Source: Kiritimatiella glycovorans
GTDB taxonomy: Bacteria > Verrucomicrobiota > Kiritimatiellia > Kiritimatiellales > Kiritimatiellaceae
Assembly: GCF_001017655.1 (NCBI RefSeq)
Contig: NZ_CP010904.1
Span: forward strand, 2,730,001 to 2,762,000
Direction of reading: 5' to 3'
Length of the DNA: 32,000 nt
The first letter of the stretch is position 1, and every line of letters begins with the position of its first letter. The translations under genes were made by a program, and so were the position numbers. Shown piece by piece: positions 1 to 32,000 of this stretch. The notes under the pieces were generated by a model, which was given only the letters and a program-made list of their open reading frames with translations, had not been told where the DNA came from and made no database searches.

Positions 1-1079
1 GTCCCCGAAATCGAAACGGTCTTCGTCCCCTCGGGGACCTCGTCGAGCGGGATGTACTTATCCTCGTCCGGCGCGAAGACCATCAGCTTGAACGGCACCA
101 TCGCCACGCCCAGCTCCTCTTCGTGTTCGCGGAGCAGCTCCTGCGCGTCGTACGGTCCGTAGAACGGCGTGCCCGAGGAGTCCTTGCCGGGGCCGGCGTG
201 GTCGCGGCCGACGATCAGGTGCGTGCAGCCGTGGTTCTTGCGAATGATCGCATGCCAGACCGCCTCGCGCGGGCCGCCCATCCGCATGGCCAGCGGGAGC
301 AGCGAGAGCGCCACGGTATCCTTGGGATAATGCGGCAGCAGCGCCTTGTAGCACCGCACGCGCGTATAATGGTCGACATCGCCGGGTTTGGTCATCCCGA
401 CCACCGGATGGATCAGCAGGTTCGCCTCGGTCTCCTTCGCCGCGCGCAGGGTCAGTTCCTGGTGCGCCCGGTGCATCGGGTTGCGCGTCTGGAAGGCGAC
501 CACCTTGCGCCACCCCTTGCGCCTGAAGTCGGCGCGGAGTTCGGCCGGAGTCAACCGGATATCCTTGGAGTCGTAATGGACCGGCATGCACACCCCTTCG
601 ACCTCGCCGCCGACATACCATCCGTTCGTGCTGTTCATCAGGTAGTCGACGCCGGGGTGCTCGCTGTTGTCGGTACCGAAGACCTGCTTCGCCTCCTCCG
701 CGCGGTCCGGCTGCCAGACGTCGCTCACGTTCAGGACCGCCAGCATGACGCCTTCCGGGTCGCGCAGCGCGAGTTTCGCGCCGGACTCGAGCCCCTTCGC
801 CGTTTCCTCGTCCACGTCGAGCATGATCGGCATGGGCCACAGCGTACCGTCCTCCAGCCGCATCGAGCTGCAGACGGACTCGTGATCAGCCTTGCCCATG
901 AACCCGCGCAGCGGCGAAAAGCTGCCGTTCATCAGCAGTTCGAGATCGCACATCTGCCGGCCGTTCAGATCCCAGGAAGGCCATTCCTTCGAATGCGCCT
1001 TCAACTCGGCCGCGCGTTCTTCCGATACCATCAGGTCGATGAGTTCACCCCCGTGCGGGGCGATGAGATGATCGCTCAT
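1..1079 (-). CDS. sat: Sulfate adenylyltransferase (ATP sulfurylase); C-terminal part lies beyond the window edge
   Basis: Not in the ORF track because no stop lies inside the window. My minus-strand translation from the ATG at 1079 reads MSDHLIAPHGGELIDLMVSEERAAELKAHSKEW... It contains the ATP-sulfurylase signatures FQTRNPMHRAHQEL and IVGRDHAGPG in frame. An AAAGGAAAG RBS-like purine run lies upstream. The track ORFs 58..840(-) and 123..1382(+) are shadows of this gene. Confidence 0.9.
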   Translation of the reverse strand, partial: MSDHLIAPHGGELIDLMVSEERAAELKAHSKEWPSWDLNGRQMCDLELLMNGSFSPLRGFMGKADHESVCSSMRLEDGTLWPMPIMLDVDEETAKGLESGAKLALRDPEGVMLAVLNVSDVWQPDRAEEAKQVFGTDNSEHPGVDYLMNSTNGWYVGGEVEGVCMPVHYDSKDIRLTPAELRADFRRKGWRKVVAFQTRNPMHRAHQELTLRAAKETEANLLIHPVVGMTKPGDVDHYTRVRCYKALLPHYPKDTVALSLLPLAMRMGGPREAVWHAIIRKNHGCTHLIVGRDHAGPGKDSSGTPFYGPYDAQELLREHEEELGVAMVPFKLMVFAPDEDKYIPLDEVPEGTKTVSISG

Positions 1080-1344
1080 TACTTCTTTCCTTTCTTTTCA
1101 ACTTTGAAACACGCGACACCCGCGTATTTCCCTCATTTACAGATCGTTCATACTCAATCGCGGGAGCATGACCGAAATGGACCGGAATGCCGAGACGATA
1201 GTCCGCGGCGCTTATCCGGTTCAAACTCCGTGCCCGGAACCCCTTTTCAGAATCCGGACCCCTTTATTCCAACGACTCTCTTTCCGAAGCAAATAAAATC
1301 AGGCTCACAAGTCTGCCTCAGCAGATCCCTCTGCAGGAATCGGG

Positions 1345-3111
1345 TCAGAAGGACCAGATCACCGGTGCGAGGCCGACGCTGATGACGCCGAACAGCACAT
1401 TGAGCGCGAACCCGACCCGGAAGTAATCCGTAAAGCGGTAGCCCCCCGGCCCGTAGACCATCAGGTTGGTCTGGTAGCCGACCGGCGTGGCGAAACTTGC
1501 CGAGGCGGCCACGGCCACGCACATCACGAAGGGCAGCGGGCTGACGCCCAGGTTGCCGGCCATGGTCACCGCGACCGGAAAGATCAGCGCGGCCGCGGCG
1601 TTGTTCGTGATCAGCTCGGTGAACAGCGAGGTCGCCACGTAAACCCCCGCCAGCGCCAGCCACGGGTGGTTCCCCGCCGCGGCCAGCAGGCCTTCCGCGA
1701 TCCATCCGGCGGCTCCGGTTTGGTCGAGCGCGCGCCCCATCGCCAGCGCCGAGGCGATCACCAGCAGCACACTCCACTCGATGTTCGTGCGCGCCCGGCC
1801 CGGCGAGCAGCACCCGGTCAGCAGCATCAGCGCCGCGGCCAGCATCGCCGCCTGGAGCATGCTCAGCCAGCCGAACGCCGCGGCGGCCACCATGCCGGCA
1901 AAAATCAATCCGGCCGCGGGCGCGCGCGAAAACCGCACGGGCCGGGAGTCCTCGACTTCGCTGACGAGGTAGAAATCGCGCGAATCGCGCTGCCGCGGCG
2001 CGAATCCCGCATGCGCCTCCACCAGCAGCGTATCGCCCGGCCGCAGTACGATATCGCCGATCCGCCCCGGAATACGTTCTCCGCGGCGCGCCACGGCAAT
2101 CACCGCGGCGTTGTACCGGTCGCGGAACCGCCCCGCCCGGATACTGCGGCCCAGCAGCGGACAATGGTCCGAGACCACCACCTCCACCAGCCGCCGCTCG
2201 CGGTCCTCGCCGTCGAGCTTGAATACCTGGTCCGGCGCGGCCTGCAGCCCGCGCCGGGCGCGCAGGTCGCGGATCGACTCCACACTCCCCGCGAACACCA
2301 GCCGGTCGCGCTCGCGCAGCTCCGTATCCGGCGGCGGCGCCTGGATCAGGTGATCGCCGCGCACGATCTCGACGAGGTACCCGCCGGGCAGGTGGCGCAG
2401 CCCCGCGTCCTCGATCGTTTTCCCCGCCAGCGCGCTGCCTCCGGCGACCTCCATCTCCAGCGTGTACTCGCGCGTGTCGCCGAAGAGCCGGTCCGTTCCC
2501 TCGCGGTCGGGAATCATGCGGCGCCCGACGGTGGCCAGGTAGATCACGCCCGCGAGCGCGCAGGGCAACCCCAGCGCGGTGATCTCGAACACCCCCATGC
2601 CGCGCCCGAGGCGGTCCTGCATCAGACCGCTGACCACCAGGTTGGTGCTGGTGCCGATCAGCGTGCAGACGCCGCCGAAGATCGACGCGTAGCTCAGCGG
2701 CAACATGAACTTCGCCGGTCTGAAATCCAGACTCCGGCACCACTGCCGCACCACCGGGATGAATAGCGCCACCACCGGGGTGTTGTTCAGAAACGCGCTC
2801 AGCCCCATCACCGGCGCCATCAGCCGGAGCTGGCCGCCCCGTTCCGAAGACGGCCTCCCCAGCACGTGGTGACCGATCCAGAAGAGCGCCCCGGTCTCCT
2901 GGATTCCCGCCACCACGACATACAGCGTGCCCACCGTGATTACCCCCGGCGAACTGAACCCGGCCAGCGCCTCGCCGGGACCGAGCACCCCGGTCACCAG
3001 CAGCACCGCCAACCCGCCGAGAAAGACGAAATCCGCCGGCCAGCGCGCCATGGCCAGCAGGAGAAAGACTCCCGCGACCACGGAAACGGTGATGACGGCG
3101 TCCGGGGTCAT
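1345..3111 (-). CDS. SLC13/DASS-type anion permease with two central TrkA-C domains (putative sulfate or dicarboxylate transporter)
   Basis: 588-aa ORF with hydrophobic multi-pass N- and C-terminal halves. Two soluble TrkA-C-like segments lie between them (LEMEVAGGSALAGKTIEDAGLR..., VEVVVSDHCPLLGRSIRAGRFRDRY...). It sits between cysQ and sat on the same strand. Confidence 0.75.
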   Translation of the reverse strand: MTPDAVITVSVVAGVFLLLAMARWPADFVFLGGLAVLLVTGVLGPGEALAGFSSPGVITVGTLYVVVAGIQETGALFWIGHHVLGRPSSERGGQLRLMAPVMGLSAFLNNTPVVALFIPVVRQWCRSLDFRPAKFMLPLSYASIFGGVCTLIGTSTNLVVSGLMQDRLGRGMGVFEITALGLPCALAGVIYLATVGRRMIPDREGTDRLFGDTREYTLEMEVAGGSALAGKTIEDAGLRHLPGGYLVEIVRGDHLIQAPPPDTELRERDRLVFAGSVESIRDLRARRGLQAAPDQVFKLDGEDRERRLVEVVVSDHCPLLGRSIRAGRFRDRYNAAVIAVARRGERIPGRIGDIVLRPGDTLLVEAHAGFAPRQRDSRDFYLVSEVEDSRPVRFSRAPAAGLIFAGMVAAAAFGWLSMLQAAMLAAALMLLTGCCSPGRARTNIEWSVLLVIASALAMGRALDQTGAAGWIAEGLLAAAGNHPWLALAGVYVATSLFTELITNNAAAALIFPVAVTMAGNLGVSPLPFVMCVAVAASASFATPVGYQTNLMVYGPGGYRFTDYFRVGFALNVLFGVISVGLAPVIWSF

Positions 3112-3252
3112 GTTTCAGAGGAGAGGTGGGATTGCAGCACGGGGGAGTCCGCACTCACCTGAAACTTGAGTACAATATCAGAGTCAGCATTAGAGCCGGA
3201 GTAAGAGGACCGTTTCACACTCCCATCCAACTTCCCCCTCCTCAATCGCCGC

Positions 3253-4074
3253 TCACAGAACCCCCGGCACGGCGGCGATGAAGTACGGGTTGAGGAGGTC
3301 CTGCTTGTTGTAGCGCAGCGGTACGTCCGTCCCGTGCTGCAGGACCACGCCGCCCGCGGCTTCGACGACGGCCTGCGCGGCGGCGGTGTCCCATTCCATC
3401 GTGGGCGCAATACGGGGATACACATCCGCCGCGCCCTCGGCGACCAGGCAGAGCTTGAGCGAACTGCCCTTCGACACCAGTTCGGCCGGCCCGTATTGGG
3501 CCTCGAGTTCGGCAATAAACTGTTCCGTGGCCTCGTTGCGGTGAGAGCGGGAGGCGACCACGCGGATGCCGCCCGGGTCCCCCGGCCCCTCGCCGAGCGT
3601 TGGCAGCGCCGCTTCCTCGAGCGCACCGGGGAGATCGTCCGCCGAATGGAAGTGCGTGCCCTTCAGGAGCCTCCAGGCCCCTTCGCCCGCGACCCCGAGA
3701 TAGGCCGTGTTCAGCACGGGCGCGTAGACGGCCCCCATCACCGGCACACCGCTTTCGATCAGGGCGATGTTGACCGTGAATTCGCCGTTCTTTTTGATGA
3801 ATTCCTTTGTTCCGTCGAGCGGATCGACCAGCCAGAATCGTTCCCAGTCCTTCCGTTCCGCATAAGGGATCTCCGCGCTCTCTTCCGACAGGACCGGGAT
3901 TCCCGTGGGTTCAAGTTTCTTCAGGATGATGTCGTGCGACGCGCGGTCCGCCTCCGTCAGCGGCGAATCGTCGGCCTTGTGCTCCACGTCGAAATCGCGC
4001 GCGTAGACCTCCAGGATCGCCGCGGTGGCCTCGAGTTCGGCTTCAAGCAGCAGTCTCAGCTGTTCAGAGTTCAT
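3253..4074 (-). CDS. cysQ: 3'(2'),5'-bisphosphate nucleotidase CysQ (inositol monophosphatase family)
   Basis: 273 aa with IMPase/CysQ motifs (SPLTEADRASH, WLVDPLDGTKEF, VASRSH). A GAGGAG RBS lies 6-7 nt upstream of the ATG at 4074. Confidence 0.85.
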   Translation of the reverse strand: MNSEQLRLLLEAELEATAAILEVYARDFDVEHKADDSPLTEADRASHDIILKKLEPTGIPVLSEESAEIPYAERKDWERFWLVDPLDGTKEFIKKNGEFTVNIALIESGVPVMGAVYAPVLNTAYLGVAGEGAWRLLKGTHFHSADDLPGALEEAALPTLGEGPGDPGGIRVVASRSHRNEATEQFIAELEAQYGPAELVSKGSSLKLCLVAEGAADVYPRIAPTMEWDTAAAQAVVEAAGGVVLQHGTDVPLRYNKQDLLNPYFIAAVPGVL

Positions 4075-4089
4075 CGATGCTCCTCAGTT

Positions 4090-5115
4090 TTTGGGGGCGG
4101 GGGAACGGCGCTGCGCGCCTCGGGGGAAACGTGGCAACGGCGCTGCGCGCCTCGTGGGAACGCTTCGCTCGTGAAAACGGCGCTGCGCGCCTCGTAGGAA
4201 ACGGCCTTCGGCCTCGAAACAACGCTGCGCTCGTGGGAACGACATTCCCCCCGATTGCCACGATCTTCCTCGATTGCCACGAGGCCCGTCAGGGCCGTTG
4301 ACACGATCTTCCACGCTTCGCTCGTGAAAACGGCCTTCGGCCTCGAAACAACGCTGCGCTCGTGGGAACGACATTCCCCCCGATTGCCACGATCTTCCTC
4401 GATTGCCACGAGGCCCGTCAGGGCCGTTGACACGATCTTCCACGCTTCGCTCGGGGCAACGGCCTTCGGCCTCGGGGGGAACGTGGCAACGGCGCTGCGC
4501 GCCTCGTGAAAACGCTGCGCTCGTGAGGACGCTTCGCTCGAGGCAACGGCGCTGCGCGCCTCGTGGGAAACGGCCTTCGGCCTCGAAACAACGCTGCGCT
4601 CGTGGGAACGACATTCCCCCCGATTGCCACGATCTTCCTCGATTGCCACGAGGCCCGTCAGGGCCGTTGACACGATCTTCCACGCTTCGCTCGTGAAAAC
4701 GGCCTTCGGCCTCGGGGGGAACGTGGCAACGGCGCTGCGCGCCTCGGGGAAACGCTGCGCTCGTGAGAACGGCGCTGCGCGCCTCGGGGCAACGCTTCGC
4801 TCGGGGCAACGGCACGTCCCCCGACTGCCACGAGGCCCGAGAGGGCCGTTGACACGACTTCCCCCCGATTGCCACGAGGCCCGTAAGGGCCGTTGACACG
4901 ATCTTCCACGCTTCGCTCGGGGCAACGGCGCTGCGCGCCTCGGGGCAACGCTTCGCTCGGGGAAACGGCACGTCCCCCGACTGCCACGAGGCCCGAGAGG
5001 GCCGTTGACACGACTTCCCCCCGATTGCCACGAGGCCCGTAAGGGCCGTTGACACGACTTCCCCCCGACTTCCTCGAGGCCCGTCAGGGCCGTTGCCACG
5101 ACTCTCCCCCCGACT
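4090..5115 (-). repeat. Hairpin-module array 1 (about 1.0 kb; strand given is the one carrying the GNA triloops)
   Basis: Plus strand is a continuous concatenation of four triloop modules: GGCGCTGCGCGCC (8 by eye), GGCCTTCGGCC (5), GCTTCGC (8) and GCTGCGC (5). They are joined by linkers such as TCGTGGGAAAC, TCGTGAAAAC and TCGGGGCAAC. There are also 8 GGCCC-N4-GGGCC hairpins (loops GTCA, GTAA, GAGA). A 122-bp block is repeated identically at 4203, 4332 and 4572. The region is open in several frames on both strands, so it is not coding. Confidence 0.9.
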
Positions 5116-5233
5116 CATATCTCTCACTCAACCCGGACAGGCTCCCGCCCTCGGTCGATCGGGATCGCTTTCCCGAAACCTTCCCTGCGTGTCTTCAAAT
5201 GTCGGCGGGAACTCACGGTTCTCGCTTTGGTCT

Positions 5234-5800
5234 TCAGCCCCGGCGCCGCTCCAGCGGATGGCGGTCGTCGGTACTGACCGCCCGGGCGTCGAACTCGAGT
5301 TCGATGGTGCGCCCGAGCATTTCGAGAAGCACCTGCACGCGGCGGGTGGCGGACATGACGTTCGTCACCCGGACCCGCAGTCCCTGCAGGCGCCCCTCAC
5401 AGATCGTCACTTCCTCGCCGGGACGCGGGAGGTCCTCGATGACCGCCGTCTCGTCGACGCCGAGATCGCGGCGAAGGTCTTGAATAAATTCTTCCGGGAT
5501 GTCCGGTGTCTGCTCGCCGAAGTGGACGAGTCCCCGCACGCCGGGGGCGTAGCCGACCCCGCGCCACTCGTGCCGGCGGTCGAAGTGTGCAAAGACATAT
5601 CCCGGGAACAGCGCCTCCTGGAACCAGACGGGACCGCGTACCGTTTTCTTGCGAAAGCGCATTTGAGGTCCGAACACCTCGAATCCGCGCTCCTTAAGAA
5701 TCTTCCCCGCAATCCCCTCGCGACGGGTCTGCGTACGCACGCAATACCAGCGGCGTTCTTTCCCCTCCATCCCCGCCTTCATGTCCTCCATGCCCTTCAT
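5234..5800 (-). CDS. Specialised NusG-family paralog (RfaH/UpxY-like transcription antiterminator)
   Basis: NGN-like N-terminus (RRWYCVRTQTRREGIAGKILKERGFEVFGPQ, LFPGYVFAHF) and a KOW-like C-terminus (GEEVTICEGRLQGLRVRV). The first ATG is at 5800; the track start at 5806 is TTG. About 188 aa and standalone, not in the secE-nusG-rplK context. Confidence 0.7.
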   Translation of the reverse strand: MKGMEDMKAGMEGKERRWYCVRTQTRREGIAGKILKERGFEVFGPQMRFRKKTVRGPVWFQEALFPGYVFAHFDRRHEWRGVGYAPGVRGLVHFGEQTPDIPEEFIQDLRRDLGVDETAVIEDLPRPGEEVTICEGRLQGLRVRVTNVMSATRRVQVLLEMLGRTIELEFDARAVSTDDRHPLERRRG

Positions 5801-5812
5801 GGTCAATCTCTC

Positions 5813-6295
5813 TTAACGGTCGATCATCTTCATCACCAGCGGGAGCACGGTGGTGCCCTTCCGATGCCAGTTTTCCAGGTGTTCGACCTTCTCTTCCAGA
5901 AACGGGCGCTGCGCCTCCGGCATTGCGCCGACCAGTTCCCGCATACGCTTCAGGCGCTGTTCGCCGCTCTCCAGGTGCGGCTGGAGTTCTTCATCGACGA
6001 ATCCGGCGGCGATCCTGCGCAGCTGATCCTCCGCCACGTAATAGTCGCGGCGGGAGCCCGGGAGGTAGACCGGTTTCACGGCGCGGAATGAGCGCAGTAT
6101 GCGCAGGCCCTGGCTGACCGAGCCCTTACTGATGTTGAGGCGCGCCATGAGGTCGTCAATGCAGAGCGGTTCCGGGGAGATGAACAGGAGCCCGTAGAGT
6201 TCGCCCACCGAGCGGGGAAGATTGAGCATCCCGGCCATACGAACGAAGAGTTCGATCACCTCGCGCTCCAGATCGCTGATTGTGCGCTGTTCCAT
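5813..6295 (-). CDS. GbsR/MarR-family winged-helix transcriptional regulator
   Basis: Core ELYGLLFISPEPLCIDDLMARLNISKGSVSQGLRILRSFRAVKPVYLPGSRRDYYVAE matches the GbsR-type HTH pattern. I prefer the ATG at 6295 (MEQRTISDLE...) to the TTG at 6385, which overlaps the AT-rich palindrome. Confidence 0.7.
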   Translation of the reverse strand: MEQRTISDLEREVIELFVRMAGMLNLPRSVGELYGLLFISPEPLCIDDLMARLNISKGSVSQGLRILRSFRAVKPVYLPGSRRDYYVAEDQLRRIAAGFVDEELQPHLESGEQRLKRMRELVGAMPEAQRPFLEEKVEHLENWHRKGTTVLPLVMKMIDR

Positions 6296-6383
6296 CTTTG
6301 TGTCCACGGGCGTCCCTCCCGCGCGGGAGAGTGGCGGCATCTCATGCTTATGCGCCTGTATAGGACCGATTTGAAAGAGATGC

Positions 6384-6419
6384 AACCATATCGTTCAATT
6401 ATTATTGAACATTATGGTT
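6384..6419. promoter_or_regulatory. AT-rich imperfect palindrome, candidate operator/promoter of the GbsR-like regulator
   Basis: AACCATATCGTTCAAT-TATT-ATTGAACATTATGGTT has 16-nt arms matching at 14/16. It lies in a conspicuously AT-rich gap (6386-6473) of a GC-rich genome, directly upstream of the minus-strand regulator gene. Confidence 0.4.
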
Positions 6420-6473
6420 CGATGAGTTTCGGGTTAAAGGCGGATAGCGTTCTGACCACCTCAGCTCGGATAT

Positions 6474-7439
6474 CTACTCAACCTCCACCCCTCTGATCGC
6501 GGCGATGCCGAGCGCGAGCACCGCGACAAGGCAGGCGGCGGCGTAGGAGAGCACGGAACATGTGTACGACCACGGAACGCGGCCGCCGCCGGCGAGCCCG
6601 TCGACCACCCAGAAGTGCTGCCAGTCGGGGATGACGGCGTAGAGCACCCCCGCGATAAGATGAGTATCGGCGTGCCGGCCAAACAGGTAATACGAACTCA
6701 ATCCGAGCAGAAAGATCAATGTGACCGCGAACAGCGTGGGCAGCGTATCGAGCCGCACCGAGATGGCCAGCGCGATCGCCGAAAGCAGAAGCACCGCTGC
6801 GCCCACCAGCGTGGTCACCGGCCACAGCCTAAGGTCATAGGCCCCGCCGAACGCAGTCCATCCGCCCTGTGTATCCAGGAAACCCACAAAGACATAAGCG
6901 GCCGCCGCCGCCGCGACCGTCCCGGAAAAAGCCGCCGCCGGAAAGGACCGCCGCGTTGCGTAATTCAGCACCCCTCCGAGCAGGCATCCCGCCGCCGGGA
7001 CCGCCAGCAGCGGTACGCCCGCCCACCCGTCGAAGTGGAACGAAGGATGCGCCATGCGCGCACTCATGATTACCGCCATCGACATCGCCGCGCCGAACAG
7101 GACCAGCACCGCGCCCACCCCGAAGGCCTTGCCGAGAAAGAAGAGGGCGCGATTGACGGGCTTGCTCAGGATCCCGGACGCCGTGCCGCCCCGCAACTCG
7201 TGCGCGAGCGTCGTTCCCGCGGCGTAAGCGCCGAGCAGGAGACCGCTCACCAGAAACACCGCCAGGCCGCTGTCGCGCACCATCCGCTCCGACTCGCCAA
7301 GCGTATACAGGGAGAACAGCGGCAACAGTCCTACCAGCAGGATGCCAAGCGTCGTCACCAGCATCGTCACCGGCTGACGCACGACCTCCCGGACCGTCAA
7401 CCCGGCCACGACGAAGAACTGTCGGAATAGGATCGTCAT
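6474..7439 (-). CDS. Multi-pass membrane protein, ABC-2-type transporter permease-like (no ATPase partner in window)
   Basis: About 321 aa from the ATG at 7439 (MTILFRQFFVVAGLTVREVV...), hydrophobic throughout. The track ORF extends to 7736 only because it reads into array 2; that N-terminal 99 aa is the repetitive RP-rich array translation. Confidence 0.55.
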   Translation of the reverse strand: MTILFRQFFVVAGLTVREVVRQPVTMLVTTLGILLVGLLPLFSLYTLGESERMVRDSGLAVFLVSGLLLGAYAAGTTLAHELRGGTASGILSKPVNRALFFLGKAFGVGAVLVLFGAAMSMAVIMSARMAHPSFHFDGWAGVPLLAVPAAGCLLGGVLNYATRRSFPAAAFSGTVAAAAAAYVFVGFLDTQGGWTAFGGAYDLRLWPVTTLVGAAVLLLSAIALAISVRLDTLPTLFAVTLIFLLGLSSYYLFGRHADTHLIAGVLYAVIPDWQHFWVVDGLAGGGRVPWSYTCSVLSYAAACLVAVLALGIAAIRGVEVE

Positions 7440-7489
7440 GGATTTCACAAAACAGGATGTAGCATGGAAGAAACCGCGAAACAACAGAG

Positions 7490-8210
7490 GGTTCGGGGAA
7501 ATCGCGGGAACGGCCTTCGGCCTCGGAGGGGGAACGTGGAAACGGCGCTGCGCGCCTCGTGGGGAACGTGGAAACGGCGCTGCGCGCCTCGTGGGAACGC
7601 TGCGCTCGGGGAAACGGCCTTCGGCCTCGGAACAACGCTTCGCTCGTGGGAACGGCGCTGCGCGCCTCGTGGGAAACGGCCTTCGGCCTCGAAACAACGC
7701 TGCGCTCGTGGAAACAGCACGTCCCCCGACTGCCACGATCTTCCCCGATTGCCACGAGGCCCGTCAGGGCCGTTGCCACGACTCTCTTCCCGACTTCCTC
7801 GAGGCCCGTCAGGGCCGTTGCCACGGTTTCCCCGATTGCCACGATCTTCCACGCTTCGCTCGTGGGAACGGCGCTGCGCGCCTCGGGGAAACGCTTCGCT
7901 CGAGTAAACGGCCTTCGGCCTCGGGGGGATCGTGGAAACGGCCTTCGGCCTCGGAACAACGCTTCGCTCGTGGGAACGGCGCTGCGCGCCTCGTGGGAAA
8001 CGGCCTTCGGCCTCGGAACAACGCTTCGCTCGTGAAAACGACATTCCCCCCGACTTTCTCGAGGCCCCTGGGCCGTTGCCACGACTCCCCCCGACTTTCA
8101 CGAGGCCCGTCAGGGCCGTTGCCACGACTTCCCCCCCCCACTGCCACGAGGCCCGAGAGGGCCGTTGCCACGACTCCCCCCCCGACTTCCCCCGATCTCC
8201 ACGATTCCGG
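7490..8210 (-). repeat. Hairpin-module array 2 (about 0.72 kb; same plus-strand orientation as array 1)
   Basis: Same module set: GGCGCTGCGCGCC (5), GGCCTTCGGCC (6), GCTTCGC (5), GCTGCGC (2). There are 4 intact and 1 degenerate GGCCC-N4-GGGCC hairpins, mostly in the right third (8040-8200). Poly-C runs there vary in length. A 58-bp stretch (GGCGCTGCGCGCCTCGTGGGAAACGGCCTTCGGCCTCGAAACAACGCTGCGCTCGTGG) is identical to array 1. Confidence 0.9.
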
Positions 8211-8331
8211 CGACTCATTTTGATCTTACTTTACCACCGGCACGGCATCTGACATGATGGGGGAGTGACGGAAAACTGAACCGGGACGGCCCGGATGAAA
8301 TGGTTGAAGTGGACTGAAAGGAGGACACGGA

Positions 8332-8682
8332 ATGGCGGATTATCATGAAGATCAACTCAGCGAAGCGTCGATGAACGCCTCGCGCGCATTGAAGAGTGTG
8401 AAGGAGGAGATCGAGGCGGTCGACTGGTACAACCAGCGTGTGGACGCTACGAATGATCAGGAGCTTGCGAAGATTCTGGCCCACAACCGCGACGAAGAGA
8501 TTGAGCACGCCTGCATGGTGCTGGAGTGGCTGCGACGCAACATGCCCGGCTGGGACGAGCAGATGAAAACCTATCTGTTTACGCAGGGCGACATCACTCT
8601 TCTCGAAGAAGAGGGTGAAGGCGGCGAAGAGGGCGGAGAGGCCCCCGCGGGCGGCGATCTGGCCATCGGAAAAATCGAGTAA
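8332..8682 (+). CDS. Encapsulated ferritin-like cargo protein (EncFtn) with C-terminal encapsulin targeting peptide
   Basis: 116 aa with the ferritin-like EEIEH di-iron motif region (NRDEEIEHACMVLEWLRR). A Gly/Glu-rich linker precedes the C-terminal GGDLAIGKIE, which resembles family-1 cargo-loading peptides. AAAGGAGG RBS lies upstream. The gene sits immediately 5' of the shell gene. Confidence 0.85.
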   Translation: MADYHEDQLSEASMNASRALKSVKEEIEAVDWYNQRVDATNDQELAKILAHNRDEEIEHACMVLEWLRRNMPGWDEQMKTYLFTQGDITLLEEEGEGGEEGGEAPAGGDLAIGKIE

Positions 8683-8697
8683 GAGGGGAGGCAACGC

Positions 8698-9492
8698 ATG
8701 GATAATCTCAGGAAAGAACTCGCGCCGATCTCCGAAGAGGGTTGGCAGGAAATCAATGAGCAGGCCCGGCGCGTACTGCGCAACAATCTCAGCGCCCGCC
8801 GTTTCGCGGACGTCGACGGGCCGAAGGGCTGGGACTGCACTTCCGTCTCGCTCGGTCGCCTGAATGTTCCGGAAAAGCAGGCGGACCATGACGTGCGCTA
8901 CGGGGTCCACCTCGTGCAGCCGCTCGTCGAGGCACGGGTGTCGTTCAAGCTGAAGACGTGGGAACTCGACAACGCCGTTCGTGGCGCGGAGGACATCGAC
9001 CTCGAACCGCTCGAGGACGCCGCCGCGAAAATCGCCGCCTTCGAGGACGCCGCCGTGTATTACGGGTTCGATGCGGGCTGCATCCGGGGTCTCAAGGCGG
9101 AGTCGGATCACAAGGCGCTCAAGTGGCCGGAAAAGGCCGAGGACGCGCTCGGGACCGTTCAGGACGGCGTTCAGGCGCTGCGAGCCGCATCGGTCGAAGG
9201 ACCGTACAACCTGGTCATCGACGCCAAGCGGTGGAAGGCCGTGGAAAGCCATGTCGGCGGCTATCCGCTCAGGAACCGCATTCAGGACGCCCTCGGCGGA
9301 AAGGTCATCGTATCACCCAACGTCAAAAACGCCTTCCTCGTCTCCGGACGCGGCGGCGATTTCCGACTGACGCTCGGCGCCGATCTCTCGATCGGCTACG
9401 AAGGCCACGATACCGAATCGGTCCAGCTCTACCTCACCGAATCGTTCACCTTCCAGGTGCTCGACCCGGCGGCGGCGGTCGTGCTCGCGTAA
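8698..9492 (+). CDS. Family 1 encapsulin nanocompartment shell protein (HK97-fold, linocin M18-like)
   Basis: 264 aa. MDNLRKELAPISEEGWQEINEQARRVLRNNLSARRFADVDGPKGWD... matches the conserved family-1 encapsulin N-terminus. Length is typical. The start is 16 nt after the EncFtn stop, with a GAGGGGAGG RBS. Confidence 0.9.
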   Translation: MDNLRKELAPISEEGWQEINEQARRVLRNNLSARRFADVDGPKGWDCTSVSLGRLNVPEKQADHDVRYGVHLVQPLVEARVSFKLKTWELDNAVRGAEDIDLEPLEDAAAKIAAFEDAAVYYGFDAGCIRGLKAESDHKALKWPEKAEDALGTVQDGVQALRAASVEGPYNLVIDAKRWKAVESHVGGYPLRNRIQDALGGKVIVSPNVKNAFLVSGRGGDFRLTLGADLSIGYEGHDTESVQLYLTESFTFQVLDPAAAVVLA

Positions 9493-9517
9493 GCGGGCGG
9501 GAAAAAACCGCGGCAGG

Positions 9518-10240
9518 CGGGGAGGTCGTGGAAATCGGGGGGATCGTGGCAATCGGGGAAGTCGTGTCAACGGCCCTCACGGGCCTCGTGGCAGTCGGGG
9601 GAAATGTCGTTCCCCCGAGGCGCGCAGCGCCGTTGCCACGTTCCCCCCCCGAGGCCGAAGGCCGTTGCCTCGAGCGCAGCGTTCCCCCGAGGCGCGCAGC
9701 GCCGTTGCCTCGAGCGAAGCGTGGAAGATCGTGGCAATCGGGGAAGTCGTGTCAACGGCCCTTACGGGCCTCGTGGCAGACGGGGGAAATGCCGTTCCCA
9801 CGAGGCGCGCAGCGCCGTTTTCACGTTTCCCCCCCGAGGCCGAAGGCCGTTGCCTCGAGCGAAGCGTGGAAAATCGTGGCAGTCGAGGAAGTCGTGTCAA
9901 CGGCCCTTACGGGCCTCGTGGCAGACGGGGGAAATGCCGTTCCCACGAGGCGCGCAGCGCCGTTTTCACGTTCCCCCCCCGAGGCCGAAGGCCGTTTCCA
10001 CGAGCGAAGCGTGGAAGATCGTGGCAATCGAGGAAGTCGTGTCAACGGCCCTCTCGGGCCTCGTGGCAGTCGGGGGAAATGCCGTTCCCACGAGGCGCGC
10101 AGCGCCGTTTTCACGTTTCCCCCCCGAGGCCGAAGGCCGTTTCCACGAGCGAAGCGTCCCCCCCGAGCGAAGCGTTGCCCCGAGGCGCGCAGCGCCGTTG
10201 CCACGTTCCCCCCTCACGTTCCCCCGAGCCACGCAGCGTT
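9518..10240 (+). repeat. Hairpin-module array 3 (about 0.72 kb; inverted relative to arrays 1 and 2)
   Basis: Plus strand carries the reverse complements of the array 1/2 modules: GGCGCGCAGCGCC (6), GGCCGAAGGCC (4), GCGAAGC (5), GCGCAGC (1). It also has 4 GGCCC-N4-GGGCC hairpins (loops TCAC, TTAC, TTAC, TCTC). A 145-bp higher-order unit starts at 9746, 9891 and 10036; the first two copies differ at about 6 positions. Confidence 0.9.
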
Positions 10241-10268
10241 TGTCTGCCAAGAACCCTGAGGAATCTCC

Positions 10269-12188
10269 ATGAACTGGTCTGAACTGCTGAACGAATCCCA
10301 GGCCGCCGCGGTCACGGCGCCCGACGGACCCGTACTCGCCATTGCCGCCGCGGGTACCGGCAAGACACGCACGCTTACCTGCCGGGTCGCCCACCTGGTC
10401 TGCGAACGTGAAATCCCGCCCGACCGAATTCTGCTGCTGACGTTCACCAACAAGGCGGCCGACGAGATGCTCGAACGGGCGCGTTCGATGGCGGGCGACG
10501 AAGTCAGCGGGCTTTGGGGCGGGACGTTTCATCATCTTGCCAACCGGCTGCTGCGGCGACACGCCGACCGGCTCGGGTTCGGGCTCGACTACACCATCCT
10601 CGACTCCGACGACACGAAAAAGCTGCTGCGCACCGTCACGCTCGAACTGGGCCTGAAGGGAAAGCACTTCCCGAAACCCGGCGTGCTCTCCAGCGTGTTC
10701 GGTGTGGCCGCGAATACCGAGCGCGGGATCGAGGACCTCGCCCGGGAGTGGTTCGAGGACAGCGACGTGCAGCCCGAACAGGTGGTCGACGTCTACCATG
10801 AATACGAACAGCGTAAACGGTCGCTCAACTCGATGGATTTCGACGATCTTCTCATTCACGCCCTGAACCTGATCCGCGATCAGCAGGACCTGCGCGAACA
10901 GTACCAGGAACGTTTTCGCTATATCCTGGTGGACGAATACCAGGACACCAGCGCCATCCAGGCGGAGTGGGTCGATCTACTCGCCGGCGGACACCGCAAT
11001 CTGATGGTGGTCGGCGACGACTTCCAGAGCATCTACTCGTGGCGCGGCGCGAATTACCGCAATATCCTGCATTTCCAGGAACGCTACCCGGACGCCCGGG
11101 TCTATAAACTTGAGACCAATTACCGGAGCAGCCCCGAGATCCTCGAGGTCGCCAACCGCTGCATCGCCGGTAACCCGCACCAGTTTCAGAAAAACCTGCG
11201 CGCCGTGCGCGAGCACGCTCCCAGGCCCCGGCTAGCCCGCATGCTCGACAGCCGCCGGCAGGCGAGGTACGTCCTTCAGCGCGTACGCGAGTTCGAGCGC
11301 AACGGCGTTTCGCTCGAAGACATGGCCGTCCTCTACCGCTCCCACTTCCACGCCCTCGACCTGCAGCTCGAACTCACCCGCGAAAACCTCCCCTTTACCC
11401 TGACCTCCGGCGTCCGCTTCTTCGAGCAGGCCCACATAAAAGACGTCTGCACCCTGCTGCGACTGCTGGAGAATCCGGGCGACGAACTGGCGTTCGCACG
11501 CCTGCTCGAAATGTTCCCCAAAGTCGGCGCCAAAACGGCGCAGAAGATTTGGGATAAGATCGGGCGCCGGTTCCGTGCACGCTCTCCCGACGAGTGTGTG
11601 CGGGTGCGCGATTCGCTTCCGAGCGCCGCCAAGGCCTCGTGGATGGCCGCCGAACCGATCTTCCTCGCCTACCGCGAGGAAGGACTGGACGAGGATCCGG
11701 GCGAGATCGTCTTTCGCTTCGTCAGGGAATTCTACCGCGAATACGCCGTGGAGACCTTCGATAACGCCCGCAACCGGCTCGAAGATATCGATGCGCTGAT
11801 CGACTTCACGTCGCGCTACACCAGTACGCAGCAATTCCTCAGCGAGACCGCCCTCCTGAGCAGCCTCGAGTCCACCACCTCCGGTCCCGGCGCCGACGCC
11901 GGCGGACTCCGCCTCAGCACGATCCACCAGGCCAAGGGGCTCGAATGGAAGATCGTCTTCGTGATCTGGCTCAGCGAGGAGATGTTCCCCAGTGCCCGCG
12001 CGGAAGCCGACACGGAAAAACTGGCCGAGGAACGCCGGCTGTTCTACGTCGCCACCACCCGCGCCGAAGACCGCCTGTTTCTCTGCACCCCGGAACGCAA
12101 GCAGACCCGCGACGGCGGACTGATGCCCTGCGAACCCTCGCGCTTCCTCCGCGAACTCCCCGCCGAATGCGTCGAACTGGAACTCTAG
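10269..12188 (+). CDS. UvrD/PcrA/Rep-family ATP-dependent DNA helicase
   Basis: 639 aa with a Walker A motif (AAAGTGKTRTL), LVDEYQDTS (motif II), SIYSWRGA and the C-terminal TIHQAKGLEW and YVATTRAEDRL motifs of SF1 UvrD-like helicases. Confidence 0.85.
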   Translation: MNWSELLNESQAAAVTAPDGPVLAIAAAGTGKTRTLTCRVAHLVCEREIPPDRILLLTFTNKAADEMLERARSMAGDEVSGLWGGTFHHLANRLLRRHADRLGFGLDYTILDSDDTKKLLRTVTLELGLKGKHFPKPGVLSSVFGVAANTERGIEDLAREWFEDSDVQPEQVVDVYHEYEQRKRSLNSMDFDDLLIHALNLIRDQQDLREQYQERFRYILVDEYQDTSAIQAEWVDLLAGGHRNLMVVGDDFQSIYSWRGANYRNILHFQERYPDARVYKLETNYRSSPEILEVANRCIAGNPHQFQKNLRAVREHAPRPRLARMLDSRRQARYVLQRVREFERNGVSLEDMAVLYRSHFHALDLQLELTRENLPFTLTSGVRFFEQAHIKDVCTLLRLLENPGDELAFARLLEMFPKVGAKTAQKIWDKIGRRFRARSPDECVRVRDSLPSAAKASWMAAEPIFLAYREEGLDEDPGEIVFRFVREFYREYAVETFDNARNRLEDIDALIDFTSRYTSTQQFLSETALLSSLESTTSGPGADAGGLRLSTIHQAKGLEWKIVFVIWLSEEMFPSARAEADTEKLAEERRLFYVATTRAEDRLFLCTPERKQTRDGGLMPCEPSRFLRELPAECVELEL

Positions 12189-12229
12189 TGTCACTCAGGT
12201 CTCAAGTTTCAGGTCTCCCACTCCCTCTT

Positions 12230-12253
12230 ACTCTGACTCTGACTCTGACTCTG
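12230..12253. repeat. Hexanucleotide microsatellite (ACTCTG)x4
   Basis: Four perfect tandem ACTCTG units flanked by related CTCTTA and ATTCTT hexamers. They lie in the helicase-flippase intergenic region, just right of a CTCAAGTTTCAGG motif (12210-12222). Confidence 0.8.
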
Positions 12254-12283
12254 ATTCTTCCCCACGTCCCTTCTTCCCGCCCC

Positions 12284-12427
12284 CAGCAGTTCTCATTATG
12301 GCCGCATTCCGACCGCGGACGGCGTGGCAGCCGTCCCTCCCGAGTCGATATCCGACGCATTTTCGGGCACTGGGAGGGTCGGGTGCCACCCCGACCGAAA
12401 AGGGTGAAGCCATAATGAGAATCGCTG
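12284..12427. mobile_element. 144-bp MITE, copy 1 (19-bp imperfect TIRs, 9-bp TSD TCCCGCCCC)
   Basis: Left end is CAGCAGTTCTCATTATGGC. The right end GCCATAATGAGAATCGCTG has reverse complement CAGCGATTCTCATTATGGC. Direct duplications TCCCGCCCC lie at 12275-12283 and 12428-12436. It matches copy 2 at 143/144 positions. Confidence 0.8.
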
Positions 12428-12552
12428 TCCCGCCCCCCCGCCTTTCCCCGGACGACGGGCCGCCGAAGGCGATTCCCACTCCGCTCTTGGCCCTCGCTAA
12501 TCCCCGCGGAGTCTGGTATGAGGAATCGCAACACGAAACGCGTGAGGCCTGA

Positions 12553-14049
12553 ATGCCGGGAAAGACACAGCGAGCGCTCCGCAATTCGGCGATCCAGGGG
12601 GTCTCCCAGGTCCTGACCTGGTCGCTCTCCTGGGTTCTACTGATCATGCTCCCCCGGTTTCTGGGGGATGAAGGCTTCGGCACGCTCTTCTTCGCCCTGT
12701 CCTACGGCACGATCTTCGGGACCCTGCTGAACCTGGGGATCAACAAATACCTCGTCAGAGAAGTCGCCGTCCTCAATCCCATCGATAAGCCGGGTGATGA
12801 ACAGGACGTCTTCCGCGAGAAAATCCGCCGGCTGCTCGGCAGCGTGTTCGCCATGAAACTCGCACTCGCGGTCGCGGTCTACGCGCTCATGGCCGTAACC
12901 GTGGTGCTTCTCCCCTACGACCGCGAGACCGTGCGCGCGGTCTGGATCATCGCCCTGGCCGTATGCATCGGCGACATGACCCTCACGCTCGGCAGTGTGT
13001 TCCAGGGGTTCGAGAACATGATGCCGCCCAACTTCGGACTGATCGCCGAGAAGGCCCTCACGACCGGCATCGCCGCCGCGCTGCTCCTGACGGGCCACGG
13101 TCTTCTCCTCGTCTGCTGGGTCTACGTGGGTGCCGCCGCGCTCAACTTCGCGATCGTACTGGGCCTCCTGCTCCGGCGCATCTCCTTTCGCCCCGTCTGG
13201 GACGCAGCGATCATGCGCGCCGTGTTTCTCGGCGGACTTCCTTTCCTGATCTGGGTGATCTTCGGCCAGATCTATGCGCGCATCGACGCCTTCATGCTTT
13301 CGCTGATGGTCGACAAGGCGGTGGTCGGCTGGTACGGCGCCGCCTTCCGGCTGTACAGCACCCTGCTGTTCATCCCGCACATGCTCAACACGGTGGTGTT
13401 CCCCCCGCTCGCGCGCATGGGCGCCGACGAGGAACAGGGCGCCGATTTCGCCCGGGCGTCCGAGCGGCTGCTCAACCTGCTCCTCTTCATCGCCATCCCC
13501 ATCGGCGCAGGCACCGCGCTGGTCGCCGGCCCGCTCGTACGGCTGCTCTACGGCGAGGGTCCGTTCCTGAATACCATCCCCAACCTGCAGATTTTCGGCG
13601 GGAGCATCGTGCTGGTGTGTATCGACGTCATGCTCGGCTCCATCCTGATCTCCCGCGGACTCCAGAAACAGTGGGCCTGGATGGCCGTAGCCGCGGCGGC
13701 GTTCAACCCGGTCATGAATGCCTGGATGATCCCGCTCACCCAGAAACTCTACGGCAACGGCGGGATCGGTGCCGCCTGGGCCACCCTGCTGACCGAGCTG
13801 CTCATGATGGGCGGCGCACTCTACCTCATGCCCCGCGGCATCCTGCGCCCGCAAAGCATCGTCGTCGGGCTCAAGGGACTGCTCGCCGCCGCGCTGATGT
13901 CCGCGGCCGTGATCGCGGTCGAATCCGACAACCTCTTCGTCGTGATCGCGGTCGGAGCCGCCGTGTACGTCCCGGCCGCGCTTCTGCTCGGCATCCCCCC
14001 CCGCAAAGACCTCCGTCACCTGCTCCACGCCCTGAAAATCGTGCGGTAG
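12553..14049 (+). CDS. MOP-superfamily polysaccharide/oligosaccharide flippase (Wzx-like)
   Basis: 498 aa with about 12-14 hydrophobic segments. The N-terminus (RNSAIQGVSQVLTWSLSWVLLIMLPRFLGDEGFG) is typical of polysaccharide biosynthesis (Polysacc_synt) proteins. Confidence 0.75.
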   Translation: MPGKTQRALRNSAIQGVSQVLTWSLSWVLLIMLPRFLGDEGFGTLFFALSYGTIFGTLLNLGINKYLVREVAVLNPIDKPGDEQDVFREKIRRLLGSVFAMKLALAVAVYALMAVTVVLLPYDRETVRAVWIIALAVCIGDMTLTLGSVFQGFENMMPPNFGLIAEKALTTGIAAALLLTGHGLLLVCWVYVGAAALNFAIVLGLLLRRISFRPVWDAAIMRAVFLGGLPFLIWVIFGQIYARIDAFMLSLMVDKAVVGWYGAAFRLYSTLLFIPHMLNTVVFPPLARMGADEEQGADFARASERLLNLLLFIAIPIGAGTALVAGPLVRLLYGEGPFLNTIPNLQIFGGSIVLVCIDVMLGSILISRGLQKQWAWMAVAAAAFNPVMNAWMIPLTQKLYGNGGIGAAWATLLTELLMMGGALYLMPRGILRPQSIVVGLKGLLAAALMSAAVIAVESDNLFVVIAVGAAVYVPAALLLGIPPRKDLRHLLHALKIVR

Positions 14050-14145
14050 AGGGATCATTGACCGCATTTTCAGGTTCAGACGGAACATTTCTTGATCTGC
14101 CGCGAAAGTTTCGCCAGTATTTCGGAAAGTGAAAGGAGTTCGCGG

Positions 14146-15180
14146 ATGAAGAAGGTTACTGTGTACACGCTCAGCGAAGAGCTTGGGGTCAGTCCGGCCA
14201 CGATCAGCAAAGCCCTTAACAATTCGCCGGAAATCAGTCCCGCGACCATCGAACGCATCCGTAAAAAGGCCGACGAATACGGCTTCCGGCCGCGGCCGAT
14301 CGTCTCACGCACCACCAATATCTGCGCCCTGATCCAGACCCCGGCGTCGGAGATGAGCTGCTTTTCGCCCTACACGGTCTCGGCCATGGAGGGGATGCTG
14401 AAGTATCTCCAGGAGGCGGGGCTCGAATTTTCGCTCTACCGCGACGAGGTGAGCAAGCTGAACGCAGGGCTGCTGCTCAGGCAGCTCGGCCGGCGCGGGA
14501 TCAATGGCGCCGTGCTGATCAACACCGACGAAGACAGCGCGTTTTACGCGGAATTCGAACAGCAGCACTTCGCCTACTGTTCGCTGCTGACCAACGACGG
14601 CCGTTCGGAACGCCTGCTGAGCATCGATAATGTTCAGGCGGCGTGCGAAGCGGTTCAGTATCTGATTCAACTCGGACACCGGCGTATCGGAACGCTGGTC
14701 ACCCCCGCCCACGGGGTCACCGGCCGTGACCGGCTGAAGGGCTACCGGAAGGCGCTGAAGGACTCGGGACTCGGGGTGGACCCGGAAGTTATTGTCGCTT
14801 CGGAGTTCGGCGAGGACGGCCTGGAGTTCGGAAACCGCGAAACGCTCGCGCTTCTGGACCGCCATCCGGACATCACCGCCCTTTTTGTTATGGGCGAGCG
14901 CGTGGCCGTCGGGGCGCTGCACGCCTTCTATCAGCGGGGACTCAAAGTGCCCGAGGACGTCTCCCTGCTCTCCTGCGACGACCCTCCGGAAGTGGCCTAC
15001 CTCTGCCCGCCCCTCACGGTCATGCGCATCCCGAACCGCAAGCTGGGTTATACCGCGGCGCGCTGGGTGCATGATATGATCGAAGGTACGGCGCGCGAGC
15101 GCTATCCCCACGAACCCTGGATGCGCGGCGAACTCGTGCTCCGCCAGAGCACCGGTCCCGTACGAAAAACCCAGCCCTGA
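14146..15180 (+). CDS. LacI-family transcriptional regulator
   Basis: N-terminal HTH (VTVYTLSEELGVSPATISKALNNSPEISPATIERIRKKADEYGFRP) followed by a periplasmic-binding-fold sugar-sensor domain. The ATG at 14146 follows an AAGGAG RBS by about 8 nt; the track start at 14092 is less likely. Confidence 0.85.
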   Translation: MKKVTVYTLSEELGVSPATISKALNNSPEISPATIERIRKKADEYGFRPRPIVSRTTNICALIQTPASEMSCFSPYTVSAMEGMLKYLQEAGLEFSLYRDEVSKLNAGLLLRQLGRRGINGAVLINTDEDSAFYAEFEQQHFAYCSLLTNDGRSERLLSIDNVQAACEAVQYLIQLGHRRIGTLVTPAHGVTGRDRLKGYRKALKDSGLGVDPEVIVASEFGEDGLEFGNRETLALLDRHPDITALFVMGERVAVGALHAFYQRGLKVPEDVSLLSCDDPPEVAYLCPPLTVMRIPNRKLGYTAARWVHDMIEGTARERYPHEPWMRGELVLRQSTGPVRKTQP

Positions 15181-15235
15181 CAAGGCTTCCCGGTCACGAA
15201 CACGAACCCGATAAACCCGAAAGGACCCCTCCGCC

Positions 15236-18067
15236 ATGGCCTCTCCCTTCAGCGGCGCGCACTGGATCTGGTGCGCCCGGAACGATCCGCATGCCTATAA
15301 CCAGACCGTATGCTTCCGCAGAACCTTCAGTACGCGGCAGCCCGAGCAGGCCGTGCTGCGCATTACGGCCGACAGCGCCTACCGGCTTTACGTCAACGGG
15401 ACATGGGTTGAGGACGGCCCCGCACGCGCCTGGCCGGAACACTACCAGTACGACGAACTCGACGTGACCAACCTGCTCAGGGACGGAGAAAACAGGATCG
15501 AGGTCACGGCACGCTATTTCGGCGTCGGCACGATGCACCAGATCCCGCGGCAGGGCGGCCTGATTGCACGGATCGACCTGACCCGCCGCGGAAGGACCGA
15601 ATCGATCGTCACCGACCGCGAATGGGAGGCCTCGCCCTCGTTCGGGCACGAACCGCGAACCCCCAAGGTCGGTATCCAGATGGAGCCGGTTGAAGAGTAT
15701 GATGCGCGCCTGGCCGCAGTATCGGACTTCCAGCCCGCCGTGGAACAGTATGCCGCGACACGCGGTCCGTGGAAGGACCTCGTGCCGCGCAAAACCCCCG
15801 CGCTCACGCGCCGGCCGCGCAAACCGTCCTCCTTCCGGGAGGCCCTCCGCGTCCGCCGCGGCCGGCCGCGGCACTGCGTGCCCGTCGCGCAGCTCGCCAA
15901 CCCCGGCGTCATCGAATCCAACCGCAACTCGGGCACCCCCGTGATCCTCGCCTCCGTGCTCGAGGTCAGACGGAAGACCCGCTACGACTTCACCTCCGAC
16001 CACTGGCAGACGGTCGTGAACGGAAAACGCCTCAAGACCGGAAAGGTCACGCTCCAGCCCGGCCGACACGCCGTCGTCTTTTTCAGCCGGACGCTCTGCG
16101 AATCCGGCCATGAAAAGGAATTCCCCTTTCCGTTCCTGTATCCCGAACACGCCCGCTGGCGCGCCCCCGACCCCGACGCGCCGGAACGGACCTGGCTGCT
16201 CGCCGTGGTCGCGGACTGCCGCATCGTGGAGACCGACATGATATGGGCGGATTTCTGTCATCCGGAGGTCGAACAGGCCGAAAAACGGTGGGCGGAAAAG
16301 TCCGCTTCCATCGCGACGGCCTGCCGGAATCCCGAATCGCTTGTGCCCGCTCTCGCAGCACACCTGCGCGATGTGGAGGACGACGAAATCTTCTTCGGCG
16401 ACTTCACCGCCGAATTCCAGGAACGCGATCCTCTCGGTTCCGCCGCGCGCAGCGTGGACCGCGGCGGGGCCGTGTGTCGCGGCGGACAGGGGCGGACGGT
16501 GCTCCGGCCGCCCCGCGGCGCCGACCTGGAGCTATGCTACGACATGGGCGAGGAGACCTGCGGATATTTCGAATTCACCGTCAAGGCGGACGAAGGGGTG
16601 ATCCTCGATCTCCACGCGGTCGAATACATTCGCGACGACGGGGTCATCCAGCATACCCATGCCAACCGGAACGGCGTGCGCTACGTGACGAAGAAGGGCG
16701 TGAACCGCTTTATTTCGCTCAAACGCCGCGCCGGGCGCTACCTGTTCCTCACGATCCGGAACCAGCATGCCGCGGTGGAACTGCGCCGGCTGCGCGTCAT
16801 CGAATCGACCGCCCCCGTCGAACCCGTCGCCGTCTTCCGGTCGGACGACCCGCAGCTCGACCGCATCCACGCGGTCGCCGAACGCACGCTCAAGCTCTGT
16901 ATGGAGGACACCTTCACCGACTGCCCGCTCTATGAGCAGGTCTACTGGGTCGGCGACGGGCGCAACGAGGCGCTCTACGCCTACGCGACGTACGGGGATA
17001 CGGCGGTTTCGCGCAACGGGCTGGAGCTCGGCGCGGAGTCGCTGGAACGTTTCCCGATCACCGGCTGCCAGATCCCCTCCTCGTGGACGGTGCTGCTTCC
17101 GGCATGGAGCTTCCTGTGGGGCATGCAGGTGTGGGAGTATTACGCCTATACGGGAGATCGCAGGTTCCTGAAACGCCTCTGGCCCGCCGTCCTTGAGAAC
17201 CTCGAGGGCGCCCACGGGTACCTCGATGAACACGGACTGTTCAGCGCCGCCCACTGGAACCTGCTGGAGTGGGCGCCGATCGATGACGGCCACCGCACGG
17301 TGCTGCACAACAGCATGCTGATGGTCGGGGCGTACGACGCGGCCATCCGCTGCGCCGGGGCGTTGAACGACGACCGGGCGCGTCGCCGGCTGAAGCGGCG
17401 CCGCAACGCGCTGGCGCGCGCCGTCAACGCCTGGTGGGATGAAACCCGGAACAGCTATCCCGACAGCGTGCATGAAGACGGCACCCCGAGCCCGAAGATC
17501 TCCCAACATACCTCCATGCTCGCGATCATGTGCGACGTCATCCCGGACGAACACCGCGAACAGGCGCTCGAGAACCTGCTCCATCCGCCACGGGGCATGA
17601 CGCGGATCGGTTCGCCCTTCGCACTCCAGTTCTACTACGAGGCGCTTGAAAAATGCGGCCGCTACGAGGCCATCCTCAAAGGCATCCGCGAGCAGTTCGG
17701 GCCGATGATTGAACAGGGCGCCACCACGCTGTGGGAGACGTTCGCCAACAGCACCTGCTCTCCCGAAGGATTTCCCACCAGGAGCCACTGCCACGCCTGG
17801 TCAGCCAGCCCGCTGTACTTCCTGAACCGGATCGCCCTCGGCATCCGCCCGGAAGGCGTCGGCAGCCGCGCGTTCACCGTCAGTCCCTGGATCGGCGGCC
17901 TCGAAAAGGCGCAGGGCGCGACGGCCACCCCGCACGGACCCGTCAGGGTGTCGTGGAAGCGGCGTGGAGAAACCCTGCGCATCCGGATCGATGCCCCGGA
18001 AAACATCGATATCCGATTCGTGCCGAATCAGTCGATGGACGGGCTGGAGGTCGAGATCGACCGGTAA
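15236..18067 (+). CDS. Six-hairpin glycoside hydrolase, GH78 (alpha-L-rhamnosidase)-like
   Basis: 943 aa. It has an N-terminal AHWIW-type beta-sandwich start, a central CMEDTFTDCPLYEQVYWVGDGRNE segment, and a C-terminal RSHCHAWSASPLYFL segment. These resemble bacterial rhamnosidase six-hairpin domains. Family assignment is from memory, not from a search. Confidence 0.55.
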   Translation: MASPFSGAHWIWCARNDPHAYNQTVCFRRTFSTRQPEQAVLRITADSAYRLYVNGTWVEDGPARAWPEHYQYDELDVTNLLRDGENRIEVTARYFGVGTMHQIPRQGGLIARIDLTRRGRTESIVTDREWEASPSFGHEPRTPKVGIQMEPVEEYDARLAAVSDFQPAVEQYAATRGPWKDLVPRKTPALTRRPRKPSSFREALRVRRGRPRHCVPVAQLANPGVIESNRNSGTPVILASVLEVRRKTRYDFTSDHWQTVVNGKRLKTGKVTLQPGRHAVVFFSRTLCESGHEKEFPFPFLYPEHARWRAPDPDAPERTWLLAVVADCRIVETDMIWADFCHPEVEQAEKRWAEKSASIATACRNPESLVPALAAHLRDVEDDEIFFGDFTAEFQERDPLGSAARSVDRGGAVCRGGQGRTVLRPPRGADLELCYDMGEETCGYFEFTVKADEGVILDLHAVEYIRDDGVIQHTHANRNGVRYVTKKGVNRFISLKRRAGRYLFLTIRNQHAAVELRRLRVIESTAPVEPVAVFRSDDPQLDRIHAVAERTLKLCMEDTFTDCPLYEQVYWVGDGRNEALYAYATYGDTAVSRNGLELGAESLERFPITGCQIPSSWTVLLPAWSFLWGMQVWEYYAYTGDRRFLKRLWPAVLENLEGAHGYLDEHGLFSAAHWNLLEWAPIDDGHRTVLHNSMLMVGAYDAAIRCAGALNDDRARRRLKRRRNALARAVNAWWDETRNSYPDSVHEDGTPSPKISQHTSMLAIMCDVIPDEHREQALENLLHPPRGMTRIGSPFALQFYYEALEKCGRYEAILKGIREQFGPMIEQGATTLWETFANSTCSPEGFPTRSHCHAWSASPLYFLNRIALGIRPEGVGSRAFTVSPWIGGLEKAQGATATPHGPVRVSWKRRGETLRIRIDAPENIDIRFVPNQSMDGLEVEIDR

Positions 18068-18091
18068 AAAGCTGCGTCCAATTTACACCTC

Positions 18092-18123
18092 ACCGTAAAG
18101 CAGTCGTGACTTTTTTTACGGTA
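18092..18123. terminator. Candidate bidirectional terminator hairpin between convergent genes
   Basis: ACCGTAAA...(T)7ACGGT can pair ACCGTAAA with TTTACGGT next to a T7 run. It lies in the 61-nt gap between the GH78-like stop (18067) and the sulfatase stop (18129). The loop is long, so support is modest. Confidence 0.35.
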
Positions 18124-18128
18124 CGGGT

Positions 18129-19664
18129 TCAGTCCCGCAGCGGGTCGAAGTCGGCGCCCGCGCTTTCGGGTTCTTCGGGAACGGAGTCCAGGTAGCCGGG
18201 AATACGAATGCGGCCTTTGAAGCAGGGGGGGTCCTGCACGATCAGGCCGGCATCGGGGTCGTCGGCCAGCTCGACCGGTTCCTTCGCGATCCAGCCGTCG
18301 TCGCCGACGATCTTCTCCCCGCCCGGGAGCGCGCGCAGGTGACGCTGCAGGCGCGCCCGCGCATCGAGCACGATGTCGGCGCAGACGATATTATATGCGC
18401 GGTTCCGCGTCTCCCGCGGGTCCCGCACGCGGTCAAAGAGGAATTCCCTGTCGTCCGGCGCCGAATAGATGTATTTCCAGCGCTCGCTGACCGCCATGTA
18501 AATCCCGGCCCGGGCGTCCTGATACTGTCCGAACACCCATTCGCGGTCGCCGGCCCCGGACGCGATCTCCGCCAGGTCCACCCCGTCCATGGCCTCCGCA
18601 TCCGAGCCCGCCGCGGCGAGAAACGTCGGCATCAGGTCGATCAGCGATACCGGCCGCCGACAGACCGCGCCCGTGTCGAAACGCGCCGGGTAGCGGCATA
18701 GCATCGGCACCCGCGCCGCCGGGTCGAGGAAGCTCCGCTTCCCGAAGCAGTTGTAATCGCCGAGAAACTCGCCGTGGTCGGACGTGAAAACGATCAGCGT
18801 GTCGTCCAGCTCGCCTTTCCGTTCGAGCACCTCGAGCGTGCGGCCCACCTGCGCGTCGATAAACGAAATCGAGGCCCAGTAATAGGCCTTGATCAGCCGC
18901 ACCAGCGCGGTGTCGCGCCCGGTATCACGGCCCTTGTACCGATTTTGAATGCGGTTGGTGTACGTGGTGAGCTTCTCCATGTCCGGAGGGAGATTGGGCA
19001 GCGGCATGTCCGGTCCGCGGTGAATCTTGTGCCAGGGGGTCGGCGGCGAGAACGGCGGGTGAGGGTGAATATAACTGCTGAACAGGAAAAACGGCCGATC
19101 CTTACCCGCGTTCTCCTCGAGCCATTTCACCGTCCGGTCGCCGACCCACTGCGTCGGATGGTGCTGCGGCGGCACCGGCGAAAGCTGCGGCACGTAATAC
19201 GCCGCCCCGCGAACACCATACGGCTCAATCGCATACTCGCAGCCCTGTTTCCTGAGATAACAGAGGTAGTCGTCGCGCGACGCGTCGTCGACCAGCTCCT
19301 CCTGCGTCTCCCTCGACTCCAATCCCCGCATCGCATGAGGATCCGGGGTAAAATGCATCTTGCCGATCCCGTGCGTCCGGTAACCGGCGCCGGTCAGCGC
19401 GCTCATCATGCTGCGCCGCCCGTCCTCCGGCATGGAGAAGTTGTTTTCAAAGCACCCCGTATTTCCCGGATGCTGACCGTAAATCATGGAACAGCGGGCC
19501 GGAACACAGACGGGACAGGGCGAATAGGCCGCGTCGAAGCGCACCCCCTCCCGCGCCAGCCGATCGAGATTCGGAGTCCGCACATACGGATTTCCGCCCG
19601 CGGCGATCGTGTCCCAGCGCTGCTGGTCCGTGAATATCAGCAGGATGTTCGGCTTTCTGCTCAT
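18129..19664 (-). CDS. S1-family sulfatase (formylglycine-dependent)
   Basis: 511 aa. N-terminal PNILLIFTDQQRWD and the C-x-P-x-R formylglycine motif in CPVCVPARCSMIYG. Also HGIGKMHF and FTSDHGEFLGD sulfatase motifs. GGAGG RBS upstream. Confidence 0.85.
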   Translation of the reverse strand: MSRKPNILLIFTDQQRWDTIAAGGNPYVRTPNLDRLAREGVRFDAAYSPCPVCVPARCSMIYGQHPGNTGCFENNFSMPEDGRRSMMSALTGAGYRTHGIGKMHFTPDPHAMRGLESRETQEELVDDASRDDYLCYLRKQGCEYAIEPYGVRGAAYYVPQLSPVPPQHHPTQWVGDRTVKWLEENAGKDRPFFLFSSYIHPHPPFSPPTPWHKIHRGPDMPLPNLPPDMEKLTTYTNRIQNRYKGRDTGRDTALVRLIKAYYWASISFIDAQVGRTLEVLERKGELDDTLIVFTSDHGEFLGDYNCFGKRSFLDPAARVPMLCRYPARFDTGAVCRRPVSLIDLMPTFLAAAGSDAEAMDGVDLAEIASGAGDREWVFGQYQDARAGIYMAVSERWKYIYSAPDDREFLFDRVRDPRETRNRAYNIVCADIVLDARARLQRHLRALPGGEKIVGDDGWIAKEPVELADDPDAGLIVQDPPCFKGRIRIPGYLDSVPEEPESAGADFDPLRD

Positions 19665-19743
19665 GAAACGCCTCCAATATAGAAATAGAAACTTAGCGAA
19701 ACCCGGGACCCCCTACAAGAATTGAATGGCAAATCATTCCCCA

Positions 19744-21459
19744 TCATTCCGGTCGGGACGCTGCTCCGGAGAGGTTCTCCCGGGCGCGGTCGATAAGCCG
19801 GTCCAGCCGGCGATCGTAAGCTGCAATCAATTCACTCTCTTCTCGCAGCTCGGCCGCGTAGTCGATCAGAAAGTCGAAGGCGGCGCGGGCCTGATCGCTT
19901 TCCTTCGTAAGTTTCAGGTAGGCTTCGATCAGCGGGAACACCTTGCTGCCCTGTTCCACCTGATCCTCGAGCATCTTCTCCAGATCTTCGCGGGCCCGCA
20001 CCGGCCCGACGCGCGCGGCCGTGTGGCGCACCAGCTCAAGTCCCAGCTCGCGCGTCAGATCGTCACGGCCGTCATCGCTCACCCTGGACAGAAGCATGCG
20101 AATAAGCTCCCGGGCACGCTCGTGTCCGCCCGTCTCCCGGAGCACGCCCGCGCGGGCGCGCACCGCTTCGACATAGGTATCCGTGTACTTCCGGAACGCC
20201 TCCGCCTTGGCGGCCAGCGTCTCCTGCAGCTCGTCGAGGTCGCCGCGTTCACGCAGGATCTCGAGTTCGATGTCCCACGGGCGTTCGTAGCGGTCGACCA
20301 GTTCGCGCGCCCGGCGCGCCAGCCCCAGCGCCGCCCCGCGCTCGTCTTCGCGCACGAGCAGTTCGGCGACCTGCGAGCAGCGCCGCGCCCAGGTGAATTT
20401 GTCCGTGTGCAACTCGTGCTCGCAGGTATAGGCGATCTCGTGGTCTTTCATCCGAAGGTCGGTCTGCGGATCGACCGCGTACCCGGTGGTGTAGAACTGG
20501 TTCTCGTACCGGCCCACGTCGAGTTCCCATTCCTCGGGCCGCTTCATGTACGAAAACCACGCGTGCCCGCCGCTGCGGCCCATCGCGTTAAAATAGATCG
20601 CGGGGATTCCGTGTGCCCGTGCGGTCATCACGGCGAAAAAGGCCTGGTCGACGCAGATGCCCCCGCGCCGCCAGATGTCGTCGAGCGCGTAGCGCCCGTG
20701 AGGCCAGTCGTACTGTTCGGCCTCAAGCCGGTCATGATCATAGCTGATCTGATGGAATTTCTCGCCCCACTTGGAGGCGCGGCCCTCGACGCGGTCCCGG
20801 GCCCAGTACAGCTCTTCCAGCGGCACGGGTGTATCCACAACGAATACCAGGTCGCGTGCGCTCAGATCCGCGTAATTCTGTTCCGCCCCGCCGGAGGCAT
20901 ACAGGTCACGGAAATAATCGTACCGCTCCGCAACCCGCGCCTCGTACTCCGGCGGGCGCGGCCCCATCTGGTGATGGATCGGCGTGCGGTCGGTCCGGTC
21001 CCAGACCACGGCCATCGCAAAGATCAGCCGGTCAAAGCTGTCGCGCCGGTCCGGATCGTGCCTGTACAGCCGGGTGATGATCTCCCACATCCGGCCACGG
21101 TCGTCGTGTTCGCTCACGAGACCCGCGAGCGAGCGCAGCCTCGACTCCTCCGCCAGCACCCAAGCGGGCACGTCACGAGGCACCTCGTGATCTTCGAGCA
21201 GCCTGAGGAGTTCGACCGCGTCGGCAATGACCGCCGCGCGCTCCAGTTCGGTCCGCCCCGGCCGGCTGCGCTCGGCAAACGCCGAGGCCACGAACCGGCT
21301 CATCTTTTCAATCCCCGCCTCCCGGCGTTCCCTCGGAAGAAAGTCGACCACGCCCTGCCTCACCGCTTCGGACGAAGGCATCCCCGGCGAGGCGAGCGCG
21401 CCTGCAATCAGCATCAACCCGCTCAACGCGACCCGCCCCTGTACGATCTTCGTGCGCAT
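19744..21459 (-). CDS. Secreted transglutaminase-like (Cys-His-Asp core) domain protein
   Basis: 571 aa with an N-terminal signal-like segment (MRTKIVQGRVALSGLMLIAGALASPG). A transglutaminase-core pattern is present: GGICVDQAFFAVMTARAHGIPA ... GGHAWFSY. Confidence 0.65.
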   Translation of the reverse strand: MRTKIVQGRVALSGLMLIAGALASPGMPSSEAVRQGVVDFLPRERREAGIEKMSRFVASAFAERSRPGRTELERAAVIADAVELLRLLEDHEVPRDVPAWVLAEESRLRSLAGLVSEHDDRGRMWEIITRLYRHDPDRRDSFDRLIFAMAVVWDRTDRTPIHHQMGPRPPEYEARVAERYDYFRDLYASGGAEQNYADLSARDLVFVVDTPVPLEELYWARDRVEGRASKWGEKFHQISYDHDRLEAEQYDWPHGRYALDDIWRRGGICVDQAFFAVMTARAHGIPAIYFNAMGRSGGHAWFSYMKRPEEWELDVGRYENQFYTTGYAVDPQTDLRMKDHEIAYTCEHELHTDKFTWARRCSQVAELLVREDERGAALGLARRARELVDRYERPWDIELEILRERGDLDELQETLAAKAEAFRKYTDTYVEAVRARAGVLRETGGHERARELIRMLLSRVSDDGRDDLTRELGLELVRHTAARVGPVRAREDLEKMLEDQVEQGSKVFPLIEAYLKLTKESDQARAAFDFLIDYAAELREESELIAAYDRRLDRLIDRARENLSGAASRPE

Positions 21460-21466
21460 ATCCTGT

Positions 21467-22792
21467 TCAGACCTCCTCCGCCGTTACACCCTCGCCGCAC
21501 GAAGACTTTACCCGGACGGTGGCGACCTGTCCACGCGCGGCTCCCCGCATACGACATTCCGCCGGCACGTAACGTTCGGTCATTCCGCGGAAGTCTGCGG
21601 GACGAAGGCCGGACGCGCTTTCGCCGACGGTCCGTTCCAGCAGGACGCGGACCTCCCGGCCCTCGAACTGCGCGTGATAGGCCGCCGACAGTTCAGCCCC
21701 CAGCGCCCGCAGACGAGCGGCCCGCCGCGCGGTCTCGTCCGGGGATACCCTGCGACCCATCTTCGCCGCGCGCGTCCCCGGCCGCACGGAGAAGGGGAAC
21801 ACGTGCATCCTCGAAAAGCCCGTCCCGCGGCAGAGTTCCATGGTCCGCGCGAAATCCGCCTCCGTCTCCCCGGGAAAACCGACGATCACGTCCGTGGTGA
21901 TCGCAGGATTCTCCCGCGCCGCGCGCATCCGGGCGACCGCCGCGCGGAATTGCGCGCCGTCGTACCCCCGTCCCATCGCCGCGAGCACCGCGTCCGAACC
22001 CGACTGCAGGGGCAGGTGCACGTGCGGCATCAGCTTGCCCGTCCGCGACCAGAACTCGAGCAGCGGGTCCGTCAGTTCAGAGGGGTGGAGACTGCTCAGG
22101 CGTACGCGCGCCACGTCCTCCATCCGGGTCAGCGGATCGAGCACCTCCCGCAGGTCGTATCCTCCGTCCCGTCCGTAAAGCCCCACGCTGATGCCGGTGA
22201 CGACGATCTCCCGATGACCCCTGCCCGCGAGTTCGCGCGCCTCTGCGAGGACTTCCCCGGGCGGGCGGTCGCGCGGCGTCCCGCGCAGAGACGGCACGAT
22301 GCAGTACGCGCAGCCGAGATCGCATCCGTCCTGGATCTTGAGAAAAGCGCGGATCTGGCGCGGGTCGGAGGCGCGCACGGGCCCGCCGGCGACACGCCCC
22401 AGTCCGGCCCCGTCCAGCGCGGTCTCCAACCGTTCTCTCCACCCCGGACCGGCAGGGACGCGCACGGGGTCCGGTTTCAGTTCCCCCGTAAGCGCTTCGC
22501 CGGCCGCGCACCCGGAGAGCAGCAGCCTGTCCGGCTCCTCTTTCGCCAGCCTGCGAAGGGCCTGGCGCGTCTTGCGCACCGCCTCGGCGGTCACCGCGCA
22601 CGAGTGCAGTACCGCGACCGCGGTGCTTTCGCCGCGACCCGCCTCCCTGAGCCCACGTGCGCTCAACGCCCCGCGGATCTCCTCCGCCTCGCACTGGTTG
22701 ACCTTGCATCCGAGCACGCGCACACGAAACGGGAGGGCGCCGCCGAAGGCAGACGCGGGCGGCTGAGTTATGTCGTGGTGTGTCCGGGTCAT
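21467..22792 (-). CDS. mtaB: Radical-SAM methylthiotransferase MtaB (tRNA t6A37 methylthiolation)
   Basis: N-terminal UPF0004 domain (VRVLGCKVNQCEAEEI), radical-SAM cluster motif CDLGCAYC, and a C-terminal TRAM-like segment. The ATG at 22792 (MTRTHH...) is preferred to the track start at 22843. Confidence 0.8.
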   Translation of the reverse strand: MTRTHHDITQPPASAFGGALPFRVRVLGCKVNQCEAEEIRGALSARGLREAGRGESTAVAVLHSCAVTAEAVRKTRQALRRLAKEEPDRLLLSGCAAGEALTGELKPDPVRVPAGPGWRERLETALDGAGLGRVAGGPVRASDPRQIRAFLKIQDGCDLGCAYCIVPSLRGTPRDRPPGEVLAEARELAGRGHREIVVTGISVGLYGRDGGYDLREVLDPLTRMEDVARVRLSSLHPSELTDPLLEFWSRTGKLMPHVHLPLQSGSDAVLAAMGRGYDGAQFRAAVARMRAARENPAITTDVIVGFPGETEADFARTMELCRGTGFSRMHVFPFSVRPGTRAAKMGRRVSPDETARRAARLRALGAELSAAYHAQFEGREVRVLLERTVGESASGLRPADFRGMTERYVPAECRMRGAARGQVATVRVKSSCGEGVTAEEV

Positions 22793-22970
22793 GGACCTCG
22801 CCTTCAAATTACACCGGGGTCCGCGCCCGGCGGGAGCTAACACGATATCGACAGGGCGCGGTTTGTAAAGAACGCGCCAAGATTATACGAGCCCCCTGAT
22901 TTCTGCGGAAGATCCGCTATCCTGTTTTCATCCGCACGGCGATCCGCTACTCTTCGCGCGGAGTACCGAT

Positions 22971-24650
22971 ATGCTGAATACCCTGCGCATCCGCAACCTG
23001 GCCCTGGTCGACGAGGCGGATATCGAGTTCCGCCGCGGACTCAATGTCATCACGGGAGAAACCGGCGCCGGGAAGTCGCTGTTGATCGGAGCCCTCAAGC
23101 TGCTGCTGGGCGAGCGCGCCGACCGCTCGATGATCCGCACCGGCGAGACGCGCGCCTCAGCCGAAGCCGTGTTTCAGCTCGACGACCCGTCCGCCGTGGA
23201 CGCCCTCCTGGAGGACCGGGGTCTCGCCCCGTGCGAAGACGGCCGGCTGATTATACGCCGCGTCATCCGCGACTCCGGATCGGGGCAGAACACCGTAAAC
23301 GACGGGGCGGTCACGCTGCAGGTCCTTAAGAGCATCGGCGATCTGCTGGTGGACATGCACGGGCCGCACGACCACCAGTCGCTGCTCCGCCCGGAGATCC
23401 AGCGCGAGGTCCTCGACGCCTTCGGGCGGCTCGACGAGCCGCTGCGCGCCTGCCGCGAGGCCTTCCGCGCATGGCGTCAGGCGAAGGATGAGCGGGAGGA
23501 ACTGGAGCGGCGCGCCTCGGGCGATCCCTCGCAACGGATCGACTTTCTCTCCTACCAGCTCGAAGAGGTCGAGCAGGCGAATCTCTCGGAGGAGGACGAG
23601 GCTCGGGTCCGTGAAGAGCACACCATGCTCGCCAACGCACAGGAAGTGCTTCAGCACGCCCGGACCGCCTGCCAGGCCCTGACGGAAGGCGAGCCGTGCG
23701 CCTTCGACGCGCTGGCGGCCGCGCAACGCGAGCTCAACGCCCTTGCGCGCCTCGTTCCCGAGGCGGAGTCGTCGCGCGCGGAACTGGAGGAGATTTCCGC
23801 CCGGGTCCAGGAACTGAGCCGCGCCGTGGCCGACCGGGCCGGGGGCATGGAGGCCGGGCCGGAGCGGATGCAGTGGCTGGAGGAGCGGCTCGCCACCTAC
23901 CAGTCGCTGCAGCGCAAACACCGCGCGGACGTCCCCGCCCTGCTCGAGATGGCCGGACAGTGGCGCGAGGAGCTGGCGGCGCTGGAGCGGATCGACGAGG
24001 AGCGCGCGGAGATCGACCGGCGGATCGAGGAGCGGTACTCCACCATGATGCGGCGCGGCGTCGAGCTGCACAGGCAGCGCGCCGAGGCCGCCGACCGGCT
24101 GTCGGAGTCGATCACCCGCGAACTGGCGGGTTTGGGCTTCCCACACGGTTTTTTTGACGTCGCCGTCCATGAGAGCGAGCCGGGGCCGTACGGGACGGAC
24201 ACGGTCGAATTCGGGTTCGCGCCGAACCCCGGCGAGGAGATGCGGCCGATGAGCGCGATCGCTTCGAGCGGCGAGATCTCACGCGTAATGCTGGCCGTCA
24301 AGACGGTGCTGGCGCGTCACGACCTGATACCGCTGCTGGTCTTCGACGAGATCGACGCCAACGTGGGCGGCGAACTGGCTCACGCGGTCGGCGACCGTCT
24401 GGCACGCGTGGCCGCGACGCACCAGGTGCTCTGCATCACCCACCTCGCCCAGGTGGCCGCCTGCGGCACGACCCATCTCGCCGTCCGCAAGACCGTCCGC
24501 GACGGACGCACTTATACGGCCGTCGCACCGCTCGACGAACAGGCGCGCGTCGACGAGATCACGCGAATGATGGGCGGAGCGGAACGCAGCGCCGCCGCGG
24601 GTCGGCACGCCGCCGAACTGCTCGAATCCGCCCGCGACGCCTCCCGCTGA
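22971..24650 (+). CDS. recN: DNA repair protein RecN
   Basis: 559 aa. MLNTLRIRNLALVDEADIEFRRGLNVITGETGAGKSLLIGAL (Walker A), a long coiled-coil middle, and C-terminal SGGEISRVMLA and LLVFDEIDANVGG SMC-like motifs. Confidence 0.9.
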   Translation: MLNTLRIRNLALVDEADIEFRRGLNVITGETGAGKSLLIGALKLLLGERADRSMIRTGETRASAEAVFQLDDPSAVDALLEDRGLAPCEDGRLIIRRVIRDSGSGQNTVNDGAVTLQVLKSIGDLLVDMHGPHDHQSLLRPEIQREVLDAFGRLDEPLRACREAFRAWRQAKDEREELERRASGDPSQRIDFLSYQLEEVEQANLSEEDEARVREEHTMLANAQEVLQHARTACQALTEGEPCAFDALAAAQRELNALARLVPEAESSRAELEEISARVQELSRAVADRAGGMEAGPERMQWLEERLATYQSLQRKHRADVPALLEMAGQWREELAALERIDEERAEIDRRIEERYSTMMRRGVELHRQRAEAADRLSESITRELAGLGFPHGFFDVAVHESEPGPYGTDTVEFGFAPNPGEEMRPMSAIASSGEISRVMLAVKTVLARHDLIPLLVFDEIDANVGGELAHAVGDRLARVAATHQVLCITHLAQVAACGTTHLAVRKTVRDGRTYTAVAPLDEQARVDEITRMMGGAERSAAAGRHAAELLESARDASR

Positions 24651-24711
24651 GGGGGCGGCGGCACATTCCGGCACTCGACATGCACGGCGCCCTGGCCCAT
24701 CATGTACGGCG

Positions 24712-25590
24712 ATGCCGGATCGCAACAAATCCTGGTTCTGCTATCTGCCGGTGACCCCGGAGGCACAGGACTGGGGATTATATGTGCTCGACGCGGGATA
24801 CACGCTGATCCCTCCCCATACGCCGTATCCGCCCCACCAGCACCCGGAGGATCACCATTTCAGGTGGGAGCTGGGACGGACCCTGGATTCCTATACGCTC
24901 GTCTACATCACCCGCGGGGGCGGGGTCTTCGACTCGGTGCGCGGCGGCGAGCAGCGCATCTCGGCGGGCGATCTCTTCATCCTGTTTCCCGGCGAATGGC
25001 ACCGCTACCGCCCCGACGCCGAGACCGGATGGGACGAGCACTGGGTGGAGTTCGACGGCGAACAGGCGCGTCGTATTATGAGCCACACGGGATTTACGCC
25101 GCGCAAGCCTGTGATTCAGGTCGGGGAGGACGACGAGTTGCTGCGACTGTTTCTCGAGATCGCCGAGGCGACGGAAACCCAGCCCTACGGATTTGAACAC
25201 GTGATCGCCGCAAAAACCTCGCAGATCGTCGCCTGCGCTCTCGCCGACCTGCGCCGTGGTGAATTCGCCGACCGCGAAAACGAGAAACTGATCCGCCGTG
25301 CGCGCGCCTACCTGATCGAGCACATGGACACCCCCGTCGATTACCGCGAACTCGCCTGCATGCTGGGACTCAGTTACTCCGCTTTTCGCCGCCTTTTCAA
25401 GCAGTTCACGGGGCTGCCGCCCGGCCGCTACCAGCGCGCCCTGCGCATTCGCAGGGCCGGCGATATGCTGCGCCGCACACGCCTTCCCATCGGGGAGATT
25501 GCCGAGCGGCTCGGATTCGAGTCGATCTACTACTTTTCGCGCGTTTTTAAGAAAGAGACCGGACGTGCCCCCAGCGAGTGCCGCGAGTAA
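24712..25590 (+). CDS. AraC-family transcriptional regulator (cupin sensor plus HTH)
   Basis: 292 aa with an N-terminal cupin-like sensor. The C-terminal double HTH (LACMLGLSYSAFRRLFKQFTG ... IGEIAERLGFESIYYFSRVFKKETGRAPSE) is typical of AraC/XylS regulators. Confidence 0.85.
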   Translation: MPDRNKSWFCYLPVTPEAQDWGLYVLDAGYTLIPPHTPYPPHQHPEDHHFRWELGRTLDSYTLVYITRGGGVFDSVRGGEQRISAGDLFILFPGEWHRYRPDAETGWDEHWVEFDGEQARRIMSHTGFTPRKPVIQVGEDDELLRLFLEIAEATETQPYGFEHVIAAKTSQIVACALADLRRGEFADRENEKLIRRARAYLIEHMDTPVDYRELACMLGLSYSAFRRLFKQFTGLPPGRYQRALRIRRAGDMLRRTRLPIGEIAERLGFESIYYFSRVFKKETGRAPSECRE

Positions 25591-25735
25591 CGTCGCGATC
25601 GCGAGGAGAGAATGGGATTAACCATATTGGTTGAGGGGGGGAGTAAGAATCAGAATCGGGATCGGGATTCACAGAGAACATGATTCGTACTCGGAGCGCC
25701 GAAGGCGCGATCCCACTTCCCCTGTTCAAGGAATT

Positions 25736-25782
25736 CGAGTACGAGTACCGCTTCGCTGAGTACGAGTGCGAGTACGAGTACG
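25736..25782. repeat. Interrupted hexanucleotide tract (CGAGTA/GAGTAC)n
   Basis: CGAGTACGAGTAC-CGCTTCGCT-GAGTACGAGTGCGAGTACGAGTAC. A further hexamer-phased tract lies at 25641-25670 (GAGTAAGAATCAGAATCGGGATCGGGATTC). A TTGAAACTTGAAGG motif follows at 25807-25820. Confidence 0.7.
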
Positions 25783-25879
25783 GATTAGGAAGTGTCCCGT
25801 TGACTGTTGAAACTTGAAGGCGGTCTCCTGAGCGTCCATGTTGGACGCTCGGGGCAAACCAACCCGAAAGGAGACCGCC

Positions 25880-27469
25880 ATGAGTGACAATAGCGTCCTT
25901 GAAGCCCTTGGACAAGTTGAACCGTCTGCAGCAGGAGATGTTTTCCGTGACTGGCTGCGTGGTGAAATGCGAACCCTGATCGCCGATATTCTGGCTGAAG
26001 AGGTCACAGAATTGTGTGGTCCGGCCTACAAGCCGGCAGGGGACAGAGGCTGCCGACGTGCCGGCGGAACCCGCGTAGGACTTCGAATTGACGGTATTGA
26101 TGAGGAGATCCGCAAGCCGCGTGTACGTCGCCATGAGGCAGACACATCGAAGGAGGTCAGGCTTAAAAGTTACGACGCGGTCAACAGGGCCGACGACCTT
26201 CGTGACCGTATCTTGCGTGCCACAGCTGCCGGAGTCAGTTCACGTGATCAGAAAACCTTGTATCCCGATTCAGCGCCCGGACGCAGCAGGGTTTCCCGCG
26301 CCTGGATTGTCGAGGGCCGACAGCGCATACAGAAGCTCCGTGACCGCGACCTGAAGTCCGAGAGGTTCTTCTGCATGCTGCTGGACGGCATTGTACTGTC
26401 CGAGGATCTCAGCGCCATTGTGGGGCTGGGCATTACGCTGGACGGCCGCAAAGTTATGCTGGATTTTGAAATAGGCGCACAGGAATCGACAGAAGTGTGT
26501 GACGCATTGCTCGACCGCAGCCGTTCTCATTATGGCCGCATTCCGACCGCGGACGGCGTGGCAGCCGTCCCTCCCGAGTCGATATCCGACGCATTTTCGG
26601 GCACTGGGAGGGTCGGGTGCCACCCCGACCGAAAAGGGTGAAGCCATAATGAGAATCGCTGGCTCGACCGGCTTGTCCACCGCGGTCTTGAGTTCGAGGG
26701 CGATCCGTTGGCGGTTCTCGACGGTTCTCGGGCACTTCATAACAGCGTCTTGAAGCATTTTCCGCGAGCGCGCATTCAACGATGCCTGGTGCATAAGGAA
26801 CGAAATATTAAGCGTTGTCTCTCCAGGCGTCATCACGGCAGCGTGAGCGACGTTTTCAAGCGTCTCCGCTCCGTGGAAGGCGAAGAAGCCGGACGTGAAG
26901 CACTCGCCGATCTGGAACGCTTTCTGAGCCGGCACAGCCACAAGGCCCTGGAATCCCTGCACGAGGCCGGTGAGGAGCTCATTACGGTTCACAAGCTGAA
27001 TGCGCCGTCCACTCTACACACCACGTTGACGAACACAAACTGCATCGAGAACCCGTTCCGAAACACACGCGCAAAAATCGGGCGGGTGAAGCGTTGGCGC
27101 GCAGAGACGGATCAGGCGGAACGCTGGCTGGCCTATTCGCTTCTGAGGGCCGAGAAAGGGTTCCGTCGAATCAAAGGCTATCGTCAGATCCCGGTGCTTT
27201 TGAAATCCCTGGGCTGGCCATCGGAAGCTGTTGAGGCGTCGCTCCGCTCCGCCCTTGGCCCTCCGGGCCATCCCGCCTCCGGCGGGAACGGGCTCCACTC
27301 CACGACGCCTCACCCCCAGGCAGAGAGCGAAGCGAACTGCCGAACAGGGACTGGACAAGTGAATGACAAGGAACTACATCGAAATGAAGACCGAGACCGC
27401 CAACGAGTTTCAACAGGATTCGGGACATCCCCACGGATTATGTTCACCCCTTCATGCTCTTTATGGTGA
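25880..27469 (+). pseudogene. IS256-family (Mutator-like DDE) transposase, disrupted by MITE insertion
   Basis: ATG at 25880 after an AAAGGAG RBS. IS256 signatures are present: LLDGIVL..., AVLDGSRALHNSVLKHFPRARIQRCLVHKERN, and TNCIENPFRN. The frame is the same before (to 26517) and after (from 26663) the insert. Reading into the MITE hits a stop at 26641. Confidence 0.85.
26518..26661. mobile_element. 144-bp MITE, copy 2 (9-bp TSD GCTCGACCG), inserted in the transposase ORF
   Basis: Left TIR CAGCCGTTCTCATTATGGC, right end GCCATAATGAGAATCGCTG. The target GCTCGACCG is duplicated at 26509-26517 and 26662-26670. The duplication repeats the LDR codons of the transposase on both sides. Confidence 0.85.
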
Positions 27470-27585
27470 ATCCCATTCTCTCTCCCCTTACGATCTCCCG
27501 CATCCCACCTTTCCCGGGAACCCGTCCATAAAAATCCACGAATAACCAAAAATTTCAGTAGAGCCGAAGTGCATCACGATCCCGC

Positions 27586-27816
27586 TCAGGTCCGGATGGC
27601 TTCGTTCATGGCGCCGCAACGGGGACACTTGGCGACGGTGCGGGTACGGGAACCGACGTAAACCCGGGCGCAGCGCTCACAGCGATAGACGTGCTGGTGG
27701 GCGGTTTTTTCGCGGCGACCGTCACGCCATTCGTAGAACAGGGCGACCAGCACGAGACTGACGAGTGCGGTGCCCAGCACAAGGGCACAGAATTGACCGA
27801 GGGTGCACTCGATCAT
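27586..27816 (-). CDS. Small membrane-anchored zinc-ribbon protein
   Basis: 76 aa from the ATG at 27816: MIECTLGQFCALVLGTALVSLVLVALFYEW (one TM segment), then CERC...CPRC (two CxxC pairs). Its start overlaps the upstream gene's stop (ATGA at 27813-27816), suggesting translational coupling. Confidence 0.5.
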   Translation of the reverse strand: MIECTLGQFCALVLGTALVSLVLVALFYEWRDGRREKTAHQHVYRCERCARVYVGSRTRTVAKCPRCGAMNEAIRT

Positions 27817-28571
27817 GAATCTTCCCCGTTTCCGCTCCCCGCACCCGTTCGGTAGAGCCTCATGTGCGCGGTTCGCATACCCGCCGCAGGATCGAACCGC
27901 ATCCGGCGCAGAACCGACATCGCCAGGGTCGCCAGTTCTCCAGATCGCTTTTCCGGGGAATCGAGAAATACGTTGCTTACACGCCCGCTCGCATCCAACC
28001 GCAGCCGGACGGTGAATTCCCACGGGCCGGGGATTCGCCGGAAGGGCTCAAGAGCAGGGCTGTGCCGCAGTGCCGCCGCCTCGGCCGGGGGCAGAATCCT
28101 GTCGATGCGATCCTTACGGCGCGGGAGATGGATCAGGTCAGACGCGGATGCGGGTTCCGGAAGGTAAGCCCCCGCCGGCCTCCTTTGGAAGTCATGGAGG
28201 AACAAGTACGACGCGGGCCCCGCCGCCGCCTCGAGGAACGCCGTCGCCTCGGCCTTGCGCTCCTCGCCCAGACGGGCGCCCTCCTGCCCGCTTTCAAGGA
28301 ATCGCCGGCTGAATCCGTAGCGCGATGGGAGCGAAAAGAGCACCGGCGACCCCAGGGTGCGTGCGGCGGCCACGGGGCTGTGTGCATCAGGGGTTCCGTT
28401 CCGCGGCGCGTGGACTATGTGCAGCCTGCGATAGACCGGGCGTACCGATCGACGCATCCGGATGTCAAAGGCCATGCCGAGGGCCAGATGGATCAGCAGG
28501 GCGAGCCCGGCTGCGGCGGGGAGCACCCATCCTCGCCCGCTGCGACGGCTTTTCCCGGCCTCCATGTTCAT
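27813..28571 (-). CDS. TonB-like energy-transducer protein
   Basis: 252 aa with an N-terminal anchor (WVLPAAAGLALLIHLALGMAF). The C-terminal segment (WEFTVRLRLDASGRVSNVFLDSPEKRSGELATLAMSVLRRMRFDPA) follows the TonB C-terminal domain pattern. ATGA overlap with the exbD stop. The position downstream of exbB-exbD supports the call. Confidence 0.55.
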   Translation of the reverse strand: MNMEAGKSRRSGRGWVLPAAAGLALLIHLALGMAFDIRMRRSVRPVYRRLHIVHAPRNGTPDAHSPVAAARTLGSPVLFSLPSRYGFSRRFLESGQEGARLGEERKAEATAFLEAAAGPASYLFLHDFQRRPAGAYLPEPASASDLIHLPRRKDRIDRILPPAEAAALRHSPALEPFRRIPGPWEFTVRLRLDASGRVSNVFLDSPEKRSGELATLAMSVLRRMRFDPAAGMRTAHMRLYRTGAGSGNGEDS

Positions 28572-29020
28572 CTCACTTCCGAAGGCTGGCGGGTGGCGAT
28601 GACGATATCCCGGATGCCTGCGGCGCGCGCGCGGTTGAACACCTCGGTCAGCCGCGCGTGCCGCGTATTCCGGTCCGCCTCGACGATCAGTTCCGTTTCG
28701 GGATCGGCCTGCACGCGTCGCGCGAACGCATCGGAGAGCCCTTCGAGCGTAACCCGCTCATCGTCGAAGAAAATCCATCCTTCGCGGGTGACCGTCAGCA
28801 CCGCGGCATCGAATTTTGCGCCGTCCGCGAAGGGCGCTTCGGGAAGACTGATCCGCATCCCGGGCTGAAGCACGTACGGAGCGGTAAGAAACTGGAACGC
28901 CACGAGCAGCAGCGCGGCGTCGAACACCGCCGTGGCGAAAATACTCCAGCCCTGCGTCCGCCGCCGCCGGAGGAAATGGCGCCTGAGTTCATGTCTCAGA
29001 TTGTAGGTCGGGATTTCCAT
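28568..29020 (-). CDS. exbD: Biopolymer transport protein ExbD/TolR
   Basis: 150 aa with a single N-terminal TM (IFATAVFDAALLLVAFQFL) and a periplasmic domain (LIVEADRNTRHARLTEVFNRARAAGIRDIVIAT) typical of ExbD/TolR. Confidence 0.8.
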   Translation of the reverse strand: MEIPTYNLRHELRRHFLRRRRTQGWSIFATAVFDAALLLVAFQFLTAPYVLQPGMRISLPEAPFADGAKFDAAVLTVTREGWIFFDDERVTLEGLSDAFARRVQADPETELIVEADRNTRHARLTEVFNRARAAGIRDIVIATRQPSEVR

Positions 29021-29050
29021 GAGATTTCCGGCCTGATTCCGCTTTCGCCT

Positions 29051-29689
29051 CTAACGCTCGCCCTGACCATCCCCCCGGTTCTTCTTGCGCTCTTCGAGAA
29101 AGCGGATCATCTCCGCCGCCGCCTGTTCCATATCCATCACCAGGCGTTCGATGCGCGAGAGCAGCAGGTTATGGCCGGCGTAGGCCGGGATGGCCACGAG
29201 GAGGCCGGCCGCGGTCGTGAGCAGCGCGCGCCAGATTCCGCCGGTCACATCCCCCATGTGCACCAGGGGCGCATTCTGCTCCATGATCATCAGAGACTGG
29301 GCCAGCCCGACCACCGTCCCGAGCAGGCCGAGCAGCGGGCTGATCTGCGCGAGGGTCATGAGGGTCCTCAGCCTCCGTTCCAGGCGGGGAACCTCTTCAA
29401 GCCCGGCGTCCTCCACCGCGCGAACGAGCGCGTCCCGCTCGCTGTTGTGGTGGAGCAGAGCGGTGCGGGTCACGTACGCCACGGGACCCGGGGTCTGGTC
29501 GCACATCTTCACGGCCTCCGGAAGATTGTCGCGCTGCACGATCGTCTTGATGCCGCTCAGAAAATCTTCCGTCTTGATCTCGGCGCGATGAAGGTGGAAG
29601 AGGCGCTCGAAAAACAGGGCGAGCGCCGCCACGGCGGCGGTCGCGATCAGCCACCCCAGCGCGCCGGCATGTCCGATGAAGAATTCCAT
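29051..29689 (-). CDS. exbB: MotA/TolQ/ExbB proton-channel protein
   Basis: The ATG at 29689 follows GGCGGAG (MEFFIGHAGALGWLIATAAV...). The C-terminal half (LAQISPLLGLLGTVVGL ... ALLTTAAGLLVAIPA) matches the conserved ExbB/TolQ channel helices. Confidence 0.85.
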   Translation of the reverse strand: MEFFIGHAGALGWLIATAAVAALALFFERLFHLHRAEIKTEDFLSGIKTIVQRDNLPEAVKMCDQTPGPVAYVTRTALLHHNSERDALVRAVEDAGLEEVPRLERRLRTLMTLAQISPLLGLLGTVVGLAQSLMIMEQNAPLVHMGDVTGGIWRALLTTAAGLLVAIPAYAGHNLLLSRIERLVMDMEQAAAEMIRFLEERKKNRGDGQGER

Positions 29690-29727
29690 TTTAACTCCGC
29701 CTTTCCGGTGACTCCTGCGGACTGAAT

Positions 29728-32000
29728 TCAGAACAACCATACGTGTTCGAGGCGGATGCGGCCAATCCTCTTCGCCGCCTCCTCGGCGGCGGGCACGCCC
29801 GCCTCGACCACGCGCTCATAAACCTTCACGGCCTGTCGCCACTCCTCCTGTCGCTCCTTCACCGTCGCGGCGTTGAAGGCCGCCCGCGTAAACCAGAGCA
29901 CGGCGTCGGGAGTGGGCGGAACCTCGTCGGAGAGATAGCTGTAGACCGCGTTCATGTAGTGCGACACGGCTTCCGTCCGGTGACCGAGTTTCTCTTCGCA
30001 ACGCCCGATCTTGTACTCGGCCTGGAGGCGGAGCACGGATGATGCGGAGGCACTCTTCAGAATCATCCGGTACGAATCGCGTGCCTCGCGATAGCGGGCG
30101 GGATCGTCCGCCCCCAGCGTGAACTGACAATCGCCCTTGCGGCCCCAGGCCGCGTCGGCGAGGTAGTGGTCCGGATACTCGCGGATCACCTCTTCGAACG
30201 CGAGGATGGCCCGCGGAAATTCTCCGAGTTCGGTCAGGGCGTCGCCCTGCGCAAATCGCGCCCCGGGCAGCTGCTCGCTTTCGGGGAACTGCCCGGCCAG
30301 CCGGCTGAACAGTTTCACGGCGGCGCGGAATTCGCCGCGGGCCGCGGCGGCACGGCCGGACCAGTATAAGGCGTCATCGACCAGTTCGTGCCCCTCCGCC
30401 TGATCGGCGAGCTTTTCGAACGACTCCCGGGCGGCGGCGTAATCCTGGTGGTTGAAGTAGTACTCGCCGATCCAGAAGGTGACCTCCGGCGCCCATGCCG
30501 ACTCCGGGAAACGCCGGGCGAACTCGCGGCATATCTCCAGGGCCCGCTCCGGGTTCCCCAGCAGCAGGTGACAGAATCCGCGCATGAAAAAGGCCCGCTC
30601 GGCAGCCTCGCTTCCGGGATGCTCATCGCGCACCGCATCGAAGACCTCCAGGGCCTCCTCGAATCGGTTGTGCCGGTACAGAAGCAGGCCGCGCTGTTTC
30701 ATGGCCTCCGCCGCCACCGAGGCGTCTTTTGCCGACTCCGCGAGTGCGGTGTAGGTCTCCAGGGCCTTTTCCCAGTCGTTTTTTTCCGACTGAATATCCC
30801 CGATGCGCAGACGCGCACGTCCGGCCAGAGGGTGGTCGGGATAGCGTGCCGCCAGCTCCCTGAACCCCTCCAGCGCCTCTTCCCGCGCGCCGGCGCGAGC
30901 CGCGGACAGATGGGCCTGATAGAGGGCCTGCGGGACGCGCGGCCCTCCCTGAACCGCCTCGGCGGCTTTGAGGTAGCGCGTCCGGGCTTCTTCGTACTGC
31001 CCGCGCCGGAAGAGGGCATCGCCGGCCTTGAACCAGGCACGGGCGCGCATTTCGGCGCCCTCCAGGGCGCGGGCGGCCTCTTCGAACGCCGGGGTGGCCT
31101 GAGCGTAACGCTGCAGATACCATAGACACCAGGCCTTGTTGTAATAGAGCCGGCCCGCGGGCGCGGAGGTCACGTCCAGCACCGCCTGGTAGGCGTCCAG
31201 CGCTTCGGCGTACTCCTCCCGCGCATAGAGCAGATCGCCGCGCACGGTCTGCAGCTCGGCGGCGATGTTCTTATCGGCGGCTCCGGCGATGGCCTCTTTC
31301 AGGAGGTCCAGCGCCTCGGGCGCCCGCCCCGAGTCCGCAAGAATCTTCGCGCGCAGCTTCCTGAGCCGGAGCCGCTGCGCAGGATCGGCGAACAGCCCGC
31401 CGGCCCGATCGAGCCGGCCCAGGGCCTCCTCGTAACGTTCGGCGCGGCGGTCATCCTCCGCGAGAAAACAGAGCGCCCGGATTCTGCGGCGGGGCAGCCC
31501 GTCCTCGCGGCCGGCCATGGTTGAGAGCGAGGCCCTCGTGGAGTCGTTCAGACGCGCATCTTCCTGGCGCAACTCGAGCTCCGCCAGCAGAAGCAGGGCC
31601 TCGCGCGCTTCCTCCCGGCCGCTGTACTGCTCCCGCACCTGCTCCAGCACCTCGCGCGCCGGCCCGTAGCGCCCGAGTTCGATGCGGACTTCCGCAAGGG
31701 CGAGGCGGTCTCCGGCCGTCACATCCCCGGAACGGTCGTCAATGAATCCGGCCAGCGTCGCCTCCGCCCGCTCCGTCCGCCCCGCCCGCCGCAGGGCCCT
31801 GAAGCGGAGGCGCCGGGCGTCCGGGAGTCGGCCGGAATCCGCAAGCACGCCGCCGTGCCGGTCCAGACATTCAAGCGCCTCGCCGGGGCGCCCGTCCTCC
31901 AGCAGCGCCGCGGCGCGCCAGTAGGCGGCCTCCGGCGCCACGCCCGCCTCCGCGGCCGCATCGACCGCGGGCAGGTTCTCGAACGCCTGCGCCGCATCCC
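29728..32000 (-). CDS. Large tetratricopeptide-repeat protein; N-terminus probably beyond the window
   Basis: At least 737 aa of consecutive TPR-like units (recurrent A..Y..A..L/F..YP patterns). The track start at 31941 is GTG. I read the frame as open with no stop up to base 32000. It lies directly upstream of exbB on the same strand. Confidence 0.8.
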   Translation of the reverse strand, partial: DAAQAFENLPAVDAAAEAGVAPEAAYWRAAALLEDGRPGEALECLDRHGGVLADSGRLPDARRLRFRALRRAGRTERAEATLAGFIDDRSGDVTAGDRLALAEVRIELGRYGPAREVLEQVREQYSGREEAREALLLLAELELRQEDARLNDSTRASLSTMAGREDGLPRRRIRALCFLAEDDRRAERYEEALGRLDRAGGLFADPAQRLRLRKLRAKILADSGRAPEALDLLKEAIAGAADKNIAAELQTVRGDLLYAREEYAEALDAYQAVLDVTSAPAGRLYYNKAWCLWYLQRYAQATPAFEEAARALEGAEMRARAWFKAGDALFRRGQYEEARTRYLKAAEAVQGGPRVPQALYQAHLSAARAGAREEALEGFRELAARYPDHPLAGRARLRIGDIQSEKNDWEKALETYTALAESAKDASVAAEAMKQRGLLLYRHNRFEEALEVFDAVRDEHPGSEAAERAFFMRGFCHLLLGNPERALEICREFARRFPESAWAPEVTFWIGEYYFNHQDYAAARESFEKLADQAEGHELVDDALYWSGRAAAARGEFRAAVKLFSRLAGQFPESEQLPGARFAQGDALTELGEFPRAILAFEEVIREYPDHYLADAAWGRKGDCQFTLGADDPARYREARDSYRMILKSASASSVLRLQAEYKIGRCEEKLGHRTEAVSHYMNAVYSYLSDEVPPTPDAVLWFTRAAFNAATVKERQEEWRQAVKVYERVVEAGVPAAEEAAKRIGRIRLEHVWLF

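What the first reader, a model, noticed from the sequence alone, without database searches (positions are those of the whole stretch)
4075..10268. Arrays fill entire intergenic gaps and always present the GNA strand in the sense of the gene immediately downstream
Array 1 ends about 20-30 nt upstream of the cysQ RBS/ATG (minus strand). Array 2 ends about 50-70 nt upstream of the ABC-2 permease ATG (minus strand). Array 3 ends about 30 nt upstream of the helicase ATG (plus strand) and begins about 25 nt after the encapsulin stop. In all three cases the mRNA-sense strand of the downstream gene is the GNA-triloop strand, and the array orientation flips when gene direction flips. Little or no room remains for a conventional promoter between array and start codon. 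So cysQ, the permease and the helicase are either read through the array from upstream genes or driven from promoters inside the arrays. The arrays would then be long structured 5' leaders or intercistronic RNAs. The displaced non-template DNA strand would also be the minihairpin strand. Three of three cases is suggestive but a small sample.
Basis: inference. Interest (0 to 1): 0.75.

Follow-up and report, generated by a model that had tools for sequence, protein, structure and literature searches.

The report
Nested-palindrome repeat arrays between Kiritimatiella genes
Three 0.7-1 kb non-coding arrays of tiny hairpin repeats, so far seen only in Kiritimatiella glycovorans, fill three gene gaps; they do point the same way as the next gene, but only two of the three cases are informative, so the proposed orientation rule is unproven.

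Summary
The arrays are real: A1 ~4094-5118, A2 ~7495-8218, A3 ~9524-10241. They take up 81-93% of three intergenic gaps. All 60 GNA-triloop hairpins lie on the sense strand of the adjacent downstream gene.

Three qualifications apply:
- Each array also holds inverted units. These are 16 GGCCC-GNNA-GGGCC hairpins, plus one decayed copy, whose G..A loop is on the other strand. A super-unit is therefore a REPIN/BIME-like nested palindrome that folds equally well on either strand.
- A2 sits in a divergent gap, where either orientation has a gene downstream in sense. Only A1 and A3 test the rule (chance 1 in 4).
- Each array grew by local tandem duplication, so it counts as one orientation event.

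The source is Kiritimatiella glycovorans. The family was found in no other organism. At least six arrays exist in the genome, all miscalled as hypothetical proteins in GenBank.

A near-identical strain keeps only one edge unit at the A2 site. A1 lies inside an operon conserved across relatives, about 20 nt after a conserved ops-like element that follows an RfaH-like NusG paralog gene. Read-through transcription of A1 is therefore plausible.

Verdict: a new variant of REP-like repeats.

The parts
4094..5118 (-). Array A1: ~1.0 kb, 26 GNA-triloop units on the minus strand and 8 inverted GNNA (H5) units. It lies between the NusG-paralog leader and cysQ.
   Evidence: GenBank miscalls it as the ORF L21SP4_02319
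7495..8218 (-). Array A2: ~0.72 kb, 18 GNA units on the minus strand and 5 inverted units (4 GNNA plus one decayed copy). It lies in the divergent gap between the permease and EncFtn.
   Evidence: miscalled as the ORF L21SP4_02323; interior absent from the 260 bp readable in a close relative
9524..10241 (+). Array A3: ~0.72 kb, 16 GNA units on the plus strand and 4 inverted units. It lies between the encapsulin and the UvrD-type helicase.
   Evidence: miscalled as the ORF L21SP4_02326
3253..4074 (-). cysQ (3'(2'),5'-bisphosphate nucleotidase), the gene downstream of A1
5119..5233 (-). Unique leader after the NusG-paralog stop codon. It holds the conserved element GGTTTC-hairpin-GACCGAGGGCGGGAGCCTGT; the ops-like 12-mer GGCGGGAGCCTG is at 5138-5149.
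5234..5806 (-). RfaH/UpxY-like specialised NusG paralog (GenBank version 188 aa)
5813..6385 (-). Small ArsR-type HTH regulator. The true start is probably an internal ATG near 6296 or 6340. The conserved operator TGTTCA-N8-TGAACg lies upstream at 6392-6411.
6474..7439 (-). Membrane permease, the gene on the sense side of A2
8222..8331 (+). EncFtn promoter and 5'UTR region, conserved in the close relative up to the edge of A2. Inferred promoter: TTTACC (8230-8235), 17-nt spacer, CATGAT (8253-8258).
8332..9492 (+). EncFtn and family-1 encapsulin operon. A2 and A3 flank it in inverted orientation.
10269..12188 (+). UvrD/PcrA-type helicase, the gene downstream of A3

Best explanation
**What the arrays are.** They are non-coding, lineage-restricted REP/REPIN/BIME-like repeats. 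The basic unit is CGA, a 2-5 bp G+C stem, a G(N)NA loop, the complementary stem, then GTT. A super-unit of 129-240 nt has an inverted, G-rich arm (block B, holding the GNNA hairpin H5). This is followed by a forward, C-rich arm (block A, holding three to six GNA minihairpins). The two arms are imperfect reverse complements, so each super-unit is a long nested palindrome.

**How they arose and are read.** Each array grew where it sits by tandem duplication of its own super-unit (shown). A1, and probably A3, lie inside co-directional transcription units and are transcribed by read-through as long, structured, untranslated intercistronic RNA (inferred).

**Why they are tolerated (inferred).**
- The RNA is tightly folded.
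- For A1, RNA polymerase has just passed an ops-like element that follows the gene for an RfaH-like antiterminator.

**Likely effect (inferred).** Any effect on the cell is probably the generic REP-type modulation of mRNA stability and downstream expression.

**Orientation.** The co-orientation with downstream genes seen here is two informative events and is not yet a rule.
For: **Unit and super-unit structure**
- The two arms are complementary. One long hairpin per super-unit is the predicted minimum-energy fold in both RNA and DNA.
- The whole A3 gap (9493-10268) folds better than shuffled sequence on both strands, with z-scores of -5.5 and -7.4.

**Growth in place**
- Super-units are 95-96% identical within an array and 74-88% identical between arrays. 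All between-array matches run in the same polarity.

**Not protein-coding**
- Units are 17, 21 and 23 nt long.
- The same hairpin is read in all three frames within one called ORF (GAQRR, EARSAV, RRAAP).
- A3 is open in all three sense frames.
- The array ORFs carry GenBank accessions but no RefSeq (WP_) accession.

**Restricted distribution**
- A search of 5.8 billion proteins found only six hits, all from K. glycovorans.
- DNA scans of genome and metagenome collections found only single chance matches.

**Fast turnover**
- A ~97-98% identical strain shares the EncFtn promoter region and one block-B unit at the junction. It has no GNA hairpins in the 260 bp upstream.

**Operon context of A1**
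- The conserved operon and conserved leader element are shown.
- The NusG paralog scores best against RfaH and UpxY models.

**Precedent**
- REP dimers in opposite orientation that fold into larger structures are described. So are their position between unidirectional ORFs, probable transcription, and species-specific families (PMC3733652).
- A related MAG has its own GTAG-tagged REPIN-like tandem array filling a co-directional gap.
Against: - There is no transcript evidence of any kind.
- The unpaired tags are CGA and GTT, not the GTAG or CGTC that define the known REP superfamilies.
- Half of the GNA triloop units (26 of 60) have stems of only 2 bp.
- No RAYT or other Y1 transposase gene is in the window.
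- No single, dispersed units occur in the 32 kb. The family looks like a few large arrays, not a dispersed population.
- A2 lies between divergent genes, an unusual position for REPs.
- The strict retention of a G..A loop across five stem types hints at selection on loop geometry. A purely selfish or neutral model does not explain that.
Confidence: 0.55

Rival explanations
1. One reading: array polarity is selected to match transcription. The arrays would be functional 5' leaders or intercistronic RNAs, or would carry internal promoters, and would control cysQ, the permease and the helicase.
For: - All three arrays have the same polarity relative to the adjacent start codon: block B first, block A last.
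- All 60 GNA units are on the sense strand.
- The orientation flips within one replication arm.
- The distance to the start codon is short for A1 and A3.
- A related MAG's array has its GCA-loop hairpin on the sense strand of both flanking genes.
Against: - Only two cases are informative, a 1 in 4 chance.
- A2 is uninformative, and its interior is absent from the 260 bp readable in a ~97-98% identical strain.
- Relatives run the same operon without any array.
- Folding energy shows no strand preference.
- No promoter-like sites were found inside the arrays.
- The sense strand is only weakly G-rich.
Confidence: 0.2
2. The arrays act at the DNA level. Candidate roles are arrays of binding or cleavage sites for a hairpin-recognising protein (a RAYT-like Y1 transposase, gyrase, or a nucleoid protein), cruciform or supercoiling barriers between transcription units, or recombination substrates.
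For: - Conserved unpaired flanks (CGA..GTT) around variable stems with a kept G..A loop resemble the tag-plus-hairpin sites of REPs.
- d(C-GNA-G) loops are exceptionally stable in DNA (own knowledge: Hirao and colleagues, d(GCGAAGC)).
- A2 and A3 are inverted repeats around the encapsulin operon. A1 and A2 are direct repeats around the permease, regulator and NusG-paralog block.
Against: - No candidate protein gene is in the window; the only transposase is a disrupted Mutator/IS256-type gene ~15 kb away.
- No dispersed single units were found.
- This cannot be separated from an RNA-level role with sequence alone.
Confidence: 0.15
3. The arrays work with the adjacent RfaH-like NusG paralog. The non-template-strand C-GNA-G minihairpins would act as repeated ops-like pause, loading or retention sites.
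For: - An RfaH/UpxY-like gene lies directly upstream of A1.
- A conserved ops-like element, GGCGGNAGCCTG, lies ~20 nt before A1.
- RfaH reads a small non-template-strand hairpin with a C:G-closed GGTA loop (PMC5995543).
Against: - Orthologous paralogs with the ops-like element occur in four of five relatives sampled, and none of the five has arrays.
- A2 and A3 have no ops-like element upstream and lie outside that operon.
- The conserved operator shows the regulator and NusG-paralog unit has its own start region.
Confidence: 0.06
4. The arrays encode real Arg/Gly/Pro-rich proteins, as annotated in GenBank (L21SP4_02319, _02323, _02326).
For: - Long sense-strand ORFs span each array, and stop codons are fewer on the sense strand (10 against 29).
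- An array-spanning ORF ends on or within 5 nt of the next gene's ATG in each case: an ATGA overlap at cysQ (ORF 4071-5099) and at the helicase (ORF 9604-10272), and a TGA 5 nt before the permease ATG. The GenBank-annotated A1 ORF is a different frame and stops 10 nt before the cysQ ATG.
Against: - Unit lengths are not multiples of three.
- One DNA motif is read in all three frames within one ORF.
- Several frames are open at once, including the antisense strand of A2.
- There are no homologues outside these arrays among 5.8 billion proteins.
- The array ORFs have no RefSeq accession.
Confidence: 0.03

Closest known systems
REPINs and GTAG/CGTC-tagged REP dimers (Bertels & Rainey 2011, PMC3116915; Di Nocera et al. 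2013, PMC3733652)
   Same: - Short extragenic palindromes with unpaired conserved flanks.
- Paired in opposite orientation so that the pair folds into a larger hairpin.
- Species-specific families, clustered copies, and mostly between unidirectional genes.
   Different: - The tag is CGA..GTT, not GTAG or CGTC.
- Stems are only 2-5 bp, with strict G(N)NA loops.
- Several forward hairpins per inverted one.
- Very long tandem arrays at few loci instead of many dispersed copies.
- A RAYT partner is unknown.
BIMEs of E. coli (mosaics of Y and Z REPs with linker motifs; own knowledge)
   Same: - Modular intergenic mosaics of palindromic units in both orientations.
- Located within or at the ends of operons and transcribed.
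- Linked to mRNA stability, termination and gyrase/IHF binding.
   Different: - The arrays here are two to three times longer.
- Units do not alternate one for one.
- No sequence similarity.
MIRUs of Mycobacterium tuberculosis (Supply et al. 1997; own knowledge)
   Same: - Tandem repeats in intercistronic gaps of operons, co-oriented with the flanking genes.
- ORFs that end at the next gene's start codon.
   Different: - MIRU units keep a reading frame and overlap both neighbouring genes.
- Here unit lengths break the frame and the repeats are palindromic.
ops / JUMPStart element read by RfaH (PMC5995543)
   Same: - A C:G-closed G..A mini-loop on the non-template strand.
- A real ops-like 12-mer (GGCGGGAGCCTG against GGCGGTAGCGTG) sits just upstream of A1, after an RfaH-like gene.
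   Different: - The array units themselves are not ops copies.
- The T at position 6, which RfaH recognises, is not conserved in the Kiritimatiellales element.
d(GCGAAGC)-type GNA DNA minihairpins (Hirao, Yoshizawa and colleagues; own knowledge)
   Same: The H3 unit is exactly GCGAAGC. H1, H2 and H4 are C-GNA-G loops on longer or equal stems.
   Different: These are known as isolated motifs, for example at phage origins and in a few promoters, and not as arrays of dozens.

Membership tests
REP / REPIN (RAYT-mobilised) | Short extragenic imperfect palindrome (20-40 bp, stem of 5 bp or more) | tested here: inconclusive
   Units are 17-23 nt. H1 and H5 have 5-bp stems, H2 has 4 bp, and H3 and H4 have only 2 bp.
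REP / REPIN (RAYT-mobilised) | Unpaired GTAG (or CGTC) tag at one end | tested here: not met
   The flanks are CGA and GTT in all 77 units. GTAG tags are present in the related MAG's array.
REP / REPIN (RAYT-mobilised) | Two units in inverted orientation that fold into one long hairpin | tested here: met
   Block B is an inverted copy of block A. The minimum-energy fold is one ~120-nt hairpin per super-unit.
REP / REPIN (RAYT-mobilised) | Many copies dispersed around the genome | not testable with these tools
   The genome is withheld from the collections. At least 6 array loci are inferred from miscalled ORFs. No single units occur in the window.
REP / REPIN (RAYT-mobilised) | A cognate RAYT (Y1 transposase) gene flanked by units | not testable with these tools
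   None is in the window. The rest of the genome could not be read.
BIME | Mosaic of palindromic units in alternating orientation with conserved linkers, in transcribed extragenic DNA | tested here: inconclusive
   Both orientations and conserved linkers are present. Alternation is about 1 inverted to 3-6 forward. Transcription was not tested.
MIRU-type intercistronic repeats | Frame-preserving tandem units whose ORFs overlap the stop and start of the flanking genes | tested here: not met
   Unit lengths of 17, 21 and 23 nt break the frame. ORFs end at or near the downstream ATG but do not overlap the upstream stop.
ops / JUMPStart | GGCGGTAGnnTG on the non-template strand of an operon leader | tested here: not met
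   The array units are not ops. One ops-like site, matching 10 of 12 positions, is at 5138-5149 upstream of A1 and nowhere near A2 or A3.
CRISPR array | Identical direct repeats separated by unique spacers | tested here: not met
   There are no unique spacers; the whole array is repeat.
Rfam RNA families | Match to any curated covariance model | tested here: not met
   No hits at the gathering threshold over the whole window, and none at E up to 1 over 3900-10400.

The most novel reading that the evidence does not exclude
The arrays are not junk. They would be arrays of C-G(N)NA-G minihairpins that extrude from the non-template DNA strand during transcription. There they would be read by the neighbouring RfaH-like NusG paralog or another single-strand hairpin reader. 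That would make them multi-copy ops-like pause or retention tracts that set expression of the downstream genes, and it would explain why the G..A loop and the polarity are kept.
Probability: 0.06. Interest if true: 0.85.

Novelty: new variant of a known kind. Interest (0 to 1): 0.4.

Why it matters
- If array polarity tracks transcription across the whole genome, this would be a rare case of a palindromic repeat family with a strand-specific role. It would give a tractable system for studying how kilobase-long untranslated structured inserts are tolerated inside bacterial operons.
- A1 sits next to an RfaH-like antiterminator gene and a conserved ops-like element, which makes that question directly testable.
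- As things stand, the practical value is more modest. It is a previously undescribed, species-restricted repeat family in the type species of Kiritimatiellota. Six GenBank 'hypothetical proteins' (three in this window, three elsewhere) should be removed, and there is a candidate ops-like leader element in this group.

Tried and rejected
**Searches that did not reach more arrays**
- A genome-collection scan with the 19-mer gave 66 single chance hits and no arrays; the source genome is not searchable there.
- A metagenome scan with a two-part pattern gave 22 chance hits.
- Exact-protein look-ups for window proteins failed because the source genome is withheld. The genome-wide orientation tally could therefore not be run.
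- Three other relatives' helicase neighbourhoods (66 kb) contain no arrays.
- Literature searches for the organism plus repeats, and for GCGAAGC plus intergenic, found nothing on these arrays.

**Explanations tested and rejected**
- Replication-direction explanation: rejected. GC skew stays negative across nearly all of the window and does not switch sign at the array flip.
- Strand preference from folding energy: none. The antisense strand folds slightly better as RNA, and the two strands are equal as DNA.
- Avoidance of Rho loading as the reason for polarity: weak. The sense-strand G-C skew is only +0.01 to +0.10.
- Promoter and terminator consensus scans found nothing inside the arrays, at background rate. 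These scans may not suit this phylum.
- Rfam: no match, even at permissive thresholds.
- Protein-coding reading: rejected.

Full report
**1. Source and gene map**

The helicase at 10269-12188 is 100% identical to the Kiritimatiella glycovorans protein on a 2,949,723-bp contig, and the next best hit is 61-62% identical. The exact sequences of CysQ, the permease, EncFtn and the encapsulin are all in the collection as K. glycovorans GenBank proteins, which confirms their start codons.

The genes by Pfam/NCBIfam are:

| Coordinates | Strand | Gene |
|---|---|---|
| 1345-3111 | - | DASS/CitMHS transporter with TrkA_C domain |
| 3253-4074 | - | CysQ |
| 5234-5806 | - | NusG paralog, scoring best against RfaH (79.8 bits) and UpxY, below family cut-offs |
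| 5813-6385 | - | ArsR-type HTH regulator |
| 6474-7439 | - | membrane permease |
| 8332-8682 | + | EncFtn |
| 8698-9492 | + | family-1 encapsulin |
| 10269-12188 | + | UvrD-type helicase |

**2. The observation**

- Exactly three arrays occur in the window. The 19-mer CGAGGCGCGCAGCGCCGTT occurs 19 times against 0 in shuffles: 13 on the minus strand in A1 and A2, and 6 on the plus strand in A3.
- Boundaries read from the sequence are A1 ~4094-5118, A2 ~7495-8218 and A3 ~9524-10241. These cover 88%, 81% and 93% of their gaps.
- I scanned with the strict grammar CGA, perfect stem, 3-4 nt loop, complementary stem, then GT. This finds 26, 18 and 16 GNA-triloop units on the strand that is sense for the adjacent downstream gene. 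The types are GGCGC-GCA-GCGCC, GGCC-GAA-GGCC, GC-GAA-GC and GC-GCA-GC.
- None of the 19 weak chance matches elsewhere in the window has a G..A loop.

**3.

- Each array also holds units of the same grammar on the opposite strand: GGCCC-GTCA/GTAA/GAGA/GTGA-GGGCC. There are 8, 4 (plus one decayed copy) and 4 of them.
- Around them lie hairpin-less 18-nt units (tcgtggcaatcggggggaag). These are the reverse complement of the hairpin-less forward spacer (gttgccacgttccccccga).
- In the sense direction, every super-unit is therefore an inverted arm (block B) followed by a forward arm (block A).
- ViennaRNA folds a 145-nt super-unit into one long imperfect hairpin in which the two arms pair:

| Molecule | Sense | Antisense |
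|---|---|---|
| RNA, 145-nt super-unit | -74.6 kcal/mol | -76.7 kcal/mol |
| DNA, 145-nt super-unit | -43.8 kcal/mol | -43.3 kcal/mol |
| RNA, whole A3 gap (9493-10268) | -399 kcal/mol | -427 kcal/mol |

- Both strands of the whole A3 gap fold well beyond shuffled sequence.
- These are nested palindromes with an overall polarity but no thermodynamic strand preference. The standard energy parameters do not include the special stability of d(C-GNA-G) loops.

**4. Statistics of the orientation claim**

- Super-units are 95-96% identical within an array but only 74-88% identical, with indels, between arrays. Each array therefore expanded where it sits and represents one orientation event.
- A2 lies between divergent genes, so either orientation would put a gene downstream in sense.
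- That leaves two informative events, with a chance probability of 0.25.
- GC skew is negative across nearly the whole window, with no sign switch near 7.4-8.3 kb. The flip of array orientation is therefore not a replication-arm effect, which removes one rival.
- The 56-73 nt between A2 and the permease ATG could hold a promoter.

**5. Not protein-coding**

- GenBank calls ORFs across all three arrays on the GNA-sense strand (L21SP4_02319, _02323, _02326). They have no RefSeq accession.
- Unit lengths are 17, 21 and 23 nt. The same hairpin is translated in all three frames within a single ORF (GAQRR, EARSAV, RRAAP in P0127).
- A3 is open in all three sense frames, and A2 is also open on the antisense strand.

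**6. Distribution**

- A search with the A2 ORF product against 5.8 billion proteins found six proteins, all from K. glycovorans. Three are the window arrays; the others are L21SP4_00612, _01247 and _02129.
- The peptides of those three carry the sense-frame signatures of the same hairpins. The genome therefore has at least six arrays, half of them in this 6-kb stretch.
- DNA pattern scans of 185,579 species genomes and of the metagenome collection found only isolated chance matches.
- The source genome itself is not readable through the look-up tools. The decisive genome-wide tally could not be made.

**7. Turnover**

- A 904-bp ENA contig (L067) carries EncFtn and the start of the encapsulin gene at ~97-98% nucleotide identity.
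- Homology upstream of EncFtn runs to window position ~8222, the edge of A2, and then stops.
- The relative keeps one block-B unit at the junction in the same orientation (3 mismatches, 0 expected by chance). Its next 250 bp are lower-GC degenerate repeats with no GNA hairpins.
- The hairpin-rich interior of A2 is therefore not conserved even between very close strains. That argues against an indispensable leader function.

**8. Context of A1**

- Five relatives carry an ortholog of the NusG paralog at 45-52% identity. They share a co-directional cluster: a small regulator (165-176 aa) and the NusG paralog, then a gap, then GlmS. The gap is 117-119 nt in four relatives and 40 nt in one.
- Downstream of GlmS, two relatives have the CitMHS/TrkA_C transporter, one of them followed by CysQ and PAPS genes. 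Two others have nucleotide-sugar genes, and the fifth contig ends at GlmS.
- No arrays occur in the three of these loci that were scanned for tandem repeats.
- K. glycovorans keeps a ~115-nt unique stretch after the paralog's stop codon. It aligns with that ancestral gap in four of the relatives. It holds a conserved element, GGTTTC, a hairpin with compensatory changes, then GACCGAGGGCGGNAGCCTGT.
- The core of the element, GGCGGGAGCCTG at 5138-5149, matches the E. coli ops element GGCGGTAGCGTG at 10 of 12 positions. It is the only exact match to GGCGGNAGCNTG in the window.
- RfaH reads ops as a small non-template-strand hairpin (PMC5995543).
- A1 begins ~20 nt after this element, where relatives have the ribosome-binding site of the next gene. 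A1 is thus an insertion into a conserved operon leader.
- Read-through by a termination-resistant polymerase is a reasonable inference. It would explain how 1 kb of untranslated RNA is tolerated.
- A conserved operator, TGTTCA-N8-TGAACA, lies upstream of the small regulator in K. glycovorans (6392-6411) and in relatives. That unit therefore has its own start region, and A2 need not be its leader.

**9. Relatives have other repeats**

- One Kiritimatiellales MAG (L090/L091, helicase 61% identical) has a 92-nt tandem array. It fills the co-directional gap between its NUDIX and BrkB/Rrf2 genes.
- Each unit is a pair of GTAG-tagged hairpins in inverted orientation, a classical REPIN-like doublet. 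One hairpin is GGCGCATC-GCA-GATGCGCC on the sense strand.
- An orthologous site in another relative has no gap at all.
- Three other relatives showed no arrays in 66 kb.

**10. Comparison with known families**

- The closest known kind is the REP/REPIN/BIME class (PMC3733652). Shared features are short extragenic palindromes with unpaired conserved ends and pairs in opposite orientation that fold into larger structures. Others are a position between unidirectional genes, plausible transcription, and species-specific families.
- The differences are the CGA..GTT flanks instead of GTAG or CGTC, very short stems and a strict G(N)NA loop. There are also several forward units per inverted one, kilobase tandem arrays at few loci, and no known transposase partner.
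- I therefore file it as a new variant of a known kind, not as a member of the REPIN family.

**11. Verdict**

- The coordinates and distances are correct, and the arrays are a real, previously undescribed repeat family.
- The headline rule rests on two informative events, and it overlooks that the arrays carry units of both orientations.
- Read-through transcription is well motivated for A1, plausible for A3 and open for A2.

Noticed in passing
window 5119-5233 (minus strand), core at 5138-5149: A conserved leader element follows the RfaH-like NusG paralog gene: GGTTTC, a hairpin with compensatory changes, then GACCGAGGGCGGNAGCCTGT. It is shared with four Kiritimatiellales relatives and has no Rfam match. 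Its core resembles the E. coli ops element at 10 of 12 positions.
   Followed up: partly
window 6392-6411; L095-L097 ~7470-7497: The palindrome TGTTCA-N8-TGAACA lies upstream of the small regulator gene that precedes the NusG paralog. It is conserved in K. glycovorans and three relatives and is probably an operator.
   Followed up: partly
window 4084-5127, 7445-8218, 9604-10272: The GenBank 'hypothetical proteins' L21SP4_02319, _02323 and _02326 are ORFs read across the repeat arrays, and so are _00612, _01247 and _02129 elsewhere in the genome. They are almost certainly spurious.
   Followed up: yes
window 8222-8331: The EncFtn upstream region is conserved in a ~97-98% identical strain. It has a promoter-like TTTACC-N17-CATGAT (8230-8258). 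It also has a 5'UTR hairpin, CCGGG-ACGG-CCCGG (8281-8294), whose loop differs but whose stem is kept in the relative.
   Followed up: partly
window 7495-8218 vs 9524-10241, and 4094-5118 vs 7495-8218: A2 and A3 are ~0.7-kb inverted repeats bracketing the EncFtn-encapsulin operon. A1 and A2 are direct repeats bracketing the permease, regulator and NusG-paralog block. Both pairs are potential substrates for inversion or deletion by recombination.
   Followed up: no
L090 8062-8567; L091 1-384: A Kiritimatiellales MAG has a 92-nt tandem array of GTAG-tagged inverted hairpin pairs (REPIN-like) between its NUDIX and BrkB/Rrf2 genes. One assembly has a scaffold gap inside the array, and the other assembly's contig ends in it.
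   Followed up: partly
window 4071-4074 and 10269-10272: One array-spanning ORF ends in an ATGA overlap with the cysQ start codon, and another with the helicase start codon. At the permease, the array ORF's TGA stop is 5 nt before the ATG. This could be chance, given the short unique spacers.
   Followed up: partly
window 25838-27469: A Mutator/IS256-family transposase is split into two ORFs (267 and 253 aa) and appears disrupted.
   Followed up: no
window 12225-12258: A short CTCTGA hexamer tandem repeat (5.7 copies) lies just after the helicase gene.
   Followed up: no

What the first reader, a model, noticed from the sequence alone, without database searches (positions are those of the whole stretch)
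4090..10240. Three kb-scale arrays built almost entirely from strand-asymmetric C-GNA-G triloop minihairpins
All three arrays use one small vocabulary. Written on the purine-loop strand, the triloop modules are GGCGC-GCA-GCGCC, GGCC-GAA-GGCC, GC-GAA-GC and GC-GCA-GC. They are joined by 8-12 nt linkers such as GTTTCCCAC, GTTGCCAC and GTTTTCAC. A separate GGCCC-N4-GGGCC module is also present. My hand counts of triloop plus tetraloop hairpins are 26+8 (array 1), 18+5 (array 2) and 16+4 (array 3). Every triloop is GAA or GCA closed by a C:G pair, and within an array all lie on the same strand. The complementary strand carries only TTC/TGC loops. GCGAAGC and GCGCAGC are the sequences of the d(GCGNAGC) family, known from work by Hirao and colleagues as exceptionally stable DNA minihairpins with a sheared G.A pair. 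Tandem concentration of about 60 such units, with no unique spacers and no coding capacity, is not explained by ordinary REP/BIME elements. REP/BIME elements are usually single or in small alternating clusters. The pattern points to selection on single-stranded folding (ssDNA or RNA) of one strand. I do not know of a described system with this architecture.
Basis: partly seen in the sequence, partly recalled or inferred. Interest (0 to 1): 0.88.

Follow-up and report, generated by a model that had tools for sequence, protein, structure and literature searches.

The report
Mosaic mini-hairpin repeat arrays in Kiritimatiella
Three non-coding stretches of about 0.7 to 1 kb in Kiritimatiella glycovorans are built from 77 tiny GC-rich hairpin modules placed in both orientations; they look like an unusual, species-specific relative of the REP/BIME repeats of other bacteria, not a wholly new system.

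Summary
Three non-coding arrays (4104-5125, 7509-8217, 9516-10240) contain 77 GC-rich mini-hairpin modules. Chance predicts none, and none occurs elsewhere in the window.

The "one-strand" reading is incomplete. Every module has one design: CGA, stem, G(N)NA loop, stem, GTT. The 60 triloop modules and 17 tetraloop modules always lie on opposite strands. The 10-nt linkers occur equally often in both orientations. Each array is therefore a mosaic of inverted blocks. These form 129-240-bp higher-order units, 95-96% identical within an array and 77-90% between arrays.

The window is Kiritimatiella glycovorans. Its annotation calls the arrays hypothetical proteins. Four more arrays with the same grammar exist in that genome, and none was found in any other organism searched.

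Triloop orientation follows the downstream gene, not replication. Arrays end 29-69 nt before start codons, so they are probably transcribed.

Best reading: a lineage-specific REP/BIME/REPIN-like mosaic repeat family expanded by tandem duplication. It lacks the GTAG/CGTC tag, and a RAYT transposase could not be tested. A selected single-strand function is not excluded, for example non-template-strand mini-hairpins read by the adjacent NusG paralog.

The parts
4104..5125 (-). Array 1. It has 26 class I (triloop) modules on the minus strand and 8 class II (GNNA tetraloop) modules on the plus strand. It lies between the NusG-paralog stop (5234) and the cysQ ATG (4074) and ends 29 nt before that ATG.
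7509..8217 (-). Array 2. It has 18 class I modules on the minus strand and 4 class II modules plus 1 degenerate one on the plus strand. It lies in the divergent intergenic region between the membrane-protein gene (ATG 7439, 69 nt away) and EncFtn (ATG 8332, 114 nt away).
9516..10240 (+). Array 3. It has 16 class I modules on the plus strand and 4 class II modules on the minus strand. It starts about 23 nt after the encapsulin stop (9492). The last perfect module ends 69 nt before the uvrD/pcrA-like ATG (10269), and degenerate array sequence continues to about 10240.
4280..5094 (+). Span holding the eight class II modules of array 1, CGAGGCCCG(TC/AG/TA)AGGGCCGTT. They are antiparallel to the class I modules and embedded in reverse-orientation linkers (TCGNNNNAAC on the minus strand).
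4191..4771 (-). Higher-order repeats of array 1: period 129 (2.2 copies, 96% matches) and period 240 (1.9 copies, 96%). A further 156-bp unit lies at 4752-5062 (2.0 copies, 96%).
9684..10157 (+). Higher-order repeat of array 3: 145 bp x 3.3 copies, 95% matches. Each unit is an R-arm (reverse linkers plus one class II module), a turn (GGGGGAAATGCCGTTCCC), and an F-arm (H13, H11 and h7 class I modules). The minimum-free-energy fold is a long hairpin pairing the R-arm with the F-arm.
3253..4074 (-). Context: cysQ-type 3'(2'),5'-bisphosphate nucleotidase gene. Its Shine-Dalgarno sequence (GAGGAG) and ATG follow array 1 directly.
5234..5806 (-). Context: specialised NusG paralog (best matches RfaH and UpxY, below family cut-offs), directly upstream of array 1 on the same strand.
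6474..7439 (-). Context: membrane-protein gene with no family hit, downstream of array 2 on the class I strand.
8332..9492 (+). Context: EncFtn (8332-8682) and family-1 encapsulin (8698-9492) operon, bracketed by arrays 2 and 3.
10269..12188 (+). Context: UvrD/PcrA-like helicase gene, downstream of array 3 on the class I strand.

Best explanation
The arrays are a lineage-specific family of non-coding mosaic palindromic repeats of the REP/BIME/REPIN kind in Kiritimatiella glycovorans.

Building block (shown): an oriented module, CGA + perfect G:C stem of 2-5 bp + G-N-A or G-N-N-A loop + stem' + GTT. Modules are joined by a 9-11-nt linker, GTTNNNNCGA.

Organisation (shown): triloop (class I) and tetraloop (class II) modules are always antiparallel. 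A block of reverse linkers plus class II modules, followed by a block of forward linkers plus class I modules, makes an imperfect inverted repeat of about 130-240 bp. This resembles a REPIN-like doublet with extra hairpins.

Origin (inferred): such units were copied to at least seven loci. They were then amplified locally by tandem duplication, through unequal recombination or slippage between the near-identical units.

Transcription (inferred): two arrays leave no room for a promoter before the next start codon, and class I orientation always matches that gene. The arrays are therefore most probably transcribed as intercistronic or 5' leader RNA.

Effect (inferred by analogy with REP/BIME): they form a dense hairpin forest that modulates transcript elongation, processing or stability and separates the expression of neighbouring genes. 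They would not encode a product or guide anything.

The G...A loop rule (inferred): it reflects either selection for intrinsically stable hairpins or recognition by the still unidentified enzyme that spreads the modules.
For: - Module design and strand rule. 76 of 77 modules follow it and chance expectation is 0.
- Both linker orientations are equally frequent.
- Similarity of each array to its own reverse complement scores 148, 118 and 80, against about 32 for shuffles.
- The minimum-free-energy fold of a unit is a long R-arm/F-arm hairpin.
- Higher-order repeats are 95-96% identical within arrays. Arrays share segments of 170-550 bp at 77-90% identity, in the same orientation.
- The arrays are not coding. 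One module is read in three frames within one ORF.
- Translated arrays hit only seven "hypothetical proteins" of K. glycovorans among 5.8 billion protein clusters.
- All seven obey the antiparallel class I / class II rule.
- Arrays end 29, 69 and 69 nt before the start codons of same-sense genes. All three lie on one replichore.
- The genome was closed with PacBio reads from a >10-kb library plus MiSeq, so 1-kb arrays are not assembly artefacts (PMC5148204).
- Precedent exists: REP clusters reiterated in tandem together with their flanks, and arrays of 5-bp-stem REPs flanking EPS genes in Thauera MZ1T (PMC3733652). BIMEs are defined by REPs in alternating orientation (PMC2817692 abstract).
Against: - The defining GTAG or CGTC tag of the described REP superfamilies is absent. 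The flanks are CGA...GTT.
- Hairpins are much shorter (7-14 nt) than REPs (20-40 nt).
- Class I modules run head-to-tail in runs of 3-9. This arrangement is rare or absent in described REP families.
- No singleton or doublet module occurs in the 29.5 kb outside the arrays.
- No RAYT or IS200-type gene lies in the window. The rest of the genome could not be read.
- Array 2 sits between divergent genes, which is atypical for BIMEs.
- No transcript data exist, so transcription and any RNA-level effect are inferred.
- Nothing here explains why loop ends are invariably G and A across four different stems.
Confidence: 0.55

Rival explanations
1. The arrays are functional single-strand elements read during transcription. 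[quoted passage not shown] There they pause RNA polymerase or recruit a factor, for example the specialised NusG paralog encoded directly upstream of array 1. This would control read-through into the downstream gene.
For: - Class I hairpins lie on the non-template (sense) strand of the downstream gene in 3 of 3 arrays, irrespective of replication direction.
- A NusG paralog whose best matches are RfaH and UpxY sits immediately 5' of array 1.
- RfaH is recruited to a non-template-strand DNA hairpin whose loop is G4-A7 closed by C3:G8, that is GC-GGTA-GC, the same C-GNNA-G design (PMC5995543).
- The junction form GCGAAGCGTG resembles the ops element GCGGTAGCGTG (the ops sequence is from my own knowledge).
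- DNA GNA mini-hairpins are far more stable than their RNA counterparts (PMC13037366).
- The loop G...A and closing C:G are invariant across four stem types.
Against: - The RfaH residues that read ops (H20, R23, Q24, R73) align to I, E, R and P in this paralog.
- Known NusG paralogs use one or two recruitment sites, not dozens.
- Six of the seven arrays have no adjacent NusG paralog known to me.
- Class II modules with the same G...A rule sit on the template strand.
- Folding energies show no consistent strand preference.
- Three of three co-orientation has a chance probability of 0.125.
Confidence: 0.15
2. The modules are bona fide RAYT-mobilised REPs or REPINs. A Y1 (IS200-like) transposase elsewhere in the genome would recognise the CGA-hairpin-GTT modules as single-stranded DNA and insert them. 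The arrays would be hot spots of repeated insertion.
For: - The design is a short GC-rich hairpin with a conserved unpaired 5' trinucleotide and a 3-nt tail. It occurs as inverted pairs of two types that can form a long hairpin, as in REPINs (PMC3337134 abstract).
- "Empty" and "filled" linker junctions coexist (...CGA|TTGCC... against CGA[hairpin]GTTGCC).
- The published genome description reports 75 transposase genes.
Against: - The tag is neither GTAG nor CGTC.
- No RAYT lies in the 32-kb window.
- No dispersed singleton lies outside the arrays.
- Head-to-tail runs predominate.
- High identity over whole 129-240-bp units shows growth by duplication of large units, not by module-by-module insertion.
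Confidence: 0.15
3. The arrays are double-stranded DNA binding platforms, for a nucleoid-associated protein, gyrase, or a partition- or iteron-type protein, with no role for hairpins.
For: - BIMEs bind IHF and gyrase in E. coli (own knowledge; the binding role is mentioned in the PMC2817692 abstract).
- The 10-nt linker is close to one helical turn.
- Linker cores have low diversity.
Against: - Module spacing is irregular (17, 21, 23, 32-34 nt and so on), so sites are not helically phased.
- Four different stems of different length share only the loop ends and flanks. This fits structure-level constraint, not sequence-specific duplex recognition.
- No candidate binding protein was identified.
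Confidence: 0.05
4. The arrays are protein-coding genes, as annotated (L21SP4_02319, 02323, 02326), for Arg/Gly/Pro-rich repeat proteins.
For: - Long ORFs of 222-347 aa run through each array.
- The class I strand is strongly depleted in stop triplets: 0 in the 736 nt of array 3.
Against: - Identical DNA modules are translated in all three frames within one ORF, so conservation is at the DNA level and not the protein level.
- ORFs exist on both strands.
- There are no Pfam domains and no homologues outside the seven arrays of the same genome.
Confidence: 0.02
5. The arrays are guide-RNA arrays of the CRISPR or TIGR stem-loop type.
For: They are tandem palindromic units with short variable cores (4 nt) in the linkers. 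TIGR stem-loop arrays have variable palindromes flanking short spacers (PMC12045711).
Against: - There are no unique spacers. Linker cores come from a small repeated set.
- No box C (TGATGA) occurs on either strand.
- None of the 19 window ORFs scanned against Pfam gave a cas or Nop-domain hit; some of them had no family hit at all.
- Unit length is irregular.
Confidence: 0.02

Closest known systems
BIMEs (bacterial interspersed mosaic elements) of E. coli and enterobacteria
   Same: Both are extragenic mosaics of two types of GC-rich palindromic units placed in opposite orientation and joined by a small set of conserved linker motifs. Both are reiterated in tandem, are usually co-transcribed with flanking genes, and are non-coding.
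   Different: - Units here are 7-14-nt mini-hairpins, not REPs of about 35 nt.
- There is no GTAG tag.
- Class I units run head-to-tail in blocks of 3-9 instead of strictly alternating.
- Arrays reach 34 hairpins and 1 kb. BIME-2 reaches about 12 units (own knowledge).
- One array lies between divergent genes.
REPINs and REP clusters with RAYT (Pseudomonas, Stenotrophomonas, Thauera MZ1T GTAG-1 arrays)
   Same: An inverted pair of short palindromes can fold into one long hairpin. Clusters arise by tandem reiteration of units together with their flanks. Thauera has 5-bp-stem REPs in arrays that flank EPS genes (PMC3733652).
   Different: - The tag is CGA...GTT and not GTAG or CGTC.
- The two partners of the doublet are different module classes.
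- No singletons were seen.
- A RAYT is unknown.
- The family is confined to one species in every collection searched.
Neisseria intergenic mosaic elements (NIMEs, dRS3 = CGTC-1)
   Same: Both are large intergenic mosaic regions in which short tagged palindromes are interleaved with other repeat families (PMC3733652).
   Different: NIME repeat units are 50-150 bp bounded by 20-bp dRS3 (own knowledge). Here the units are about 20 nt and the hairpins themselves dominate.
d(GCGNAGC) / d(GCGNNAGC) mini-hairpin DNA (Hirao and colleagues) and the RfaH ops hairpin
   Same: 26 modules are exactly GCGAAGC or GCGCAGC. Every loop follows the G...A rule with a C:G closing pair, as in the mini-hairpins and as in the ops loop G4-A7 closed by C3:G8.
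   Different: Known natural examples are single sites: phage G4 origin, the RSF1010 initiation signal ssiA, N4 promoters, and ops. Here about 60 are concatenated, and hairpin formation in vivo is untested.
CRISPR and TIGR stem-loop arrays
   Same: Tandem arrays of short palindromic units.
   Different: No unique spacers, no fixed period, no box C/D motifs, and no cas or tas genes nearby.

Membership tests
REP (GTAG / CGTC superfamilies, RAYT-associated) | Short GC-rich extragenic palindrome able to form a stem-loop | tested here: met
   All 77 modules are intergenic perfect G:C stems of 2-5 bp with 3-4-nt loops. They are shorter (7-14 nt) than the usual 20-40 nt.
REP (GTAG / CGTC superfamilies, RAYT-associated) | Unpaired GTAG or CGTC tetranucleotide tag at one end | tested here: not met
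   The flanks are CGA at the 5' end and GTT at the 3' end in 76 of 77 modules. No GTAG, CTAC or CGTC tag is present. The definition comes from PMC3733652.
REP (GTAG / CGTC superfamilies, RAYT-associated) | Cognate RAYT (Y1 transposase) gene, typically flanked by the REPs | not testable with these tools
   No Y1_Tnp hit among the 19 window ORFs scanned. The rest of the K. glycovorans genome could not be retrieved.
REP (GTAG / CGTC superfamilies, RAYT-associated) | Dispersed through the genome as singletons and head-to-head or tail-to-tail dimers | tested here: not met
   There are 0 true modules in the 29.5 kb outside the arrays; the 2 generic hits there are chance hairpins. Class I modules are mainly head-to-tail. 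At least 7 array loci exist in the genome. Genome-wide singletons were not testable.
BIME | Mosaic of palindromic units joined by a small set of conserved extra-palindromic motifs | tested here: met
   Four hairpin types are joined by 9-11-nt linkers GTTNNNNCGA from a small set of cores.
BIME | Successive palindromic units alternate in orientation | tested here: not met
   Only class I and class II are antiparallel to each other. Within a block, 3-9 class I units are in direct tandem.
REPIN | Two inverted palindromes separated by a spacer that fold into one long hairpin | tested here: met
   The class II module and the H13 class I module, 33 nt apart, pair in the minimum-free-energy fold. Similarity to the reverse complement is far above shuffles. 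The partners are not identical.
CRISPR | Identical repeats separated by unique spacers of constant length; cas genes nearby | tested here: not met
   No unique spacers and irregular spacing. No cas domains in the ORFs scanned.
TIGR-Tas (including the stem-loop type) | Box C / box D motifs flanking dual spacers; adjacent Nop-domain Tas gene | tested here: not met
   TGATGA and GATGA are absent on both strands of all arrays. No Nop-domain hit in the ORFs scanned. The definition comes from PMC12045711.
Intrinsic terminator clusters | GC-rich hairpin followed by a T/U tract | tested here: not met
   No terminator-like site inside any array. The tails are GTT(G/T/C)CC.
d(GCGNAGC) / d(GCGNNAGC) mini-hairpin | Sequence GC-G-N(N)-A-GC with sheared G.A and a C:G closing pair | tested here: met
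   26 exact GCGAAGC or GCGCAGC. The longer stems keep C-GNA-G or C-GNNA-G. Actual folding in vivo was not tested. A generic nearest-neighbour model gives 0 kcal/mol for the 7-mer, so the claim of special stability rests on the literature.
RfaH-ops system | ops consensus in the non-template strand and an RfaH with the T6 pocket (H20, R23, Q24, R73) | tested here: not met
   The pocket residues align to I, E, R and P (against PMC5995543). Family scores fall below the cut-offs. The modules have triloops, not GGTA.
Repeat-protein gene | Repeat conserved in one reading frame, with homologues elsewhere | tested here: not met
   The same module is read in three frames in one ORF. The only hits are the other arrays of the same genome.

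The most novel reading that the evidence does not exclude
The arrays are tracks of DNA mini-hairpins that form in the non-template strand (class I), and in the template strand (class II), of the moving transcription bubble. They would be read co-transcriptionally, for instance by the RfaH/UpxY-like NusG paralog encoded next to array 1. This would make them a multi-site, structure-encoded elongation-control element. They would be a massively reiterated analogue of the single ops hairpin and a natural use of the d(GCGNAGC) motif.
Probability: 0.07. Interest if true: 0.85.

Novelty: new variant of a known kind. Interest (0 to 1): 0.5.

Why it matters
- It corrects an annotation. At least seven "hypothetical proteins" of the type strain of the phylum Kiritimatiellota are non-coding repeat arrays.
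- It adds a repeat family with an unusually explicit grammar: one module design, four stems, an invariant G...A loop rule, and two classes that are always antiparallel. This makes it a clean natural test bed for whether REP-like elements are shaped by single-strand hairpin stability, by a mobilising enzyme, or by transcription.
- If the polarity with respect to genes holds genome-wide, it would show that such arrays are constrained by transcription. It would also open the testable possibility that stable DNA mini-hairpins act in the transcription bubble.

Tried and rejected
- **Rfam.** Searches at gathering threshold and at E<=1 gave no family. ARAGORN found no tRNA or tmRNA.
- **Genome scan.** An exact 19-mer scan of 185,579 species genomes gave 66 single chance hits in unrelated GC-rich genomes. 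None had a second module. The source genome itself was not returned.
- **Metagenome scan.** A two-module pattern gave 5 single chance hits and no array.
- **Other collections.** Viral contigs, plasmids and phages gave nothing.
- **Retrieving the other arrays.** The look-up of encoding contigs for the window encapsulin and for the other array ORFs reported nothing on record. The other four arrays could therefore be studied only through their translations.
- **Closest relative.** The closest relative of the encapsulin operon (64% identity, L072-L074) has no arrays and different neighbours, so no orthologous comparison was possible.
- **Terminators and promoters.** The scan found nothing inside the arrays.
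- **Strict inverted repeats.** A search with seed 9 and length >=20 found almost nothing, because the arms are imperfect. Local alignment to the reverse complement was needed.
- **Strand preference in RNA folding.** It was inconsistent.
- **Generic DNA folding.** The model does not capture GNA stability.
- **RAYT distribution.** Two papers were checked for K. glycovorans. No supplement was held for one, and the other's supplements had no mention of it.
- **Genome paper.** Its main text says nothing relevant about repeats, and its supplements are not held.
- **Rejected readings.** CRISPR, TIGR, coding and assembly-artefact readings were rejected (see rival explanations).

Full report
**1. What is there**

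The window contains three blocks of dense short repeats:
- Array 1 at about 4104-5125.
- Array 2 at about 7509-8217.
- Array 3 at about 9516-10240.

Exact scans gave the following counts. All matches lie inside the three blocks, and 100 dinucleotide-preserving shuffles gave 0.00-0.07.
- 19 copies of CGAGGCGCGCAGCGCCGTT.
- 15 copies of CGAGGCCGAAGGCCGTT.
- 26 copies of CGAGCG(A/C)AGCGT.
- 16 copies of CGAGGCCCGNNAGGGCCGTT.

Per array this is 26+8, 18+4 (plus one degenerate GGCCC-AG-GGGCC) and 16+4 triloop and tetraloop hairpins.

A pattern-free detector looked for CGA, a perfect stem of 2-6 bp, a 3-4-nt loop, the complementary stem and GTT. It found 69 sites in 32 kb, 67 of them in the arrays. 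G+C content of the arrays (66-68%) is like that of the flanks.

**2.

I tokenised each array on its triloop strand. Every hairpin is preceded by CGA and followed by GTT. Hairpins are joined by a 9-11-nt linker, GTTNNNNCGA, with a small set of cores.

The GGCCC-N4-GGGCC hairpins sit in stretches whose linkers are the reverse complement (TCGNNNNAAC). Read on the other strand, they are CGA-GGCCC-G(TC/AG/TA/TG)A-GGGCC-GTT.

So there is one module design with two classes:
- Class I has G-N-A triloops on stems GC, GGCC or GGCGC.
- Class II has G-N-N-A tetraloops on stem GGCCC.

The two classes are always antiparallel. Class I is on the minus strand and class II on the plus strand in arrays 1 and 2, and the reverse holds in array 3.

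Further evidence for two orientations:
- Forward and reverse linkers are equally common, 55 against about 54 after discounting four hairpin overlaps.
- Each array aligns to its own reverse complement with scores of 148, 118 and 80, against about 32 for shuffles.
- The minimum-free-energy fold of a unit pairs the reverse block with the forward block in one long hairpin.

The arrays are therefore mosaics of inverted blocks. They are not one-stranded hairpin strings, and the "complementary" strand also carries G...A-loop hairpins. Predicted RNA folding is strong on both strands (z = -4.7 to -8.0), with no consistent advantage for the triloop strand.

**3. Higher order**

The blocks form units of 129, 145, 156 and 240 bp, repeated 2-3.3 times at 95-96% identity. 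Each unit begins with reverse linkers and one or more class II modules. It turns at a short palindrome (GGGGGAA-TGYC-GTTCCC) and continues with 3-9 class I modules. It ends at a GCGAAGC that forms the next turn.

Between arrays, segments of 170-550 bp match at 77-90% identity in the same orientation. The arrays therefore descend from a common composite unit and grew locally by tandem duplication. This is an inference from the identity gradient.

Module spacing is irregular (17, 21, 23 and 32-34 nt). There is no fixed period and no helical phasing.

**4. Not coding, not a known RNA, not a guide array**

- Long ORFs cross the arrays on both strands.
- Within one ORF the same DNA module is read in all three frames: RGAQRR, EARSAV and RRAAP. 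Conservation is therefore at the DNA level.
- Rfam has no match even at E<=1, and there are no tRNAs.
- No terminator-like site lies inside the arrays.
- There are no unique spacers and no box C motifs, and no cas or Nop-domain hit among the 19 window ORFs scanned.

**5. Source and distribution**

I used the array-1 ORF as a protein query against 5.8 billion clusters. It returned only hypothetical proteins of Kiritimatiella glycovorans:
- L21SP4_02319, 100% identical, which is array 1.
- L21SP4_02323, which is array 2.
- L21SP4_02326, which is array 3.
- L21SP4_01247, 02129 and 00612.

The opposite-strand ORF of array 2 returned only L21SP4_01847. The encapsulin is 100% identical to that species' protein.

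Peptides compatible with the modules show that all seven ORFs obey the rule of class I antiparallel to class II, with no exception. So at least seven arrays exist in this 2.95-Mb genome.

No array was found in any other collection searched:
- 185,579 species genomes.
- JGI metagenomes.
- Viral contigs.
- Plasmids and phages.

Short-read assemblies may collapse such repeats, so absence from MAGs is weak evidence. The nearest encapsulin operon (64% identity) has plain short intergenic regions.

The genome was closed with PacBio reads from a >10-kb library plus MiSeq (PMC5148204). I infer that the arrays, at about 1 kb, are not assembly artefacts. The main text of the genome paper says nothing relevant about these repeats.

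**6. Context and polarity**

Position of each array:
- Array 1 lies between a NusG paralog and cysQ, both on the minus strand. It ends 29 nt before the cysQ ATG, just upstream of its GAGGAG ribosome-binding site.
- Array 3 starts about 23 nt after the encapsulin stop. Its last perfect module ends 69 nt before the ATG of a UvrD/PcrA-like helicase gene, and about 40 nt of degenerate array sequence follow it.
- Array 2 lies between a minus-strand membrane-protein gene (69 nt from its ATG) and the plus-strand EncFtn gene (114 nt away).

In all three arrays the class I strand is the sense strand of the gene that follows. Cumulative GC skew falls monotonically across the window, so all three share one replication direction. 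Orientation therefore follows transcription, not replication. With n = 3 the chance probability is 0.125.

Two arrays leave no room for a promoter. I infer that they are transcribed as intercistronic or leader RNA, unless a promoter lies inside the array. No sigma-70-like site was found there, and promoter rules for this phylum are unknown.

**7. Interpretation**

The best-supported explanation is a lineage-specific mosaic palindromic repeat family of the REP/BIME/REPIN kind. It has the following features of that kind (PMC2817692, PMC3337134, PMC3733652):
- Two types of GC-rich palindromic units in opposite orientation.
- Conserved linker motifs.
- Inverted doublets that can form long hairpins.
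- Growth by tandem reiteration of units with their flanks.
- Location in transcribed extragenic DNA.

Arrays of REPs with 5-bp stems flanking EPS genes in Thauera MZ1T are a direct precedent.

By analogy, the likely consequence is a hairpin-dense RNA segment that affects elongation, processing or stability and uncouples neighbouring genes. This step is inferred.

Membership in the described REP superfamilies fails on tested features:
- There is no GTAG or CGTC tag.
- Hairpins of 7-14 nt are far shorter than usual.
- Head-to-tail runs predominate.
- No singleton lies outside the arrays.

A RAYT could not be sought beyond the window. I therefore file it as a new variant of a known kind, not as a member.

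**8. What remains strange**

- Across four different stems, the loop always starts with G and ends with A, and the closing pair is always C:G. This is the rule for the exceptionally stable d(GCGNAGC)/d(GCGNNAGC) mini-hairpins. Their RNA versions are much less stable (PMC13037366). A generic nearest-neighbour model does not capture this.
- The RfaH recruitment signal ops is such a hairpin, with loop G4-A7 closed by C3:G8, in the non-template strand (PMC5995543). A NusG paralog closest to RfaH and UpxY is encoded immediately upstream of array 1.
- However, the paralog lacks the ops-reading pocket residues: H20, R23, Q24 and R73 align to I, E, R and P. Dozens of sites per locus would also be unprecedented. 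I keep this as the low-probability novel reading.

**9. Verdict**

The polarity is real and the mini-hairpin sequences are real, but both strands carry modules and the architecture is BIME/REPIN-like.

Interest is moderate. The finding gives an unusually clean grammar, a species-specific family and mis-annotated genes. It also gives a testable link between stable DNA mini-hairpins and transcription.

Noticed in passing
window 8332-9492: An EncFtn plus family-1 encapsulin operon is bracketed on both sides by arrays 2 and 3. The closest relative operon (64% identity, L072) has plain short intergenic regions and different neighbours.
   Followed up: partly
window 5234-5806 (-) and 5813-6385 (-): A specialised NusG paralog sits directly upstream of array 1. 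Its best matches are RfaH and UpxY, below family cut-offs, and the RfaH ops-pocket residues are not conserved. It is preceded by an ArsR/CudC-like HTH regulator.
   Followed up: partly
window ~5113-5120 and ~8210-8217 (minus strand): The same 8-mer ATGAGTCG marks the 5' edge (class I strand) of arrays 1 and 2 but not array 3. It may be an element terminus or chance.
   Followed up: no
window 9509-10245 (+), 4089-5125 (-), 7489-8215 (-): The class I strand is strongly depleted in stop triplets: 0, 5 and 4 in any frame, against roughly 16-23 expected from base composition. This explains why gene callers annotated the arrays as hypothetical proteins L21SP4_02326, 02319 and 02323.
   Followed up: partly
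window 25838-26641 (+), 25000-27500: A Mutator-family transposase fragment lies in a patch of lower G+C (0.57-0.59 against about 0.65). It is probably an IS remnant or insertion.
   Followed up: no
window 12225-12258 and 25758-25782: Two hexamer microsatellites: (CTCTGA) x 5.7 and (GAGTAC) x 4.2.
   Followed up: no
window arrays, e.g. 8130-8140, 9640-9650: Homopolymer G/C runs in the linkers vary from 4 to 9 nt between otherwise identical copies. These are slippage-prone tracts close to gene starts.
   Followed up: no
proteins P0002 (L21SP4_01247) and P0127 (L21SP4_01847), outside the window: Translations of other arrays imply further module variants: GGCGC-GAA-GCGCC (peptide PRGAKRR) and probably GC-GTA-GC (peptide RYA). 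Both still have G-N-A loops. This is inferred from the protein sequence only.
   Followed up: partly
window 12553-19664: Downstream genes include a polysaccharide-biosynthesis flippase-like protein, a LacI-type regulator, an alpha-L-rhamnosidase and a sulfatase. This is typical of the sulfated-glycan lifestyle described for this organism.
   Followed up: no

What the first reader, a model, noticed from the sequence alone, without database searches (positions are those of the whole stretch)
7490..10240. Encapsulin-EncFtn operon is bracketed by arrays 2 and 3 as large inverted repeats with mirrored inner termini
Array 2 (left) and array 3 (right) are reverse complements in module content. Their operon-proximal ends are near-mirror copies: CCCCCGATCTCCACGATTCC at about 8187-8208, versus the reverse complement of GGAGGTCGTGGAAATCGGGGGG at about 9519-9540, which is CCCCCCGATTTCCACGACCTCC. 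The GGCCC-N4-GGGCC module is enriched at the operon-facing side of array 2 and is the first module of array 3. The 1.3-kb cassette therefore has a composite-transposon-like or invertible-segment-like geometry. Arrays 1 and 2 are direct repeats sharing a 58-bp identical stretch, and they flank the 2.3-kb NusG-paralog/GbsR/permease block. Recombination between inverted arrays would flip the encapsulin operon. Recombination between direct arrays would delete or amplify the regulator block.
Basis: partly seen in the sequence, partly recalled or inferred. Interest (0 to 1): 0.7.

Follow-up and report, generated by a model that had tools for sequence, protein, structure and literature searches.

The report
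Polar hairpin-repeat arrays around encapsulin operon
The encapsulin operon of Kiritimatiella glycovorans does sit between two inverted 0.7-kb repeat arrays, but these belong to a genome-wide family of non-coding, REP/BIME-like hairpin arrays that point the same way as the gene next to them, so the layout looks like a by-product of divergent transcription and not a transposon or a gene switch.

Summary
Arrays A1 (4080-5120, -), A2 (7490-8210, -) and A3 (9519-10240, +) are built from the same strand-exclusive modules, so A2 and A3 are inverted around EncFtn-encapsulin and A1 and A2 are direct. The window is K. glycovorans L21-Fru-AB.

All modules derive from one REP-like mini-palindrome, CGAG-stem-G(N)NA loop-stem-CGTT: 60 forward copies and 16 inverted copies (the GGCCC-N4-GGGCC module). 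Every array has the same polarity, and its tail lies 5-50 nt from the start codon of a co-oriented gene (CysQ, a membrane protein, UvrD). The "mirrored inner termini" are this generic head motif, found 19 times within 2 mismatches.

Array-derived ORFs are annotated as hypothetical proteins at three further distant loci of this genome, and nowhere else among 1.84 billion representative proteins. They lack codon-position GC periodicity.

I found no recombinase, transposase or target-site duplication at the cassette. Relatives' EncFtn-encapsulin operons have no arrays. Identical tracts are longer within arrays than between them.

A1 lies directly after a conserved ops-like element downstream of an RfaH-like NusG paralog, so it is probably a transcribed leader.

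Homologous inversion or deletion remains physically possible and untested. I read this as a new variant of REP/BIME-type repeats, of moderate interest.

The parts
4080..5120 (-). Array A1. 1.04-kb mosaic of REP-like hairpin units with higher-order repeats of 129, 240 and 156 bp at 96% identity. Its head is at 5120 and its tail ends 5 nt before the CysQ ATG.
7490..8210 (-). Array A2. 0.72 kb, same orientation as A1. Its head is at 8210, facing the EncFtn promoter region. Its tail is about 50 nt from the ATG of the membrane-protein gene (7439).
9519..10240 (+). Array A3. 0.72 kb, inverted relative to A1 and A2. A 145-bp higher-order repeat occurs 3.3 times at 95% identity. Its head is 26 nt after the encapsulin stop codon and its tail is 28 nt before the UvrD ATG. 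There are no stop triplets in any sense frame.
8211..8331 (.). Unique, less GC-rich spacer between the A2 head and the EncFtn start. It is the presumed promoter region of the encapsulin operon. No consensus sigma-70 promoter was found.
8332..8682 (+). EncFtn (encapsulin-associated ferritin-like cargo protein).
8698..9492 (+). Family 1 encapsulin shell protein, 100% identical to the K. glycovorans protein.
7789..7928 (.). A2 arm of the best inverted repeat with A3 (partner 9645-9784). 140 nt at 91%. The longest identical core is 35 bp (7828-7862 vs 9711-9745).
9645..9784 (.). A3 arm of the best inverted repeat with A2.
4545..4605 (.). 61-bp tract in A1 that is identical to 7651-7711 in A2 (direct orientation).
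5138..5149 (-). ops-like element GGCGGGAGCCTG, 18 nt upstream of the A1 head. It is conserved (GGCGGNAGCCTG) downstream of the orthologous NusG paralog in 5 of 6 Kiritimatiellales loci, where it lies 18-21 nt before the glmS ATG.
5234..5806 (-). RfaH-like specialised NusG paralog. The NGN domain is present. The best NCBIfam hits are RfaH and UpxY, both below cut-off.
5813..6385 (-). GbsR/CudC-like HTH regulator, the conserved partner of the NusG paralog (58% identity to L023). The true start is probably the ATG near 6295.
6474..7439 (-). Membrane protein with no family hit. It is the gene that starts at the tail of A2.
3253..4074 (-). CysQ (3'(2'),5'-bisphosphate nucleotidase), the gene that starts at the tail of A1.
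10269..12188 (+). UvrD/PcrA-type helicase, the gene that starts at the tail of A3.

Best explanation
The three arrays are non-coding members of a repeat family that is dispersed in the K. glycovorans chromosome and was found in no other organism.

Shown:
- Each array is a mosaic of one REP-like mini-palindrome unit, (C)CACGAG - GC-rich stem - G(N)NA loop - stem - CGTT. In this window the unit occurs about 60 times forward (H1, H2, h3/h4) and 16 times inverted (the GGCCC-N4-GGGCC unit).
- The arrays contain higher-order units that are tandemly duplicated.
- The arrays are polar. The head is rich in inverted units, the tail is made of forward units, and the tail lies 5-50 nt from the start codon of a gene in the same orientation.

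Inferred:
- The arrays grew in place by tandem duplication.
- A2 and A3 are mirror images because the two transcription directions diverge at 8.2-8.3 kb. The encapsulin operon is not a cassette delimited by terminal repeats.
- The arrays are transcribed in the sense direction as long, highly structured leaders or intercistronic spacers. A1 lies between a conserved ops-like loading site for the neighbouring RfaH-like NusG paralog and CysQ.
- They act, if at all, as hairpin elements of the REP/BIME kind: transcript stabilisation, attenuation or pausing, or protein or topology sites.
- Homologous recombination between arrays is an incidental liability, not their purpose.
For: Strand-exclusive modules and common polarity of all three arrays.

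The consensus of the GGCCC-N4-GGGCC unit, read in reverse complement, is TGCCACGAGGCCC-GtnA-GGGCCGTTGaCACG. This has the same frame as H1, TcCCaCGAGGCGC-GCA-GCGCCGTTncCaCG.

Higher-order repeats of 129, 240, 156 and 145 bp at 95-96% identity. Identical tracts are longer within arrays than between them.

Array ORFs are annotated as hypothetical proteins L21SP4_02319, _02323 and _02326. Three homologous array ORFs, L21SP4_00612, _01247 and _02129, lie elsewhere on the same 2.95-Mb chromosome. No other organism gave such a hit among 1.84 billion representatives; one further weak hit (P0365) is an unrelated repeat protein whose source I did not look up.

GC at codon positions 1/2/3 is flat in the array ORFs (0.65-0.71), against about 0.67/0.43/0.82 in real genes.

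The ops-like GGCGGNAGCCTG element is conserved after the NusG paralog in 5 of 6 relatives. In K. glycovorans it is followed by A1 and then CysQ-CitMHS. In relatives the genes that follow ops include glmS-CitMHS-CysQ.

No recombinase or transposase was found at the cassette.

The closest EncFtn-encapsulin operon has no arrays.

REP clusters and tandemly reiterated REP dimers, mostly between unidirectional genes, are documented, including in Verrucomicrobia (PMC3733652).
Against: The polarity rule rests on two informative arrays, A1 and A3. A2 lies between divergent genes and fits either way. The chance of full agreement is about 0.25.

A2 sits in a divergent, promoter-type intergenic region, which is unusual for REP elements.

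No GTAG tag and no RAYT gene was seen.

Transcription of the arrays is inferred, not shown, and no promoter was identified.

Three of the at least six known arrays lie within 6 kb of each other. That clustering is not explained by a purely dispersed selfish-repeat model.

The rest of the genome could not be read, so no census of orientation or copy number was possible.
Confidence: 0.62

Rival explanations
1. Recombination substrate. RecA-dependent exchange between A2 and A3 flips the encapsulin operon, and exchange between A1 and A2 deletes or amplifies the NusG-paralog/GbsR/membrane-protein block. This would produce real structural heterogeneity in populations. It is the first reader's mechanism, taken as an actual process and not a designed switch.
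For: Inverted homology of 140 nt at 91%, with identical cores of 35 and 33 bp. Direct homology of about 170 nt at 90% with a 61-bp identical core. An inversion would recreate an equivalent layout, with one array after the operon and one in a divergent spacer, so it need not be deleterious (inference).
Against: About 9% divergence and short identical cores predict low frequencies. A2/A3 is the least homogenised pair, and identical tracts within arrays are much longer. The GC3 skew of the encapsulin gene matches long-term + strand genes. The 265x PacBio assembly closed into one contig, and the paper as searched does not mention any heterogeneity (PMC5148204). An A1-A2 deletion would remove the antiterminator and its ops-like site, which lie upstream of CysQ-CitMHS.
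Confidence: 0.15
2. Mobile or programmed cassette. The 1.3-kb operon with its flanking arrays is a composite-transposon-like element, or a site-specific invertible segment whose boundaries are the mirrored inner termini.
For: Inverted arrays with a shared 16-nt core, TCGTGGARATCGGGGG, at both inner ends.
Against: The core motif is generic, with 19 sites across the arrays. The 20/22-nt termini do not match each other within 3 mismatches without a gap. No transposase, invertase or integrase gene was found in or next to the segment. No target-site duplication is visible. Arrays of the same family occur at distant loci. The nearest relative's operon has no such flanks.
Confidence: 0.03
3. The arrays are protein-coding genes for repetitive Arg/Gly/Pro-rich proteins, as in the GenBank annotation (L21SP4_02319, _02323, _02326).
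For: Sense ORFs span A1 (ATG 5118 to TGA 4084) and A2 (ATG 8218 to stop 7445). They end 5-9 nt before the next start codon. Sense-strand stop triplets number 10 against about 57 expected, and A3 has none. The higher-order periods of A1 are multiples of 3.
Against: No codon-position GC periodicity. The 145-bp period of A3 shifts the reading frame at every repeat. Several sense frames are open at once. There are no homologues outside this genome. The nucleotide-level palindromes explain the conservation.
Confidence: 0.04
4. Conditional transcription barrier. In the sense orientation the arrays place dozens of ops-type mini-hairpins (GCGAAGC, GCGCAGC, C-GAA-G) in the non-template strand and in the RNA. 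These cause pausing or attenuation that only RNA polymerase modified by the RfaH-like paralog, loaded at the ops-like site just before A1, can traverse efficiently.
For: The ops-like site is conserved and lies 18 nt before A1. h3 followed by GTG (GAGCGAAGCGTG) resembles E. coli ops, GGCGGTAGCGTG, with a one-nucleotide shorter loop (ops sequence from own knowledge). The ops hairpin has G2:C9 and C3:G8 pairs and a G4:A7 pair, and ops-like non-template-strand hairpins are expected to induce pausing (PMC11001881). GCGNAGC and GCGNNAGC are extraordinarily stable DNA mini-hairpins (PMC13037366).
Against: No ops-like site precedes A2 or A3. The resemblance of the modules to ops is partial. Nothing here measures pausing. 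REP-like selfish spread explains the same sequences more simply.
Confidence: 0.1

Closest known systems
Bacterial interspersed mosaic elements (BIMEs) and REP clusters of Enterobacteria, Pseudomonas and other bacteria
   Same: Extragenic, GC-rich mini-palindromes of 13-35 nt joined by short conserved linkers. Both orientations of one unit occur within a cluster. Pairs are reiterated in tandem. The clusters lie between genes and are probably transcribed. The family is genome-specific and dispersed.
   Different: The arrays are much longer (0.7-1.0 kb, 20-30 units). Forward units predominate (60:16) instead of regular alternation. Loops are G(N)NA. There is no GTAG tag. No single units occur in the other 29.5 kb of the window. 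One array lies in a divergent intergenic region.
REPINs with RAYT transposases (Bertels and Rainey 2011; Nunvar 2010)
   Same: In A3 each inverted unit and the following H1 unit form a long imperfect hairpin of about 95 nt (-50 to -59 kcal/mol as RNA), like an inverted REP doublet.
   Different: The doublet hairpin is not formed in A1 or A2. No RAYT or IS200-like gene is in the window. The units are arrayed, not scattered as doublets.
GTAG- and CGTC-tagged REP superfamilies (Di Nocera et al. 2013, PMC3733652)
   Same: The inverted unit reads TGTC-AACGGCCC-N4-GGGCC.., which recalls the CGTC/TGTC tag, the A/T-started 8-nt arm and the 4-nt loop. CCA-like linkers are present. Large tandem clusters are described for some species, and GTAG REPs abound in the verrucomicrobium Opitutus terrae.
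   Different: No GTAG tag. Only 5 bp of the arms pair (..GGGCCTCG where ..GGGCCGTT would be needed). The forward units have 3-nt loops.
RfaH/ops operon-polarity-suppressor system
   Same: A NusG paralog with best hits to RfaH and UpxY. A 12-nt GGCGGNAGCCTG element on the sense strand keeps the hairpin-forming positions of E. coli ops. It lies in the leader of a polysaccharide and sulfate-assimilation operon.
   Different: The protein scores below the RfaH family cut-off. Position 6 of the element is variable. In K. glycovorans a 1-kb hairpin array separates the element from the first gene. Function is untested.
Composite transposons and site-specific invertible segments (Hin, Gin, Fim type)
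   Same: A gene block lies between inverted repeats.
   Different: No IS elements, transposase, recombinase or target duplication. The repeats are generic mosaic arrays, not defined terminal sites.

Membership tests
BIME / REP cluster | Short GC-rich imperfect palindromes located outside genes | tested here: met
   Units of 13-35 nt with 2-5 bp GC stems. All lie in three intergenic regions. They lack a coding signature.
BIME / REP cluster | The same unit is present in both orientations within a cluster, joined by conserved linkers | tested here: met
   The GGCCC-N4-GGGCC unit is the reverse complement of the H1 frame. There are 60 forward and 16 inverted units. The linker is CGTT-nCCA-CGAG.
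BIME / REP cluster | Regular alternation of orientation (Y/Z pairs) | tested here: not met
   Runs of up to 8 forward units and runs of 3 inverted units occur. Only the 145-bp repeat of A3 has a regular inverted-forward pair.
BIME / REP cluster | Dispersed in many copies over the chromosome | tested here: inconclusive
   At least 6 arrays are known: locus tags 00612, 01247, 02129 and 02319/23/26.
GTAG/CGTC-tagged REP superfamilies | Unpaired GTAG tag at one end | tested here: not met
   No GTAG or CTAC in the unit consensus sequences.
GTAG/CGTC-tagged REP superfamilies | CGTC/TGTC tag, 8-9 bp stem that starts with A/T pairs, 4-5 nt loop, CCA tail | tested here: inconclusive
   The inverted unit is TGTC-AACGGCCC-N4-GGGCCTCG-TGGCA. 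The tag, the loop length and the AA start fit, but only 5 bp pair (criteria from PMC3733652).
REPIN/RAYT | Inverted REP doublet that folds into one long hairpin | tested here: inconclusive
   Formed by 3-4 copies in A3 and not in A1 or A2.
REPIN/RAYT | Cognate RAYT (IS200/IS605-like Y1 transposase) gene | not testable with these tools
   None among the ORFs of the window.
Composite transposon | Flanking IS copies that encode a transposase | tested here: not met
   The arrays carry no coding signature. The only transposase is a split IS256/Mutator gene at 25838-27469.
Composite transposon | Target-site duplication at the outer ends | tested here: not met
   No direct repeat at 7440-7490 versus 10240-10268 by inspection.
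Site-specific invertible segment | Recombinase (invertase or integrase) gene within or beside the segment | tested here: not met
   Pfam and NCBIfam scans of the flanking genes.
Site-specific invertible segment | Both orientations present in a population | not testable with these tools
   No read data. The GC3 skew of the encapsulin gene gives no hint of flipping, which is a weak test.
RfaH/ops-type antitermination (context of A1) | Specialised NusG paralog plus a conserved 12-nt ops-like element on the sense strand of the target leader | tested here: met
   RfaH is the best NCBIfam hit at 79.8 bits, below the cut-off of 144.5. GGCGGNAGCCTG occurs once per locus in 5 of 6 relatives and in the window.
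RfaH/ops-type antitermination (context of A1) | Factor recruitment and read-through | not testable with these tools
   Needs transcription assays.
Protein-coding gene (current annotation of the arrays) | Codon-position compositional periodicity and a single conserved reading frame | tested here: not met
   GC1/2/3 is flat. The 145-bp period shifts the frame. Several frames are open.

The most novel reading that the evidence does not exclude
The arrays are polar, transcribed barriers. They would be stacks of ops-type mini-hairpins (GCGNAGC class) presented in the non-template strand and in the RNA, which slow or attenuate ordinary RNA polymerase. The RfaH-like NusG paralog encoded between A1 and A2 is loaded at the conserved GGCGGNAGCCTG site 18 nt before A1 and licenses read-through into CysQ-CitMHS. 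A2 and A3 would then insulate the encapsulin operon from its neighbours. This would be a repeat family recruited as a tunable antitermination-dependent gate, and a natural test bed for whether non-template-strand hairpins other than ops control elongation.
Probability: 0.1. Interest if true: 0.75.

Novelty: new variant of a known kind. Interest (0 to 1): 0.4.

Why it matters
The striking mirror geometry around a nanocompartment operon is most simply a consequence of polar intergenic repeats. This guards against reading every inverted pair as a switch or a transposon.

The arrays are an undescribed REP/BIME-like family in the phylum Kiritimatiellota. They take up about 8% of this window and are currently mis-annotated as six hypothetical proteins, one of them labelled 'collagen triple helix repeat' in UniRef.

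Placing a 1-kb hairpin array directly after a conserved ops-like site gives a concrete, testable system. It could show how specialised NusG paralogs cope with, or exploit, structured leaders. It could also show whether such arrays cause rearrangements in a slow-growing anaerobe.

Tried and rejected
Source genome. Exact look-ups of window proteins and of a distant array ORF found nothing. The genome and metagenome scans with CGAGGCCGAAGGCCGTTN{4,5}CGAG returned only 10 and 4 single chance hits, none with further modules. A viral scan with the GGCCC-N4-GGGCC unit gave 2 single hits. blastn of A3 against plasmids gave no match.

RNA families. Rfam gave nothing at gathering or E<=1 thresholds.

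Promoters and terminators. The scan found nothing in or next to the arrays beyond shuffle expectation.

Synteny. The nearest UvrD (61-62% identity) and encapsulin (64% identity) relatives share no neighbours at this locus. 'Same locus without arrays' therefore cannot be judged for A2 and A3.

Coding hypothesis. Rejected on GC1/2/3.

ops-like sites before A2 or A3. None within 1 mismatch.

Long inverted-unit plus H1 hairpin as a universal unit. It holds only in A3.

GC3-skew test for a recent inversion. Negative but weak.

The similarity of the A1 and A3 tails through the first codons of CysQ and UvrD (CTGAGGA-N6-ATGAACT) was noted but judged too short to interpret.


Full report
ORIGIN AND GENES

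The encapsulin, UvrD and NusG-paralog proteins of the window are 100% identical to proteins of Kiritimatiella glycovorans L21-Fru-AB, on a 2,949,723-bp contig.

Gene order:
- CitMHS transporter, 1345-3111 (-)
- CysQ, 3253-4074 (-)
- array A1, 4080-5120
- RfaH-like NusG paralog, 5234-5806 (-)
- GbsR/CudC-like HTH protein, 5813-6385 (-)
- membrane protein, 6474-7439 (-)
- array A2, 7490-8210
- EncFtn, 8332-8682 (+)
- family 1 encapsulin, 8698-9492 (+)
- array A3, 9519-10240
- UvrD/PcrA, 10269-12188 (+)

The genome was assembled from PacBio RSII reads at 265x, so the arrays are not short-read artefacts (PMC5148204). The paper does not mention them.

THE OBSERVATION

TRF finds repeats only in these three places. 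Every module is strand-exclusive: on the - strand in A1 and A2 and on the + strand in A3. None occurs in the other 29.5 kb. A two-module pattern occurs 13 times against 0 in shuffles.

A2 and A3 share a 140-nt inverted stretch at 91%, and their longest identical tract is 35 bp. A1 and A2 share a 61-bp identical tract, not 58 bp.

The quoted inner termini are at 8189-8208 and 9521-9542. They share the core TCGTGGARATCGGGGG. That core belongs to a 19-member motif family spread through all three arrays. The 22-mer at the A3 head matches three internal A1 sites with 3 mismatches. So the geometry is real, but the termini are not specialised ends.

ANATOMY

Read in a common orientation (A3 as given, A1 and A2 reverse-complemented), the arrays are mosaics of two kinds of block.
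- Hairpins with G-N-A triloops: H1 GGCGC-GCA-GCGCC, H2 GGCC-GAA-GGCC, h3 GC-GAA-GC, h4 GC-GCA-GC. Each is framed as CGAG...CGTT and linked by nCCA-type spacers.
- Blocks that carry GGCCC-N4-GGGCC.

The consensus of the second kind, in reverse complement, is TGCCACGAGGCCC-GtnA-GGGCCGTTGaCACG. It has the same frame as H1, TcCCaCGAGGCGC-GCA-GCGCCGTTncCaCG. It is therefore the same unit inverted, with a G-N-N-A loop on its own forward strand.

The window holds 60 forward and 16 inverted units. In A3 an inverted unit and the next H1 fold into a hairpin of about 95 nt, which resembles a REPIN. This does not hold in A1 or A2.

Higher-order repeats of 129, 240, 156 and 145 bp at 95-96% identity show growth by local tandem duplication. 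Identical tracts within arrays (149, 82, 86 bp) exceed those between arrays (61, 46, 35 bp), which points the same way.

POLARITY

All three arrays start with inverted-unit blocks and end with forward units. Each tail lies close to the start codon of a co-oriented gene: CysQ at 5 nt, the membrane protein at about 50 nt, and UvrD at 28 nt. The head of A1, which faces the 3' end of the NusG paralog, is built like the heads of A2 and A3.

The inverted arrangement of A2 and A3 therefore follows from the divergence of transcription at 8211-8331. Only A1 and A3 are informative for this rule, so chance agreement is about 0.25. The rule needs a genome-wide census.

CODING OR NOT

Sense ORFs span A1 and A2, and all three sense frames of A3 lack stop codons. 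Sense stop triplets number 10 against about 57 expected from composition.

A search of 1.84 billion representative proteins with the translated A3 found seven hits. Three are these ORFs, annotated L21SP4_02326, _02319 and _02323. Three are array-type ORFs at distant loci of the same chromosome, L21SP4_00612, _01247 and _02129. One is an unrelated repeat protein. No such ORF was found from any other organism.

The array ORFs lack the GC1/GC2/GC3 periodicity of real genes: they are flat at 0.65-0.71, against about 0.67/0.43/0.82. The 145-bp period of A3 also shifts the frame at each repeat.

The arrays are thus a dispersed, genome-specific, non-coding family that has been mis-annotated as proteins.

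COMPARATIVE CONTEXT

The closest EncFtn-encapsulin operon (64% identity, four contigs) has an AT-rich upstream region, a classical terminator, no arrays, and different neighbours. UvrD relatives (61-62% identity) share no synteny at this locus.

The GbsR-like and NusG-paralog genes form a conserved pair in Kiritimatiellales. After about 119 bp the pair is followed by glmS, and then either by CitMHS (followed by CysQ where the contig extends) or by sugar-nucleotide and polysaccharide genes.

In 5 of 6 relatives one copy of GGCGGNAGCCTG lies 18-21 nt before the glmS ATG. The window has GGCGGGAGCCTG at 5149-5138 (-). An ATG follows 19 nt later, and A1 begins immediately there.

The element keeps the positions that form the non-template-strand hairpin of E. 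coli ops: G2:C9, C3:G8 and G4:A7, with the pause at U11 (PMC11001881). The ops sequence GGCGGTAGCGTG is from my own knowledge.

A1 therefore sits in the leader of the operon that the RfaH-like factor most probably controls. This supports sense transcription of at least this array.

TESTS OF THE CASSETTE OR SWITCH READING

- No recombinase or transposase lies in or beside the segment. A split IS256-type gene lies 16 kb away.
- No target-site duplication is visible.
- The termini are generic.
- The family is dispersed.
- The GC3 skew of the encapsulin gene (-0.168) is like that of other + strand genes, so there is no trace of recent flipping. This test is weak.

Homologous exchange is physically possible. 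An inversion would recreate an equivalent layout. An A1-A2 deletion would remove the antiterminator and its loading site. Neither could be tested without reads.

COMPARISON WITH KNOWN SYSTEMS

The arrays work most like BIMEs and REP clusters: mini-palindromes in both orientations, conserved linkers, tandem reiteration, intergenic location and genome specificity (PMC3733652).

They fail the GTAG tag and regular alternation. They fit the CGTC/TGTC tag only loosely. RAYT association cannot be assessed.

Their loops make GCGNAGC- and C-GNNA-G-type mini-hairpins, which are known to be exceptionally stable in DNA (PMC13037366).

Relatives carry their own unrelated palindromic tandem arrays in intergenic regions (L021, L022). 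Such arrays may be a trait of the lineage.

VERDICT

The transposon or invertible-segment interpretation is not supported beyond the generic possibility of homologous recombination.

The best reading is a polar REP/BIME-like repeat family, a new variant of a known kind, of moderate interest. There is a low-probability but attractive link to NusG-paralog-dependent read-through.

Noticed in passing
window 5138-5149 (-); L023 8640, L024 8642, L026 4638, L027 1866, L028 1186: A conserved ops-like element GGCGGNAGCCTG lies just downstream of the RfaH-like NusG paralog in Kiritimatiellales, 18-21 nt before the glmS start in relatives. It is probably the recruitment site of this paralog. It seems undescribed.
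   Followed up: partly
window 6393-6410; L023 about 7475-7497; L024 about 7473-7495: An operator-like palindrome GTTCA-N8-TGAAC (window GTTCAATTATTATTGAAC; relatives TGTTCAGTAnATTTTGAACA) lies upstream of the GbsR-like gene that partners the NusG paralog. It is conserved across genera.
   Followed up: no
window 4084-5118 (-), 7445-8218 (-), 9604-10272 (+): Array-spanning ORFs are annotated in GenBank as hypothetical proteins L21SP4_02319, _02323 and _02326. Sister arrays are annotated as L21SP4_00612 (UniRef name 'Collagen triple helix repeat'), _01247 and _02129. All lack a coding signature.
   Followed up: yes
window arrays, sense strand: Stop triplets are strongly depleted on the sense strand (10 against about 57 expected; none in A3). 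The sense ORFs over A1 and A2 terminate 5-9 nt before the next gene's ATG. In A1 the TGA lies inside the CysQ Shine-Dalgarno sequence. This could permit incidental translation through the arrays.
   Followed up: partly
window 4060-4100 (-) vs 10240-10300 (+): The A1 and A3 tails share the junction CTGAGGA-N6-ATGAACT. There is further similarity in the first codons of CysQ (MNSEQL) and UvrD (MNWSEL). It is too short to interpret.
   Followed up: partly
L021 8060-8566; L022 5164-5309: Kiritimatiellales relatives carry their own unrelated palindromic tandem arrays in intergenic regions between co-directional genes: a 92-bp unit with GTAG/CTAC-flanked palindromes and a scaffold gap inside, and a 71-bp unit repeated 2.1 times.
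   Followed up: no
window 25838-27469 (+): An IS256/Mutator-family transposase is split into two ORFs (25838-26641 and 26708-27469). It is either a frameshifted or a decayed IS.
   Followed up: no
window 12225-12258: A hexanucleotide microsatellite (CTCTGA) repeated 5.7 times lies in the 365-bp spacer after UvrD.
   Followed up: no
window 3253-5806 vs L023 8001-13239: Relative to other Kiritimatiellales, K. glycovorans lacks glmS after the NusG paralog and has CysQ-CitMHS in the opposite order. A1 occupies the position where glmS starts in relatives.
   Followed up: partly
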